This document shows, piece after piece, positions 1 to 64,000 of a stretch of 64,000 nucleotides of DNA (the first letter of the stretch is position 1; each line of letters begins with the position of its first letter). The position numbers and the translations under genes are program-made. The stretch comes from an uncultured virus (IMG/VR IMGVR_UViG_3300021256_000067) (taxonomy: Duplodnaviria; Heunggongvirae; Uroviricota; Caudoviricetes). The DNA is taken from IMG/VR virus record IMGVR_UViG_3300021256_000067; one strand, 5' to 3'. The notes under the pieces were generated by a model. The model did no database searches, was not told the origin of the DNA, and worked only from the letters and a program-made list of their open reading frames with translations.

Positions 1-920
1 GGTTTAACAGTACAGTAGGCAATGAATGCTATAGAATTTATACAGCCTCTTCTGAACAGGCGGATATAGGAACGTCTGCTTCAAATAATCCCGAAGCCTG
101 GATATTATCATGTGTAATTAATCCATGTATTGGAGATAAAAAATTCGCAAATACAGGCGCGGAAGCTGTATTATTAGATGATAAGCATAATACCCAATTC
201 CCCGGTACTTTAACTTGTAATAAATTGGTAACCTCTGATTTTAGTTTAAACGGTAATGGAAAAAAATTCATATTGAATAATGGAGCAAGTGGTGCTTCTA
301 TTCCTCTAAGAACAAAAATAACCTGTGGAAATACTTATATATCAAAAGAAAATGCACAGTTAGATCCAAGCGAAGAATATTATGTAAGCAATATACCCAT
401 TCCAAGCTGTAGTTCAACTTTAACAGTATATGTATTTGAAGTAGTAGAAAATACGACAGGCAATAATTATGTATATTGTAAGACACAAGTGCCTAATCAT
501 GATAATTATGATATATATAAATTTAAATTTGACACTAAATTTGGAATTAATATTTTACATGTTGATATTACCTATCGTGGAGCGGCAGGAACAAAAATAT
601 ATGGATTCCGAGGAATAAACAGTTATTCAAATGGACGTTTTTATGAATTTAGATACAATGCGGCATATTCCAATTCTCCTATCTCTGATTGGATAACCAG
701 TTTATGGGGAAATGGTAATATTTTCAATAATCCAAATATAATTATAAATCAATCTGTAATATCTACTTCTGCGGGTGGTGGCGATGTCAGCGATGATGAC
801 GCTCAATTTGGAGTTGTATATTCTTATAATCCAAGTACTGCTACCTTTGGTATAGAAAGATGGAGAAATTTTGCTAATCTTGATGCTACTCAAGCACATA
901 TAGATTTTATTTGGATATAA
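1..920 (+). CDS. C-terminal part of a putative virion/structural protein (5' truncated by window)
   Basis: The frame of ORF 225..920 is open back to position 3; N/S/T/Y/G-rich composition like the large + strand genes at the other end. Confidence 0.6.
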   Translation, partial: FNSTVGNECYRIYTASSEQADIGTSASNNPEAWILSCVINPCIGDKKFANTGAEAVLLDDKHNTQFPGTLTCNKLVTSDFSLNGNGKKFILNNGASGASIPLRTKITCGNTYISKENAQLDPSEEYYVSNIPIPSCSSTLTVYVFEVVENTTGNNYVYCKTQVPNHDNYDIYKFKFDTKFGINILHVDITYRGAAGTKIYGFRGINSYSNGRFYEFRYNAAYSNSPISDWITSLWGNGNIFNNPNIIINQSVISTSAGGGDVSDDDAQFGVVYSYNPSTATFGIERWRNFANLDATQAHIDFIWI

Positions 921-982
921 TAAACTAATTTAATATCAAACAGTTAAATGATTATAAAGGATTTTATAATCATTTTTCTTTT

Positions 983-1393
983 ATGGATACAAAAGATAAA
1001 AAGAAATTAATATTAAAATTAAGTAAAGAAAATAATATAAGCGTATTATCCGCTCAGAAATTATTAGCAAAAAATGATTGGGATTATCAAAGATGTATTA
1101 TAGAATCATCAAAAAGCCCAGAATCTCAATCTAAGGAGATTAATCCTAAAAATAATAAAGTTACTAAGGAAAGAAAAAAATGTCCCCAGAAGTCAAATAA
1201 TGAAGAAATAGAGTTTATTAATGGCAGACCTGTTACAAATGATATTCATTTTGATTGGGAATTATATTTAAAGAATTGTGAAGAATATTCTAAGCACCCA
1301 GAAAAAGTTCCAGAAGTAACACAGATAGGAGAGGGGTATTGGACAATGCAGGAAATTGTTAAATATAAGAATTCATCAATGAAACAGAAATAA
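983..1393 (+). CDS. hypothetical protein, possible N-terminal EF-Ts/UBA-like helical domain
   Basis: N-terminus KKLILKLSKENNISVLSAQKLLAKNDWDYQRCI loosely resembles the EF-Ts N-terminal UBA-like pattern. Confidence 0.45.
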   Translation: MDTKDKKKLILKLSKENNISVLSAQKLLAKNDWDYQRCIIESSKSPESQSKEINPKNNKVTKERKKCPQKSNNEEIEFINGRPVTNDIHFDWELYLKNCEEYSKHPEKVPEVTQIGEGYWTMQEIVKYKNSSMKQK

Positions 1394-1420
1394 ATAATAA
1401 AAATTAAAGATTAGATAATA

Positions 1421-1738
1421 ATGGGTTATACACATATGATGGTCCGTAATGTTATTCTCGGACAAAAATCGAAAAAGACAAATGGCAAAAATACAATAAA
1501 GGAAAATGATCCTGATAATATTTTTGCGTGCCCAGTAACAAATGGTGATACAGAAGTTCCAGCCAAAGAAGAAGCAGAAAAAGTTATTGAAGAAATAAAA
1601 GAAGAAAAGGCCGCTAAAGAAGAAGCGGAAGAATCTTCAATGATCGCTGGCAATAATATAGTGGATATAGAACCGGAAGAAACACCAGTTACTGAAGAAA
1701 TTAAACCTAAAAAAAGAGGAAGAAAAACAAACAGGTAA
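1421..1738 (+). CDS. Glu/Lys-rich hypothetical protein with basic C-terminal KKRGRK
   Basis: 105-aa ORF collinear with neighbours, followed by a hairpin. Confidence 0.7.
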   Translation: MGYTHMMVRNVILGQKSKKTNGKNTIKENDPDNIFACPVTNGDTEVPAKEEAEKVIEEIKEEKAAKEEAEESSMIAGNNIVDIEPEETPVTEEIKPKKRGRKTNR

Positions 1739-1776
1739 TTTTTCCATAGGTAATTTTTTATATTTTTATTTTTAAC

Positions 1777-1800
1777 GGGCTAAGAAATTTCTTAGCCCTT
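1777..1800 (+). terminator. intrinsic terminator-like hairpin
   Basis: GGGCTAAGAA-AT-TTCTTAGCCC inverted repeat followed by TT. Confidence 0.55.
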
Positions 1801-1836
1801 ATTCATTTATAAATATTAAAATAAACCTTTTAATTT

Positions 1837-2781
1837 ATGAGTATATTAAAACTAGGAAGCAAAGGCGACGAAGTAAAGAAATTGCAAGAAAAGTTAGGAT
1901 TAACCGCAGATGGCGCGTTTGGTCCTAAAACTGATGCTGCCGTTAAAGAATTTCAAAAGAAAAACAATTTAGAAGTTGACGGTATCGTGGGACCTAAGAC
2001 ATGGAATGAACTTAACAAAATAATTGATAAGCCAGTTTCATCAGGAGAGAACAAAGAAAAATATCCTAAAATGCAGAATCCTAAACAATACGTCCATATA
2101 ATCATAAATTATGGGCATTCAGAAAAAACCCCTGGAAAATGTTCTCCTTTATACTCTACATTAAGTAAAACTGATCAAAGATATTTCCAGCAATATCCAC
2201 AATTCGGTAAAGACAGATACTATGAATGGATGTCTAATAGAGTCATAGGAAAACAAATTACAGCATCTCTTAAAGAAAGAGGATGGATGGTTGATGAAAT
2301 TATGCAGGTAAGCGGAAATGGTTTGACTGAAATTAATACGGCGACTAAAAAATATGTTAAAGAATATGGTTCTTCAAACTGCATTTTTATAAGTATCCAT
2401 AGCAATGCCGCTCCAGCAAAAGACAATGGCTGGGCAAATGCCAAAGGATGGTGCATCTATACAACTAAAGGACAAGATAAATCCGATAAATTAGCAGATT
2501 GTATTTATACATATGCAGATGAATACTTTGTAAAAGAGGATGGTAGAAATATCAGAAAAAATACGACTGACGGAGATCCTGATCAGGAATCTAATTTTTC
2601 TGTTATCTGGAACGCTAAACAGCTTGGTATTCCCGGTGTGCTCACAGAGAATTTCTTCTTTAATGATATAGATGATCTTAAATATCTTGTATCAGAAAAA
2701 GGACAGAATTCAATAGTAAGAACACATGTAATGGGAATTGAAGATTATATATATAAATATATGGTTAGAACAATGAAATAA
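1837..2781 (+). CDS. endolysin: peptidoglycan-binding domain + N-acetylmuramoyl-L-alanine amidase (Amidase_3-like)
   Basis: LKLGSKGDEVKKLQ...DGAFGPKT...FQKKNNLEVDGIVGPKTW (PG_binding_1); amidase Zn motifs NYGH, E, SIHSNA, LTEN. Confidence 0.9.
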   Translation: MSILKLGSKGDEVKKLQEKLGLTADGAFGPKTDAAVKEFQKKNNLEVDGIVGPKTWNELNKIIDKPVSSGENKEKYPKMQNPKQYVHIIINYGHSEKTPGKCSPLYSTLSKTDQRYFQQYPQFGKDRYYEWMSNRVIGKQITASLKERGWMVDEIMQVSGNGLTEINTATKKYVKEYGSSNCIFISIHSNAAPAKDNGWANAKGWCIYTTKGQDKSDKLADCIYTYADEYFVKEDGRNIRKNTTDGDPDQESNFSVIWNAKQLGIPGVLTENFFFNDIDDLKYLVSEKGQNSIVRTHVMGIEDYIYKYMVRTMK

Positions 2782-2790
2782 TAAAAAATT

Positions 2791-2823
2791 AAAATGGAGG
2801 TTAATCAGTTAACCTCCATTTTT
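2791..2823. terminator. bidirectional intrinsic terminator between convergent genes
   Basis: AAAATGGAGGTTAA-TCAG-TTAACCTCCATTTT perfect inverted repeat with A/T tails. Confidence 0.85.
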
Positions 2824-3119
2824 TAATCTGCATCTGAAATAAATTTTCCGCGGACGATAAAATTAAATATCCTAATAAGATTATCAAAATATTCTTTTTC
2901 TTCTTTTTCTAAATCCCATGGCCTCATACCGGTTGATCGTACATCAAACTCGTTATCTTTTTTGTCTGTATCGATAAAAGCTATAGTATAACAATAATCG
3001 CCCCGATCGCTTTTCACCCATTTAACGATTTCATATTTATATTTAGAAAAATCTTCATAAACTTTTCTAAGTTCCAAATTTTTTATTTTTATATTTATAT
3101 CTTCTATCATAATATTCAA
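2823..3119 (-). CDS. hypothetical protein
   Basis: 98-aa ORF overlapping the next ORF by 4 nt. Confidence 0.7.
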   Translation of the reverse strand: MNIMIEDINIKIKNLELRKVYEDFSKYKYEIVKWVKSDRGDYCYTIAFIDTDKKDNEFDVRSTGMRPWDLEKEEKEYFDNLIRIFNFIVRGKFISDAD

Positions 3120-3319
3120 TCATCTAAGTCATTAAAAGTATCAAACCAGCATTTAGGACAGATACCTGTCATTAATAATTCCCTCTCATCAGAAGAAAGA
3201 TATGGAAAACAATCTTGAATTAATCCGCCATTCTGCCATTTGTCAAAATCTTCTGAATTGACTTTAATAATATTTTTTTCGCCGCAAAATGGGCATACAG
3301 TTATAATTTCTTTATCCAT
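3116..3319 (-). CDS. small Zn-ribbon-like phage protein
   Basis: CPFCG...IQDCFPYLS.DERELLMTGICPKCW, two CxxC pairs. Confidence 0.75.
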   Translation of the reverse strand: MDKEIITVCPFCGEKNIIKVNSEDFDKWQNGGLIQDCFPYLSSDERELLMTGICPKCWFDTFNDLDD

Positions 3320-3321
3320 AA

Positions 3322-3693
3322 TTATTCATTCATATATTGTTTGCACCATTCTCCGAATTGTCTCGCTTTCCTTTCAATGAATTCTATAGAATGTTCAGGA
3401 AAATGAACATGAAGATCTATACGTTCATCTATATCCCTTGAGAACATTATTATAGGTTCAAATGAATAATAAGAATCTCCCGGCACTCTATCAGCATATT
3501 TCTCAAAATTATATACTTTAAGAATTACCTGGTTGATAGGCCGTCTATCTCCATGTTTATCATCCGCATATTCTATAACTTTATAAAACTCATGTGTACC
3601 ATCGGAATTTATGGTTTCATCATCTTTAAAGTTTTTAGAATATCCCTTATCCTTTAATTCTTTAAGTTTAATTAAAAATTCATTCTTGTTCAT
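3322..3693 (-). CDS. hypothetical protein
   Basis: 123-aa ORF in the co-oriented block. Confidence 0.7.
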   Translation of the reverse strand: MNKNEFLIKLKELKDKGYSKNFKDDETINSDGTHEFYKVIEYADDKHGDRRPINQVILKVYNFEKYADRVPGDSYYSFEPIIMFSRDIDERIDLHVHFPEHSIEFIERKARQFGEWCKQYMNE

Positions 3694-3968
3694 TTTTTGG
3701 AATTTCTTTTAATACTATTTTCAGATTTACCGTTTACATCAATATCTACTGTAAATTTTAACTTATCAATCTTAGTAAACTTCACGCCATTCTTATAAGC
3801 GATACTTACGGGACTATCACCAAGCTGAGCAACATTCTTAATTAGAAATTCTATTAATTCACATGCAGTCATTTCTTATTTTTCTTTGATTGTCTATATA
3901 TATCATATAAAGCGATTCCAAATATCACAGCAACTAATAATATACTGATTATAAAACTTGTCATGATT

Positions 3969-4373
3969 TTATTTTCTTACAACATTATATACCCATCCAA
4001 CATCATTAAAATCTACATAAAGCTGTGATGTGCCGTCCCTAGCAATACGAAGACGAATCATTCCTTTATCATAATCCTGATCAAGAACATAATATCCCTG
4101 CTGCTTACCGCCTTCGGCATCAGTATATGTTCCGGCGTTTTCATAAATGCCATAAATCTGCGTCTTATTACTGTAGATTATAATAAAATCATCATCCATC
4201 TTGAATTCAATGTCAACATTACATTTCTGAAAATTTGACCATCCCTGTGAATTATTGCGGTTATAATCAGTCTTATATTTGATTGCATAACTATACGCCC
4301 TGAACCAAATACTGTTAGCGCTTGCAGTAAAACCAATTACAGCCATTACGATAAGCAATAAAATTTTTTTCAT
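3969..4373 (-). CDS. secreted protein (signal peptide)
   Basis: MKKILLLIVMAVIGFTASA, classic Sec signal with AxA site. Confidence 0.8.
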   Translation of the reverse strand: MKKILLLIVMAVIGFTASANSIWFRAYSYAIKYKTDYNRNNSQGWSNFQKCNVDIEFKMDDDFIIIYSNKTQIYGIYENAGTYTDAEGGKQQGYYVLDQDYDKGMIRLRIARDGTSQLYVDFNDVGWVYNVVRK

Positions 4374-4424
4374 ACTTTTAAATTTAATAATTATATTAAT
4401 TAATATATTTTCTTATCTGAAAGT

Positions 4425-4691
4425 TTAATTTTTTAAAAAGCTTTCCTTATATTTTTCAAGCAACGGAGTAAAACTCACAGATACAGTACCATCTGCTATT
4501 ATAGAGAGATTTTCTTCAATGTTCTCTTCAAGCCACTTATAAATTTCTTGTGCAGCATAATCATATCCTTTTTCTAATCCCTCATATACACTATCCTCAA
4601 TCTCTATAAGATATACAGGATCATCTACTCCGCAGCTCTCTCTATACCTACGGTATTTAGTAGCTTCATTATATTTCTGTTTTTCAGTCAT
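4425..4691 (-). CDS. hypothetical protein
   Basis: 88-aa ORF in the block. Confidence 0.65.
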   Translation of the reverse strand: MTEKQKYNEATKYRRYRESCGVDDPVYLIEIEDSVYEGLEKGYDYAAQEIYKWLEENIEENLSIIADGTVSVSFTPLLEKYKESFLKN

Positions 4692-4703
4692 AATATTTTA
4701 TAA

Positions 4704-5207
4704 TTAATGTTCATATTCTCTTAATATATATAACCACTTAGTAATTAAATCTTTAGTATTTGGATGAATGAACTTAGAGTCTTTACAGTCATTCCACCAT
4801 TTTATTTCATCATCTACTGTGAATGACTTTCCATTGTTCTTAGCATATGTCCTGCCAGCAGCTATCCAATCTGCCACCATCTCCAGCACATATTTCTCGG
4901 GAATCTCTATATAAGTAGTCCCACTATCATAATTGTCTGTCCAGTATTCATAATGATGCGGGTTATGTCCTTTATGATGCTGCCACGCCTTGCTATACCC
5001 GTTCTTCTCCTTTATGACAGGAATAGGCGACTTAGTTCCTCCTTGATAATATTTGACAGATTCCGAAAACTCAGTCCATGAGAACTTAGATAAGTCATGA
5101 GTGATTCCTTGCCAAGGTATTCCAAGTTTACAGCAATAATAGAATACCCAGTATTTATGAATTAGAACGGTCTTGAGTTGACCGAAAATTGATTTAATTA
5201 ATTTCAT
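4704..5207 (-). CDS. His-rich HD-like protein (DUF5662-like)
   Basis: HKYWV...HDLSKFSWTEF...AWQHHKGHNPHHYEYW...EMVADW. Confidence 0.75.
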   Translation of the reverse strand: MKLIKSIFGQLKTVLIHKYWVFYYCCKLGIPWQGITHDLSKFSWTEFSESVKYYQGGTKSPIPVIKEKNGYSKAWQHHKGHNPHHYEYWTDNYDSGTTYIEIPEKYVLEMVADWIAAGRTYAKNNGKSFTVDDEIKWWNDCKDSKFIHPNTKDLITKWLYILREYEH

Positions 5208-5764
5208 AAATTATAAAATTTAAACCATAAATTTATAAATTTTTCTCTTGTTTTATCAGATATATTATCATGAGGAATAAAATATATTTTAACCTTATTA
5301 AAATATTCATTATCTGATTTTGCAATAATTTCTAAAGGGTTCTTTTTGACTTTTTCAATTAAATCTTCTTCACAAATTATATAAACTCTATCTTGCAAGA
5401 AAAATAATTCAAATAATACATCTATATTAATTTTACAAAATTGTATTGATATAGTTCTATCTATAGAATTTTTATATTTTAAATTTTTTAAACTATCTTT
5501 AAGTGATATAATTTCTTTATTTAATATATTTTCAGCTGTATTACTTTCAGCATGTATCTTATAATTTTTACAATTATTTTCAAATTGTATTAATGATACT
5601 TTACCCTGATATTTAATATCTATATTTTCAGTTTTATAATAGCCTTCTGTATTTTTATATGAATCAGTTTTAACTACTTCAAATGCATAATATTTTTTTT
5701 GTTCTTTTTCTGGTGTACAACTTATTAATAAAATAAGTAAGTAAAATAGTAAATTTTTTTTCAT
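5204..5764 (-). CDS. putative lipoprotein
   Basis: MKKNLLFYLLILLISC lipobox-like N-terminus. Confidence 0.6.
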   Translation of the reverse strand: MKKNLLFYLLILLISCTPEKEQKKYYAFEVVKTDSYKNTEGYYKTENIDIKYQGKVSLIQFENNCKNYKIHAESNTAENILNKEIISLKDSLKNLKYKNSIDRTISIQFCKINIDVLFELFFLQDRVYIICEEDLIEKVKKNPLEIIAKSDNEYFNKVKIYFIPHDNISDKTREKFINLWFKFYNL

Positions 5765-5849
5765 ATAATATTTAATTTTTAAAAGTTATGGATCTTGTTT
5801 TACTCAAAATAAATTTTCACCGAGTTTATTCAAAACATACAAGTCCCAA

Positions 5850-6425
5850 TTAATGATCCCATTTTAAAACTTCATCAGTTGAGAAAGTAAACACAACATT
5901 ACCGTTGTTATACACAGGTACTTGAATTCTGATTTTCTTTGCATTTTTAGATTTTACAATAAACTTTTTACTGTTCCCAAGAAATAACGTCTCGGAAGAC
6001 ATATCCATAGGTTCATTTGTGTAATATCTTTCTGCTGGACCATTATCAAAACGAACAGTTACATAATTAGTGCCGTCATAGTCATTACACAATAATTGCC
6101 CTTGTGAAATACGAAATATTACATCTGTACCGTACTTAGGATGTTTACGAACGGAAAGTTTTGCGTTTGTGCCGCCTTCATAGGGAAAGTCAAAGTATGC
6201 TATATTATCACTAATTAATTCCGCAAAATAAATTGGTTTGTCACTCATTTCATCGGTGATAGTATCATAACACCACCCATTGTCTTCTGTCACCGATGTT
6301 GTTGAAATACTATCAATAACTGTTGTAGAATCACTAGTTGACTTAATATTACTAATACCGTTACAAGATGTTACAAAAAACATAGCAATAATAAAACCAA
6401 CTAAAACATTTAAAATTTTCTTCAT
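5850..6425 (-). CDS. putative lipoprotein (start likely at MKKILN)
   Basis: MKKILNVLVGFIIAMFFVTSC lipobox, S/T-rich linker, globular domain (FDFPYEGG...RKHPKYGTDV). Confidence 0.7.
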   Translation of the reverse strand: MKKILNVLVGFIIAMFFVTSCNGISNIKSTSDSTTVIDSISTTSVTEDNGWCYDTITDEMSDKPIYFAELISDNIAYFDFPYEGGTNAKLSVRKHPKYGTDVIFRISQGQLLCNDYDGTNYVTVRFDNGPAERYYTNEPMDMSSETLFLGNSKKFIVKSKNAKKIRIQVPVYNNGNVVFTFSTDEVLKWDH

Positions 6426-6462
6426 AATTCTTAATTTTTTATTAATTAAATATTTTATATAA

Positions 6463-7059
6463 TTAAATCTCGAATTTGTCAATGGCATATTCATTAATAA
6501 ATTCATTTGTCAAGACAATACCTGGATTTTTCCTGTAATACTTAATACAGTTTCCATATTTGTCTTTAACCTTTGGATTTACTTTTGCCGTGCCGGTTGA
6601 GTAGAATTCTATTCCGCCGTGTAAATCCATAATCTCTTTAATGATATCCATTATTTTATTCTTGGGAAATACATATCCACAGATTTTCCTTTTGTCATTA
6701 AAGTCTTTCTCAATTTCTGTAAACAACAAATAATTAATATCATAATCCTTATTGGTATTTCCGTAAATATCTGAAAGATCTGTTTCAAGCTCTACCCTGA
6801 AAGCGCCTTTATTATAAGACATTCTTCGGCAGATCTTGATATACGGTTCATTTGTATATCCTTCCGGTTTCCATTTATCTTTTAAATGGATATCACATAC
6901 AGTATTGAAATGACGCTTAAAACTTCCTGAGAACCTTGATCCGATTTTTACTCCGAGTGGAAGTTTCTGTAAATCTTCATAATACTTAAGAATTTCTTGC
7001 TGGAGCCACTGTTGAATTTCTGCCCAGTCTAGTGTTTCATACCATTGTAGTCTTGCCAT
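6463..7059 (-). CDS. hypothetical protein
   Basis: 198-aa ORF directly downstream of a TAnnTTTG promoter. Confidence 0.75.
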   Translation of the reverse strand: MARLQWYETLDWAEIQQWLQQEILKYYEDLQKLPLGVKIGSRFSGSFKRHFNTVCDIHLKDKWKPEGYTNEPYIKICRRMSYNKGAFRVELETDLSDIYGNTNKDYDINYLLFTEIEKDFNDKRKICGYVFPKNKIMDIIKEIMDLHGGIEFYSTGTAKVNPKVKDKYGNCIKYYRKNPGIVLTNEFINEYAIDKFEI

Positions 7060-7096
7060 AATTTAAAAATATTAAATGTTTATAAAAATCTTATAC

Positions 7097-7130
7097 TACA
7101 AAGATATATCAAATCTCCGAAATAAAAAAA
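7097..7130 (-). promoter_or_regulatory. Bacteroidota sigma-A type promoter (-7 TATCTTTG)
   Basis: Reverse complement of 7099-7106 is TATCTTTG (TAnnTTTG), intergenic, ~40 nt before ATG; the motif recurs at five more sites. Confidence 0.75.
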
Positions 7131-7176
7131 TTTCAGAGATTTATTTAGATTTATTTAGTATTATAAAATGTATATT

Positions 7177-7539
7177 TTACACAAAATAGTCATCCCATTT
7201 CTTATCCATCCAATAATCGATGTTTTCAATTAAACCGTTAATTGATTCCATCATTTCAGTTTCAGTCTTAAATGGTTCATGAGTTCTAAGAAGAAATCCA
7301 TAACATGGTGATACATCACTGCAGCAACATTCTATTCTCCATTTTCCATCTGAATAATTTCTATTGACACATCTATATAGTCTCCCAAGAACATTGAAAC
7401 TGAAGCAATTAAAAAATATCATATAAGGATCCTTATAATGCCCACAACAACTTTCAGTAGTTTCTACATATTCAAGTGAATTTAACTTATTACATAAGTC
7501 TATGCATTCTTTATCCATATATTCATCATAAGTATTCAT
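7177..7539 (-). CDS. hypothetical protein with TTESCCGH motif
   Basis: 120-aa ORF; motif recalls the TYW3-like TTxSCxG pattern. Confidence 0.65.
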   Translation of the reverse strand: MNTYDEYMDKECIDLCNKLNSLEYVETTESCCGHYKDPYMIFFNCFSFNVLGRLYRCVNRNYSDGKWRIECCCSDVSPCYGFLLRTHEPFKTETEMMESINGLIENIDYWMDKKWDDYFV

Positions 7540-7545
7540 AATCTA

Positions 7546-7986
7546 TTATTTTATATATTTTTCTTTATACAACTTCATTATCATTTCAACGCAAGCATCA
7601 ACTAAATTTTCATGACGTTCGCTTGATAGACATATCTCTGCCTTGTTCATACGCTTGAGTTTCATGCATATTTCTTTTGTGTATATTTCCACATAATAGT
7701 ATATTTTATGTCCATCAGTTATATTATGTATATCAGTTCCCAAAGGTAATGCTTCAATCAATGCTGCAAGTGACCAACAGGGGATGTCTTTTACCGTGTC
7801 TTGAGAATAGTTTATTTCTGATGGCTTAATGAAACTTATATAATAGAATGGTTCTTCATTAACTATGTATTGTCCGTCATATGTTACCTTTCCTTCATAC
7901 CGCTCTGCCCACCATGCGTCTGCACTCTCAACTGGCAATATTTCTGCCAGCTTTTGAGATTGTTCTAAATTTGTATAATTTTTCAT
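7546..7986 (-). CDS. paralogue family A protein (YTNLEQSQKL...PCWSLAAL)
   Basis: Shares N-terminal, central and C-terminal motifs with four other ORFs. Confidence 0.85.
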   Translation of the reverse strand: MKNYTNLEQSQKLAEILPVESADAWWAERYEGKVTYDGQYIVNEEPFYYISFIKPSEINYSQDTVKDIPCWSLAALIEALPLGTDIHNITDGHKIYYYVEIYTKEICMKLKRMNKAEICLSSERHENLVDACVEMIMKLYKEKYIK

Positions 7987-8372
7987 ATCAAATCTTTTTC
8001 TTTGAGTTGCAATATCATTTCAACAACAGCATCTATAGCACTATTTGCATGAGTTTCATCTATTGTAATCATAAACTCACCATCATCACTATATGTACAA
8101 TACCCATCACTATATGTACAATACCACTCACCATTATCGTAATAAAGGGTTTTGTGACAATCTCCTATATAACTTGGTAACACTTCCATTAATGCAGCAA
8201 GACTCCAAGCAGGCATTGCATGCTCTTCTAAATCATCTCTTCTTTCTATAACATTAGGTGTTTCATACCATTCCCAATCACCGTTAACAGTATAATAATA
8301 CATATCAGCACTATTAATTTGTAGTATCTCTGCCAACTTTTGGGATTGTTCTAAATTTGTATAACTTTTCAT
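7983..8372 (-). CDS. paralogue family A protein
   Basis: MKSYTNLEQSQKLAEIL...PAWSLAAL...DAVVEMILQL. Confidence 0.85.
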   Translation of the reverse strand: MKSYTNLEQSQKLAEILQINSADMYYYTVNGDWEWYETPNVIERRDDLEEHAMPAWSLAALMEVLPSYIGDCHKTLYYDNGEWYCTYSDGYCTYSDDGEFMITIDETHANSAIDAVVEMILQLKEKDLI

Positions 8373-8743
8373 AATAAATTTTTTTCTTTGAGTTTGTTAA
8401 TCATTTCAACACAAGCATCAACTAAAGACTTCCCTTCAGTTCTTATAAAATGTATAGGATGTAGCAATTTACCCTCCTCATCATCATAAAAGTTGACATC
8501 CATAAGATAACATATACCTGTGTAAGTTATTTCAGGGAAACAATCTTTCTTAGCAAGATAATCAATCAACGCAGCAAGTGACCAACAAGGGATGGCCGTA
8601 TTATCTGCAGTAACGAATCCATTATCAATATATTTAGACATCACAGGCTGAGTTCCATTTAATGCTAAGAACATATCAGCACTTTCAATTGGCAGTATCT
8701 CTGCCAACTTTTGGGATTGTTCTAAATTTGTATAACTTTTCAT
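8369..8743 (-). CDS. paralogue family A protein
   Basis: MKSYTNLEQSQKLAEIL...PCWSLAAL...DACVEMINKL. Confidence 0.85.
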   Translation of the reverse strand: MKSYTNLEQSQKLAEILPIESADMFLALNGTQPVMSKYIDNGFVTADNTAIPCWSLAALIDYLAKKDCFPEITYTGICYLMDVNFYDDEEGKLLHPIHFIRTEGKSLVDACVEMINKLKEKNLL

Positions 8744-9123
8744 AACAAATTTTTTTCTTTGAGTTGCAAAATCAAATTATAACATGCGTCTATTGGTTCA
8801 TCTGTATAATCTGAGTCATATCTGTAATTGTCGGTATAATGGCTTACAAACCATCCGCGCCAACCGTCTTCTTGTTCGTCCAACATTAACCTTGGTAATG
8901 AAAAAACTGAAAGTAGTGCGGCAAGTGTCCAACAAGGGAGTGTTATTTGTTGTCCTGAGCAATCATCATCAACTTTTACAACAGGTATTTTGTAATATTC
9001 TTCCTTATGTCTTCCTGTCTTTTCGTCTATCCAATGTTCGAGTAAATACTCCATATCAGCGCTCTCAGGTGGCAGTATCTCTGCCAACTTTTTGCTCTGA
9101 GTTATGTCAGTGTATGCTTTCAT
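8740..9123 (-). CDS. paralogue family A protein
   Basis: MKAYTDITQSKKLAEIL...PCWTLAAL...DACYNLILQL. Confidence 0.85.
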   Translation of the reverse strand: MKAYTDITQSKKLAEILPPESADMEYLLEHWIDEKTGRHKEEYYKIPVVKVDDDCSGQQITLPCWTLAALLSVFSLPRLMLDEQEDGWRGWFVSHYTDNYRYDSDYTDEPIDACYNLILQLKEKNLL

Positions 9124-9273
9124 AATTCAACAATTTCAATGTTTGCATCAATCCATTTAACTGCATCTTCTGCTTTCTTGCGAGTAGAAAACAAAGCCTT
9201 GTGCTTTTGACTGCTTGCCCAATAAGTTAACAAGTAATTGTCTGTGTCCTTATTTCGTAGGGCATAGACATGT

Positions 9274-9564
9274 TTATATTCTGTTCCTCTCATAATTTTT
9301 AATCAAGAATTTTAATTCTTGTCTCACTTCTTCTAACTCTTTCTCAAGTGTTTCAAGTCTGTTCAAAAGAGACTTGTCTATTGTTGGAGATGTTTCAACT
9401 TTCCATATATCCGTCCAAGTCGCATCATCATGTTTTGATAATAGTTTCATACGCAAATCATAACATTGTTTATCAATTCTTTTGTATTCTAAAAGAACTG
9501 GTAAGAGTATAATTAATGTTATTATAAACAATACTACCATTAATACTATTGTATCATCATTCAT
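9274..9564 (-). CDS. membrane-anchored coiled-coil protein
   Basis: N-terminal hydrophobic helix, C-terminal heptads. Confidence 0.65.
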   Translation of the reverse strand: MNDDTIVLMVVLFIITLIILLPVLLEYKRIDKQCYDLRMKLLSKHDDATWTDIWKVETSPTIDKSLLNRLETLEKELEEVRQELKFLIKNYERNRI

Positions 9565-9769
9565 AATTCAATCTTTTATAAGTTGATTAATCTTTTATAA
9601 GTTGGTTAATTTTATCGTTCAATTTTTTTATTTCTTCTTTAATGTCATCATGTTGTTTCTCGCCAATGTAACCAACTGCCCATATAACAACTATAAGCAA
9701 CAAAAATAATATAAGCAACAAAAATGTTATTAATTCAAGCATAATAAGAATAATAAAAATGTTATTTGT

Positions 9770-10120
9770 TCAATCATAGTAAGAATAATATTCTACTTTA
9801 TCTTTTTTCTCTCCATCAGTATGTTGACTGTCACCAATTAATTCGGTTATCTTAGCTTTTGCAGAATCAACATCTCTGAATCTAAGTGGTCCCATACATT
9901 CAGCATCATACCCACCCCAGATTTCATATGTTCTCCACATAAAATACCATTTATACTGTATATAATATTCTGGTGAACCTCGTTTAAATGTTACTTTTTT
10001 AATGCGCCATTTATATCTAGCAGATGGATATGTGTCTGGAGGAAAGATACATTTACAAATAAAGTAAAAAAAACCAGTACCTAAAAGTAAATATAATATA
10101 ATTATTATTTCGTCAGTCAT
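9770..10120 (-). CDS. membrane-anchored protein, family D (RIK...YYIQYK..W)
   Basis: N-terminal TM; motif shared with 19548 and 20421 ORFs. Confidence 0.7.
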   Translation of the reverse strand: MTDEIIIILYLLLGTGFFYFICKCIFPPDTYPSARYKWRIKKVTFKRGSPEYYIQYKWYFMWRTYEIWGGYDAECMGPLRFRDVDSAKAKITELIGDSQHTDGEKKDKVEYYSYYD

Positions 10121-10132
10121 AATCTTAAAAAA

Positions 10133-10360
10133 TTAGTTATTAAACAAATATGTTCTTACAAATGGCTCCATACCTATTAGAAATAATGCAAATACTATGA
10201 ATACATACCATCCCCATTTGATTCGTGAGGACAACTTATCATCTCCTGCTAAACAATCCAAAGTATTTATACCAAGCACAACAAACAATATTAATTCTAT
10301 TGTGCTAATTAGCGGATAAACTACACCTAAAATTTTAATCCAATATTCTGAAGCTGTCAT
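10133..10360 (-). CDS. small two-TM membrane protein
   Basis: Two hydrophobic segments; DNA-level duplicate at 29820-29990. Confidence 0.7.
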   Translation of the reverse strand: MTASEYWIKILGVVYPLISTIELILFVVLGINTLDCLAGDDKLSSRIKWGWYVFIVFALFLIGMEPFVRTYLFNN

Positions 10361-10375
10361 AATCTATTATATAAT

Positions 10376-10738
10376 TTAATATCTTTCATAATTCACTAAA
10401 TCATCAAATACACCTGCTAAAAACAATTTTCTGATGTTATGTCCTCTCCTAAGATCTTTATCAATTTCAGACATATGAGGAGTAATTTTGACAATATTAC
10501 CATCATTGACTAAGTATATGTTATACCCCTTATCTAACAAATCAAATGAGAAATGTGCCATACTATATGTGGCAATCTTTTCATATCCATTTGTTATTTC
10601 TTCTTCTGTTGTCTTAAATGTTTGACATATTTTACATCCATTCAAGAGATCCAAATTTGAAGGGACAATTCCATCTATAAGAAAATATATGTCCTTTGTA
10701 AAAACATTATCTGATATTTTATTATCTTCTTGTTTCAT
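10376..10738 (-). CDS. hypothetical protein
   Basis: 120-aa ORF in the block. Confidence 0.7.
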   Translation of the reverse strand: MKQEDNKISDNVFTKDIYFLIDGIVPSNLDLLNGCKICQTFKTTEEEITNGYEKIATYSMAHFSFDLLDKGYNIYLVNDGNIVKITPHMSEIDKDLRRGHNIRKLFLAGVFDDLVNYERY

Positions 10739-10743
10739 ATATC

Positions 10744-10971
10744 TTATTCTCTTACTGGTGCAATCGCTGTCACTGTTTTACTGATTACTTTTCTAGTTAT
10801 TTCACCTCTTTCATTCCTAACAACAAGTCCTTGATTCTTCATTATGTCAAGAAGTTCTTTAGGAAACAGTTCATCGGGAACATCAACAATATATGCTTCA
10901 TAGCAAGCATTCACTCCCATGTAATATTCTTCTGCGCATGGTGTATCACAAACATGAAAACTAAACTTCAT
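10744..10971 (-). CDS. hypothetical protein
   Basis: 75-aa ORF in the block. Confidence 0.6.
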   Translation of the reverse strand: MKFSFHVCDTPCAEEYYMGVNACYEAYIVDVPDELFPKELLDIMKNQGLVVRNERGEITRKVISKTVTAIAPVRE

Positions 10972-10978
10972 TTCTTTA

Positions 10979-11833
10979 TTATTTCTTTACCAATATTTCA
11001 TATTCCTCTCCAACATATCTTCCATGAACCTCAATAATAGTTCCTACAGGAAGATTCCACTTAGTGATTCTCCTGGTCAGTGCTCTGATAGACTTACAGT
11101 GAGTATTTGAACTTGACCATCCATCATATGACAGAACATGTTCTGAACAGAAATCCCAAGTCCCTACAGGAAAGTTTGAATCAGAATGTGAGCTCCAACT
11201 CATGTAACCCTCATCAACATAGTCAGGAAGCTTAATACCTATGCTCCACACTGGAGTATACTTAGGACCATTCTTAATTCTTACTGGAGTAGGATAATTA
11301 CATTTACGATCCCAATACATTGCAGGAGTCTTAGTAATTCTGAAGTGCTTTCCTCTCTCAAACTTATTGCATGAAGGAGAAATATATAACTCGCCATCCT
11401 TAATCATTTCATAATCTGATTTCCCAGTAATGCTTGTCAGTTCAATAGTACCATCCTCATGAATTACAAAGTCCTCAAGCTTTGCCCAATATGGAGATTC
11501 CTTACCCTTATCAGCGTATTCCTTAATCTCATTATACATTTCCCAAAGGCGCTTCTGAGAATAATGACCATAGTTCACCATCAACTCCTCCTGAACCTCC
11601 TTAATAGGACAATTTCTGATAATATACGCATCGATGTAATAAGGAGCATTCATCACAGGATGACAATCATCCTCCTTCCAGTACTTAGGATCATACCAAC
11701 CATAGAACAGATAGTTAGAGATCTTATCCTCCTTACCGTACTTATCCTTGATAGGTGGTTGTGCCTCGCACCACTCCTTGAACTTAGTGAAGGTATCAAA
11801 ACTCTTAATATAAATCTTGTCAATAGCTGCCAT
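10979..11833 (-). CDS. hypothetical protein
   Basis: 284-aa ORF preceded by a TTGAAT-17-TATATT element. Confidence 0.8.
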   Translation of the reverse strand: MAAIDKIYIKSFDTFTKFKEWCEAQPPIKDKYGKEDKISNYLFYGWYDPKYWKEDDCHPVMNAPYYIDAYIIRNCPIKEVQEELMVNYGHYSQKRLWEMYNEIKEYADKGKESPYWAKLEDFVIHEDGTIELTSITGKSDYEMIKDGELYISPSCNKFERGKHFRITKTPAMYWDRKCNYPTPVRIKNGPKYTPVWSIGIKLPDYVDEGYMSWSSHSDSNFPVGTWDFCSEHVLSYDGWSSSNTHCKSIRALTRRITKWNLPVGTIIEVHGRYVGEEYEILVKK

Positions 11834-11880
11834 AGTTCATAAAGTTTTAAAATGATAATCTAAATAATTTATTATATTGT

Positions 11881-11909
11881 AATATAGTACTTTACTCCAG
11901 AATATTCAA
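11881..11909 (-). promoter_or_regulatory. sigma70-like promoter TTGAAT-N17-TATATT
   Basis: Exact 17-nt spacer; near-identical copy at 13876-13904 sharing GTAAAGTACTATATT. Confidence 0.6.
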
Positions 11910-11913
11910 AATG

Positions 11914-12186
11914 TTATTGTATATTTAACATTTTTAAATCTTTCTTAGAGCTCTCATCTATGTTCTTCAGTGTCTCAACAAACTGTTTCTTCTCATCCTC
12001 TGTGAGGTCGTTATAGTAACCCTTCTCACAGTACTTGAGATGACATACCTCACCAGGTAGATATTTCTCGTTCTTTGCATAGTTTGCTACACAGCAATGA
12101 CCGAACAGCTCTTCACAATTATTGTTAAAGGCGCATTCCCAGCAGTCAATAGTATCATTATATGATTCTAATAAATTTTTTCTCAT
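11914..12186 (-). CDS. Cys-rich hypothetical protein
   Basis: 90-aa ORF with seven Cys. Confidence 0.65.
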   Translation of the reverse strand: MRKNLLESYNDTIDCWECAFNNNCEELFGHCCVANYAKNEKYLPGEVCHLKYCEKGYYNDLTEDEKKQFVETLKNIDESSKKDLKMLNIQ

Positions 12187-12530
12187 AAATTCTCAAATTC
12201 ATAATAAGACATAGTAGTCATCTTTCCTATAGTTCGCTCTGACTTAACAGTAGATCCATCAATATTACTCCGATTCAATGTATTATAAATGAGCACTGCC
12301 GAATTTACATCTTTGCGTTCTTCTACTGACTCACTCACCCTGCTCTGAGTGTCCCATACCAGATTAGGCTTATATATAATGAGTGTCATAGGTTTCAGGT
12401 TCAGTGCAGCACATCCTTCCTTAAGAATGAATACCGAATTACAGCCCCTCAACAACTCAAATTTTATTGTCTCACCTTCAGCAAGAACCTTGCTGATCTT
12501 CACATAAATGTCTTTTTCAAAATTATACAT
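12183..12530 (-). CDS. hypothetical protein
   Basis: 115-aa ORF, 4-nt overlap. Confidence 0.65.
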   Translation of the reverse strand: MYNFEKDIYVKISKVLAEGETIKFELLRGCNSVFILKEGCAALNLKPMTLIIYKPNLVWDTQSRVSESVEERKDVNSAVLIYNTLNRSNIDGSTVKSERTIGKMTTMSYYEFENL

Positions 12531-12582
12531 AATCTTAAAAATTTTAAAGAAGTTATTTAATTTTTAATTTTAAAGATAAAAT

Positions 12583-13146
12583 TTAATTTTTAATTTTAAA
12601 GATAAAATTGGTCTCAAGAAACTTTTCTACGGATTTATCTTTGTTCCAATTATTGATATATCCGTCAGCATCAATACTCATGATAATATAATCTCCATAT
12701 CCCTCTTCGTCAGGACAGAGAAAGTCTGGAACATAGTCCTCCTCATCATACAAAATATTTTCCCCAGCTACAATTGAGATACGACATTCATCACAGACCT
12801 TATAATAAATATCTGCGGTCACACCCTTTTCCCAATTGATAATCTGTCCGGTGGCAATGTCAATTCTTGGCTCCCAGCAATCGAAACTCACGCAGGGCAT
12901 CTTTGGGTTCTCATTATCATCAACTTCCCCATTCACCTTACCGTCTTCAAAATAACGAACCCTAGCATAAACATTGATTTCTGTAGGATAATAGGGACAC
13001 TGTTCATTAGGACACTGTTCATTAGGGGACTGTTCATCAAGCCACTTCAAACATTCTTTTAGTGTCACGTCATAATCAGCAAACCTCTGCTCATCAGCAT
13101 CAGACAATATCATGCTGATACAATTCTTTATTTGTTCATCTTTCAT
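12583..13146 (-). CDS. hypothetical phage protein
   Basis: 187 aa; W.P.ID..TG.I.NW..G...YKVCD...YVP...GYGDYI.M.I...G.I..W. Confidence 0.75.
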   Translation of the reverse strand: MKDEQIKNCISMILSDADEQRFADYDVTLKECLKWLDEQSPNEQCPNEQCPYYPTEINVYARVRYFEDGKVNGEVDDNENPKMPCVSFDCWEPRIDIATGQIINWEKGVTADIYYKVCDECRISIVAGENILYDEEDYVPDFLCPDEEGYGDYIIMSIDADGYINNWNKDKSVEKFLETNFIFKIKN

Positions 13147-13258
13147 AGTCTTCTATCATTTCTTCTAAAATTGTATAAAAATCATTAGTCATATCCTCAG
13201 CTGCAAGTGTAGCAGCAGTATTTACAATTTCATTAAACTGTTCGTGTGTCATACTTTC

Positions 13259-13483
13259 TTAATTATTGTTATCAATATTATTCTTAATATATATATCTTT
13301 CCACATTTCATCGAGCTGAATACGTAGTTCATTGACCTCTTCTTGTAATAGATTGTTCTGTTTCTTAATCCACTTAAGTTCATCCGTAATTTCATTATTT
13401 GGCTTTTCAATCAACTCAGAAATTAGCCAATAAAAGCCAAAATATGATGCAATAATTCCTAATAAAATAATTATGATTCCCAT
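13259..13483 (-). CDS. membrane-anchored coiled-coil protein
   Basis: N-terminal TM followed by coiled coil. Confidence 0.6.
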   Translation of the reverse strand: MGIIIILLGIIASYFGFYWLISELIEKPNNEITDELKWIKKQNNLLQEEVNELRIQLDEMWKDIYIKNNIDNNN

Positions 13484-13506
13484 ATCTCAATCTTTATTTA
13501 CTTTAT

Positions 13507-13827
13507 TTATATAGTCATCACCTTAATATTTCCTGTCTCTATGTCCATTAGCTTCTCAACAATAATATTCAATTGTCGCATAAGTTCACCATTATCTTTC
13601 TTAAGATCGTTATTCTGTTGTTCAAGATGTTCAATTTTCTTAGACATTGCTGCAAGTTGTAACGAGAGTTCTGTCTCTGCAGACTCAATCATTTCTCGTG
13701 TATCACTATGTAGATTATAGTTGTTCTTCTCCATATCAAGGAGGTCCTTGCGAATCCAATATTGATGCAATTCCATGATTGCCCAAAGTGCAATGTAATA
13801 AATTAATAAAGCAGTTGTAATTTCCAT
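13507..13827 (-). CDS. membrane-anchored coiled-coil protein
   Basis: N-terminal TM followed by coiled coil. Confidence 0.65.
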   Translation of the reverse strand: MEITTALLIYYIALWAIMELHQYWIRKDLLDMEKNNYNLHSDTREMIESAETELSLQLAAMSKKIEHLEQQNNDLKKDNGELMRQLNIIVEKLMDIETGNIKVMTI

Positions 13828-13875
13828 AAATTTTATAATTTTTAGTGAATGAATTTAGTGAATAAATTTATATAT

Positions 13876-13904
13876 AATATAGTACTTTACCATATAAAAT
13901 TCAA
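13876..13904 (-). promoter_or_regulatory. sigma70-like promoter TTGAAT-N17-TATATT
   Basis: Second copy of the 11881-11909 element. Confidence 0.6.
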
Positions 13905-14106
13905 AGCATCAAGATCTATTTAACACTTTTTAACCAAGTTAAGGTGTTATTTTCTGTTTCTATCTTAGCATTGATTTCCTCATATGCCTTAACAAGAATT
14001 TTTTCTGTTATCCTATATTCGCAACTAAAAATCATATGATCTAATGTGTCACGTGTTTCATTGAGTTCTTGTATCAATGCTTCAACTTCTTTAATAGTTT
14101 CGTTCA

Positions 14107-14727
14107 TCATTCACAATATTTTGCTAACCAATAATTGCTTCTCTCCATTATATTAGAATATAGATCGTCAACTGCCTGAAAGTATTCATACTTATCAATC
14201 GGTGTACAATTTTTTATGAATTCATCCTCCTCATGAGAAAGAACTGTTACTTCAGTACATGCATCAAATCCTGCCCACTGACAATCCGCATACATAGAAG
14301 TATCATGGACAAGATTGTTATATATTCCTGCATAGGTAATTGTCCAAGACCGGGTTTCCTTAGAATACGAAATTCCAGTGATGACACCATAGTTAGCACA
14401 TTCACGATCTTGTCCAGGAACATAGAACTTATACATCTTTCCAATCTGAATATTGTCAAATTTGAATTTACTGCTCAATGCAGCTTTCTTGTCATATAAG
14501 TTGCTGAGCTTATTTCGTGTATTCTCAATCTCCTTATCTAACATATTGGTCTTATACATGTTCTTTGCATATTGATTGATAGGAGAGGAGTCAACTATAT
14601 CGTCATCACTAATATTACACAAGGTATCATAATGTCCGGGTTCATCCTCTACAATATATTGAATATGCCCGTTTGACTTAGTAATGTTAACTACCTCGTA
14701 GATTTTATCAGCATACTTAATCTTCAT
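14107..14727 (-). CDS. hypothetical protein
   Basis: 206-aa ORF in the block. Confidence 0.75.
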   Translation of the reverse strand: MKIKYADKIYEVVNITKSNGHIQYIVEDEPGHYDTLCNISDDDIVDSSPINQYAKNMYKTNMLDKEIENTRNKLSNLYDKKAALSSKFKFDNIQIGKMYKFYVPGQDRECANYGVITGISYSKETRSWTITYAGIYNNLVHDTSMYADCQWAGFDACTEVTVLSHEEDEFIKNCTPIDKYEYFQAVDDLYSNIMERSNYWLAKYCE

Positions 14728-14737
14728 ATCTTAAAAG

Positions 14738-15340
14738 TTATCTTTGAATTAAAAATTGTTGTTTATAACGTTCAAGTAATGTTATGATATTGTTATCAAT
14801 CTCAGGGTGCTCACACTTTAACCGCCATCGATATTTAAGAACATCGTTAAGTCTTATCATACTATATGTTTCTTCATTATTGAGTACACCAACACAAAGT
14901 TTCATTTCTCTATCTGTGATACCCTCATACGTATCAGTCTGTACAAAATGTAACAGTTGTTCATCAAGCATATCAGAATCATCATCAAGAATGACATAAT
15001 TCTCAACATCCATATAATGTTTCTCAAGCCACCTTCTGATTTCATCACCACGCATACTACCTTGTGTATCAGTCATATCATATATATTCCCAATGAATGA
15101 CTTAAGTATATCATATGATATTGACGGATTAGTCTTAACTCGAAAATCATTCAATAAAGATAATTTAAATATTTCTATATTACCCTGAAACCCGATCCTC
15201 CACGAGGATGTGATAACAATCTTGGCGTCACATCCTCGGCATATTCCATTTATCATATCAGCTTTCACAGAATCAAATTTCCACTTACTTTCTGCATGGG
15301 TTATTACACCGTCAAAGTCAAGAAATATTACTTTCATCAT
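14738..15340 (-). CDS. HAD-superfamily phosphatase (HAD_SAK_2 'Swiss army knife RNA repair'-like)
   Basis: FLDFDGVI, IVITSSWR, RGDEI..WL, YVILDD motifs. Confidence 0.8.
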   Translation of the reverse strand: MMKVIFLDFDGVITHAESKWKFDSVKADMINGICRGCDAKIVITSSWRIGFQGNIEIFKLSLLNDFRVKTNPSISYDILKSFIGNIYDMTDTQGSMRGDEIRRWLEKHYMDVENYVILDDDSDMLDEQLLHFVQTDTYEGITDREMKLCVGVLNNEETYSMIRLNDVLKYRWRLKCEHPEIDNNIITLLERYKQQFLIQR

Positions 15341-15512
15341 CTAATATTTTTTCTATGTCATTGATTAATGTATCTATATGATTAAATGGTGTCATATCAA
15401 CTCCATATTTGCTATCTAATAATACGTGAGTTTTTATTGTATTCACCCACGTATTAATATTAGATAATTTGCTCTTTATTGCTTCATTTTTGTTCATTAC
15501 TTTCGTTTTTAT

Positions 15513-16991
15513 TCAAGATACATATGCATCCATCATTTCCATATCAACTTCACCATTGTCAATAAGGCTCTTTTCCTTCTCACGGAACTTAACTGTCTTA
15601 AGCTTGAATGCTTCATTCACGGGATCATTATCAATTCTCAATACAATACCCTCTCGTGCAACCTTATTATTACACATTGGCTCATTAAGTTCCATACCAA
15701 AATGTTCCTTGTCATTCTGCATTGCTGCAAGAATATTCTCATGCCAATGGTTCTCAATAGAAATATCTGGATAAAGATCCTTCAGTGTACCATGATACAA
15801 AACGGGTATTGGCTGTAGCCATTCAGCTATCTCAGGATGTTCCTCTATTAGTTTATTGGTAAAGTCTCTTACCTCAAGAACATCCCATTCATATTTCTTA
15901 CCCTCACCAATATCAGTTGTGATACGATATATCATCATCTTGTTATGTCCAGGCTTACATCCATAGTCATATCCCTTCTGAATCATTTTAGATTCTCCAG
16001 TAAGGTATCCGAATATCTCTCCATAAACTGTCATGCCCTTAGGAATATATGGGAACAGTTTTTCAGAATACTCTCCCCAGATGTCTGAACCATAGAAATC
16101 GTGGTCACGAGCATCCTTATTGATATACTTGTTCTTAATTATGTTTCTTGATGAATATACATTGTCATAACCGATTTCATAATCAATATAACGATGATCT
16201 GTAAAGGCATTAGTCTTATCAATGAACCAATTCCACATTCTCTTATAGAAGGCAATCTTCTTTGGAATTCTTGTCTTTACATTTGCGATGATAGCACTTG
16301 TTCCATGAACCTTGACAGATATAGTAACTACGTCATCTGGCTTAATCAATGACATGTTCTTTGCAAGTGGATCTGTATCATAATGGAACTTGAACTCTCC
16401 CTCTATGATCCTGTCAAATCGTTTAAGTTTCTTATTTCGTTTATCACTCTTTGCACGTTCAGACTTTGGCTTCACATAAGGAACATATGCCTTGACAAAT
16501 AGTTCATCACATACAGTATCAAAATCCTTCCCAACATAGTCCTCAAGATTGACGCCTGCAGCCTCTGGCTTCCATTTTGCTAAGGTATTAAGTGAGAACA
16601 GAAAACCAAATGAAGGTACTCCTCTCAATCGTATCATCTTGACACGACCACGCTTATTGAAAAATCCAACAAGCTTCTTAGCCTCATCCTTCTTATTATC
16701 ATTAATAAGCTTTTCAACTTTTTTAGCATTTGAGTTAAGTTCATATGAACCAATCTCAAATAGATTATTTGCTGCCAAGAAATCAAGATTTAGTTGACAT
16801 TCATTAGAGGCATATAGCATCAAGTCACCCTCCTTGACCTCATCTTTACGTACAACAATGGAATCACCATTTATGACGGTTTGAGCGAGGAAGTCAGAAC
16901 CCTCTATAGGAGTAATTTCACCAATTCTTACTACATTACAGCAGTACTCACTCTTGCCATCTTTGGACATTTTGAAAATATCTTTACTCAT
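15513..16991 (-). CDS. ATP-dependent RNA ligase (Rnl2/DRB0094-like, N-terminal OB-like domain)
   Basis: Nucleotidyltransferase motifs KVHGTS (I), SSRN (Ia), YGEIFG (III), REGIVLR (IV), FKLK (V); N-terminal 'PIEGSDFL...RLRGVPSFG' region. Confidence 0.85.
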   Translation of the reverse strand: MSKDIFKMSKDGKSEYCCNVVRIGEITPIEGSDFLAQTVINGDSIVVRKDEVKEGDLMLYASNECQLNLDFLAANNLFEIGSYELNSNAKKVEKLINDNKKDEAKKLVGFFNKRGRVKMIRLRGVPSFGFLFSLNTLAKWKPEAAGVNLEDYVGKDFDTVCDELFVKAYVPYVKPKSERAKSDKRNKKLKRFDRIIEGEFKFHYDTDPLAKNMSLIKPDDVVTISVKVHGTSAIIANVKTRIPKKIAFYKRMWNWFIDKTNAFTDHRYIDYEIGYDNVYSSRNIIKNKYINKDARDHDFYGSDIWGEYSEKLFPYIPKGMTVYGEIFGYLTGESKMIQKGYDYGCKPGHNKMMIYRITTDIGEGKKYEWDVLEVRDFTNKLIEEHPEIAEWLQPIPVLYHGTLKDLYPDISIENHWHENILAAMQNDKEHFGMELNEPMCNNKVAREGIVLRIDNDPVNEAFKLKTVKFREKEKSLIDNGEVDMEMMDAYVS

Positions 16992-17058
16992 AACTTATGT
17001 ACATTTTAAAATTGTTTTTATAAAATAAAAATGTTCTTATGAAAATTCAATTTTATCT

Positions 17059-17475
17059 TTAAGATTTATCATCTTTAAGATTTTCTAATTCTTTATTGAC
17101 TTCATCAAGTCTTCTCTTATAATATTCAATAGCTTCTTCTTTTTCTTTTATTAATAATTCTTTAAACTCGCCCTTCCATTTTTTCCAGTTTACTTTAACA
17201 GTATCCCTAAATGTTCGAAGAATTACATTTCTTTTGATAAATTCAACTTCATCAGGATGATCATCAAAAGAAATCCTAATAGATTGACTCACTTCATTGA
17301 TTTCCTCTACAGATATACTTACACATTCCTCATAATCTTCTGGAAATGCTTCAATAAATTCTTTAACTTCTGGAACAGAGATCCAATAAAAAAGCCAATG
17401 TTCAGTGCTAGTGATATATTCACGAATGTCTCGTTTGATAGACGTAATATTGTCTAATATCTCATTTGCTTCCAT
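17059..17475 (-). CDS. hypothetical protein
   Basis: 138-aa ORF. Confidence 0.7.
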   Translation of the reverse strand: MEANEILDNITSIKRDIREYITSTEHWLFYWISVPEVKEFIEAFPEDYEECVSISVEEINEVSQSIRISFDDHPDEVEFIKRNVILRTFRDTVKVNWKKWKGEFKELLIKEKEEAIEYYKRRLDEVNKELENLKDDKS

Positions 17476-17484
17476 AACTTATTT

Positions 17485-18453
17485 TTATTTTTTAGGAATC
17501 AGATAAAAATCATTATATAATTCATCCAAGTGTTTGTCTGTCCAAATGGGAGGTTCAGTCTCATCTATAGATTGTTGATACCAATCAGTAAGATATCCTC
17601 GGCTCACACAATTATTTTCTACGGCGCATTGTAACCTTAACCTACTCAATTCCAATGTATCAATCATTTCAGGACCATGCTGATTATATTGTTCAAGTTC
17701 TTCCCAATCCTTCTTTAATTGTTCTGGTGAAGTCTCATCAAAATATTTCTGCAAACCAATTATAATATCATGTGGCTGAGACTTATCATCAAAATAAAGA
17801 AGAGTAGGATTATCCTTCTTCACAGTTGTGATTTCTTTAATTTGTTCTGGTGTTAAATTTAAAGAAGTTGTTTGTTCAAGAATCTCGCTAAATCTTGCGA
17901 CATCAAATCCATGAGTAATGATATGGACACCATGTGCAGTTTGAATTTTTGCAATGATATTGTCATACACATCTGCATTGGGATTTTCCATAGGAAATGC
18001 AGAACGGCACTTGTAAATTTTTTCACAAATAATATCAATTTGTTCCGGTGTTAAATTATCAATATCAACAATCCATTTTTTCTTAACGCCCATCTTAGGT
18101 GTTATACCACATGCATGATCATATACCCTATGACCTTGTGAACATCTGTCTTCTCGAACCAAATCAATGTATGCCTTAGCGGCAGCAAGTGCAACTTCTC
18201 TTGCATTTCTTACATTAAGATTGATATATGCACGAGCATTGTTCTGCTTACATAACTGAATTATTGCTTCTTTGCGCCTGTCAAAATCTTCAAGACTTCT
18301 GATATAATAAGTCTTAATGGTACGATAACCATTATTCGCAGAAGGAACTAAGTTACCGTCCTTCTTGCGCTGAATAATCTGCAAAAAATAGAAATCATCC
18401 TTATCATCAAATGTAAGAAGATTCTTGATTACATAAAAATTGTTAATAGTCAT
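17485..18453 (-). CDS. conserved phage protein, possible AEP/prim-pol-like fold
   Basis: WIVDID (DxD) and QTAHGVHII (TxxGxH) motifs. Confidence 0.55.
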   Translation of the reverse strand: MTINNFYVIKNLLTFDDKDDFYFLQIIQRKKDGNLVPSANNGYRTIKTYYIRSLEDFDRRKEAIIQLCKQNNARAYINLNVRNAREVALAAAKAYIDLVREDRCSQGHRVYDHACGITPKMGVKKKWIVDIDNLTPEQIDIICEKIYKCRSAFPMENPNADVYDNIIAKIQTAHGVHIITHGFDVARFSEILEQTTSLNLTPEQIKEITTVKKDNPTLLYFDDKSQPHDIIIGLQKYFDETSPEQLKKDWEELEQYNQHGPEMIDTLELSRLRLQCAVENNCVSRGYLTDWYQQSIDETEPPIWTDKHLDELYNDFYLIPKK

Positions 18454-18457
18454 GATT

Positions 18458-18796
18458 CTACTGTTTAATGTTTATTAAAGTTAAAATGTCGCCGACCTTA
18501 TATTTTTCAGGTTCATCCCAAAACACATATTTTTCATTAATAAAATTTTTATCTTTTCTAAGGAAGAAACAAGTTTCTACTGTATACTTCCATAATGGTT
18601 TTAGTGTAGAGTGTTCGTCTTCAAATTGAGTAAAATCTTCTTCAATTTTTATAACACGAAATTCTATTGGAAGTATTTTATCCTCAACAGAATTTTTAAA
18701 TCTATTTGCATTGAAATAACGAGTCTCCTTATAAAGGAAATTTAGAACTGTTAAACCAATCATTAACGCTGAGCAAATTAAAACTATTGTATCCAT
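18458..18796 (-). CDS. membrane-anchored hypothetical protein
   Basis: N-terminal TM. Confidence 0.65.
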   Translation of the reverse strand: MDTIVLICSALMIGLTVLNFLYKETRYFNANRFKNSVEDKILPIEFRVIKIEEDFTQFEDEHSTLKPLWKYTVETCFFLRKDKNFINEKYVFWDEPEKYKVGDILTLINIKQ

Positions 18797-18839
18797 AATT
18801 TGATAAATTATAAATTTGATAAATTATATTCTTTAACAA

Positions 18840-18875
18840 TGCAAAGATACAAAAACTTTTTGATATTGGTAAGTA
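18840..18875 (-). promoter_or_regulatory. Bacteroidota -7 promoter (TATCTTTG)
   Basis: Reverse complement of 18842-18849, intergenic. Confidence 0.7.
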
Positions 18876-18902
18876 TACAGTCCTTTTTTAACAATTATTA
18901 AC

Positions 18903-19190
18903 TTATTTGAGGCTAGATTTTATGATTTGTTTATTGGCGAAATCTGAAACAGCTTCCCATAGAAACGTATCAAGACTATGTACAAATGTATCGTCGTCGG
19001 TATAAAAGTACATATCTTCTATTGAACTATATGCTGCAATTACATTTTCCTTTGTCTTGACGAAATATCCTTTCTTATCATATATGAATGGTTCTTTCTT
19101 ACTACTACTGAGACCAAAATAGATATAGTTGCGTTTTGTAAGTACGTTCCAACAAACTTTGAGTTTTTCGACAAATCGTTTCATAAACAA
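18903..19190 (-). CDS. hypothetical protein
   Basis: 95-aa ORF. Confidence 0.6.
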   Translation of the reverse strand: MFMKRFVEKLKVCWNVLTKRNYIYFGLSSSKKEPFIYDKKGYFVKTKENVIAAYSSIEDMYFYTDDDTFVHSLDTFLWEAVSDFANKQIIKSSLK

Positions 19191-19196
19191 ATAATT

Positions 19197-19517
19197 TTAT
19201 TTTAAATCAAATAATTCATCTTTAGTATAATTCCAACCAGCATCTGTATCTCTACAAAATATATTGAACAAATCCTCTGGTTCGGTTTCCTTGATTTGTT
19301 CCAATAATTCGTCTTTTAATTTTGCTAATCGTTCCTTTGTGAAATACTGACGTTCAACTTCTCGTTCATCAGCATCTAAGTCATTAAGGTCAACATATTT
19401 TTCAGATGTCTCATAATCAACAGGTACATTTATGTAATCCATTTCTATATTAATTATTGGCTCAAATGTGTATACTCTGTTATCTACATATTCTTTATTT
19501 GTAACTAAATTCTCCAT
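19197..19517 (-). CDS. acidic hypothetical protein
   Basis: 106-aa ORF. Confidence 0.65.
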   Translation of the reverse strand: MENLVTNKEYVDNRVYTFEPIINIEMDYINVPVDYETSEKYVDLNDLDADEREVERQYFTKERLAKLKDELLEQIKETEPEDLFNIFCRDTDAGWNYTKDELFDLK

Positions 19518-19547
19518 ATCTTTCTTTTTTCACCTCTTTTAAGACTT

Positions 19548-19769
19548 TTATGAATCAACTTCTATCTCATCAATTACCCTATATCGTTTAGGGCGAATAT
19601 TTGGATAATTGTCTTTTATTTCTTTTAATCTTGCTTTTGCTGTTTCAAGTTCAAAATAATCTACAGTGTCATATATACACCACCCAAACCAATGTTTCTT
19701 TTGAATAACATAATATCTGGTGCTACTAAACTTCTCTTTAATTCTGAATCTTACTGTTTTATTTTTCAT
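19548..19769 (-). CDS. family D protein
   Basis: FRIKE...YYVIQKKHWFGW. Confidence 0.65.
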   Translation of the reverse strand: MKNKTVRFRIKEKFSSTRYYVIQKKHWFGWCIYDTVDYFELETAKARLKEIKDNYPNIRPKRYRVIDEIEVDS

Positions 19770-20420
19770 GATTCATCTGTCAAATTGTTCAAAAATGTTT
19801 TCTATATTTTTAATAAATTTCATTTCCTGTTGCTCTAAGCAATCAAGTAGTGTTTGTAATGTCATATTGCCTCCGTAATACGGTATAAGCTCATTTTTCA
19901 CTATCTGAATCTTATTTCTCGTTTGATTAAGCAATGTGTCATTTTCGTAAAACTCACGTTTAATTTCTGTGCTCCTTTTCATAATTCTGAATTATTTTTT
20001 GTTTCATCATCACACATGAATTCTTTTGCAAATGCCATAGTAATCTCTCCAAATTGTTTACCAGAGATATATTCTTTAGGAGCTAAAAATTGCACCAACC
20101 AATCAAAATGCTCATTGGTTTTTTTATCTATTTGATCTTTTATTATACCTTTAAGATAATATAATGTAACAAAGATCCCTATTAAGATTCCTACGCATAG
20201 AACAATCGCAAATATAAGAGTTTCAATCATATCTTAAATAAAATTTTTAAATATTATATACACCTCTATCTATTAAATGTCTCATTTCTCTCTCAAAGTA
20301 TTCGCATTGATATGGGAGGACATTATCAATCCACTTATCAATTAAGTGTCTGTATTTGACATGCCAACTTGTTCGGCAACGCCATTGCAAATATGTTCTG
20401 AGTTCTTTTGTCATAATTTG

Positions 20421-20825
20421 TTATTTTGAGTCCTTGAAGAAATAATGATATTTTGTTTTATTTTTCTTTTTTGAATCAATGTTATTGCGTTCACAAATTA
20501 GATGGGTTATCATTGCATATGCGTTATCAATATCTTTATATTCAAGTTTTACATCTTTCACATGATAATCATAGACCTCAGTACGTTGCCTTGCTTTATA
20601 TGTTCGCCATATAATGAACCGCTTATATTGTATGTAATAAACTGATGTTCCGTCATTACGTACAATCTCCTTTATTCTATATTTTCTTCTGTCAAAAGGA
20701 TATGAATTTGGTACACCAGTAATCATAGAACCTATGACAAGACAGAGCAAAAATAAAATTGAACCACCACAGAATAATAATGTTAGTAATATTGCATCGT
20801 TCATAGTTTCAATCTTTTTTATCAA
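20421..20825 (-). CDS. membrane-anchored family D protein
   Basis: TM + YRIKE...YYIQYKRFIIWRTY. Confidence 0.7.
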   Translation of the reverse strand: MIKKIETMNDAILLTLLFCGGSILFLLCLVIGSMITGVPNSYPFDRRKYRIKEIVRNDGTSVYYIQYKRFIIWRTYKARQRTEVYDYHVKDVKLEYKDIDNAYAMITHLICERNNIDSKKKNKTKYHYFFKDSK

Positions 20826-21553
20826 ATTTGCCGTGCATAACTAATGTTTTAACCAATTCTTCTGTAGGATCTGCATAATATACATCACTATGTAAAATAA
20901 TACTTGATTCGGTTGACAAGATAAACCTGATTGGGTTGCGTTGTTCTGCGTAGCCAATTCTCACCTCGACATTATCATCAAGTTTCTCGAGTATTTGTCT
21001 TAATTCTTTGACAGTCATAATTCTTTTATTTTAAAATTTATATATCTAATATAAAAATGTATTATGAAAAATTAAAATATCATTGGATTATTTAACATCA
21101 CTTTACATTTCATTTAGAAATCTTATCTAACCATCCTGTCATAAAAATCCGAATAGTCTTAGCTGATTCTATGTTCCCAAAACTTTCATTGATTGCTACA
21201 TTACTTTCAAAAAGACTTTTAACTTCTTTAAAGTTTTCTTCATCTGTTTTTGAGTCATCCCAAATATTTTCTACAAGTTTTGGAAAATTTTCCTTAGCAA
21301 AATCTCCAGCACCAATCTTGAACATTGTATAGCAAACGTTCACAAAATCATTTATCTCATTTAAAATTTTTTCTTTCATATTAATATGGTGTTTTATCTT
21401 CGTAATAATCACAAATAATATCTTCAAACCCTTCAAGAAGATCGTCTTCCTCAATTAAAGGATTTCCTTCATACTTCTCATAGAGTTTGTCACATTCTTC
21501 TCTAATACGTGCGATAACATCCTCTATTGTCATGTTTACATACTTACCCATAA

Positions 21554-22093
21554 TTAAAAGTTATAAAAATTCATAATAATATCACCAATATCTATATAAT
21601 CAATACCAAAATTCTCAGCAGTCTTCTTGTCTGAGTCTGAGAAATCATTAGGCTTACCACTCGCATCACCAATCATGATCATCTCAGACTTAGAAATATT
21701 TCTGAGATCATGCCAAGAATTCAATACGAGTATGAAATGTGTGAGCATACCTGTGTTTGGTTTTCTATCAATATCATCTTTATCATTACTTGTGCAATAT
21801 TCTCCATATACGGTAACATAAACGTCATTATCATGATTGAGATATTCTTGAAGTGCAGATTGGACATAACGGAATTTATCCAACCAATAATTCCTGTTGA
21901 CATATCCACTCTCTATGCCACCTTGATTAGTGACAATACACACGAACTCTGTATTGTTATCCTTGACAAAACTCTTTAATGCTTTCCATGCATCCCATTT
22001 GATATTCATATCCCAGACACCCCTTGGAAATGTTTCTCCAGAATGAGTATCAATGAGTGTACCATCAAGATCTATAAATATTATCTTCTTCAT
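21554..22093 (-). CDS. polynucleotide 3'-phosphatase (PNKP-type HAD IIIA)
   Basis: IDLDGTLI, VTNQGGI, RKPNTGM, IGDASG, SDSD motifs. Confidence 0.85.
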   Translation of the reverse strand: MKKIIFIDLDGTLIDTHSGETFPRGVWDMNIKWDAWKALKSFVKDNNTEFVCIVTNQGGIESGYVNRNYWLDKFRYVQSALQEYLNHDNDVYVTVYGEYCTSNDKDDIDRKPNTGMLTHFILVLNSWHDLRNISKSEMIMIGDASGKPNDFSDSDKKTAENFGIDYIDIGDIIMNFYNF

Positions 22094-22127
22094 ATTATTC
22101 TACTTTTATAATCCTTTTATAATACTT

Positions 22128-22511
22128 TTATAATAAATCTTTTTCTTTAAGTATAATGATCATTTCAACAACAGCATCAATTAGGTCATCAAATAAAGAC
22201 GTTTCATAAGATGCAAAATCATCCGCTCCCTCATAAATTAAATAATACTGCACCCCTTCTTTAATAATTTGTAATTGATAGTTATACCCTTCCTCATCAT
22301 ATATCACATCATCTAATTGGTCAAGCAGCGCTGTAAGTGACCAACATGGAAGATAATGTTCTTTTGCTGTATAACTACACCAAGGCATTAAATATGGAAA
22401 TGTTTTCCATTTTAATGTTTCATCACATACACCCCAACACATATCTGCACTCTCAGGTGCTATGATTTTAGCCAACTTCTTTGACTGTACTATATTTGTG
22501 TAACTTTTCAT
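22128..22511 (-). CDS. paralogue family A protein (dispersed copy)
   Basis: MKSYTNIVQSKKLA...PCWSLTAL...DAVVEMIIIL. Confidence 0.85.
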   Translation of the reverse strand: MKSYTNIVQSKKLAKIIAPESADMCWGVCDETLKWKTFPYLMPWCSYTAKEHYLPCWSLTALLDQLDDVIYDEEGYNYQLQIIKEGVQYYLIYEGADDFASYETSLFDDLIDAVVEMIIILKEKDLL

Positions 22512-23768
22512 ACTTAATCATTTAAATTAATCATTTAAGTCATATATATTCTCATGTGGCAATATCATTACACCATAGAATCTGAAAGGATAACTATTAA
22601 CTCTTTGCCACCATATATTTTCTGAAGTAGAAGTGAAATGAAACCAACAAAACTTGTGATACACAGGTGACCATATCACTTTGCATACCCAAGCTTTCTT
22701 GCCAAAACAGAAAGCTGGCCAATTTCCCATATATAAAGCCAATCCAAATAATTTCATATTGTTAATCGTTATACATTTTTATCAATAGCATAAAATCCTT
22801 TATATGTGTTATGAGGATCCTTGCATAAGGTTATACACTTGCACATCTTTAATCATAATGTTTTTAATTTTTATAAGGGTTAAACTTGTCATTCAGATTT
22901 ATCTTTTTCATATGATGTCTGGTTTTGGCGGTGGGGGAACATCCCACGTATCTTTAACATACTTAACCTTCTCCTTGCCGTCAGCCAGTGTATACAACTG
23001 GAAGATTGGGCAAGTGATGTGGTCTTCACATGCATCTGTGGATGACCACTCAGTGCATCTCTCGCAGCACTCTTGTAATAATTTTCTCGCTCTTGTCATA
23101 TTTCAATCTTTTTTGTTTCGCCAATTGGGTGGGGTCGTCATACCTCCAGCAATGCCCCACCCAAGGGGCCTATTAGTTGTGTTGTTGTTCTGATCCATCA
23201 TTCTCCTTGTTATTTATATTCTTGCCATATCTTGTACATTAACCTTGCAGTATAACTTCTAATCATATGCTGGTTCTGTATCTCACCGTTCTTGACCTCG
23301 TTACAGTTCTGCTGTAACTTGAGGCCAAGCCAGTCAAAAAAACATAAGCAATAATCTATTATCTTTTCAAATGGCCATGCCAATGCCAATAAGATGGAAC
23401 GGATAATATTAAATGGCATAAAAATAATATATCCGACCACTCTAATCGCCGTCTCAATTCTGCTTGCTGTCTTCAGTGTCATTGTCTTTCCTTATTTTCT
23501 TATATTTGTAGTCCATAATTTATTCTTTATATGGGTTGTCATCTTCAAGTACTTCAACTTCTCTAAGTTTTTTCATTGCCTCAAGAGCAATACACAGTCC
23601 TGTACGAACATCTACCATCGCTAATTTAACAATTTTGGGTTGATTGTCAAAATGTGCTGGTTGCCCTTCTTGGTTTTCCCAAATTGCATCTCGGTATCTG
23701 CAAAGTAGTTCGATTATAACATTAATATCTTCTTTAACAGATTTGTTTGTTATATTTTTCATAATTCT

Positions 23769-24230
23769 TCAATCTTCGTAAGGGTTAAACTCATCAGTGC
23801 TTAATGCAAGGTCTTTAGGAATAAGTCCTCTGAAATCAAACATTTTCTTATTGAGCCAATCAACACCATCTGCATTAACTGATGGATTGTCTGGTGTACC
23901 ACAGAGGTCTTTTAGATAATATTCATAGTGTCTACCGTTGACAGACTCTTCAATCTCATAGCCTGCATATTCAATGTATTCTTTCTTCTCTTCCTCTGTC
24001 ATTGATGATAGAGGACGGAGGTAAAGTTGAATATCTTCTACTGGGAGATAGTTTACGTCATAATTATTAGCTTCAAAGTAAACATATCCATCAGTATTTA
24101 TGGAATATATTTTTAAAGGAACTTCTACTTCTCCTTTCTCTTCATCCCAACCATAAACTTGTGCTTTCACTCCATACGGTAACCTCGCACAGAGGTCTTG
24201 GAGGACCAAGTCTTTTTCTTCTCGTGTCAT
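23769..24230 (-). CDS. paralogue family B protein (DLCARLPYG...YLRP..SMTEEE...FD.RGLI...NPY)
   Basis: Motifs shared with 24234, 24986 and 29996 ORFs. Confidence 0.85.
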   Translation of the reverse strand: MTREEKDLVLQDLCARLPYGVKAQVYGWDEEKGEVEVPLKIYSINTDGYVYFEANNYDVNYLPVEDIQLYLRPLSSMTEEEKKEYIEYAGYEIEESVNGRHYEYYLKDLCGTPDNPSVNADGVDWLNKKMFDFRGLIPKDLALSTDEFNPYED

Positions 24231-24233
24231 ATC

Positions 24234-24650
24234 TTAATCTTTATATGGGTTATTATCTTCTGTTACTTCGATAGCAAGATTTCTACCAATAAGATTCATA
24301 CAATCAAAATGTCCTTTAATAAGAAATAATGAAAACCAAATCACACTATCTTCATCAATAGTATCAACATCAGTCGTTCCTTGATTTATATAACTCCAAT
24401 AAATTGCCCACTCATTACTTGTCATATTATCCTTATTCTTATATCGAAGAAATGGCTTGATATTTTCAAATTCTGTATCTTCTTTATAATCATTTCCTTC
24501 ACGAACATAAATTACTGAATTTTCATCAATACCATAAATTGTACCGATAAAAGTCTCATTGTCTAATTTAATTTGTACCTTCAAACCAAAAGGAATTGAC
24601 GCACAAATATATTGCTTAAGTAAATTCTTATTTTCTTCAGTTAACTTCAT
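24234..24650 (-). CDS. paralogue family B protein (divergent)
   Basis: YICASIPFG...IKPFLR...MT...HFDCMNLI...NPYKD. Confidence 0.8.
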   Translation of the reverse strand: MKLTEENKNLLKQYICASIPFGLKVQIKLDNETFIGTIYGIDENSVIYVREGNDYKEDTEFENIKPFLRYKNKDNMTSNEWAIYWSYINQGTTDVDTIDEDSVIWFSLFLIKGHFDCMNLIGRNLAIEVTEDNNPYKD

Positions 24651-24702
24651 TATAGTAATTTTTAATTATTTGTTATAACCTTAATCTTTATCTTTATAAG
24701 GG

Positions 24703-24981
24703 TTATATAAGTGTTTCTTTATCTCCTGGTAAATGTCCCAATAATTCTCTACATAACTTTACTTCAGATTCATCTAATGAAGTACAATTTTGGAACATGT
24801 TGCTGTAACAACCGTCTGCCAAAGTAGTAGCAGGTATCTCAGGTGGTGTTGTAAATTGAGTATTCTCCATTGCTGACTTTATCCATTTCCACTCATCAAA
24901 TGTGATAACATTCTTACTTCCGTATTTCTCAAACAAACTCACCTCATAGAGATATTGGTCATATAGTTTATCTTTGTCCAT
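24703..24981 (-). CDS. hypothetical protein with one LRR-like PATTLA repeat
   Basis: TTPPEIPATTLADGCYSNMFQNCTSL. Confidence 0.65.
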   Translation of the reverse strand: MDKDKLYDQYLYEVSLFEKYGSKNVITFDEWKWIKSAMENTQFTTPPEIPATTLADGCYSNMFQNCTSLDESEVKLCRELLGHLPGDKETLI

Positions 24982-24985
24982 ATCT

Positions 24986-25390
24986 TCAATCTTTATAAGG
25001 GTTATATTTATCAGTACTTAATGCAAGGTCTTTGGGAATAAGTCCACGATAGTCAAACATTTTCTTATTGAGCCATTCTATTTGTTTGTAATGTGCGACA
25101 TCCCAAGGTAAATCATTTTCTATGATTGTATAATTTTTTGTACTTGGAATATTATTAAACTCAATTATTTCCTCCTCAGTCATACTTGACATTGGACGGA
25201 GGTAGGGTTTAATATAGAAATTATTATGTCTCATAAAAAGCTCCAAATGATGAGCTGAAAGTACATAATCATAGAAGGGACTGCTTTCTCCATCTATTAT
25301 TCTTATAGTATCCTCAAATTGACATTTTACTCTATATGGTAACCTCCCACAGAGGTCTTGGAGTAATAATTGTTTATCTTTTTGTATCAT
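24986..25390 (-). CDS. paralogue family B protein
   Basis: DLCGRLPY...KPYLRPMSSMTEEE...MFDYRGLIPKDLALST..NPY. Confidence 0.85.
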   Translation of the reverse strand: MIQKDKQLLLQDLCGRLPYRVKCQFEDTIRIIDGESSPFYDYVLSAHHLELFMRHNNFYIKPYLRPMSSMTEEEIIEFNNIPSTKNYTIIENDLPWDVAHYKQIEWLNKKMFDYRGLIPKDLALSTDKYNPYKD

Positions 25391-25592
25391 AACTCCTCAA
25401 ATTCTTTCTCTAACATTCTTTTCTTTGTTCGCATATAACCAAGTACATCGTCTTTTCCTAAAAGATGTACAAGATATCCATAGTCACTGATACGTGGATT
25501 AATTGTAGTTCCATCCTCAATCTGCTTAATCAACAAATCAAGTCTGTCAATCTCTTCCCATAAATTACTTGCCTGTTTAAATTTTTCTTGTG

Positions 25593-27128
25593 TCATAGCC
25601 CAAAATCTTTTTTGAATTTATTAATCGCATCATCGGCTAGTAATGTGACGTTTCCCCAACATTTAAATGGCCAATACTTGCGAATCCACTTAATCGCCTT
25701 ATCAGCATCAAGTGTCTTTGACTCCATCTTTTTCAATTCTTTCTTATTGGCATCCCATTCGTATCCTGCTTCTTTCATTTTTTGAAATAAAAGTTCTTGT
25801 TGCCCTTTAATAGATGGTTGATAATCCTTATCAACTTTTGGTTCTCCAAAATTAACAGGATTAGTGCCTTCCAACAAGTTTTCTTCCAAAGCCTGTACTA
25901 TACCATCTTTAATACCCATAAAGATAAATGGACAACCATTATGGACAAGTACGTCACCCTTTTTTACATCTTCAATTGTCCAAAGATGAAAATTTGATTC
26001 TACATAATCAGGACAAATAAAATGAACAACACATCCTGTTGTGTCAGTTAGATCATAGCCATATTCGTCTTCATATTGTATAATTTTGAATATACCCTCA
26101 TTACCAACAATCCAATCGCCAGGATGAAATTTTGGTTCAATTTTATCTGCAGGATTCTGTTCAACCTTCTTTAATTCTTTCTTATTGTCATCCCATTCAT
26201 ATCCTGCCTCTTTCATTTTTTGAAATAACAGGTCACATTGCTCTTTGGTTGCAGGTTGAATATTATATACAAATTTATTATAATACATTGTATTTTGAAG
26301 TACCAAAGAATTTTCATCATATAAAGAACAATAGCTGTGAATATACTCAGAGTCTTTTACTACATTTTGATATATACAAATAGTCGGAGTCATATTTGGA
26401 AGTTTTTCTATATCACCTCCAATCTCAGCTTTATTTATATTACATACAAGCACATCGCCGTCCATTGCATCAGCGATAGTCCACAGATGATAATTTCTAT
26501 TTAAATCGTCTCTATTAGTCCATAGATGGTTTCCATCGGTATCATGCAAACAAATATTATCGCCAGTAATATAATACTCCGTTCCAACAGTATAAAGATT
26601 CCCATCTTGATTAGAGACTACCTTGTCTCCTTCACAGAACCTTATTTCTACATTCTCGGCAGGTTTATTCTCTCCTCGCTTTTCGTCCTCATCCATTGTT
26701 GCCATTGCGACCCCTTCTCCGTTCATTTGCTTTAAATAGTCAGCGACAATTTTTGCGTCGGTATCATAGCCTTCCTTTGTTAGGGTATCTATAAGTTTTT
26801 GGTAATATGATTTTGCTTTTTCGGAAGGTACAATCATATTAAGCAGTCTTGGAATAGACTTAAATGTGTATTCCTTTTTCTTACTTTGCTTTTCAAGCCA
26901 AGCAACCATATCTTTAAGACTGAAGTCTATTCCCAATTCTTTGTAGTTAGTGTCAACCACGATTTTGGTGAGTATCTTTATAATAGATTTCCTTATCCTT
27001 TCATCCTCACTTTCTTTGAGTTCAGGAAAGATATGTTCTACCATTTGTCCTACTGTGTCAAAAGGATTCTGTACTCTTAGTTTTGATGCTCTCTCAAGAG
27101 CATTTTCGTATTTTTCTTTATAATCCAT
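25593..27128 (-). CDS. modular repeat protein, family C
   Basis: MDYKEKYE...FPELKESEDERIRK...WLEKQ plus two F..GD...HLWTI.D...GDVL...LLFQKMKEAGYEWD modules. Confidence 0.85.
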   Translation of the reverse strand: MDYKEKYENALERASKLRVQNPFDTVGQMVEHIFPELKESEDERIRKSIIKILTKIVVDTNYKELGIDFSLKDMVAWLEKQSKKKEYTFKSIPRLLNMIVPSEKAKSYYQKLIDTLTKEGYDTDAKIVADYLKQMNGEGVAMATMDEDEKRGENKPAENVEIRFCEGDKVVSNQDGNLYTVGTEYYITGDNICLHDTDGNHLWTNRDDLNRNYHLWTIADAMDGDVLVCNINKAEIGGDIEKLPNMTPTICIYQNVVKDSEYIHSYCSLYDENSLVLQNTMYYNKFVYNIQPATKEQCDLLFQKMKEAGYEWDDNKKELKKVEQNPADKIEPKFHPGDWIVGNEGIFKIIQYEDEYGYDLTDTTGCVVHFICPDYVESNFHLWTIEDVKKGDVLVHNGCPFIFMGIKDGIVQALEENLLEGTNPVNFGEPKVDKDYQPSIKGQQELLFQKMKEAGYEWDANKKELKKMESKTLDADKAIKWIRKYWPFKCWGNVTLLADDAINKFKKDFGL

Positions 27129-27485
27129 AACTTTAGAATTTAATGAATTTGTTTATAGTTATTTGTATATACCAAAATACCCAGCCCAATTGCAGATAGT
27201 AAATCACACCTTTTGATGTTTCAGCCCAATTCAAATTTAAGGTTGGTAAAAACGCAAAACATTCTTTAAATTTACCTGTTTTTAATTTTCATTATTATTA
27301 ACATTTAAAGTTTTTTGTTTTGCCAACCATTCCTCATGCTTTTTATCGGCCATTTCTCGGCTGTCAGGATTGCCAAATACATAGAACCCATCAGGATAGT
27401 TATACTCTATAAGCCCTTTGTCTTTGGCATATTCTTTTAGCATATTATATACTATTTTTTCTCTTATTTTTTCATAATCTATAAC

Positions 27486-29123
27486 TTATTTTACTATTTG
27501 TTTTAATCGATCTAATAATGTATAAACTAATTTAGTTCGATTATCATAAGGGGAAGTATACCCGCTTTCCCCAATACTTCTCACAAAATGCTCCAAGGCA
27601 TCTATTGATTCTTTTCCTAAAGCTATTGCTATATTGTTTTGTCCATGGTTATAACCATGTTTATAACCATCATTATATCCACTTTGATACAACTCCTGAC
27701 GAATTTTCAATACTTCGTCAGGAGTAAACTTTTTCTTACTTTGCTTTTCAAGCCAAGATATAAAATATTGAGCATCTTGATAAAGCATATTATCTCGTAG
27801 GAAATCGCATAGTTGTTCCCTTATCCTCTCATCCTCACTCTCTTTACTTACCACTTCCATCTTTTTCAACTCTTTCTTCTCATTACACCATTCATATCCT
27901 GCTTCTTTCATTTTTTGAAATAACAGGTCGCGTTGCTCTTTGGTGGCAGGCATTGCTTTATCAATTCCTAACGACCAAGATTCGGAAGTTATTTGAATAT
28001 TACCACCTAAATCCAAACCAACGTATGCTTCAATATGTTGTCTATATTTTGATTCTACAATTTGCTTGAATATGACTATAAATTCACCATTGGTAAGCAC
28101 ATCGCCATCATTTGCATCTTCGATCGTCCAAATATGTGAATCACTTTCGCAGGGTGGTAGACAAGGAGAAATAATATTGCCTTTAATGTCTTCTAACGTA
28201 CAATAACCATTAGTATCGATACTTTTTATCAGAAAAACATCCTTTCTATTATTATTGACAAACCAATCTCCAACCTTAAACTTTGGCTTATCAGCGGGCT
28301 TCTGTTCAATCTTTTTCAACTCTTTCTTCTCATTGCACCATTCATATCCTGCTTCTTTCATTTGGTGAAATAACTGGGCACACTGTTTTTGGGTGGCTGG
28401 GTAGATAGAGTTTCCGCCCATATATTCACCAATTCTGAACGTACCGTCTAAATCGGAATAACAATATGTCTCAAAGCATTTGTTGTGACCACCATATTTC
28501 CCAATAAATCTCTTAACGATTCCGACCTCTTGGCCACCCTTACTATTAGAGACAAGCACATCACCATCCTTTGCATCTTTAATGGTCCAAAGGTGTGCAT
28601 TATGCTCACAAGAAAAAGGGATACCTTGACCAGTGTCCAACAAATACGCATCATTTGTAATTTCTATTATTTTGCCTGAACAATAGTCATTAACTATAAA
28701 ATCACCTTCATGAAACTTTGGTTCAACCTTATCGGTAGGTTTTTCCCCACCTTGTTTTTCTATAAATTTAACATTATGTATTTTACCGTCAACTTTACTT
28801 ACATACCAATCATCAGCATTAAAAATGTGTTTCTTTATACTTTCTTTTATCTTCTCATCTTCTTCACTCCATTCAACAGGATTCTGCTTACCGTGCTTCT
28901 CAAGCCAAGCAAGCCAATCACCCTTAAACCCACCTCTGCTTTTAACGAAATCAATAATCTCTTTTCTTATCCTCTCATCCTTATCCTCATTCTCTTTTAA
29001 TTCGGGAAAGAAAGGTTGTAATCTTTTTCTTAAGGTAGAGGTCCTGATTAAGTCAGCACCACCACTCAATATCTCTTGGATGCACTCAACCCCATTTTCG
29101 TATTTTTCTTTGTAATCATCCAT
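27486..29123 (-). CDS. modular repeat protein, family C
   Basis: Same module vocabulary as 25593..27128. Confidence 0.85.
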   Translation of the reverse strand: MDDYKEKYENGVECIQEILSGGADLIRTSTLRKRLQPFFPELKENEDKDERIRKEIIDFVKSRGGFKGDWLAWLEKHGKQNPVEWSEEDEKIKESIKKHIFNADDWYVSKVDGKIHNVKFIEKQGGEKPTDKVEPKFHEGDFIVNDYCSGKIIEITNDAYLLDTGQGIPFSCEHNAHLWTIKDAKDGDVLVSNSKGGQEVGIVKRFIGKYGGHNKCFETYCYSDLDGTFRIGEYMGGNSIYPATQKQCAQLFHQMKEAGYEWCNEKKELKKIEQKPADKPKFKVGDWFVNNNRKDVFLIKSIDTNGYCTLEDIKGNIISPCLPPCESDSHIWTIEDANDGDVLTNGEFIVIFKQIVESKYRQHIEAYVGLDLGGNIQITSESWSLGIDKAMPATKEQRDLLFQKMKEAGYEWCNEKKELKKMEVVSKESEDERIREQLCDFLRDNMLYQDAQYFISWLEKQSKKKFTPDEVLKIRQELYQSGYNDGYKHGYNHGQNNIAIALGKESIDALEHFVRSIGESGYTSPYDNRTKLVYTLLDRLKQIVK

Positions 29124-29181
29124 AATTTGTAATTCTTATTTAAATTATTTTTTAAATCATTTTTTATTAAATCATCTTTTA

Positions 29182-29835
29182 TTAAATCATCTTAATACAG
29201 AGTGACGTATTATTTTCTAAATCCATTATTGCATGTTGATAAAATTCTTTAAGACCTTTATTCTGTGTCGTTTTAATTTGTTTTTTGAATTTATCAATTT
29301 TATTCTGCATTTTTTCTTTTTTAATACAACGTATTGTTTTCCATTTGTAATCACCGTACCAAAATTTATATCCTGTTTCATCTTTCCAATTCTCATGATA
29401 CACTGGCATATATTTCAACATAGTTTTAGGGTTATGAACCTTATTTGGCATGTACATCACCATATTCTCAGGAGTATTCATACCTTCAATAAAGAAGTGA
29501 AGAATTTGCAAAAAGTTTTGAAGCATTGGAAGATAATACTGTTTAAATCTATCAGTATCTTCAATTGGTGTTTCAAATATCCTGGGATTATAACTTATGA
29601 TTCCAAGCATTGCACTAAAATCATGGTAAATTGTTGACATTGTAGCAAACCATGGCGAATCATAGTCCTTATACTCTTTATTGAATCTCAAGTAATTATA
29701 CAATTCCATGACCTCTCTGTACATCGGACATACCTCTTGTTTGAACATATCCCACTTAAAGGTTGTCCAATAGGGATGTTCCTTGATCTTGTCATGTAAT
29801 TCTCTAAGTTGCTGTAACGCTAAATTAATATCCAT
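29182..29835 (-). CDS. hypothetical protein
   Basis: 217-aa ORF. Confidence 0.75.
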   Translation of the reverse strand: MDINLALQQLRELHDKIKEHPYWTTFKWDMFKQEVCPMYREVMELYNYLRFNKEYKDYDSPWFATMSTIYHDFSAMLGIISYNPRIFETPIEDTDRFKQYYLPMLQNFLQILHFFIEGMNTPENMVMYMPNKVHNPKTMLKYMPVYHENWKDETGYKFWYGDYKWKTIRCIKKEKMQNKIDKFKKQIKTTQNKGLKEFYQHAIMDLENNTSLCIKMI

Positions 29836-29990
29836 ATATTCATCATTTTGATTCGTGAGGACAACTTATCATCTTCTGTTAAACAGTTCAAAGTGTTTAT
29901 ACCAAGCACAACAAATAATATTAATTCTATTGTTCCAATTAGCGGATAAACTATACCTAAAATTTTAATCCAATATTCTGAGGTTGTCAT
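29820..29990 (-). pseudogene. 3'-truncated duplicate of the 10133..10360 membrane-protein gene (56 aa)
   Basis: ~140 nt closely similar to 10218-10360; diverges after SSRIK and ends at TAG. Confidence 0.65.
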
Positions 29991-29995
29991 ATTCT

Positions 29996-30487
29996 TTATT
30001 TCTTATAAGGGTTAAACTCTTCCGTACTTATCGCAAGATCTTTGGGAATAAGCCCCCGATAGTCAAACATATTCTTATTGAGATAGTCGAAGCATTCAAG
30101 TGATGAGACAATTTCGTCAAACCATATAGTCTCAGTATATGTACCACAAATACTACCATCATCAAGAGTAACATCTATATATTTTTCCGTTACTTTCACA
30201 AATAATATTTCAGTTTCATAATAACCATGCAGAATAGCAATTTCTCTTGCCTCTTCCTCTGTCATAGTTGATAGAGGACGGAGATATGGTTTACAATATT
30301 CTATTTCATGTGGACTATCCCAATTATCATCAATAGTGCACCTAATACCGCCCCCATCCCAAGCGTCAGGAGTAAAAATCGTATCAAGAGTTTCAGGCTC
30401 ATCATAATCCGGATGATGAACTAAAACTCCATACGGTAACCTCGCGCAGAGGTCTTGGAGTACCAAGTCTTTTTCTTCTTTTGTCAT
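29996..30487 (-). CDS. paralogue family B protein
   Basis: DLCARLPYGV...KPYLRPLSTMTEEE...MFDYRGLIPKDLAIST..NPY. Confidence 0.85.
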   Translation of the reverse strand: MTKEEKDLVLQDLCARLPYGVLVHHPDYDEPETLDTIFTPDAWDGGGIRCTIDDNWDSPHEIEYCKPYLRPLSTMTEEEAREIAILHGYYETEILFVKVTEKYIDVTLDDGSICGTYTETIWFDEIVSSLECFDYLNKNMFDYRGLIPKDLAISTEEFNPYKK

Positions 30488-30860
30488 ATCTTTCTTTATT
30501 CCTCCACTTCTTTCACTTCAAGAGTATTGATGATGTCAAGTATGGCTAAACGTTCGCTATCTTGTCCCATTTCCCATTCGTCATAATGCCTATCTAAAAC
30601 TACTGGCAGTAAGCGTTTTTTAATCTCCGCTACTAAAGCATCTTTATCAATCAGTTTCATAATTATTTCTTTTTAATATAAGAATCAAACGGGCACTCTG
30701 AACATGGATAAGAAACATAATCATCCATAGATTTAAAACCATATTTTTCATCTACCTTGTCACAATGACAAATAGCATGATCTAATGGTAATGGAAAATC
30801 AGTCCAACAATGCTTACATGTTTTACATAAGTCTTTATCTTCTGGTTTCATAATTCTTAT

Positions 30861-31331
30861 TTAATTATCCTCCGGTTCCATCTCATTCTCAAGCTTCTCA
30901 ATCTGTTTCTTCAGCTCTTCAATCTTAGCAAGACGTTTCTCGTTAGTCATTTCATTACGCTTGATTTTCTTAATCTCTGAATCTACTGTATTATAAATCT
31001 CACGAGCACGAGCTGACGGTGACTGTATGTTATGACAGATTGCGACTAAACTATCATCATAATCGTCATATCTAACATGTGTGAACCCAGCATCCTTATA
31101 CTCTGTCAAATTATTGATAGCTGTATCTATGGGAATTGGTGTATCATCATCGTCAAAGTCAAATACACATTCCCACTGTTCCACAACACGCGGATCACTA
31201 ATGTCGTAGTCCTCAGAAACTCTTTCACAACTTCGATAACTCCTATTGATATTGTGAATTGCTTGATTAAGATACTTAACATCTTCTGCATCAATTAATT
31301 TCATTAATTCTTTCTTAACTTCTGCGCTCAT
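30861..31331 (-). CDS. hypothetical protein
   Basis: 156-aa ORF with C-terminal coiled coil. Confidence 0.7.
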   Translation of the reverse strand: MSAEVKKELMKLIDAEDVKYLNQAIHNINRSYRSCERVSEDYDISDPRVVEQWECVFDFDDDDTPIPIDTAINNLTEYKDAGFTHVRYDDYDDSLVAICHNIQSPSARAREIYNTVDSEIKKIKRNEMTNEKRLAKIEELKKQIEKLENEMEPEDN

Positions 31332-31335
31332 AATC

Positions 31336-31596
31336 TCAAGACTTTTCTAATACATCCTCAAACTTTATAGTATTGATGTTATCAATATTCAGTTCAATCT
31401 TAATAGCACAAGGCGGTTCAGTTGGAAATATATTTCTGAAATACTCATTGGCAGTTACATCAATACCAACTTCATTTCGTTCTCCTTCATGACCTGCTTC
31501 CCATGCCATATAGAACTCTCCATACTTATTATACTCTGGCTTATTGTTCCAGAGAAATACTATACCATCTTTATTCTTTGTCAAATATGCACTCAT
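31336..31596 (-). CDS. hypothetical protein
   Basis: 86-aa ORF. Confidence 0.65.
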   Translation of the reverse strand: MSAYLTKNKDGIVFLWNNKPEYNKYGEFYMAWEAGHEGERNEVGIDVTANEYFRNIFPTEPPCAIKIELNIDNINTIKFEDVLEKS

Positions 31597-31924
31597 AACT
31601 TATAGGTTTTACTGGAAATGAATCAAGAAGACTGTTCAACTCTTTCTTTGACATCTTCCAAATGTTATTTCTTACTAAATATATCTCATCATCATTATAT
31701 AATGACAAATCATAGATCTTACCATACGACATTTTCTTTGTTCCATTGCCCTTATACCATAGTCCTCGGAATCCATATAGACCAGGCTTATCAGCTTGAC
31801 AACCGCGTTTTATATCCTTTGTTGTAACCTCGAGAACTATTACATTGGTAGGTGGATCTGTTATTTCTGGATCTTTGTTAACCAACTGCACTATCATGTG
31901 CTTCTTTAACTCATTGTACTTCAT
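31571..31924 (-). CDS. hypothetical protein
   Basis: 117-aa ORF. Confidence 0.65.
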   Translation of the reverse strand: MKYNELKKHMIVQLVNKDPEITDPPTNVIVLEVTTKDIKRGCQADKPGLYGFRGLWYKGNGTKKMSYGKIYDLSLYNDDEIYLVRNNIWKMSKKELNSLLDSFPVKPISYECIFDKE

Positions 31925-32262
31925 AATCTAATCTTTATTATCGTTCATGAATTCTTCATATTCTTCTGCTGTCTCTACCCACTCACCTTCTGTAATTGGG
32001 TATATCAAGTTCTTTAAATATACTCTTCTCATACACATTAACCATAGCATTCCACTCATCCTCAGTGATAGATTCAATCTCCTCATACTCACTATTCTCA
32101 AGGAAATCATTATTCATATAATCAATCTCCCATTCATTGAATGAGCCAATCAATTTATCACCGTCATAAATATTATGCACCTGGCAAGAATCATTTATGA
32201 CATCAAATAATACCTTGTTATCTGACTTTCGTCTGATTTTTATTATACTTTTTGACATATCT

Positions 32263-32670
32263 TTAATCTTTTTTCTTATTATTAACGGAGTCTGTTTGTT
32301 GTGGTTCATATCCTGTGTCATTACCATAGAAATATCTGTTATGCAACTTTTGCCACATCTTCATGCAGTCATGAATCCCTTTCACATCCTCTCCTTTTGT
32401 GAACATGTTATCACTTAAAGTATTCAGATATGCATGAATGCCAAGACTCAAGGAGAGTTCTTTGTTACGTTCTTTATGTCTATTAATCATCTCACGCATA
32501 TTCTCTTTACAGATCTCGTCAACTTTTTTCTGATATTCAGCTGTAGGAACCTTTCCTCCATATCCCAGTGCTGTCTTTTGAATATGAATTACAACATCTA
32601 CAAGTGTATTCAACTTATCATTATTTAGTGCTTTTGCTTCTTCAATTAAACTTCTCAATTCGTTGTCCAT
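32263..32670 (-). CDS. hypothetical protein, first gene of the minus-strand block
   Basis: 135-aa ORF just downstream of a TATATTTG promoter. Confidence 0.7.
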   Translation of the reverse strand: MDNELRSLIEEAKALNNDKLNTLVDVVIHIQKTALGYGGKVPTAEYQKKVDEICKENMREMINRHKERNKELSLSLGIHAYLNTLSDNMFTKGEDVKGIHDCMKMWQKLHNRYFYGNDTGYEPQQTDSVNNKKKD

Positions 32671-32710
32671 AATTCTTATATTTATTTTTTTATATTTTTA
32701 AAATTTTATA

Positions 32711-32750
32711 TTGCAAATATATATCAAATGATTAAATTAAAAAAATATTT
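32711..32750 (-). promoter_or_regulatory. Bacteroidota -7 promoter (TATATTTG)
   Basis: Reverse complement of 32714-32721 in the divergent intergenic gap. Confidence 0.75.
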
Positions 32751-32861
32751 CAGATACTTTTAAATATGTTTAATATTCATTAACAAGTAAATATAAAAAT
32801 TATATCATATATTAAAGATAGAATTTAAATAAAGTTCTAATATGTAAATTAGAATAATGTT

Positions 32862-33401
32862 ATGAAATATTTGAATGAAATATTAATTAACTGGAATAGT
32901 ACCAAATATACAGAGAAAGGAATTTTAAATCAGAATGATATTAAAAAATCATTTGAAAAAATAGATTTAAACAATTATAAAAAATCTATGCATGCGTGGC
33001 TTGACAGTTATAAAAAACCTTTATATCTTCTAGACTATATAAATGATATTCTTAATTTATATTTTTATAATAAAAAAATTAATTTTGAGGAATTTGTTAA
33101 ATATTGTATCGATTTATGGGAAGTATCTAAAATAAAGGCCGGAAATGACTGGATTCATAAGAGTAAAGAAATGTCTGAAATGTTGTTCCATGTAATTGTA
33201 GAAAACTTTAGAAATTTTGGAGAACTCGGAAAAAAATTATTTAAAGTTCCAAGGCGCTCCGAGGTAAGAGAAATATGTGATATCAGCAAAATAACCACCC
33301 TAAGTGATATAACATTCTGGAATTTTACAATATTCGGAGAAGAAGGTATTATATACTGGCTAGTTAAAATCAATACTCCACTTAATTCAACTTTAGAATA
33401 A
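32862..33401 (+). CDS. LNE-leader protein; stand-alone homologue of the last module of the 1429-aa protein
   Basis: MKYLNEILINW; IKKSFEKIDLNNYKKS...YINDILNLYF...TFWNFTIFGEEG aligns by eye with 44227-44700. Confidence 0.85.
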   Translation: MKYLNEILINWNSTKYTEKGILNQNDIKKSFEKIDLNNYKKSMHAWLDSYKKPLYLLDYINDILNLYFYNKKINFEEFVKYCIDLWEVSKIKAGNDWIHKSKEMSEMLFHVIVENFRNFGELGKKLFKVPRRSEVREICDISKITTLSDITFWNFTIFGEEGIIYWLVKINTPLNSTLE

Positions 33402-33405
33402 AAAC

Positions 33406-34002
33406 ATGAAATACTTAAATGAAATATTAATTAATTGGAATCAGCAAGAAGACAATTCAGAAGGAATTATCGATGTTAAAAATGTATCAGATGAAATAAT
33501 AAAAATGGATTTTGATGAATGGATTGCCAAATATACATGGTACCCAGAAAAAATGTCAATCAGAATCTCTGAAAAGCAGTTGATGAAAAATTTTAAATTA
33601 ATATATGAAGTCCTAGAGCCCTATACAGAAGTATTTTTATGGGTATTAGCAGAAGTTATAAACAATATGGCTGATGCAAAATATTGTAAAACCATGCATT
33701 GGAGAGCGCGAATAAACTGTTCTGTTTGGTTATTATTGTTTAATAAATTCCCGACCAGGTTTAATACGAATAAAAGTGAGTGGATTTTAGCAAGCTTTTA
33801 TTCGACATTAAAATCATTACCGTCAAAGACATCAAATATTCTACATATCATCCAGAAAAAGGCCGAAGAAAAATCAGATGACATTGTAATTTCCCCTGAC
33901 AGAAATCTTGTAAGATCTGAATATATTAAACTTGAAAATTGGAATATTGCTACATTTGTATATTTTAAAATTATTAATCCTGTAAAAACATTTATAGACT
34001 AA
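33406..34002 (+). CDS. LNE-leader protein
   Basis: MKYLNEILINWNQQEDNSEGII. Confidence 0.85.
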   Translation: MKYLNEILINWNQQEDNSEGIIDVKNVSDEIIKMDFDEWIAKYTWYPEKMSIRISEKQLMKNFKLIYEVLEPYTEVFLWVLAEVINNMADAKYCKTMHWRARINCSVWLLLFNKFPTRFNTNKSEWILASFYSTLKSLPSKTSNILHIIQKKAEEKSDDIVISPDRNLVRSEYIKLENWNIATFVYFKIINPVKTFID

Positions 34003-34004
34003 TC

Positions 34005-34487
34005 TCAATTAATTTTAACGGAGTTTATAACCCATACAGGAGGAGAATCATAATATCCCGCGCCCCTGCTTCCTACATGTAAAGGCCAATAATCTTGCAT
34101 ATTTCCACCAGGTCCCTCAGGCCACCGGTTTATTTCATCCCATGGCCTTAATGGATTTGTAGCTATATCCCAGCAAGGATCTCCATTTACTATATAAACC
34201 CATACGACATTTTGCACATAATCTAAAATATATTCTATCCCTTTTTTAACAGATTCAGTCTGTGCAATTTGTAAAGCCTTTTTATAAGTTTTATACAATG
34301 GAGGGAGATTTATACTGAAACCTCCACAGCCTTCTTTGGCAATTCCAGGTACATTATATCCATATACCTCGGCATTCGGCTGAACCTCATATTCAGCAGA
34401 CATATATAAAGTATCGCCTCCCATTTCATTGGCGATATTTTTCCAGTTTAGTAAAACCTCATTTAATATATTAATTTTCTTATTCAT
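34005..34487 (-). CDS. LNE-leader protein
   Basis: MNKKINILNEVLLNW; TATAAATA immediately upstream. Confidence 0.8.
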   Translation of the reverse strand: MNKKINILNEVLLNWKNIANEMGGDTLYMSAEYEVQPNAEVYGYNVPGIAKEGCGGFSINLPPLYKTYKKALQIAQTESVKKGIEYILDYVQNVVWVYIVNGDPCWDIATNPLRPWDEINRWPEGPGGNMQDYWPLHVGSRGAGYYDSPPVWVINSVKIN

Positions 34488-34502
34488 ATATTATATTTAT
34501 AA

Positions 34503-34535
34503 AAAATAACAGGAATAAATTGTTCCTGTTATTAA
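34503..34535 (-). terminator. terminator after tmRNA
   Basis: AATAACAGGAA...TTCCTGTTATT hairpin with T-run on the minus strand. Confidence 0.7.
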
Positions 34536-34542
34536 TTTTTTG

Positions 34543-34908
34543 TGGACCTTATGGGATTCGAACCCATGTCCAAACACCTCAATCATATCCGCTTTCTACA
34601 TGCTTATCCTGTTTAAAAAATTTCGATGAAGATCAGAAAACAGACAAACCTTTTTCTTATCTATCCTTTGTAAAATTCATTACACTACTAAGGAACCTCG
34701 TATAATATATCACTGTATCGATGCATCGTTGTTCTCCGGCCCAGTGAATAAACCTTCAAACCGATGTCCTGTAGCTTATTAGGCTGCAAGAGCGTAAGTA
34801 GTTTCGCCATTTAAAAAGTTGTGACCTGAAGTTTAAAGAGTGATTACCTGCCGTTCCTCTGCATGCTTACGGATTTACCGATAATGCTGTCAAAACCAAG
34901 TAAGGCCC
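34543..34908 (-). ncRNA. ssrA: tmRNA, tag (A)GETTYALAA**
   Basis: 5' GGGCCTT pairs with 3' AAGGTCC-A with G3.U70; T-arm ATGGG-TTCGAAT-CCCAT; internal GGC GAA ACT ACT TAC GCT CTT GCA GCC TAA TAA (34808-34776). Confidence 0.95.
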
Positions 34909-34914
34909 GTTATC

Positions 34915-35547
34915 TTAAATAAGATATCTATATATATCCCAAGATTCTTCAAACGGCTTTAAAAACATTATAATATCTAATATACTGCCGTCCGGATCTG
35001 GTTCTTCCTCATACCATTCATTTACAGGATCTAAAAGATCCTCCGGGGAAATTTCATCTATATTTATATATTTAAGAATATTTTTTAATATAGTCTGATC
35101 ATGTGCTGTTAATAATCGCTTATAAAGTTTTTCATATTCTGTCCGTATTCTTACGCTTGCATTCATATTAAAATTTTTTGGAGGATATCCAAATAATAAA
35201 GTATGGAAAACCCAATTCATCATTGCGCGGTCGCCAGAGGCGTCTGTTTGAAGAATATGCTCTAGCATTTTTATGCTTATCTTGAAAAATTGATCTGAAT
35301 ACGGATCAATGATCTCATAAAATTTCCTGAATACCCCACGCCTGTCTAAAAAATCCCTTTTCCTTAAAAAAATATCATTGGTTATATAATTAAAATTATT
35401 TTGTGGCATAGCGTCTAAAATATATTTTTTTTGCCATTCTTTCCACGATATTCCCATATTTTTAGAAATTTCATCCTGAGATAAAATACCAATGTCTTTA
35501 GTCTCAGATTTACCCCATTCAATCAATATTTCATTTAAAAATTTCAT
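34915..35547 (-). CDS. LNE-leader protein
   Basis: MKFLNEILIEWGKSETKDIGILSQDEI; body similar to 35550 and 33406 ORFs (W..KY...PY...LLF..PKNF). Confidence 0.85.
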   Translation of the reverse strand: MKFLNEILIEWGKSETKDIGILSQDEISKNMGISWKEWQKKYILDAMPQNNFNYITNDIFLRKRDFLDRRGVFRKFYEIIDPYSDQFFKISIKMLEHILQTDASGDRAMMNWVFHTLLFGYPPKNFNMNASVRIRTEYEKLYKRLLTAHDQTILKNILKYINIDEISPEDLLDPVNEWYEEEPDPDGSILDIIMFLKPFEESWDIYRYLI

Positions 35548-35549
35548 TA

Positions 35550-36230
35550 TTAAAAAAATATACGTTCTATATTGTATTTTCCGAATTTTTTTATAAACGG
35601 CATTATATCATCTAAAACATTAAATGATTCCTTTTCATCAATAAACCAATCATAATATAACTGGCCTCTATAGGTATAACTCCCTTCATCATTTGATATA
35701 TGTATTTTCTCTAAAATATTTCTTTCTTTTTCTGTTAAAATCGTTAAATAATTATTTCTCCATAAAGAAGACATCCATTTTTCTGTATCTTTAACAAAAT
35801 TTTTTGGTGATCTGCCGAATAATAAATTCGCCGCTGCGAAACTTAATGTGCCTCCATACCATTGGGCCATCGGATTATCCCATGAAGTTCCCTCGTCTAT
35901 AAACATTTTATCTATCATTTTTATAGAAATATCTATAAACTCCTTTGTATAAGGTTCCAGTAAATCGTATAAAATATTGAATATTCCCATAGATTCCTCT
36001 TGGTAGAATCTCCTTTTAAAAACTTCTGGGAAATCGCCGTGTTTAAAAGTCCATTCTTCGGGAATATCTTCTGTAAGATATGTGGCCTTCCAATCTTCAT
36101 AAGATAAACGAGATAATCTGGCATTTATATCTTTTTGAGATATAAGACCATTATCTTCTTCTGGCTGATTTTGCCATTCAATCAAGACTTCATTCAATAT
36201 TTTATTCAGAACTCCACTCATCTTCATCAT
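35550..36230 (-). CDS. LNE-leader protein
   Basis: LNKILNEVLIEWQNQPEEDNGLISQKDI; exact start uncertain. Confidence 0.8.
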   Translation of the reverse strand: MMKMSGVLNKILNEVLIEWQNQPEEDNGLISQKDINARLSRLSYEDWKATYLTEDIPEEWTFKHGDFPEVFKRRFYQEESMGIFNILYDLLEPYTKEFIDISIKMIDKMFIDEGTSWDNPMAQWYGGTLSFAAANLLFGRSPKNFVKDTEKWMSSLWRNNYLTILTEKERNILEKIHISNDEGSYTYRGQLYYDWFIDEKESFNVLDDIMPFIKKFGKYNIERIFF

Positions 36231-36582
36231 CTATTGGTTCAGAACTAGACCAATCAATAATTTCATCTTCTTCATCTTCTAGAGGTTCAGAACTATACTC
36301 AGAGTCTTCATCGTCTTCTGATGATTCAGAATCAGACCAATCAATAATTTCATCATCTATCGGTTCAGAGCTAGATCCATTCCAGAATGTTCCTTTTAAT
36401 TTATCAGATATTTCATCTGTTGATAATATACCTTCATCTTCAGGCACATCATTATCCCAATTCACCAAAACCTCATTCAATCTGGATTTTGATTTCATTA
36501 TCTTACGGACTTTCTGTATAGCCAATGATTCAGCTATATATTTCAGTTCAGTCCGCGTCAGTGTTATTTTTTCTTGATTCAT
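36202..36582 (-). CDS. LNE-leader protein with very acidic repeat tail
   Basis: KITLTRTELKYIAES...RLNEVLVNW...EGIL; tail of SSEP[IL][DE]DE..IIDWS repeats. Confidence 0.75.
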   Translation of the reverse strand: MNQEKITLTRTELKYIAESLAIQKVRKIMKSKSRLNEVLVNWDNDVPEDEGILSTDEISDKLKGTFWNGSSSEPIDDEIIDWSDSESSEDDEDSEYSSEPLEDEEDEIIDWSSSEPIDDEDEWSSE

Positions 36583-37033
36583 AATCTTTAATTATATTTT
36601 CTAATGCTTCAAGATCTTTTAAATGCTTGTCTCGTTTATATTTATTTAGTTTCTGGTTCTCGGAGAACTTCCTCTTCATTTTAATATAATCATTAATTGT
36701 TATACATTTAATATCTTTATCCATTAATTTGATTATATCATAGTCGAAATTTCCATGATTTAAATCCAATGCGTCTATTTTTAATCCCGTTTTCTTATAA
36801 GCGCACATTGAAACTATATTTTTATAATCTTCATGGCTTTTTTCTGAATGGTTCTCATTCAGTATGACTATATCCAGATCATGCGGGATTTTATAATTTA
36901 TACCTCTTAAATATAAAGAAGAAGATCCCACTATACAGAAATCATAATCCGGGAAATTCTTCTCTAAAATTAAAATCGTTTTATAAATCTTTTCTTTAAT
37001 CTTCATCATCCCAATCATCATAATCTTCGACAA
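36548..37033 (-). CDS. minimal Pol-beta-type nucleotidyltransferase
   Basis: IVGSSSLYLRG...PHDLDI...KIDAL...KHLKDL; true start probably internal. Confidence 0.7.
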   Translation of the reverse strand: MSKIMMIGMMKIKEKIYKTILILEKNFPDYDFCIVGSSSLYLRGINYKIPHDLDIVILNENHSEKSHEDYKNIVSMCAYKKTGLKIDALDLNHGNFDYDIIKLMDKDIKCITINDYIKMKRKFSENQKLNKYKRDKHLKDLEALENIIKDYESRKNNTDAD

Positions 37034-37220
37034 TTTCTATCTTGTCGCATGTCAAGTCAATAGCCAGACCTCCCCATGTTCCATGAAGCTGTCCAATATC
37101 ATCTATATAATCTACTACACCGTATTTGTATACATATTCAGGTTCACCTACCATATCGAGAATCCTGATAGTTTTACCCATATACTTTTTCTCTAATTGA
37201 TATTTCTTATAATTGTCCAT
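36996..37220 (-). CDS. DUF4314-like small protein
   Basis: G.TIRI..M...GVVDYIDDIGQLHGTWGGLA. Confidence 0.7.
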   Translation of the reverse strand: MDNYKKYQLEKKYMGKTIRILDMVGEPEYVYKYGVVDYIDDIGQLHGTWGGLAIDLTCDKIEIVEDYDDWDDED

Positions 37221-37225
37221 AATCT

Positions 37226-37855
37226 TTATTCATATAAATGTGCTTGCGGGTGATCTTTCAATTCTATATCCAAACAATTTTCTTGTACCATATGCCATAC
37301 AAGGCCATACACCCCAAAAAGCCATTCTTTCGCTTTCCAAAAAAGTTCTTCGTCATCCAGTTCAGAAGGCATATTTGGTGGTATCTGGGGCATCGGAGAA
37401 TTAAAATACGCGTAAATTTCCCCGTAATGCTTTTCTACATCATTCATAGCATCAGTAATATATATATTCCACCCGTTTTTATCTAAAGTACGATAATCTT
37501 CTTCACATATATAATCCCAATTCATTTGTATACACTTTTTAATGTATTCCAAAAATTTCTTTTTAGACGGGAATATTTGATTTAAATGAAAATTCGCGAT
37601 TGAGATATAATCCGTATCCATAAATTCTGGATATTCATAAAGCGACTCATCTATTATATCTTCATCTGCTATATCTCTAATATCTATCCCGCCTAATTGT
37701 TTAGCGACATCTCCCGATTTCACTATATTATTAGAATCATCCGGTAATTCATTGTTTTCTCCATCACCCCATTGGAGCAAAACTTCATTAAGACGTTTTT
37801 TAATAACTTTAGAAACCTCTTTCATTATATTTTCATATAAAGATCTCTTATACAT
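37226..37855 (-). CDS. LNE-leader protein (extended leader)
   Basis: MYKRSLYENIMKEVSKVIKKRLNEVLLQW; C-terminal LFGVYGLVW weakly like the 32862 ORF. Confidence 0.85.
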   Translation of the reverse strand: MYKRSLYENIMKEVSKVIKKRLNEVLLQWGDGENNELPDDSNNIVKSGDVAKQLGGIDIRDIADEDIIDESLYEYPEFMDTDYISIANFHLNQIFPSKKKFLEYIKKCIQMNWDYICEEDYRTLDKNGWNIYITDAMNDVEKHYGEIYAYFNSPMPQIPPNMPSELDDEELFWKAKEWLFGVYGLVWHMVQENCLDIELKDHPQAHLYE

Positions 37856-37883
37856 TTAATTAAAAATAAATTTTTAATATTTA

Positions 37884-38339
37884 TTAAAATAGTTCTGTTT
37901 CCTTATATTCAAGAATAGGCTTCCAGTTTTCATAATCCCATTTAAATGTATCTGTACAGACTATGTTATGATTAAGAATTTTCATAATTTCTATGTCATT
38001 AATATCAAGATTATGAGATGATGTGAATTTAAGTATTTCAAACAGAATATTCTTTTTACACTCATCTACATTATCTTCCATTAATTCTGTGCCGTACATT
38101 GTAGAAACTGCATTTAGAATATCATCTGTAGTTTTGCAATGCTCTAATCTTCTTTTCAGAATCTCAAGATAGATAAATCCTATTCCGATACACGGATCAC
38201 AGAATGTTTTTGAAAAATCTGTAAAAAGATCCTCTTGTTCTTGTAAAAGAATATCGACTATTTCAGAAGGAGTAAAATCTTCCTGTGTGATGCTGTGGCG
38301 TTCTTTTCTTATATCTGTTTTCCAGTCTTGATTATTCAT
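37884..38339 (-). CDS. SAM-binding half of an N6-adenine DNA methyltransferase (motifs X, I, II, III)
   Basis: EDFTPSEIV, FCDPCIGIG, YGTEL, NIVCTDT; no NPPY. Confidence 0.75.
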   Translation of the reverse strand: MNNQDWKTDIRKERHSITQEDFTPSEIVDILLQEQEDLFTDFSKTFCDPCIGIGFIYLEILKRRLEHCKTTDDILNAVSTMYGTELMEDNVDECKKNILFEILKFTSSHNLDINDIEIMKILNHNIVCTDTFKWDYENWKPILEYKETELF

Positions 38340-40159
38340 AGCAAATCAATAAATTTTTGAACTTCTTCATTAGAAACTGAATCTTTGCCGCACATGTATC
38401 TCTTGAACCATGGAGAATTTCTTTCATATTTCTTTAATATCTTATCGATAAACTTCTGCTCTTCCTCTGTGATACCGAGCAATTGATAAATTTCTTCATC
38501 AATATACTGTTTATCCGTTAACCAGCACAATACGTCTTTGCACGTATTGTGCTGGTCGATGACCAGAACAATGCTTGTAAAAAGAGGTATTTTGTTGTTA
38601 AAGATAAAATGCTTCCAGTTTTCTAATTCCTGCTTAGTGCCAAATAATTGATCTGCAATTTTATTAGTTTCTTTATTAGAACCAGTACTCATTGCATTAT
38701 GTAAAATATTTTGTATATCATTATTATTATGATGATAATATACAACATTATAAGGACGTAAATATTCTCCTAAATTATTTTTTATCCATGCACTTTCATA
38801 ATTAAATCCGCCGCCCATAATTTTAGTAGATTTTGCGCTGGCACAAAATATAGCTCCACCACCAATAATATCGGCATACTTGCAGAACCATGTATCATTA
38901 TCAACCTTGGTCTTTCCTTCTTTATAGATATGGTTCTTCATTGTATCCCCGTATGCTTTAATCTTATTCAGAATACTCCAAATCATATCATAATCTCCGA
39001 TCATATTACAATCATACAGATTATTCACCTCTCTATGTTCGCCACAGCACCAGAAATCAATCTTATCATATTCCTTATCCATATCGATATAAGTCACTGC
39101 AAATGGAACATACATGGCTGTATCAAATTCCTTATTATAATTTTCAACCACAACCTTATAGACATGCTTACCCAACTTCTTCTTAATTTCATCATATAGT
39201 TTAGCTTTGCCATTTTTACGAATATTGATAAGCCATGTAGCCGGTTCAATGATAGTCATTTTACCAGTTGGCTTAAGCATATCTAAACCTTTCTTAAGAA
39301 AATCAAGATGAAAACTTCCTGAATATGGAGGATTCTGAATTATATAATCAAATTTAGGCATGGTATGTATATTATTAATTGTGTAAATATTTACTTCTGT
39401 ATCTTCTATTTTCTCAAAAGGATTAATAAAAAATACCGAAATATCTTTACATCCTTTCTTTATTAAAAGCGATTTAAATCCTTCAATCTCTTCTTTATTT
39501 TTTGCAATAATACAGCAAGAGAGATTTTTATAATTTATATTCTGTAACCAACTTTCATCAATAAAGTGACATTCAAAATCAGATAATTTTATCTCATTAA
39601 TAGTTTTAATGATATCTTCATCAAGATTATTTAATTTGGCTAATAATGGATTATCTTTGGGATTCTTCTGAATATATGTCTTTAAATCAATTGATTTTTC
39701 TCCATCTAATGCACATTCTTTAATATAATCTTCATATTCTTCTAATAATCTATGAAGCTGGGACATATGCGATTTTTTTAATCCATATACCCATTCATTT
39801 CCTGATGATATAATCCAAGGATCCTCTTTTTTCTTGCTATCCTTACTTTTGGATATCTCATTGCACGCGATAACCTTATCTAATAAATCTCTTAAAAGAT
39901 CATCAGCTTTTTTCATATTATCGCCAAAAGCAACTTTCCGAATATCAAAACAATATTCTTTAAGAATTTTATAGGATTTACTGAATGCCGTGGACATTCC
40001 CTTAATCCTGGTTTGAATTCTCTTGTCCCTGTTTTTACTGTTACGGTTATAAGAAGTCTGCCCTATCTTTGCGTCAGATACAGCTTTACCGTTATTCCAA
40101 TTATCTAATTCATCATAAGGGATAATCAGATATGTACAAATGTCATTGTTTGTTGCCAT
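38336..40159 (-). CDS. GIY-YIG/T5orf172-like domain fused to the catalytic/TRD half of an adenine methyltransferase (Eco57I-like)
   Basis: N-terminal YLI...KIGQTS...R; FDYIIQNPPY...HLDFL..GL..LK..G.MTII.PATWL; C-terminal YQLLGITEEEQKFI. Confidence 0.7.
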   Translation of the reverse strand: MATNNDICTYLIIPYDELDNWNNGKAVSDAKIGQTSYNRNSKNRDKRIQTRIKGMSTAFSKSYKILKEYCFDIRKVAFGDNMKKADDLLRDLLDKVIACNEISKSKDSKKKEDPWIISSGNEWVYGLKKSHMSQLHRLLEEYEDYIKECALDGEKSIDLKTYIQKNPKDNPLLAKLNNLDEDIIKTINEIKLSDFECHFIDESWLQNINYKNLSCCIIAKNKEEIEGFKSLLIKKGCKDISVFFINPFEKIEDTEVNIYTINNIHTMPKFDYIIQNPPYSGSFHLDFLKKGLDMLKPTGKMTIIEPATWLINIRKNGKAKLYDEIKKKLGKHVYKVVVENYNKEFDTAMYVPFAVTYIDMDKEYDKIDFWCCGEHREVNNLYDCNMIGDYDMIWSILNKIKAYGDTMKNHIYKEGKTKVDNDTWFCKYADIIGGGAIFCASAKSTKIMGGGFNYESAWIKNNLGEYLRPYNVVYYHHNNNDIQNILHNAMSTGSNKETNKIADQLFGTKQELENWKHFIFNNKIPLFTSIVLVIDQHNTCKDVLCWLTDKQYIDEEIYQLLGITEEEQKFIDKILKKYERNSPWFKRYMCGKDSVSNEEVQKFIDLL

Positions 40160-40188
40160 AATTTTGTTTGTTTTATGATTTTAATTTT

Positions 40189-40225
40189 TACAAAAATATA
40201 ATAAATCTTTGAAATAAAAAAATAA
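40189..40225 (-). promoter_or_regulatory. Bacteroidota -7 promoter (TATTTTTG)
   Basis: Reverse complement of 40191-40198, ~30 nt before the methyltransferase ATG. Confidence 0.6.
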
Positions 40226-40410
40226 TTGCCAAATATTTAAAATTATTTAGCAATTATTACTAATTTATATTAATTGTTATTTTTGTAATCTCTAGAAAAT
40301 TATAAGGTTATGTTTAACTGAATATCTATTTTATTAATTCCAGATCCTATAATTTATTAAAAAATTATATATCTTATAGTTTCATTTAACAATAAATATC
40401 TTATATAATT

Positions 40411-43400
40411 ATGAATATTTTATATAAAATATTAAATGAAGCTCTGTTACAGTGGAATGATTCTTCTGATATTGAAGATTCAGGCCTTATTAAAGCATCT
40501 GATGTAGAAAACAGGATGAAGACTCAACTCGTCTATAAAATAGATGAGCTGAAAAGGATCAACCTATTCGGTAGTGGTTCTGGTTATATATATGAAAAAT
40601 TTAAAGATAAAATTTATATAGAAGGCGAACATGTTCAATTAGACGAAGATGGGTGTACAGTAAATGTATATAAACCTGGAGAATATAGAGTATATATAGA
40701 GAATTTTGATAAAATTGAAGAAATTTATAGTCATGCATTTAAAATGTCTGATTTGATGTCGATAAACATTCCCGACTCAGTGACTTCGATTGGAGATGGT
40801 GCCTTTTATAAATGCGCCAGCCTGTCCTCGGTGAATATCCCCGATTCGGTAACATCAATTGGTGAGTTTGCCTTTATGGGTTGCACGGGTCTGACCTCAA
40901 TGACCATACCTAACTCAGTGACTTCGATTGGCATAGCTGCCTTCGCGGGTTGCAGCGGCCTAACCTCAGTAACCATCTCCAACTCGGTGACTTCAATTGG
41001 CAATAGCGCCTTCGAGAATTGCAGTGAATTGACATCGGTAACTATTCCTAATTCTGTGAAAAAGATTGGTTCAGGAGTCTTCCAAGGTTGCACTGGCTTG
41101 ACCTCAATGGTTGTAGAGGGTGGAAACACAGAATATGATTCTCACAACAACTGCAACGCTATAATAGAAACTGCAACCAATACTTTAATCAGCGGTTGCA
41201 AGAATACCATTATCCCCAACTCGGTGACTAAGATTGGTGACTGGGCTTTCTATGCTTGCGCCGGTTTGACATCAATAACCATACCCGATTCAGTAACTTC
41301 GATTAGATGGGGGGCTTTCGAAGATTGTACAGGTTTGACCTCAGTGACCATCCCTGACTCAGTGACTTATATTGGTCATCAGGTCTTTACAGGTTGCGCA
41401 AATCTTAAAAAAGTATATGTAGAAAGTATAGATAAATTCAATGAGATAGAGTTTAAATCTGGTACTTCTGATCCTACATGCTATGGTGCAGAGTTAATCG
41501 AATTAAAAAAAGATTTGAATGAAGCTTTATTACAGTGGAATGATTCTGATATTGAAGACTTAGGAATTATTAAAACATCTGATGTAGAAAACAGAATGAA
41601 GGATCCTCAACTTGTCTATAAATTGAATAAACCGAGAAAAATAAAAATATTTGATAGTAATAGTATATATAGAAAATTTAAAGATAAAGTCTATATAAAC
41701 GGTGTATATGTTCAATTAGACAGATATGGATATACGGTAAATGAATATGAACCAGGTGAATATAGAACATACATAGAAGGTTTTGATAAGCTTAAAAAAA
41801 TATATGTTACTGCTTTTGATGGATGCCGGAACTTATTTTCTGTAATTATCCCTAACTCAGTGGCCGAGATTGGCACTGGTGCCTTCGCTTGGTGCAGGGG
41901 CTTGACCTCGGTGACCATCCCCAGTAAGGTAAAAAAGATTGGCACTCAAGCCTTCTGGTATTGCACTGGCTTGACCTCGGTGACCATCCCCAACTCGGTG
42001 ACATCGATAGGCTACCATGCCTTCTATCAATGCACCGGCTTGACGTCAGTGACTTGGAATGCGAAAGCGTGCGATGACTTTGATTATTATAGCTATCCTT
42101 TTGAGAATTTAGAAAATGTCACGTCTTTCTCCTTTGGAGATGAAGTTGAGAAAATACCAGCATATCTTTGCTGTGGACTGACTGGCTTGACCTCGGTAAC
42201 CATACCCAACTCAGTGACATGGATTGGATCTGCGGCCTTTCACAGGTGTAAAAATCTTAAAAAAGTATATGTAGAGGATATAGATAAATTCAATGAAATA
42301 TGCTTTCTAACTAAAACATCTAATCCTACATGTTACGGCGCTGAACTAATTGAACTGAAGAAAGGTTTGAATGAGGCTCTGTTACAGTGGAATGATTCTT
42401 CTGATATTGAAGACACAGGCCTTATTAAAGCATCTGATATAGAAAACAGGATGAAGACTCAGCTCGTCTATAAAATAGATGAGTTGAAAAGGATCAGAAT
42501 ATTTTATGCTAATATTGAAGATCCAGATGATACTCGATATACATATTCTGAATATAAAGATAAAGTTTATGTAAATGGTGAGCATGTTAAATTAGACGGA
42601 AAGGGATATACGGTAAATGAATATGAACCTGGTAAATATAGAGTATATATAGAAGATTTTGATAAACTTGAAGAAATTGAAGATTTTACATTTTATGAAT
42701 GTACTGATTTGATGTCAATCATTATCCCTAACTCTATAACAACGATCAGCTGTGGCGCCTTCTGTGGTTGCAGTGGCTTGACCTCTGTGACCATTCCCAA
42801 CTCAGTAACCTTAATTGACAACAGCGCCTTCCAAAATTGCAGTGGCTTGACTTCGATAGACATCCCTAATACAGTGAGAGAAATTTACAGCAGTGCCTTC
42901 TCTGATTGCACCGGCTTGACCTCTGTGACCATCCCCAACTCGGTAACATTGATTGGTAATAGCGCTTTCTCTGGTTGCACCGGCTTGACCTCTGTGACCA
43001 TCCCCAGTTCAGTGACTGAAATGGGAGGTTGTGTTTTCTATGATTGCACAAACCTTAAAACAATATATGTAGAAAGTATAAGTAAATTCAAGAAGATAAA
43101 ATTTTCGGGATGGGGTGATAAATCTAAATTGCTTAGAAAGGTAAAATTAATTGAACTAAAGAAAGATTTAAATGAAGCTCTGTTACAGTGGAATGATTCT
43201 TCTGATATTGAAGACACAGGCCTTATTAAAGCATCTGATATAGAAAACAGTATGCGTCCTTATCTTATATATAAAGTAGATCTAAATAGGTATGATAATA
43301 TAAAAATATTTGAGCGAAATACTTCTATATATAAAAAATATAAAGATAAAGTTTATATAAACGGTGAACATATTGAATTAGATCAGAATGGATATACAGT

Positions 43401-44700
43401 AAAGGAATATGAATCGGGTGAATATAGAGTATATATAGAGGATTTTAATAAACTTGAAGAAATATGTCACAAAGCCTTTACGGATTGTATAGAGCTGACT
43501 TCGGTTACCATCCCTGACTCTGTGACTAAGATTGGTGAATTTGCCTTCCGTGGTTGCAGCAGATTGACATCGATAACTATCCCTGACTCTGTGACAACGA
43601 TTGGCGCTGCTGCATTCTATAACTGCGACTGTCTGACTTCGGTTACCATCCCCGATTCGGTGACCAAGATTGGTAATAGTGCCTTTATGGAGTGTAGCAG
43701 ATTGACATCGATAACTATCCCTGACTCTGTGTCAATAATTGGAGGTTCTGCCTTTCAAGGTTGCACAGGCTTGACATCAATAACCATTCCCGACTCTGTA
43801 ACTTTGATTAGTGACTATGCTTTCTATTGTTGTACAAGCTTGATCTCGATTGAAATCCCCAACTCTGTGACAAAAATTAATGAATATACTTTCGTTGGTT
43901 GCAGTAGCTTAACCTCGGTGACCATCCCCAACACGGTGATTACGATTGGCCACAGGGCCTTTGAGAGTTGCAGCAGCTTAAAATCAGTTGCCATTCCCGA
44001 CTCAGTGACCAAGATTGGTAATGGTGCCTTCTCGGATTGCACAGGCTTAACCTCGGTGACAATCTCCAATTCTGTAACTGAGATTGGCAAATTTGCCTTC
44101 TGGAATTGTAAAAATCTTAAAAAAGTATATGTAGAAAGTATAGATAAATTTAATGAGATATACTTTATACATGAAACATCTAATCCCACATATTACGGTG
44201 CAGAATTAGTTGAATTAAAACAAGGTTTAAATGAAGCTCTAATTTCATGGGATGATTCAGATACAGAAGATGATTCCCATATATTAAACCACCATAATAT
44301 TAAACGTTCTTTTGAAAGAATAGATTTAAATGATTATAAAAAATCAGTGGCATATTGGCAAAATCAAAATAAAAATTATCCGTGGTTTAAAAATTATATA
44401 AATGATATCATTAATTTATATTTTAATAATAAACAAGATTTTGAGAAATATATAAAAACATGTATTAATGATAGTTATGGTGGCTCTGATCTAAGATCAG
44501 AGGAAATATATTACAGTGTTATTAATAATTACGGTTTATTCATTGATAAGTTATTCAGAATACCGGATGAATCTGAATTAAAAGCTATAGTAGATATTAC
44601 AAAATATGTACCTTTAAAATGGCAGTCTACATTCTGGAATGTCGCTATTTTTGGAGATAGGGGGCTTATATGGTGCATAGTTAAACATAATGAAATTTAA
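40411..44700 (+). CDS. BspA-type (LRR_5) leucine-rich-repeat protein; four LRR modules plus a fifth non-LRR module, each opened by LNEAL[LI]xW
   Basis: Dozens of [17 protein letters not shown] repeats; LNE codons begin at 40432, 41515, 42367, 43168, 44227. Confidence 0.92.
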   Translation: MNILYKILNEALLQWNDSSDIEDSGLIKASDVENRMKTQLVYKIDELKRINLFGSGSGYIYEKFKDKIYIEGEHVQLDEDGCTVNVYKPGEYRVYIENFDKIEEIYSHAFKMSDLMSINIPDSVTSIGDGAFYKCASLSSVNIPDSVTSIGEFAFMGCTGLTSMTIPNSVTSIGIAAFAGCSGLTSVTISNSVTSIGNSAFENCSELTSVTIPNSVKKIGSGVFQGCTGLTSMVVEGGNTEYDSHNNCNAIIETATNTLISGCKNTIIPNSVTKIGDWAFYACAGLTSITIPDSVTSIRWGAFEDCTGLTSVTIPDSVTYIGHQVFTGCANLKKVYVESIDKFNEIEFKSGTSDPTCYGAELIELKKDLNEALLQWNDSDIEDLGIIKTSDVENRMKDPQLVYKLNKPRKIKIFDSNSIYRKFKDKVYINGVYVQLDRYGYTVNEYEPGEYRTYIEGFDKLKKIYVTAFDGCRNLFSVIIPNSVAEIGTGAFAWCRGLTSVTIPSKVKKIGTQAFWYCTGLTSVTIPNSVTSIGYHAFYQCTGLTSVTWNAKACDDFDYYSYPFENLENVTSFSFGDEVEKIPAYLCCGLTGLTSVTIPNSVTWIGSAAFHRCKNLKKVYVEDIDKFNEICFLTKTSNPTCYGAELIELKKGLNEALLQWNDSSDIEDTGLIKASDIENRMKTQLVYKIDELKRIRIFYANIEDPDDTRYTYSEYKDKVYVNGEHVKLDGKGYTVNEYEPGKYRVYIEDFDKLEEIEDFTFYECTDLMSIIIPNSITTISCGAFCGCSGLTSVTIPNSVTLIDNSAFQNCSGLTSIDIPNTVREIYSSAFSDCTGLTSVTIPNSVTLIGNSAFSGCTGLTSVTIPSSVTEMGGCVFYDCTNLKTIYVESISKFKKIKFSGWGDKSKLLRKVKLIELKKDLNEALLQWNDSSDIEDTGLIKASDIENSMRPYLIYKVDLNRYDNIKIFERNTSIYKKYKDKVYINGEHIELDQNGYTVKEYESGEYRVYIEDFNKLEEICHKAFTDCIELTSVTIPDSVTKIGEFAFRGCSRLTSITIPDSVTTIGAAAFYNCDCLTSVTIPDSVTKIGNSAFMECSRLTSITIPDSVSIIGGSAFQGCTGLTSITIPDSVTLISDYAFYCCTSLISIEIPNSVTKINEYTFVGCSSLTSVTIPNTVITIGHRAFESCSSLKSVAIPDSVTKIGNGAFSDCTGLTSVTISNSVTEIGKFAFWNCKNLKKVYVESIDKFNEIYFIHETSNPTYYGAELVELKQGLNEALISWDDSDTEDDSHILNHHNIKRSFERIDLNDYKKSVAYWQNQNKNYPWFKNYINDIINLYFNNKQDFEKYIKTCINDSYGGSDLRSEEIYYSVINNYGLFIDKLFRIPDESELKAIVDITKYVPLKWQSTFWNVAIFGDRGLIWCIVKHNEI

Positions 44701-44707
44701 TTATAAT

Positions 44708-44738
44708 AAAAAAGGACCTTTTCAAAAGGCCCTTTTTA
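44708..44738. terminator. bidirectional terminator between the LRR gene and the tRNA array
   Basis: AAAAAGGACCTTT-TCA-AAAGGCCCTTTTT imperfect hairpin. Confidence 0.65.
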
Positions 44739-44829
44739 TATCATATTTTAATTTAAGGAAATATACTACCAATATAAAAGGTAATATATAGGTTTTATAT
44801 TTATTAATATAAAAATTGTTTGAATTTAG

Positions 44830-44900
44830 TTGGCCATGGAGGTAACGCTCCCCCTCCCTCAGGACCAAAACCTGATGTGCGACTTTCACACCGATGGCCA
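44830..44900 (-). tRNA. tRNA-Gln(UUG), atypical T-loop AGCGTTA
   Basis: TGGCCAT/ATGGCCA acceptor; TCAGG-TT-TTG-GT-CCTGA. Confidence 0.85.
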
Positions 44901-44910
44901 ATATAAGATG

Positions 44911-44982
44911 AGCGATTGACCAGAATCGAACTGGCATCTCTAGCTTGGAAGGCTAGAGCACTAACCATTGTGCTACAATCGC
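44911..44982 (-). tRNA. tRNA-Gly(UCC)
   Basis: CTAGC-CT-TCC-AA-GCTAG; TTCGATT T-loop. Confidence 0.92.
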
Positions 44983-44989
44983 ATAAATG

Positions 44990-45072
44990 TGCCCCGTGAT
45001 GGACTTGCACCACCCATAGCCAAAGCTATCTGATTTACAGTCAGACCCGTTGCTATCTCCGGTCACCGAGGC
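44990..45072 (-). tRNA. tRNA-Tyr(GUA)
   Basis: TCTGA-CT-GTA-AA-TCAGA, long variable arm. Confidence 0.85.
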
Positions 45073-45219
45073 ATATTTTGAGCCTTACAAGATTGCGCAC
45101 TCTTGCAAGTTGTTTATATCTGTGCTTGTCCATCTTTACACCATTCCTTAAGAGCCCTGCATATCAGAATTACGTACTTCTATACGATACCGAACTCACC
45201 TGATACAATCTCAAAATTG

Positions 45220-45291
45220 AGCCTCCTGTCGGATTCGAACCAACGACCTGCTCATTACAAGTGAGCTGCACTACCACTGTGCTAAGGAGGC
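45220..45291 (-). tRNA. tRNA-Thr(UGU)
   Basis: GCTCA-CT-TGT-AA-TGAGC. Confidence 0.93.
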
Positions 45292-45457
45292 AATTAAAAT
45301 AATTTATATAGAAATTCTAGCTAGTCGGATAAAGGTAACAAGGATCCTAAAACCATACCTTGCTTCTCTTTTGGATAAGAGTGTTTGTATATATTTAGGA
45401 CACATACTTCCTAATATCCTCAACCTTTTCTCCAATTTCAATATGTAAATTATTTTG

Positions 45458-45530
45458 TGACCTCGGTGGGACTCGAACCCACGGCTCTTACATTAAAAGT
45501 GTAATACTCTACCAACTGAGTTACGAAGTC
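45458..45530 (-). tRNA. tRNA-Lys(UUU)
   Basis: TTACA-CT-TTT-AA-TGTAA. Confidence 0.92.
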
Positions 45531-45727
45531 ATTTTACGCAAGGCAAACAATAAAACCCTGCTTATCCTTTCTGTTAGTTTCTATTATAGTTTCCAAAACT
45601 TACAATGGCGATTTCCTCACCTTCAAAAATCTCATTTCATTCGGTTGTACAACCTATGATGATTATGGTTTCATCAAATACCCCATACACTTTAATGATC
45701 AGCATGGTTACGTCAGGTCTTGTTTAG

Positions 45728-45884
45728 TCGGATAAGGAGGAATTGAACCCCCACCCAATATGATTATGCTTCTATGACTGCGCGGTCACTTGTTGAAACA
45801 TCAGCATATCGTCTTCAGTATTCCGCGCTTTTATTCCCGAAGCTCCCACCCCTTGTGGGTGCGCTACCGTTGCGCTATTATCCG
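45728..45884 (-). ncRNA. tRNA-Pro-like RNA with a giant structured variable region (157 nt)
   Basis: Acceptor CGGATAA/TTATCCG, D-arm GCGC/GCGC, CCCAC/GTGGG hairpin, ~90-nt insert, T-arm GGGGG-TTCAATT-CCTCC. Confidence 0.7.
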
Positions 45885-45890
45885 TTATTT

Positions 45891-46028
45891 GTGCTTGATA
45901 TGTCATCGTGCTAACCGTTACACTAAGGAGTCGAACCAATCTTATGACACAATCAAGCACTTTGATATGTCATCGTGCTAACCGTTACACTAAGGAGTCG
46001 AACCAATCTTATGACACAATCAAGCACT
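45891..46028 (-). repeat. 67-bp direct tandem repeat (2 copies) encoding a T-loop/D-arm hairpin
   Basis: 45895-45961 is repeated at 45962-46028. Confidence 0.9.
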
Positions 46029-46191
46029 TACTAAAAATGACCCAATACAAATTTGCAACTTCACATTGTTGTTTGCTGAACGTGCTTCTTTGTCACCTTT
46101 ACACCTTCCATCACCGCTATGTATTTAGTAGTCTCGAACTGTCGCGACCAGTCACGAGTAAATACCCCCTTTCAACAATGTCATTTCTTTG

Positions 46192-46263
<72 letters not shown>

Positions 46264-46662
46264 ATATATAGCCAAGATTTTGCGCAATCTGGATACCTAT
46301 CTTGGGGTTCCATGACGTCACCTCTGAAGTGGGTCTCTCTCCATCGCCTAAACAGTGCGCTACGTCAGCATCCAATATCTTGGCTTTTGTAAAAAAGTTC
46401 AATCCTCTGCAGATGGAGTGTTCTGATGAATGATTTGCACGTTCTTTCATCCTTTCAGGACAGCTTTACTATATAAGCTAATCAGACACTCACGAACTGA
46501 ACTCTATGTATAAAATTGAAATCCCTATAGGTAAATGCAAACCATCACACACAGTCAATGAATGGGAGTCGAACCCATAGTCTCTGAACGTTACAGTGGT
46601 GATACCGATGCGCCTAACCACTGACTGATGAACAATCATTCACATTGATTTCAACTTTATTG

Positions 46663-46736
46663 TACTGCCAGCGGGGTATGATCCCGCAATCTCCGCCGTG
46701 AAAGGGCGACGAGTTAGCCAATTACTCCATGGCAGC
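46663..46736 (-). tRNA. tRNA-Glu(UUC)
   Basis: TCGCC-CT-TTC-AC-GGCGG; atypical T-loop ATCATAC. Confidence 0.85.
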
Positions 46737-46795
46737 ATTTGCGGTGCGTACGTGACTCGAACCAATCTTTTCATATTAATCAAACGCACCAATTG

Positions 46796-46869
46796 TACTT
46801 CGGCTGGGATTCAAACCCAGGACCCACAGCTTAGAAGGCTGTTGCTCTATTCATCTGAGCTACCGAAGC
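46796..46869 (-). tRNA. tRNA-Arg(UCU)
   Basis: ACAGC-CT-TCT-AA-GCTGT. Confidence 0.92.
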
Positions 46870-47044
46870 AAATAAACACAGGAATGGACTAGCCAAACAC
46901 ACCTATAGGCGTAACCCACCAACATCCTGTGTTGTCGCAGCGAGATTATGTACATCACGTCTGCCGCTGTTTCTCCCACTTGCTCCTGAGAAACATAGCC
47001 AAACCTTGGAGTGGAGTTTCTGAAAATCTCCCAACCGTATGTAG

Positions 47045-47583
47045 TGGTCGTGATAGGGTTTGAACCTACGACCTCTTGATTCTTACCACACTATGTTACC
47101 ATAGCCAACCTAATATTGCCTCTCCTGACAGGCACTTTACACTGGCGGTCAACTCCAGAAACCTCCTTTTCACAAAGGTATAGGTTGTTGTGGTCTAGAC
47201 TGTTTACCATATTGAAATTCTTGCAAGATTGAGGTTGTTTCGTATAAATTCCTCCAACGTTAATTTTTCGAAGATTCGGAATTACTCATTTTCAACTCAA
47301 ATTTCAACTTAGGTATCACTCATTCAGTCTACACGATTATAATGAATAATGTCAGGTATGGAACAATTCCTTCCCACAGAATATTCAATATATTATCTGA
47401 TTCATTATATTCGCTCGGTGTTGTCCTTACACATTATTGGTTAGTGTGCAAAGTGTTATGCTCTTATCATTCTTTACGATGATTCAAAGGATTTCCACCG
47501 AATTTGGGTGATTCTACTATGGGATTTCTCGCCATAGCACTCTTTATAAAAATGTAACACTCTTCCAACTGAATTACGAAGTC
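47045..47583 (-). pseudogene. intron-interrupted chimeric tRNA (Lys-like 5' half, non-cognate 3' half)
   Basis: 5' exon ~47548-47583 resembles tRNA-Lys 45458; 3' exon 47045-47081 has a full T-arm but acceptor CACGACC does not pair with GACTTCG. Confidence 0.7.
47082..47547 (-). mobile_element. group I intron, no homing-endonuclease ORF (~466 nt)
   Basis: P3 ATCACCCA/TGAGTGAT, P4 TTCGGTG/CACCGAG, P7 AGACTG/CAGTCT, P9.0 ACCACA/TGTGGT, terminal G before AA at tRNA position 37. Confidence 0.8.
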
Positions 47584-47590
47584 AAATCAG

Positions 47591-47663
47591 TGGATCCAGT
47601 GAGACTCGAACTCACGGTCTCCTGCGTGCAAGGCAGGCGCTTTTCCAACTAAGCTATGAACCC
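47591..47663 (-). tRNA. tRNA-Ala(UGC)
   Basis: CCTGC-CT-TGC-AC-GCAGG; G3.U70. Confidence 0.93.
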
Positions 47664-47691
47664 ATCAACTGGCAGTGTTGATAAAAAATTG

Positions 47692-47765
47692 TCGAGAACG
47701 TATGATTCGAACATCTCCTCCTCATCCCAAATGAGGTATGCTAACCGGGTTACACCACGTTCTCG
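47692..47765 (-). tRNA. tRNA-Pro(UGG)
   Basis: CCTCA-TT-TGG-GA-TGAGG; imperfect T-stem. Confidence 0.8.
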
Positions 47766-47965
47766 TGGCGCCGCCTAACTTATATTTTTACATTTAGTAT
47801 ATATCCTAAACACTGGGGCCGTGCGGCATGTTCCCAAGTACTATGGAAAGCTTCTCCCCATCTAATGGCCAATTAGAGTCTCAGTAGTTGCGGTCGAAGA
47901 CGCTAAAACTTGGCAAGGGTTATGATCCTTTGTAGATTACCTAATCTCACCCTATATAATCTTTG

Positions 47966-48111
47966 TCGGTAAAGATGGAATCGAACCATCACTGCTATAA
48001 ATATAAAACATTCAACATTCTATATAAATAACACCTTTGTACCTTAAGACGTCATTATAGTACAAAACCTCCCAGACCAATATGGGTATGCTACCTTTAC
48101 ACCATTTACCA
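47966..48111 (-). ncRNA. second tRNA-Pro-like RNA with a giant variable region (146 nt)
   Basis: Acceptor TGGTAAA/TTTACCG, D-arm, CCCA-TATTGGTC-TGGG, ~75-nt insert, T-arm GATGG-TTCGATT-CCATC. Confidence 0.7.
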
Positions 48112-48114
48112 AAG

Positions 48115-48189
48115 CGGTCCTGACGGGACTCGAACCCGCAACCTCGCACCGTGACAGGGTGGTATGCTAACCAATTGCACCACAGAACC
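48115..48189 (-). tRNA. tRNA-Asp(GUC)
   Basis: CACC-CT-GTC-AC-GGTG; G73. Confidence 0.9.
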
Positions 48190-48739
48190 AAAAAAATAAT
48201 GTCTCGGCTAAAGTAAATTCTGATAACGAATCAATTATTGCATTGTAGTTTATGCCTGATGGCAGTCCGGCATAATTACCCTTCCTCGTTTATGGTATTG
48301 GGCATACACAGTTTCACGAACTGTCAAAACTTAATTCCAATTTCCTTCCGTACTTGTGGAACTAACAATAATTGCCTCACAATAGTTATCAATACTCAAA
48401 ATGTAAAGGAAATTCAAATAATCATTTCAGACTATTTTAATTCAAGAATGTTTGCAACCATTCAAGTTACATTCTATGAGATACTCCACCTTTAAACTAT
48501 TGCTCTTCGTTGTTGTTTTGTTGATGCAAACCCTACCATCGGCGCATCAGTCTTGAACCTTCTGTACTATAGTTCTTCAACATCGAAACCATTATTTAGT
48601 TTTGCGGGTAACAGAGGACTCGAACCTCCTGTAATAATCTTAATTATCTGCAGTTTTAAGATTACACACCACCCAATTTTAAATTCAACTAATGTACACT
48701 CATTGAATACAAATTTGTGTAGAAACCCATGTTTAAAAG

Positions 48740-48813
48740 TTGCGTGGGGTCAGATTCGAACTGACGACCTTCTGCTTATGAGACAGACGAGCTGACCACT
48801 GCTCCACCCCGCA
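48740..48813 (-). tRNA. tRNA-Met(CAU), second initiator-like copy with bulged acceptor
   Basis: TCTGT-CT-CAT-AA-GCAGA; GGAGCAGTGGTCAGCTCG D-arm. Confidence 0.8.
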
Positions 48814-48911
48814 ATATGTAAATAGAAGCAGTAGCATTTAGACCGATTTCAATCGCAACATCCAATTATCCTGCTACGGACTTATGTTCCTTTGTACTTC
48901 TATTTTTTCTT

Positions 48912-49000
48912 TAAAAGAAAGGTTAAGCTCTATGCATTTAAGCTACTCTCCGTACGCCGTCATTGAGATTGGATTTCAACCAATATCACCTTTCTTCTTA
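48912..49000 (-). ncRNA. circularly permuted tRNA-like RNA (T-arm before D-arm)
   Basis: AAGAAGAAAGGT...ATTGG-TTGAAAT-CCAAT...loop-closed acceptor-like stem...GCTT-AAATGCATA-GAGC...ACCTTTCTTTT. Confidence 0.55.
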
Positions 49001-49209
49001 GATGCCACCGAAGGATTCGAACCTCCTCCCGAATCACCAGGGATGTACCTGCGGGTTCCATATATGCAGCTAACATACGGTGGCAATGTAAAGTTGAAAC
49101 TCTTGCAAGATGTGAGTGCAGTTTCTATAACTACCAAGAGCAGTCCCTATACTGCTGCTTTCAACGTCTTGAGGTTTTAATTTTATACTCACAAATTCCA
49201 ACTTTATTG

Positions 49210-49280
49210 TAGCCCAGCACGGTAACGCTCCGTGTTCTCAAGAATGAAAATCTTGCGTTCTGCTTCTAAACTACAGGGCC
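49210..49280 (-). tRNA. tRNA-Glu(UUC), atypical T-loop AGCGTTA
   Basis: CAAGA-TT-TTC-AT-TCTTG. Confidence 0.8.
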
Positions 49281-49583
49281 ATATTTGAGCAATTTGATAT
49301 GGAGTGTACTGCTCATTGATTCATGTTGTGATCTTCAACAATCTTCTCTCCTTGAATCAGAAATTCTCCGGATAAATTCTGAATCCGTAGCATCCTACTC
49401 AGGCTTGACGAAGGCCTCTCGGAACTCTTGCTCGGCTAATTTACAGAAAACTAGCAAAAATAAATGGATTCTTCTTATAAATCTATGTGGACAATCAAAT
49501 GCAAAAAAGGAGGTGTCCATGGAAATCTATCAGAATCTTGCACATTTGGCGAGAATCCACGATCGTGATAGACTTGTTATTTG

Positions 49584-49657
49584 CGCTCCCTCTTGGACTC
49601 GAACCAAGGACCCTCTGATTAACAGTCAGATGCTCTAACCAACTGAGCTAAGGAAGC
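49584..49657 (-). tRNA. tRNA-Asn(GUU)
   Basis: TCTGA-CT-GTT-AA-TCAGA. Confidence 0.93.
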
Positions 49658-49680
49658 TATCAAATTTTCTAATTTATTAC

Positions 49681-49802
49681 CCACTATGTCAATGAGCTCT
49701 GTTTTAAAATCACTCTACAAAGTTATATCAAAATAATGACATAAAAAAATTTTTTGAGTAATTAACTTTATTTTAACATTTAAGTTAAATTTTGTTTAAG
49801 TA
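49681..49802 (-). promoter_or_regulatory. tRNA-operon promoter cassette (TAACTTTG -7 box + boxA-like element), copy 1
   Basis: ~120 nt closely similar to 50174-50296; -7 box at 49718-49725; GCTCATTGACATA at 49685-49697. Confidence 0.75.
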
Positions 49803-49886
49803 CCCGGAGCCGGGGTCGAACCGGCACGGCCGCAATGGCCAAGGGATTTTAAGTCCCTCATGTCTACCCAATTCCATCATCCGGGC
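49801..49886 (-). tRNA. tRNA-Leu(UAA)
   Basis: AGGGA-CT-TAA-AA-TCCCT, long variable arm. Confidence 0.93.
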
Positions 49887-49914
49887 ATTTATTCAATATA
49901 TCAAAGAACATTTG

Positions 49915-49988
49915 TGACCCCGGTGGGACTTGAACCCACGACCCCTTGATTAAAAGTCAAGTGCATCTACCAACTGAGCTACGAAGTC
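49915..49988 (-). tRNA. tRNA-Lys(UUU)
   Basis: CTTGA-CT-TTT-AA-TCAAG. Confidence 0.9.
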
Positions 49989-49994
49989 AACTCG

Positions 49995-50068
49995 TGGTCC
50001 TTCTAGGGCTTGAACCTAGGACCTCTTGATTATGAGTCAATTGCTCTAACCAACTGAGCTAAAGGACC
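49995..50068 (-). tRNA. tRNA(CAU): Ile2 (lysidine-type) or elongator Met
   Basis: TTGA-CT-CAT-AA-TCAA; fully paired GGTCCTT/AAGGACC acceptor. Confidence 0.88.
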
Positions 50069-50075
50069 AATATTG

Positions 50076-50163
50076 CGGAAAGAGAGGGATTCGAACCCCC
50101 GATACGCTATTAACGCATGCCGGTTTTCAAGACCGGTGTATTCAACCGCTCTACCATCTTTCC
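50076..50163 (-). tRNA. tRNA-Ser(UGA)
   Basis: CCGGT-CT-TGA-AA-ACCGG, long variable arm, G73. Confidence 0.93.
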
Positions 50164-50173
50164 GAATTTATCT

Positions 50174-50296
50174 CCACTATGTCAATGAGCTCCGTTTTAA
50201 AAATACTTTACAAAGATATATCAAATCAATGATATAAAAAAATATTTTCAAATATTTAACTTTAATTTAACATTTAAGTTAAATTTTGTTTAAGTA
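50174..50296 (-). promoter_or_regulatory. tRNA-operon promoter cassette (TATCTTTG -7 box + boxA-like element), copy 2
   Basis: Duplicate of 49681-49802; -7 box at 50211-50218. Confidence 0.75.
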
Positions 50297-50366
50297 TCCC
50301 GGGAAGGAATCGAACCTTCATTTACGGTTTAGAAGACCGTCATTCTATCCGTTGAATTACCGAGAC
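50295..50366 (-). tRNA. tRNA-Arg(UCU)
   Basis: ACGGT-CT-TCT-AA-ACCGT. Confidence 0.9.
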
Positions 50367-50589
50367 CCGTAAAAAATCAAATCCCGAGACTCGCATAGTC
50401 CGGGATTCATATTCTTCATCTGTTAATTGTCTTTACATTATATACCCGGAACTGTATATGCACCATGAATCGGCATTTCTTTTTATTAAAGAAACGCTTT
50501 CTGGATTTGTTTGATATGTTCCGAAAATATATTGCATTTAATTATTTATCTATTAAAAATAAATTTAAAATTTAATTTTCATAATTTTT

Positions 50590-51123
50590 TTATTGGCAAG
50601 AGAAAGCATCCTCGCCAATCGAGGTCACTGAGCTTGGGATTTCAATCTTGGTCAAACCACTGCAACCATAGAAGGCCTGGTCGCCAATCGAAGTCACCGA
50701 GTTGCCGATTGTCACCGAGGTCAAGCCTTCGCAATAAGCGAAGGCATAGTCGCCAATCGAAGTCACCGAGTTGGGGATGGTCACCGAGGTCAAGCCTCTG
50801 CAATTATTGAAGGCACTGTTATATATTTTTTTAACTTTATCAAAATCTTCTATGTATATATGGTATTCACCTGGTTCATATTCATTTACCGTATATCCAT
50901 TCCGATCTAATTTAATATGTTCACCGTTTATATAAACTTTATCTTTATATTTTTTATAACCATTATTTATAGGATTAAATATTTTTATTCTTCCGCGTCT
51001 ATTCACTTTATAGACAAGCTGATATTGTATATATTTTTTTACATCAGACGCTTTAATGATTCCGGAATCTTCAATATCAGAATTATCCCATTCGATTAAT
51101 ATCCTATTTAATATATTATCCAT
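50590..51123 (-). CDS. stand-alone single BspA-LRR module with LNR leader (C-terminally short)
   Basis: [28 protein letters not shown] + [11 protein letters not shown] cap + about three LRR_5 repeats. Confidence 0.85.
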
Positions 51124-51142
51124 AATTTTATTTGAAGTTTAA

Positions 51143-51880
51143 TTAAGGAAATGATACAAACCAATAGCCTTTATTACAATCTTTAAAATATTCTTTTGCC
51201 TCATTTATTTCTTCTGTTCCTTCGTCTTTATATAAACCCGAATTGACGGTTATACCGCCGATAAGGTTTGTCGTGAATGTTCCTATCAATCTTGAAACCT
51301 CTACTTTGCATTTGCCGCATATATATTTTCTTACCATACCATCATTCCATAAATCCTGCTCGGGTATACGGACCATCATCTCAACCACTACATTCGTCTT
51401 GGGATCATGTCCTAAAACCTGCAGCCTGTGAGTATTGGGATTCCAGCTGTGACGAATATCAACCAAAGAGAATGTTTTCATTTGATCCCAAGAAAGCCAG
51501 GCTATCTGCATGGAAGCTATCCATTCATTATTGAATTGTGATCCGAAATAAATTCCTGAATTGACTGCTTTCTGGAATGACATGTCCGGATCATTGAACC
51601 CGTAAAAATTATACATCTTGTGAGCTTCTTGAAATTTAGTCACTGATGTAACACAATCCGCGAATTCTATAACTCTGTCTTTTCTGAATTCTGGTCTGTA
51701 AAATAATTCTTTTGGCAGCATCATAAACTTTTGCTCTAAACTGTCAGGATACAGCTGATAAATCTCAAGCGTCGATTTCTCTATTACACGTTTGATTTCC
51801 TTTTTGGGAAGATTTATATCTATTGATCCTCCCAGTGTTATTTCATTCTCTATCCAGTTGGCTAATTCGTCTTTTGTCAT
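51143..51880 (-). CDS. gp13: T4 gp13-like neck protein
   Basis: TKDEL..WI....LGG..I.I.L...EI..VI N-terminus and LIGGITVN...Y..EG.EE C-terminus match the gp13 pattern. Confidence 0.75.
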   Translation of the reverse strand: MTKDELANWIENEITLGGSIDINLPKKEIKRVIEKSTLEIYQLYPDSLEQKFMMLPKELFYRPEFRKDRVIEFADCVTSVTKFQEAHKMYNFYGFNDPDMSFQKAVNSGIYFGSQFNNEWIASMQIAWLSWDQMKTFSLVDIRHSWNPNTHRLQVLGHDPKTNVVVEMMVRIPEQDLWNDGMVRKYICGKCKVEVSRLIGTFTTNLIGGITVNSGLYKDEGTEEINEAKEYFKDCNKGYWFVSFP

Positions 51881-51898
51881 TTTTAATAAAAATTAATT

Positions 51899-52735
51899 TT
51901 ATATAGTATGGGTAAGTTGTATTTTTGTGTTATTATCATCCCAGTATTCTGATAATTTAAATCCATCTATGCATAAATCTGTATCAAACGGAAGATCAAA
52001 TTTAATCATATTACTTGGTTCGGATTTTTCGACAGCGAGCATCCGCCCTAATTCGTGAAGATCTAAAAATCCTTTTCCTTTCTTCCAATAAATGTCATTA
52101 ATATTAATAAACACCTTTTTAATATATTTAAATTCAAAGGGAGAATCAAAAGTATAATCGGGGTTTTTAGTATCTGTTTTCTCAAAATGTACAGATATTC
52201 CTATATTCTCATTCAGAAATGATATCATATAACCTATAAAATCCCCGTAATAGAATTTATATTTTTTATATAATATCCCTAATCCGTCAATTTTTTTAAG
52301 TAATCCATTTATAATATTTTCAATATCAGCCCTTAATGAACGGTATTCATCTGAATATATTCCTCTTGCCAAGCTGCTTGGTTCAAAAAATATATCATTC
52401 ATAGTAAAATTGACATTTATTTCATAAGCATCTTTTCCTACCATTCCTATATCACTCACCGCGTCATATGAAAGCCATGTATCAAGTACTTCTTTACTGT
52501 GAGTAATAAACGATAATTTATTTCCCGGATTCATTAAAATATGGGATGCGCAGAAATATATATAATCATAAATTCTTGTATATACATCTATAATATTATT
52601 CTTAAGATATTCCTGTACTTCTTCAATATGATCATTAAGATCATAAAAAGAATTTTGAGATAATATTCCATTAGAATCCTGAACTGTATCAGAATTCCAT
52701 TCAATTAAAATCCTATTTAATATCTTTTTATTCAT
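51899..52735 (-). CDS. LNR-leader protein
   Basis: [27 protein letters not shown]. Confidence 0.8.
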   Translation of the reverse strand: MNKKILNRILIEWNSDTVQDSNGILSQNSFYDLNDHIEEVQEYLKNNIIDVYTRIYDYIYFCASHILMNPGNKLSFITHSKEVLDTWLSYDAVSDIGMVGKDAYEINVNFTMNDIFFEPSSLARGIYSDEYRSLRADIENIINGLLKKIDGLGILYKKYKFYYGDFIGYMISFLNENIGISVHFEKTDTKNPDYTFDSPFEFKYIKKVFININDIYWKKGKGFLDLHELGRMLAVEKSEPSNMIKFDLPFDTDLCIDGFKLSEYWDDNNTKIQLTHTI

Positions 52736-52738
52736 ACT

Positions 52739-52984
52739 TTACCATTTCTTTTCTGGACATCCTTCTATTGATATTCCGTTTTTGTCAAGATAATAATTGA
52801 CATTTACTTTCGCGCTTATATAACATCCGCATCTTTCACAGAAACCGCCCTTCCTGTATTTGCACTTATTACAAATAGCAAGCCTTTTTACAGCAACATC
52901 GCTTCTATAAAACTTAATGGTGGATAAAATATATTTGCCCCATCCCTGTAATATATAATAAATCTTTTTTAAACTGTTAATCAT
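52739..52984 (-). CDS. small Cys-rich Zn-binding phage protein
   Basis: RLAICNKC...CERCGCYISAK...CPEKKW. Confidence 0.75.
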   Translation of the reverse strand: MINSLKKIYYILQGWGKYILSTIKFYRSDVAVKRLAICNKCKYRKGGFCERCGCYISAKVNVNYYLDKNGISIEGCPEKKW

Positions 52985-52991
52985 ACCTTAA

Positions 52992-53900
52992 TTAAGTCCA
53001 AGGTACAAACGGAAATATCCAATACCAAGGATGATATTCCCACATGCACTTGTTTATATTTGTAAATAAATTTAATTTTCCAGGATCTTCTATATAAAAA
53101 GCATCTTTATTTGTCGGTATAGATACTAGATACATGGAATAATCATCTTCCCATACTTTTAATGCTTTAACACTGATAGGCGTATTTATATTATTAAGAG
53201 TAATTTGACCGAGGGTTTTAAAATTTCCATATTGTATATTCCTGCTGCCTGATTCCCATTCGTTTTTTGTATTAATAATATCTTCTATTATTGATAAATC
53301 TTCACCAAAAATTTCATTTTCTGCATATTCAAGATATTTTTTTACAGTATCCTGTATTCCGTTTTTTCTTATCATTGCCCTAACATTATTCCCTCTAATA
53401 TCAAATCCTGCTATATAACACCATGGAATATATTCATTTGAGGTACTATAAGATAATACATAATTTTCTGTTCTGGTTACCCAATTTAAAAACGGATCAG
53501 CGGAAAAATAATCAATATTTCCTTTTTTAACTTTTGTATTAAGATTGCATATAGTATTATTACTTAATCCTCTATAGACATTTAATAACGATCCTAATTC
53601 TGACGAATTAATTTCTATATTTGGAGTATTTATATCTATTTCTAAAACATCTGTATCCGCTGAGCCGAACGGCCATTCAACAGAATCTGCAAAATTTTCT
53701 GATTGTAAACCTTTAAACAAAAAATTAAATGTATCTATTGCCCATTTAACATTCTTTATATATTCTGGAGAATCCCATTCATAAACACCTTTAAGCCGAT
53801 TATTTATAGAATCAGTAGATATAATTTCATTGGTGCCTGTCAGATAGTTTCCCCAATCAATCAAAACTTCATTTAAATATTTTATATTTTTTATACCCAT
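52992..53900 (-). CDS. LNE-leader protein
   Basis: MGIKNIKYLNEVLIDWG...EIISTDSI. Confidence 0.8.
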   Translation of the reverse strand: MGIKNIKYLNEVLIDWGNYLTGTNEIISTDSINNRLKGVYEWDSPEYIKNVKWAIDTFNFLFKGLQSENFADSVEWPFGSADTDVLEIDINTPNIEINSSELGSLLNVYRGLSNNTICNLNTKVKKGNIDYFSADPFLNWVTRTENYVLSYSTSNEYIPWCYIAGFDIRGNNVRAMIRKNGIQDTVKKYLEYAENEIFGEDLSIIEDIINTKNEWESGSRNIQYGNFKTLGQITLNNINTPISVKALKVWEDDYSMYLVSIPTNKDAFYIEDPGKLNLFTNINKCMWEYHPWYWIFPFVPWT

Positions 53901-54020
53901 TTTAAACTTATTTTGCGATTTCCGTTTATATAATTGTATGCAATTAAGAAAAAGAAATATTTAAAGAAATATATAAAGAAAAAATTTAGTTAAATATTTA
54001 AAATATTTATTTTTATTCTT

Positions 54021-54587
54021 ATGAATAAGAATATATCTGATTATAAAAGAAGGAATAAACCCCATATGAATGAGAATTCTAAATTCTATCAGGGATATTT
54101 TATTCCTAAACATCCAGAAAAATGTCTTACAAAAAATAATATATGTCGCAGTGGATGGGAATTCAGGTTCTGTAACTGGTTGGATAACAATTCAAATGTT
54201 ATCGAATGGGGATCAGAACCTATTGCTGTGCAATATAGAAATCCCGTCGCTAATTTAAAGTATTGTAAAGAGAATGGTCTGAATCCTAAAGATCCGTCAA
54301 ACTGGAAAATATGTAACTATTATGTCGATTTCTGGTTTCGTTTAAGGCAACGGGACGGCTCATATAAAAAAATATTTGTAGAAGTAAAACCATTATCCCA
54401 ATGCAAACCTCCAAAACCATTAGAGCCTAATGCGAAACTTAAAGAAGTACGGGCATATAATAAAGCCGCCGAAACGTGGTTAATCAATTCCGCGAAATGG
54501 GCAGCGGCAAAACAGCTATTTGAATCAAAAGGATGTGAATTTTGGATAGTTACTGAAAAGACTTTAAGTAATTTAGGTCTCTTATAA
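54021..54587 (+). CDS. gp4: T4 gp4-like head completion nuclease (TnsA-like PD-(D/E)XK)
   Basis: YQG.F.PKHPEK, RSGWE..FC.WLD.N..VIEWGSE, YYVDF, VEVKP..Q..PP, N.AKW.AA. Confidence 0.88.
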   Translation: MNKNISDYKRRNKPHMNENSKFYQGYFIPKHPEKCLTKNNICRSGWEFRFCNWLDNNSNVIEWGSEPIAVQYRNPVANLKYCKENGLNPKDPSNWKICNYYVDFWFRLRQRDGSYKKIFVEVKPLSQCKPPKPLEPNAKLKEVRAYNKAAETWLINSAKWAAAKQLFESKGCEFWIVTEKTLSNLGLL

Positions 54588-54624
54588 TAAAGAGTAAATA
54601 TAAAAATCGTAGTTTAACAGATAA

Positions 54625-55764
54625 ATGATTACAGCATTAAAAAATATTACAGTCAACAGCATGATCGGCATGCTTCCTTCTGTTATTAATTATAATAATC
54701 AAAGTATAGAATCTGACTTTGCATATATTTTTGATTATGATAAAGGATGTTATATACATGATTTAATAAACCCCAAAGGACTTGTAAAAGCCCACTGGGG
54801 AGAATTTGTCAATCTTACAATCGATACATTAAGAATTAAAGATCCATCTAGTCTTTTTAATTCAACATTTAGGGGAATCAGCCATAATCAATGGACTGAA
54901 AGATTTGTTAATGAAGATATATTGACTGAAGATGATAAAGAAAAGTATTGTCATGATATAGCATCTATTAAAGGACTTGAAGAACGCCTTCAAGAATTAG
55001 AAAATAAAATAGCTGAATTCGGAGAAATCTATAAGCGATTAACCGCGACCGATCCATTTGATAATGTATGGGAAGCTTATGGTTCACAAGAGGCATCTGG
55101 TCCATGGACTGTAGGCCCAACATCGCAAGAAAATTCAACTGAAGAATCATCAGAAAATAATACAGATCCTCAGGAAGAACGACCTTCTAATGGAGATAAT
55201 CAAGGAAGCAGAACAGATTCTGATACACTCAATACAGAAGAAACTGAACCTGCAGGTGAAAGATTTGGTGCGAGTTCTCCTACAAAAAGCGTAAAAAGAA
55301 ATAAAAAGAAATCAGCCGCCAATAAAAATATAGTTAATGAAAAAGGTAATGAAACAGAATATACATATCCTAAATCTTTATTAACTGAATCAAAAGCTGT
55401 TATAAAGAAACAATCTTTATATCCCGGTGACTACAGAGATTTACAGGCATGCAAGACATATCATTATATTGATACTAAAAAAGGTGATGTTGAATTTGTA
55501 AAAATAAGTAATACTTATCAATATGCATTTAACAATGCCGAAATTAATCAGGAAATATATCTCTTATGCCGTAAAGCTAATAATAATGATTCTGATTTTG
55601 TGATTAAACTTGATGGATGTCTTGATAAGCATTTATATATATCATCACATATTCAGCCAGAACAATCTGTTAAACTGATATGCTATAAAGTTGATCGTTC
55701 TCTTGGAGCATGCTGGAAACTTGATCCAGATGAAATTGAATCATTACCTATCGAAATAAAATAA
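54625..55764 (+). CDS. putative virion protein with central disordered linker
   Basis: 379 aa, in the structural block. Confidence 0.7.
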   Translation: MITALKNITVNSMIGMLPSVINYNNQSIESDFAYIFDYDKGCYIHDLINPKGLVKAHWGEFVNLTIDTLRIKDPSSLFNSTFRGISHNQWTERFVNEDILTEDDKEKYCHDIASIKGLEERLQELENKIAEFGEIYKRLTATDPFDNVWEAYGSQEASGPWTVGPTSQENSTEESSENNTDPQEERPSNGDNQGSRTDSDTLNTEETEPAGERFGASSPTKSVKRNKKKSAANKNIVNEKGNETEYTYPKSLLTESKAVIKKQSLYPGDYRDLQACKTYHYIDTKKGDVEFVKISNTYQYAFNNAEINQEIYLLCRKANNNDSDFVIKLDGCLDKHLYISSHIQPEQSVKLICYKVDRSLGACWKLDPDEIESLPIEIK

Positions 55765-55780
55765 TCTTCTAAGAATATAA

Positions 55781-58762
55781 ATGAGTAACAAGAATAAAAC
55801 ACCATTATTAAGACCATTAAGAAAAGAAGGAGGAACTTTATATATTTTCCCTTCTGCTACTGAAGATATTGGATTAAATATTAATTCAAGGGCCAATAGA
55901 GTAGCATTATCTTATTATGCGTTATTGGATATTCCAAACTGTGAAACTTATGATGATATTATATCCGAACAGGATCCGGATATATGGGTAGATTCATCAT
56001 CACGAGAAGATTATCTGAATAAAAACAGGTTTATGCCTGGACTTATTCCAGGTAGATTTACAAATACCGGTCAGGATCAAATAGACAGAAGCGAAACAGG
56101 TATAGGATCTTGGGAAATCGCCGCGTCTTTACAGAATTACGCAATGAATTTTGAGACCGTACTTAGGAACCAGGATTCATATAATTACCAGTTAAGTAAA
56201 ACCGTATCTGAAAGAGTATTTTGGAAATGGCTTAAAGAGACAGGAGCTATCAGATGGGAATATATAAAAGATTTAAAGACTAATCCCGATGGATCTGAAA
56301 TAAAGAAAGGGTATTATAGAGAAGTCTCAGATTCTGCTTCATATGAAAGAGTTGTAAAATGTTTCGGAGAAATTGCAGCGGGAAATTCATTATCGACAGA
56401 ATTCGGAATGTTTAATGAAATCTATATTACTGTTCCATCTTCTTATGGTGAATCTCCTATATATTTTCAAATCGATGAAGATGATAATTATCAATTAGGT
56501 AAAGCTTATACTTCCAATGAACTCCAGAATAATATTCTTGAAGGACGTAGGGAATATATGAATAACAATGTTATAGATTTTCAATATACATTAAATCGCG
56601 CGTGGTCAGATGTATATCAAGAATCTGCTAATATGGTTGATCCCACCAGAGGAAAAATAGAGACAGAAAATGGCCTGCCTTGGTATAAAGATTTATATAA
56701 TAATGAAGGAGATATTAATTCTTATATAACAGATGATGCCATAACTGATTATACAAAACCATTGGATGTTTCATTATATGTTACTCCTCCAGGTGAAAAC
56801 ATTGAATCAAGTTTTATAATCAAAAGATCCAAACTTGATGCAGTTTCTCTTGTGAAAAGTATACCTGTTTATGAGAATATTATGAAATCTCAATTAGCAG
56901 ATAATATAACTGAAAATACTGAAAGTGAATTTTCAAGTCTCGATTATCCTACTGAATATATTGAAGACGGGTTGTTAGATTGGGATAAACTAGCTATAGA
57001 TTTTCATAAAAATATAGATTCTAAATTTACATTTAATACTGTACTTCTTTATTATACTGTATATGATGCAAATAATCAAACTGAATTAGCAACTAATTTA
57101 TTTGGTATATTATTTTTAGATGGCGTAAAAGATGAACAAGGATCTGAATCTTCTGATTTTTCAGGAGCAAATATGCAGTTCTCTTTCAATGAAATAATAA
57201 AACGGCAGTCTAATGAAAATGGATTCGGTACAGGTTATTCATTCAGGGTTAATATAAAGACTTCCTCTATATTTGACAATACAGATGCACTTATATCTGA
57301 TAATACAACCGCGAATTCAATTATAACTGATAATTTTAATGATGTTATATATTCTTTGCATCAATCTCTTAATTTAATGCAGGGAAATACATATATTACA
57401 CAATCATTAATTGACAAATATAATGAACTGCATTCGCATATCCAGAATAATGATTTAGATATACGTAAATTAAAAACAGATTTAAATACTTATCTTATGT
57501 ATAAGTATGAAAATATTGTTGCCGATACAGTAGACAGCGATTTAATATCTGTTCGAACGATTGTTCCGAATTCATTAAATGACGTTAAAAGCGCAGGCTC
57601 GACATTAAACAGTATTGATTTTAATTTTTACAGAAATAATCCCGATACAAGTGATTATATTCTTTCAGATACTCCTATTATGTCTGTAGGAATTAATAAT
57701 GTAAACATTAAACACAGCACAGCGGAGAAATTAAAAGTTCATAATTTATATCAATCTATTCCTTGGGTTTATGGTAATACCATGAATGAGGATTATATAG
57801 AAATAAGCGATCCAGCGCTTGATAACGCACTAACAATTCTTGAAGCCATAGATATTAAACTTTTACAAGATACAAATACATGGGTTACAGAAGATTGGGA
57901 TAACACATTATCTGAATGGGTAAGAACCGTACATGATGGTACAGAACAATATTATATTATTGATCCAAGCTCTTCATTATTCACTGAAAGAAATACTTGG
58001 GGATATAAATCAGATATGATATATACTGATTATACATCTGGAATTACTTGGGTGAATTATCAGAAATTTATTCCTCTTATTATATTAACATTGAAAAAAC
58101 TGTTAACATATCATAAAACTGGTGTTTCTGCTGAAACAGAATTATCTTCTAAGATGGAGCAGAAATTTAGTGAATGGGTTAAAAAGGGAGAAGCAACATT
58201 ATCTAATATAACAGAAGAAGCTCAAAATATAGTTAATGAGCATTCAGAAAGACTTACACAATATTCTAATATTATTAATCAAAGCCGTGCAAATATAATA
58301 AATCAGACTGTAAATGATATAACAGCTGATGTAAGCGCTATGATAGAAAGAGATGTAAGTATAGCTGTAAGTCGAATCGTCGATTCTTCCGTGCCTGATA
58401 ATTTATGGAATTTTGTAATTAGTGATAAAGTTTCTGAACTTGTTGATAATAAAATAGATCAAAAATTCCCAAGAACATCAGAAACTACACAAGCTGTAGA
58501 TCTAGAAACTATGTCTAATAACCTTACTAATTTAAATAATGCGCTTTCAATTTTACAAAGTACATTTAATACATTCTCTAATAATTTAGCTAATATGAAT
58601 GTACATGACAGCGGTACAGCTATATCAACTATAGTAAATGCCGGGGCAGAGGCATCTGGACAACTTGAGAATATTCAACAATATATGCAGCAGTTACCAA
58701 AAAATTATTCTGATGCATCTACAGCTATAGATGCTTCCCAAGGAGAACAATTTGAACCATAA
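55781..58762 (+). CDS. large putative structural (tail/baseplate) protein
   Basis: 993 aa; coiled coils; possible S74-like chaperone segment. Confidence 0.7.
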   Translation: MSNKNKTPLLRPLRKEGGTLYIFPSATEDIGLNINSRANRVALSYYALLDIPNCETYDDIISEQDPDIWVDSSSREDYLNKNRFMPGLIPGRFTNTGQDQIDRSETGIGSWEIAASLQNYAMNFETVLRNQDSYNYQLSKTVSERVFWKWLKETGAIRWEYIKDLKTNPDGSEIKKGYYREVSDSASYERVVKCFGEIAAGNSLSTEFGMFNEIYITVPSSYGESPIYFQIDEDDNYQLGKAYTSNELQNNILEGRREYMNNNVIDFQYTLNRAWSDVYQESANMVDPTRGKIETENGLPWYKDLYNNEGDINSYITDDAITDYTKPLDVSLYVTPPGENIESSFIIKRSKLDAVSLVKSIPVYENIMKSQLADNITENTESEFSSLDYPTEYIEDGLLDWDKLAIDFHKNIDSKFTFNTVLLYYTVYDANNQTELATNLFGILFLDGVKDEQGSESSDFSGANMQFSFNEIIKRQSNENGFGTGYSFRVNIKTSSIFDNTDALISDNTTANSIITDNFNDVIYSLHQSLNLMQGNTYITQSLIDKYNELHSHIQNNDLDIRKLKTDLNTYLMYKYENIVADTVDSDLISVRTIVPNSLNDVKSAGSTLNSIDFNFYRNNPDTSDYILSDTPIMSVGINNVNIKHSTAEKLKVHNLYQSIPWVYGNTMNEDYIEISDPALDNALTILEAIDIKLLQDTNTWVTEDWDNTLSEWVRTVHDGTEQYYIIDPSSSLFTERNTWGYKSDMIYTDYTSGITWVNYQKFIPLIILTLKKLLTYHKTGVSAETELSSKMEQKFSEWVKKGEATLSNITEEAQNIVNEHSERLTQYSNIINQSRANIINQTVNDITADVSAMIERDVSIAVSRIVDSSVPDNLWNFVISDKVSELVDNKIDQKFPRTSETTQAVDLETMSNNLTNLNNALSILQSTFNTFSNNLANMNVHDSGTAISTIVNAGAEASGQLENIQQYMQQLPKNYSDASTAIDASQGEQFEP

Positions 58763-58793
58763 AAAATAAAAATAATTCATAATTATTTAACAT

Positions 58794-61475
58794 ATGTCTA
58801 ATAATATCAATAGTTTTGCAGAAAATATGAATGCCCTTGTAAGGACATCTAACAATCAAATGCAAATTTTAAATGCCTTACAAAATAGTCTTATAAATAA
58901 TTCTGCCACAACATATATTAATATAACAGACCCTAATACAGGAAATATGCTTAGTTATCAAATTCCTGCATTTCAAGGAGTTATTAATAGACTTGAAGGA
59001 GTAGAAAATTCCATAAAAGCTTTATTATCTGGAAATGGCATCGCTGAATTAAATGATGGAACATCAAGAGAGATTCAAATAACGCCATTGGCTAAAATAC
59101 CTACCAGTATATATATGTCAAGCTCTCCAACTACATTTAATATAGACAGTAATTGGTTTTTCGAGGACTTAATGTTTCCTGGAATAACTGTTAAAGTAGA
59201 TTTAAAAGGGCAAGTAGACCTTAAATCTGACAGAATAAGAGTAAAACGAGTTATACTCGATTCAAGAGTTACAGCAAATCAGAATATATGGTATAATAAC
59301 ATTGAAAATTCTTCTATGTCCTATTTGGATCTTATCTCATTATTGAATAATTCAAATATAGAATATTCAGAAGATGAAGAGACATTAGAATTTCCATTAG
59401 TAAATCGTTCATATCAAGGAGAATTTACAATTCAATCAAGTACAATTATTAATAACCGAATCTGGTATACATTAGACACATTTAATTATTATGAAATAAC
59501 TATTAATGGTACAGGTACATCTACCTCAAAAACATTAGCTATAGGAGATTTATTGTCATATAATAACACAGTTCTCCAGATTGAAAATATCAATTATGCA
59601 GAAAACAGGGTATTGTTTAAATATAATATCGGTGCAGAACAACCAGGCATTAATTCATATCTTGAATTTTATGAAGAGCCATTTCCAACTAAAGAACTAG
59701 ATATACGAGTAGGCATTCATGAATTTAATATAATATACTTTAAGCCTATTAATGAAACATTCAATTTATTGGCGAGCAGCTGGGGATATCCAATGACATT
59801 TTATACAGATGATTTAACAAATTCTGACGGAGTGTCTTTGGCGACATATTATGCAAATAATATAGTTGACTGGGGCTCTATGATGATTGCTGAAGCTAAA
59901 GAAAAGACTATCAGTGCATTTGAAGGCGTTACTCCTAATGCTCCTGTATTATCACAGGATAATTTCAGTGTTGTTAAAATCAATACTCAAATTAATGCTG
60001 CATTAGATTTAACAGAATTCAAAAATATAGTATCATCTATTGATAATGTTAAATCAGATATTAATTCTTTGAGATCAACTATTGCAGCACAAAAATCCGA
60101 TTTACAGAATATTAATAATTTAGTTGAATATAAAAATGTTCAAGAACAAATTAACATAAACACTCTTGAACTTACTCAAACACAAAATAGTTATAGATCA
60201 TTATTAGCACAAGCCCAAGATTTATTAAAAAATAATAATTCTGTAACAACACCTCCTAAATATCATATCCGTGGATTCTTTCCAATTCCCGCTCCTAAGA
60301 TGAATATTTCATCTTCAAGCATTAAAACAACTCAACAGATTATAGGATTTGAAATTCAATACAGATATATCAAGGAAGATGAGACAGGTGTAGATTTGAA
60401 AGCCTATACTTATATGGATATGGACGGTTTCTCAGAGGTTACCGGTATATATTCTGATTGGAATATAATGCGAACAGCTGTATTAGAAAAAGCATATAAT
60501 GAAAATACAGCCGCATATGAATGGGTAAATGAATCTATTGCAGACGGTACAAAGATTAATATCAACCAAGTAGATATTCCTATATCAAAAGGTGAAAAAG
60601 TAGAATTCAGAATTAGATCTATTTCTGAAGCCGGATGGCCTGGAAATCCACTTAAATCCTCATGGTCGAATTCTATTATTATGGAATTCCCTTCAAATCT
60701 TGTCACATCATCAGAAGCAGAAAACCTCATAGAATCAATTAATAATGAAAATGGCACAGCTACAGTTGATAATGTTCTTAATTCATTAGGTGTATATACA
60801 CACTTAAATGATTCTATGCCGAATATTAATTCTGTTAACGGAATATATTATAAACACCAAGCTGCCAATATATCGTATGAATTAACCAAAATGGCGGATG
60901 GTGTGAATAAAACTATCGAGACTATAAGTGTTCAAGATGCCATTGACAGGGTTATTGATGATAAGTACAGTAATGTCTATACTAAATCAGAAATTACAAA
61001 CCTCGCCAAAGAATGGGGAACTGTTTATATTAAAACAACTACATCTGCTGATGGATATCCAATTCCCGTATATGAAAAAGATACAAGAAAAGTTTATTAT
61101 AATAAAATATACTTAACAGAATTACGAGACGCAAGTAATAACTTCACAGCATATGAGGCATGGATTCTTGATTTAGAGTCAATAGATTTAAATGGTGATG
61201 GTTATATTACAGCGGCTGATGTAACTAAAGCTATTGAAATAATGAATAGCGATTTAACTATGGCAAATGTCATGAAAGTCCATAGTATTGAAGACTTTAT
61301 TCTCGGACGTACAACTGTTAAGGATTACTGGAAAAAGATAAAATTTGAATCATCTGCCCAAAGTGATTTAGAATATAAGATAAATGCTTTGACTGATGAA
61401 TTTAATAATATTAAAAACTTATTGAATAATATTATTGATAATATTAATACTGGAACCCTTCCAACACAATCATAA
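58794..61475 (+). CDS. large putative structural protein with coiled coil, FN3-like segment and dockerin/EF-hand-like motif
   Basis: 893 aa; VEFRIRSISEAG..S.WS; DLNGDGYITAADV. Confidence 0.7.
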   Translation: MSNNINSFAENMNALVRTSNNQMQILNALQNSLINNSATTYINITDPNTGNMLSYQIPAFQGVINRLEGVENSIKALLSGNGIAELNDGTSREIQITPLAKIPTSIYMSSSPTTFNIDSNWFFEDLMFPGITVKVDLKGQVDLKSDRIRVKRVILDSRVTANQNIWYNNIENSSMSYLDLISLLNNSNIEYSEDEETLEFPLVNRSYQGEFTIQSSTIINNRIWYTLDTFNYYEITINGTGTSTSKTLAIGDLLSYNNTVLQIENINYAENRVLFKYNIGAEQPGINSYLEFYEEPFPTKELDIRVGIHEFNIIYFKPINETFNLLASSWGYPMTFYTDDLTNSDGVSLATYYANNIVDWGSMMIAEAKEKTISAFEGVTPNAPVLSQDNFSVVKINTQINAALDLTEFKNIVSSIDNVKSDINSLRSTIAAQKSDLQNINNLVEYKNVQEQININTLELTQTQNSYRSLLAQAQDLLKNNNSVTTPPKYHIRGFFPIPAPKMNISSSSIKTTQQIIGFEIQYRYIKEDETGVDLKAYTYMDMDGFSEVTGIYSDWNIMRTAVLEKAYNENTAAYEWVNESIADGTKININQVDIPISKGEKVEFRIRSISEAGWPGNPLKSSWSNSIIMEFPSNLVTSSEAENLIESINNENGTATVDNVLNSLGVYTHLNDSMPNINSVNGIYYKHQAANISYELTKMADGVNKTIETISVQDAIDRVIDDKYSNVYTKSEITNLAKEWGTVYIKTTTSADGYPIPVYEKDTRKVYYNKIYLTELRDASNNFTAYEAWILDLESIDLNGDGYITAADVTKAIEIMNSDLTMANVMKVHSIEDFILGRTTVKDYWKKIKFESSAQSDLEYKINALTDEFNNIKNLLNNIIDNINTGTLPTQS

Positions 61476-61492
61476 AATTTTATTACTGAAAT

Positions 61493-64000
61493 ATGCCTTC
61501 TGATAATTCAAACTTATATGAAAATATATGCAATAAATTAAACAGTATTATCTCTTTTAAAAATAATATAAAGGGATATATGGAAACATATATCACAGAC
61601 GGAAATCCTACAGGAATACATGATTTATCAGAAATATCAGAAGATAAACCGGATAATGAATTATTAAATAAGGGTTATTTACCAGATTATAATATCCTTT
61701 TAAAAGATTATTTAAATGCAAAATATATTCCGGATCCAAGTTTACTCAGTAAAGCTAAATTAAATACTGATAATTTAGAAGTTATATCGAGAAGTTTGGA
61801 ATATCTAATAAATTTTAAAGGGGATTCCAGCGCCTATATAAATGGCATAGAACCAAATTTATTAAAAGGATCTAAACTTTTATCTGATTATGATTTTGCC
61901 ATAAATGATTTATTATTAGGAGACAGTACAGAATTCGGAGATGAATTGAAACATCAATTAATGATGGTCGGAGGACCTGGATTTATAAATTCAGAAGATA
62001 TAACAATAGAAGGGTTTTCAAGTTTCAGTGAATATAAAAATTATATTTTCAATTATTCAGATCCAAATAATGACGGATTATACAGAAAAATTGAAAATAT
62101 TAAGAATTTAGATCTTTTAAATGGACAAGGACTATTAAATATCATAAATGGAACTATAGGGTTAAAACCTGTAAAAAAAGAAAATGAAAAAAAATATAGA
62201 TATATTTTTGTAGATTATATTAATCATGAAGCTGAAAAGATTATAGAAGAAACAAACAATAATATAATTAAACAAAAATATTCTATTACTAGCCGCACTC
62301 CTAACAACTATACAACATCATATACATATAATTTCGAAGATACAGGATTATATTACGGGAATAATATATTAGAACTGAGAAACGGAAAATATGTATGGAA
62401 GTCCGAAAGTTTTAAATGGAAGGCAATTCCTGTAAAATATTATAATGAAACTATATTTGATGAAAATAATCAATTAATAAATTATGAACAAGATAGGTGT
62501 GCTATATCATACGGTTCTAATAAATCTAATACTAATTTTGATGTTAAACTTGGAGAGACAGATATGAAATTCAGGAATGATTTATTATCTTTTATAAATA
62601 CACATCCAGAACTCGCAAGTGAACATACACAATATAAATTAATAAAAATAGCGGAAACACATGAATTCAGAAAAGTATCGATGCTGTCTCAATCATTTAC
62701 ACATAGTGATGCATCCACAACTAAAACGATAGATAATGTTTCTTTTTCATTTCCTACTCAATTACATTATAGCACAGGATCTAATTTTTATGTAGATGTA
62801 TCCACAAAATATAAAACTACATCTAAAAGTTGGGTGACTGCCATTAACGGTACAGTTTGTAATTTCCATTATGGAGATGTTTCTATTTTAAATGTTACAG
62901 CTTTAACAGGATATACGTTGTCTTTATCAAATCCTTCATTAAATCCGAATAATATCAATACTACAAGTATTGATATATCTGTTAATCTTAATCCTTCTAA
63001 TGCAAATGATTTAATATCTGAATATGAATGGGATGTTTCTATATTAACTCCTCAATATATTTCATTAAAGAAAAAAGAATCAAAAAAATTTACAATTAAT
63101 ATTTTATCATCTTCAGAAGAACATACAGCGTCATTATTTGTATATAATACACATAATCCATCAATAAAATCTAGTCCATTCAATCTTAATGTCCAAAGTG
63201 ATTTATGGAGTGGAAATAATGGTCTTATACATCTTAAATTCAGAATTATTCTAGACGGATTTTTTGGAAATTCTACTGATGGTAAATATGGTTCTTTTGA
63301 TTGGGGAAGAGATGGAGGCTCATCTGCACAATGGAAAGAAATAAAATTATTTTTCGGAAACGGAACAGCGTCATCAGTATCTAATAGACCTATATATAGA
63401 TGTAAAATGCAAGAACCTAATGGAGAGCAGAGAATATTTGAATTATCATTTAAACAATTATATGAAATGTGGCATAAAACTGCATATACAGGTTCAACTG
63501 CATTAAATTTATATTTTAATACCGGAAACAGTACTACTCCATCACGTATTATAATAGCTCCATCTCAAACTACAGGAAATATAAATCTAGGGAATGAGCC
63601 TAAATTAGGTATAGGTTATATAACTTATCCTAATATTACTAATAATTCTGAAATTGAATATAATAATTTCGAAAATAGATATACACCTTCAAAAATTATC
63701 GTTCCATTTAAACCTCATGATAGTTATAAAACATCATTATTTATAATAGATCCATCTGTATTTGAAAAATCAAGTCTTCAACCATATAATTATGTTATTG
63801 GTTCTAATGGATCATCTGTTTCAGACCCTACAGGATTTCATATACCTGTTCCATCAACCGCAACAGCTACTAATAATGTAATCTTTATTCCTACAGGATC
63901 AGATTTAAATTTAAATGAAATTCAAATACGAACAGAAAGATATTCTTCGACTAGCAGTAATCCGGTTAAACAAGAATATAGACTCAGTTATATATTATAT
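61493..64000 (+). CDS. large putative structural protein, runs off the window (>830 aa)
   Basis: ATG at 61493 (MPSDNSNLYENICNKL...); in frame and open where checked at both ends; absent from the ORF track, consistent with no stop in the window. Confidence 0.75.
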   Translation, partial: MPSDNSNLYENICNKLNSIISFKNNIKGYMETYITDGNPTGIHDLSEISEDKPDNELLNKGYLPDYNILLKDYLNAKYIPDPSLLSKAKLNTDNLEVISRSLEYLINFKGDSSAYINGIEPNLLKGSKLLSDYDFAINDLLLGDSTEFGDELKHQLMMVGGPGFINSEDITIEGFSSFSEYKNYIFNYSDPNNDGLYRKIENIKNLDLLNGQGLLNIINGTIGLKPVKKENEKKYRYIFVDYINHEAEKIIEETNNNIIKQKYSITSRTPNNYTTSYTYNFEDTGLYYGNNILELRNGKYVWKSESFKWKAIPVKYYNETIFDENNQLINYEQDRCAISYGSNKSNTNFDVKLGETDMKFRNDLLSFINTHPELASEHTQYKLIKIAETHEFRKVSMLSQSFTHSDASTTKTIDNVSFSFPTQLHYSTGSNFYVDVSTKYKTTSKSWVTAINGTVCNFHYGDVSILNVTALTGYTLSLSNPSLNPNNINTTSIDISVNLNPSNANDLISEYEWDVSILTPQYISLKKKESKKFTINILSSSEEHTASLFVYNTHNPSIKSSPFNLNVQSDLWSGNNGLIHLKFRIILDGFFGNSTDGKYGSFDWGRDGGSSAQWKEIKLFFGNGTASSVSNRPIYRCKMQEPNGEQRIFELSFKQLYEMWHKTAYTGSTALNLYFNTGNSTTPSRIIIAPSQTTGNINLGNEPKLGIGYITYPNITNNSEIEYNNFENRYTPSKIIVPFKPHDSYKTSLFIIDPSVFEKSSLQPYNYVIGSNGSSVSDPTGFHIPVPSTATATNNVIFIPTGSDLNLNEIQIRTERYSSTSSNPVKQEYRLSYILY

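Follow-up and report, generated by a model that had tools for sequence, protein, structure and literature searches.

In phage T4 the prohead protease gp21 cuts after Glu in (L/I)-x-E, and the targeting sequence is a removable peptide of 10-20 residues. T4 sequences contain IAE/A, ITE/A, LTE/A and LRE/S (here and below the slash marks the point of a possible cut), some of which we take to be real cleavage sites. According to the available part of the source, internal proteins in T-even phages are diverse, the targeting sequence being their sole shared part (PMC3012670). Glu is the residue after which the S77 proteases of T4, phiKZ, 201phi2-1 and SPN3US all cut; those of SPN3US and phiKZ process their own C-terminus (available part of PMC5694885). 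Polyvalent proteins are described, in the available part of the paper that deals with them, as proteins of several domains whose genes lie among those for the virion; packaging and injection are predicted for them, and peptidases process some of them (Iyer et al. 2017, PMC5512222). The term 'leucine-rich' has no occurrence in the text of that paper.

Here we describe a locus in which several modules with a common leader are joined in one polypeptide. The DNA comes from a giant phage of the gut, a relative of the Lak megaphages. 'The window' denotes the whole stretch of 64,000 nt that was analysed.

Five modules in one reading frame

The chain gene and its parts are as follows.

40411..44700, + strand: 1429-aa ORF, five tag-headed modules in one frame, identical to P0004
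40432..40527, + strand: tag 1 (aa 8-39), LNE/ALLQW... after MNILYKI
40411..41514, + strand: module 1, consisting of tag, beta cap (KFKDKIYIEGEH...PGEYRVYIE), LRR_5 body and C-cap ...LIELKKD
41515..42366, + strand: module 2, consisting of tag 2 (41515-41610), cap and LRR_5 body
42367..43167, + strand: module 3, consisting of tag 3 (42367-42462), cap and LRR_5 body
43168..44226, + strand: module 4, consisting of tag 4 (43168-43263), cap and the longest LRR_5 body
44227..44697, + strand: module 5, consisting of tag 5 (44227-44322, LNE/ALISW) and a non-LRR domain paralogous to 32862..33401

The ORF is intact. It is a single open frame with a TAA stop, and both of its ends are unchanged when TAG is read as Gln, the code proposed for Lak phages. 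The motif LNEAL[LI]xW, for which the preliminary description gave five occurrences, is present at aa 8, 369, 653, 920 and 1273, each time at a module start. LNE[AS] was seen in the protein at these five places only, compared with 0.045 occurrences expected from 1000 shuffles. The generic [LI]xE is not special (22 seen, 15 expected from shuffles), and (L/I)-x-E, earlier taken as the site rule, is therefore too loose.

The other structural claims also stood. Modules 1-4 can be aligned through leader, cap and LRR body to ...NLKKVYVE...LIELKK, with 56-62% identity to module 2. They are of the BspA type, with tandem LRR_5 repeats of ~23 residues as in TpLRR-like solenoids, and Pfam LRR_5 (PF13306) matches the ORF in 7 stretches (E 1e-215). 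In the AlphaFold2 model of module 3 the cap and the LRR are confident (pLDDT 85-97), and the tags are of low confidence. Foldseek with the LRR model returned 4fs7 (E 1e-7) and 6mlx (TpLRR, E 3e-7), and 4gt6 was also among the best structural matches. Module 5 differs from the other four in lacking an LRR; its paralogue, gene 32862..33401, shares 42% identity with it (E 9e-37). The polypeptide carries five modules of two kinds, and virion genes lie nearby both in the window and in related loci. No enzyme family was found in the ORF by Pfam and profile search. The N-terminus of the chain (MNILYKILNEALLQWNDSSD), read by eye, has neither a hydrophobic signal core nor a lipobox. The codons of the tags and caps are homogenised within the ORF, with same-codon fractions of 0.72-0.93 vs 0.38-0.56 in the LRR cores.

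A portable tag and its family

The LNEAL motif of the chain is the beginning of a tag of ~32 aa, in which a basic lead-in is followed by an amphipathic helix (L-N-x-h-L-h-x-W), then by an acidic loop and lastly by G-h-h-x-x-x-D-h. The tag heads 10 further genes in the window; these are given here with two neighbouring features.

32862..33401, + strand: stand-alone tag gene (MKY-LNEILINW), paralogue of module 5
33406..34002, + strand: stand-alone tag gene, all-alpha cargo family
34005..34487, - strand: stand-alone tag gene (LNEVLLNW; second half of the tag divergent)
34915..35547, - strand: stand-alone tag gene (MKF-LNEILIEW)
35550..36230, - strand: stand-alone tag gene; AlphaFold2 gives pLDDT <50 for the tag (residues 1-30) and an all-alpha cargo
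36202..36582, - strand: tag gene, with 34 aa added N-terminally before the tag and a repeated, very acidic tail
37226..37855, - strand: tag gene with a 21-aa N-terminal extension (…VIKKR-LNEVLLQW)
44910..50366, - strand: 16 tRNA genes in an array that separates the chain gene from the second cluster of tag genes
50590..51123, - strand: stand-alone gene with tag, cap and short LRR_5 (LNRILIEW)
51899..52735, - strand: stand-alone tag gene (LNRILIEW), cargo without known family
52992..53900, - strand: stand-alone tag gene (LNEVLIDW), cargo without known family
54021..54587, + strand: head completion gene resembling gp4 of T4; large virion genes come after it

Separate genes for both module types, 32862..33401 and 50590..51123, had been reported to start with the leader of the chain. 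Both exist, but they make up only two of the ten, and their leaders are variants rather than LNEAL. In a near-identical strain the counterpart of 50590..51123 has one extra 23-aa repeat. The gene order of the window (tRNA array, tag genes, gp4-like gene, large virion genes) resembles that of T4 (tRNAs, ipI, 57B/57A, 1, 3, 2, 4, then 53 and 5).

In a library of 1.84 billion proteins the tag was found in 77 protein clusters (E<=1e-3), and it is confined to one Lak-related megaphage clade. The family and its tag were obtained directly. The tag lies at residues 1-12 in 82 of the 113 distinct instances, on unrelated cargo: LRR_5, DUF285, FGE-sulfatase/C-type-lectin-like and many domains without Pfam family. 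A short N-terminal peptide is thus common to otherwise unrelated proteins of one phage. Residues L1, N2, L5 and W8 are kept in 110-113 of the 113 instances, internal and N-terminal alike, and sequence conservation extends ~25 residues beyond the proposed cut. In two AlphaFold2 models the tag has pLDDT <50 beside confident cargo; by these models the tag stands apart from the fold of the cargo and is predicted to be flexible.

Fused and split forms were both observed directly in related contigs. Chains of 2-5 tags are found in P0005-P0009, P0040, P0074 and L012 (lengths seen: 2, 3 or 5 tags; at least 8 other in-frame chains). Module number, which the preliminary description proposed to compare in related genomes, varies: P0009 is an orthologue with both ends of the 1429-aa ORF and one LRR module instead of four. 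Some chains include other domains: GNAT in the chain at L012:18833 (21.5 bits, with a cut-off of 20.7) and, in P0074, a cytidylyltransferase-like domain (21.8 bits, with a cut-off of 21). Among the relatives there is also an N-terminal domain with an HExxH motif and no family match. In L003 and L004, the latter with a gp20-type portal, the same module types are tandem separate genes, which overlap (first gene ending in ...LIELNK-stop, next one starting with MKYLNE). The earlier view of the ORF as a concatemer of independent cargo proteins is supported by these forms. Judged by sequence, the ORF joins five members of a multigene family specific to phages, each consisting of a tag and a cargo domain. 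The chain probably originated when tandem genes lost the overlap of stop and start, and grew afterwards by recombination between the conserved module ends.

Joints of the chain and the head protease

Internal and N-terminal tags differ at the proposed cut. Glu followed by A, S or T is present in 19 of 20 true internal tags, as compared with 2 of 82 N-terminal ones. The N-terminal tags have E at the proposed P1 in 49 cases and lack it in 33, and their P1' residue is almost always I or V. In 31/82 of them the place of E is taken by K or R, vs 0/20 internal tags. For 16 of the 20 internal tags the nearest N-terminal relative has I or V at the place of the small residue. This position-dependent signature, a direct observation, extends over at least five junction contexts with differing upstream sequence; the exception is an internal tag of P0040 (LNEVLLNW), which has no small residue. 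The 20 internal cases are not independent, because LNEAL-type tags may share descent or gene conversion, as the homogenised tag and cap codons indicate.

The gp21-type S77 protease gene was observed on another contig of the tag-bearing clade and not in the window. The product of L015:8121-9917 matches Peptidase_S77 (PF03420, 44 bits, cut-off 27) and phrog_207 (E 2e-28), and its gene lies 66 nt from a tag-LRR gene. The protein has LNE/S before the catalytic domain and INE/S and LNE/S after it (the background rate of [LI]NE[AS] is 0.13 per 600 aa). These sites align with LNE/A, INE/S and LNE/S in Lak-C1, which has an S77 protease (57.6 bits) and a gp23-type capsid protein. The tag family is absent from Lak-C1 although the protease is present.

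Every joint of the chain resembles a head-maturation-protease site, so the chain may well be loaded into the capsid and cut apart; we regard this proposal, which is drawn from sequence comparison, as evenly poised. The tag would be the clade's counterpart of the T4 capsid-targeting sequence and would bring cargo into the prohead, and the S77 head-maturation protease would cut after the Glu of LNE/A where tags are internal. Cutting after E10/371/655/922/1275 would free pieces of 361, 284, 267, 353 and 154 aa, as correctly calculated in the preliminary description, with most of the tag retained. The stretch ...LKKDLNEALLQW... lies within the uncut chain, and ALLQWND and ALISWDD are the peptide starts expected after cutting. 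The invariant L1 and N2 would be missing from cut modules. Like capsid loading and cutting, delivery of the released pieces into the host is a step that we infer.

The earlier suggestion of cutting by a prohead protease has indirect support from the internal E-A/S/T and from the LNE/S and INE/S of the clade protease, but it has to accommodate the variable E of the N-terminal tags. Since K or R replaces E in 31 of these 82, the tag as a whole must be more than a cut site, and since 33 of them lack Glu at P1 and the P1' position is nearly always occupied by I or V, most family members would stay uncut there.

More tentatively, the head might carry a large and fast-changing arsenal of LRR, DUF285 and C-type-lectin-like binders and a few enzymes under one tag, the chained ones being freed by the protease. 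Injected with the DNA, these would bind and block proteins of host defence, and module and repeat number would shift between strains by recombination at the conserved tag and cap DNA. This would amount to an internal-protein system of the T4 kind, enlarged and built anew on repeat binders resembling antibodies.

LRR_5, DUF285 and FGE/C-type-lectin-like cargo is typical of extracellular binders and of phage receptor-binding tips, and the recognised cargo families are unlike known internal head proteins. The likeness to T4 sequence (MKTYQEFIAE vs MKYLNEILIEW) is a pattern too short for testing.

We consider it rather unlikely that the chain is an uncut multivalent adhesin or receptor-binding protein, whose tag would be a docking or linker peptide holding interchangeable binding modules outside the virion (tail, baseplate or capsid) and whose modules would be strung like beads, their number tuning avidity. 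Five docking peptides on one multivalent protein were the alternative named in the preliminary description. The cargo does consist of binder scaffolds of cell-surface proteins (the three structures and the LRR_5, DUF285 and FGE-sulfatase families named above), module and repeat number differ between strains as in adhesins, and L1, N2, L5 and W8 are kept in both kinds of tag as would be required of a binding helix. In related loci the tag genes lie amid genes for the baseplate wedge (phrog_219, phrog_43) and for large virion proteins. The chain and LRR genes of rumen Bacteroidales genomes have a 35-nt word of the LRR core exactly in common; longer alignments of the chain to 13 bacterial LRR loci reach only 69-75% identity, and none of the 13 loci examined has the phage-type tag or the beta cap. 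An adhesin leaves unexplained why E plus a small residue is found almost only in internal tags and why the tripeptide of the joints recurs at the sites flanking the domain of the clade's head protease. GNAT and cytidylyltransferase-type enzymes need cytoplasmic cofactors, and the tag-fused GNAT and nucleotidyltransferase-like domains would be without them outside the cell. Moreover, no trimerisation or fibre-like sequence is evident, and the tag is predicted to be flexible.

It appears improbable that the tag addresses non-virion proteins to another partner in the infected cell (a chaperone, a compartment or a host target), the chains being ordinary fusions with working internal tags. A portable, flexible and clade-restricted tag without direct link to the capsid, on many cargo domains of no recognisable family, would suit such a role. 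Against it, tag genes are interleaved, sometimes with overlap (ATGA), with portal, baseplate wedge, head protease and head completion genes, and the E-small signature of the joints would require an added assumption.

The repeated tags are places where short-read contigs break, and modules are skipped at some contig joints, but it is very improbable that the long ORF is an artefact of assembly or a fusion of tandem paralogues in decay, functionless as a chain: 4290 nt remain open at 34-38% G+C, the identical protein is independently on record in a public library (P0004), contigs of run X1 match the gene without differences, the other in-frame chains exist, and the internal tags are the best-conserved parts of the chain.

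Implications and comparison with described systems

If capsid loading and cutting are true, the tag together with LNE/small would be a simple sequence rule for listing the proteins that an uncultured group of ~0.5-Mb phages packages in the head and injects, and phages would be able to deliver repeat-protein binders, besides enzymes, into hosts. The load-then-clip logic of T4 would have a second, independent case extended to polyproteins. As a handle, the tag could help to find such cargo in metagenomes and to package foreign proteins. If the chain is an external adhesin, the tag would be a new docking peptide of virions, and the many binding heads that it carries would be interchangeable.

As with IPI, IPII, IPIII and Alt of T4, with their CTS and gp21, many unrelated cargo proteins have one short N-terminal peptide. 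The tag genes likewise lie beside a tRNA cluster and a gp4/baseplate block in a lineage with gp20-, gp21- and gp23-type head genes, and cutting is proposed between Glu and a small residue, as in IAE/A and ITE/A. Unlike the T4 peptide, the tag has ~32 aa, which are mostly downstream of the proposed cut and would therefore remain on the product; Glu is lacking in 33/82 N-terminal tags, and tags also occur inside chains. The cargo includes LRR, DUF285 and lectin-like binders, and homology to the T4 sequence is not demonstrable.

Modules 1-4 share repeat family and fold with BspA/TpLRR bacterial surface proteins (LRR_5; 4fs7, 6mlx, 4gt6), from which the chain differs by the missing signal peptide and lipobox (N-terminus read) and by the phage-specific tag and beta cap. 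As in polyvalent proteins, several unrelated domains are combined here in a single polypeptide whose gene lies among virion genes, and relatives of the ORF join GNAT, nucleotidyltransferase-like and HExxH domains to tag-headed modules. Unlike polyvalent proteins, the 1429-aa ORF consists of binder modules only, with no catalytic effector or peptidase, and its joints are a repeated tag.

The S77-type systems of phiKZ, 201phi2-1 and SPN3US (A/S/G-x-E) differ from the locus in the motif, which here has Leu, Ile or Val at P3 and usually Asn at P2, and they are not described as chaining several cargo proteins with a repeated tag. They too belong to giant phages, in which many head-associated proteins are cut after Glu, and the conserved INE/S and LNE/S just after the catalytic domain of the clade protease resemble the C-terminal autoprocessing of giant-phage enzymes reported in the available part of PMC5694885.

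Architecture of the chain ORF

The ORF at 40411..44700 (+) is one open frame of 1429 aa with a TAA stop. Both ends are unchanged if TAG is read as Gln, the code proposed for Lak megaphages (PMC11165621), and an alternative code thus leaves the ORF as it is; TAG is rare as a stop, serving in one of 61 genes checked. The motif LNEAL[LI]xW, which the preliminary description had placed at five module starts, was confirmed at aa 8, 369, 653, 920 and 1273. LNE[AS] was seen five times, at these places only (0.045 expected, 1000 shuffles); matches to the generic [LI]xE are frequent (22, against 15 expected from shuffles).

Alignment bore out the described build of modules 1-4, which run from leader tag through a beta-rich cap to LRR_5 repeats ending ...NLKKVYVE...LIELKK, with 56-62% identity to module 2. 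Pfam assigned LRR_5 to the ORF (E 1e-215), and the AlphaFold2 model of module 3 resembles BspA/TpLRR structures (4fs7, E 1e-7; 6mlx, E 3e-7). Module 5 is, as had been stated, unlike the others: it lacks LRR repeats and shares 42% identity (E 9e-37) with the product of gene 32862..33401. Internal starts cannot account for the chain, because the joints have neither ATG nor GTG; two joints use TTG for Leu1 of the tag, and the remaining two TTA.

The tag family and its cargo

The leader motif proved to be the first helix of a tag of ~32 residues, and the observation extends to a whole family. Ten further genes of the window have the tag at the start or after a short extension.

Tag genes of the window (beginning with or carrying the tag)
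32862..33401, tag gene
starting at 33406, tag gene
34005-34487 (-), tag gene
34915-35547 (-), tag gene
35550-36230 (-), tag gene with all-alpha cargo
36202-36582 (-), tag gene
37226-37855 (-), tag gene
50590-51123 (-), tag gene
51899-52735 (-), tag gene
52992-53900 (-), tag gene

In the 36202-36582 (-) protein the tail is made up almost entirely of D, E and S and contains IIDWS and SSEPIDDE as repeated units.

A tag profile built from 25 sequences, run against 1.84 billion representative proteins, matched 77 at E<=0.001. Most of these are 180-300 aa long and carry the tag at residues 1-12; three matches (P0038, P0067 with fn3 repeats, and P0077) look false. Among 113 distinct tag instances, conservation was as follows.

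Residues at tag positions (113 distinct instances)
Position 1: L 110
Position 2: N 110
Position 3: E 76, K 22, R 11
Position 4: I 52, V 37, A 19
Position 5: L 111
Position 8: W 113

The ten residues after the W have a mean charge of -3. K/R at position 3 tends to occur with E/D at position 7 (odds ratio 3.9, p 0.003; indicative only, the instances being related), a pattern that fits an exposed face of the helix. In two AlphaFold2 models, each from an alignment of 7 rows only, the tag is a short helix with pLDDT <50 alongside confident cargo. The profile had no match in the 540-kb Lak-C1 record. This rules out the tag as a general Lak feature, and the family therefore marks a separate Lak-related clade.

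Cargo was scanned with Pfam in 62 of the 77 matches; the 15 omitted were the window's own proteins, fragments, or the matches P0002, P0003 and P0009.

Pfam families in the cargo of 62 library matches
LRR_5: 10 proteins
DUF285: 13 proteins, 2 also with LRR_5
FGE-sulfatase: 6 proteins
Cytidylyltransferase-like: 1 protein
Lactamase_B piece: 1 protein
fn3: 1 protein (P0067, judged a false tag match)
No family: 32 proteins, 2 of them judged false tag matches

A GNAT domain in a chain of the related contig locus L012 was barely above threshold. The all-alpha cargo model of 35550..36230 had no Foldseek match in PDB at E<=0.001, and this gene found nothing in Protein Atlas. Neither its cargo nor that of 32862..33401 had a tblastn match among GenBank phages, and gene 51899..52735 had no relative in viral_contigs. 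The sole Protein Atlas lead for 32862..33401, HamA (score 0.85), was taken as chance, few features being shared.

An exact 35-nt word of the LRR core (window 41961-42001) is common to 13 bacterial LRR loci in rumen Bacteroidales, Prevotellaceae and Muribaculaceae genomes, where it often recurs at 69-nt spacing. The tag is absent from these loci, and no stretch of >=50 nt at >=90% identity joins them to the window. We do not claim recent transfer of bacterial LRR DNA, since beyond the exact 35-mer the best alignments reach 69-75% only. Contig depth in gut metagenomes spikes over the LRR cores, consistent with the recurrence of the word in bacterial LRR genes.

Separate and fused forms in their genomic setting

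The claim that the ORF is a chain of independent cargo proteins gained support from relatives, which carry tag modules as separate overlapping genes or as chains. At the related locus L003 four tag genes stand in tandem, the stop of one overlapping the start of the next (...KLIELNK and stop, then MKYLNEILIEW...), and at L004 an LRR gene ending ...KLIELKK and stop overlaps a tag gene with FGE cargo. The joints of the chain ORF read ...LIELKK[DG]-LNEAL..., and their DNA is consistent with a 5-nt loss at a gene overlap that would have merged the frames. Module number, which the preliminary description proposed to compare, varies among relatives.

Chains among library matches and related loci
P0005: 1520 aa, 5 tags; untagged N-terminal HExxH-motif domain, 3 LRR, DUF285, one further domain
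P0006: 1055 aa, 3 tags
P0007, P0008, P0009, P0040: 2 tags each
P0074: nucleotidyltransferase-like domain, then tag, then cargo
L012:9443-11377: 644 aa, 3 tags

P0009 has the N-terminus of the chain ORF (MNILYKILNEAL) and its module 5, with one LRR module against four. Within the chain ORF the same-codon fraction is 0.72-0.93 in tag, cap and C-cap versus 0.38-0.56 in LRR cores; this codon likeness points to recombination or conversion at module ends. The near-identical strain gene L014:9989-10591 encodes 200 aa against 177 aa for window 50590-51123, by length a gap of one 23-residue LRR repeat. Contigs of four runs were too fragmented at repeats for module counting; joints such as 40511->43330, in contigs of metagenome runs X1 and X3, could be either a shorter variant or a repeat artefact. 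RNA-library contigs cover parts of the ORF but do not demonstrate transcription.

Residues 1-340 of P0005 and P0006 form an untagged domain of ~340 aa with an HExxH motif (SHELTHC) and no Pfam match, followed by ...LFKQNL-LNE|[AS]LLQW (bars mark proposed cuts after Glu). It may be a metallopeptidase embedded in the chain, such as polyvalent proteins carry. Neither the P0005 domain nor either non-tag half of P0074 matched anything in the window or the fetched loci.

The 893-aa protein of 58794..61475 shares 45% identity over 81% of its length with all Lak-A, -B and -C records. Related IMG/VR contigs of 9-64 kb are rated 2-11% complete; the genome would therefore measure several hundred kb. Near-identical DNA is present in ruminant gut metagenome runs. 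The window holds 16 tRNA genes and a tmRNA; gene 54021..54587 encodes a T4 gp4-type head completion protein. The order tRNA array, tag genes, gp4-like gene, large virion genes can be set beside that of T4 (tRNAs, ipI, 57B/57A, 1, 3, 2, 4, then 53, 5).

Other features of the window
34542-34908 (-), tmRNA gene, tag peptide GETTYALAA, within the first tag-gene cluster, ~10 kb from the 16-tRNA array 44910-50366
7546-9123 (-) and 22128-22511 (-), five small paralogues opening MK(S/N/A)YT(N/D)(L/I)xQS(Q/K)KLA(E/K)I(L/I), a second, distinct shared-N-terminus family
23769-25390 (-) and 29996-30487 (-), four paralogues with an opening of type (E)EKDLVLQDLCARLPYGV
25593-27128 and 27486-29123, two paralogues of 511 and 545 aa opening MD(D)YKEKYEN
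15513-16991 (-) and 21554-22093 (-), RNA ligase (phrog_968) and polynucleotide kinase 3'-phosphatase domain (PF08645), likely an RNA-repair pair
37884-38339 and 38336-40159 (-), overlapping, matching phrog_11371 and DNA-methyltransferase PHROGs by C-terminal and N-terminal part respectively; may be a split or permuted methyltransferase

Proposed cut sites, head protease and tag function

N-terminal tags (n=82) have E 49, K/R 31 and other 2 at position 3, with I/V/L 80 and A 2 at position 4. Internal tags (>40 residues in; n=20) have E then A/S/T in 19 of 20, a count that overstates independence because LNEAL-type internal tags may share descent or conversion; the exception is P0040 (LNEVLLNW). 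The count omits P0055 (mis-called start) and reads two [VM]ESLLIDW tags as V-x-E|S. In 16 of the 20 cases, the N-terminal tag closest in downstream sequence carries I or V at position 4. At least five joints differ in upstream context (LRR C-cap, truncated LRR, HExxH domain, DUF285, nucleotidyltransferase-like domain, GNAT-containing region).

A candidate enzyme lies on another contig of the clade than the window's: L015:8121-9917 (599 aa) scores 44 bits against Peptidase_S77 (cut-off 27) and matches the head maturation protease family phrog_207 at E 2e-28. The gene ends 66 nt before a tag-LRR gene, and the contig carries three other tag genes (gene content of L012, L014 and L015 refers to the fetched stretches only). 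In the protease, LNE|S stands 16-18 residues in, ahead of the catalytic domain, which INE|S and LNE|S directly follow; the aligned positions in the Lak-C1 protease read LNE|A, INE|S and LNE|S, though the N-terminal stretch is otherwise poorly conserved. Outside tags, clade ORFs totalling 37,650 residues contain [LI]NE[AS] 8 times, 3 of them within the L015 protease. The Lak-C1 gp23-type capsid protein reads ...AKLNE|DAF... ~50 residues into the open frame. Among untagged proteins, the 1059-aa product of L012:11407-14586 (-) reads ...LAVLNE|SQYG at residue 38, perhaps the sign of a propeptide, and the 245-aa product of window 51143-51880 (-), encoded between tag genes, carries EEINE|AKEY 20 residues before its C-terminus.

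Corresponding T4 sequences are MKTYQEFIAE|A in IPII and IPIII, ...ITE|A in IPI, LTE|A at position 65 in gp23 and LRE|S at position 10 in gp24; IAE|A, ITE|A, LTE|A and LRE|S we take to be true cleavage sites. The proteases of T4, phiKZ, 201phi2-1 and SPN3US all cleave after Glu; C-terminal self-cleavage was seen for those of SPN3US and phiKZ and suggested to be conserved (PMC5694885).

Most family members would be uncut at the tag, because 33 of the 82 N-terminal tags are without Glu and nearly all have I/V next. The proposed cut would strip the invariant L and N and leave ~25 conserved residues on the product, which argues that the tag's main job is to bind something; cutting would be an added feature of chains beside that role. 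Predicted protease cutting, in line with the preliminary description, together with capsid loading is our best explanation of the chain ORF, and we give it about an even chance of being right. A serious rival is a multivalent adhesin on the outside of the virion, with the tags as docking elements: LRR_5, DUF285 and FGE/lectin-like domains typify extracellular binding proteins, and tag genes are also located among baseplate genes.

We found no description of a tag-punctuated cargo chain or of LRR cargo in listings and abstracts of the capsid-targeting, prohead-protease polyprotein and megaphage literature; the main texts of the Lak and jumbo-phage overview papers examined make no mention of LRR, BspA or polyprotein. 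Among known systems, three come closest: the T4 internal proteins with their capsid-targeting sequence, the ejection proteins that phiKZ-like phages process, and the polyvalent proteins described by Iyer et al. 2017 (PMC5512222). T4 targeting sequences comprise 10-20 residues (PMC5694885), and T-even internal proteins are diverse, with the targeting sequence alone conserved (PMC3012670). By comparison, the tag here is long and would mostly be retained after the proposed cut, tags are repeated within chains, the cargo consists of binder scaffolds, and the tag family is confined to one Lak-related clade.
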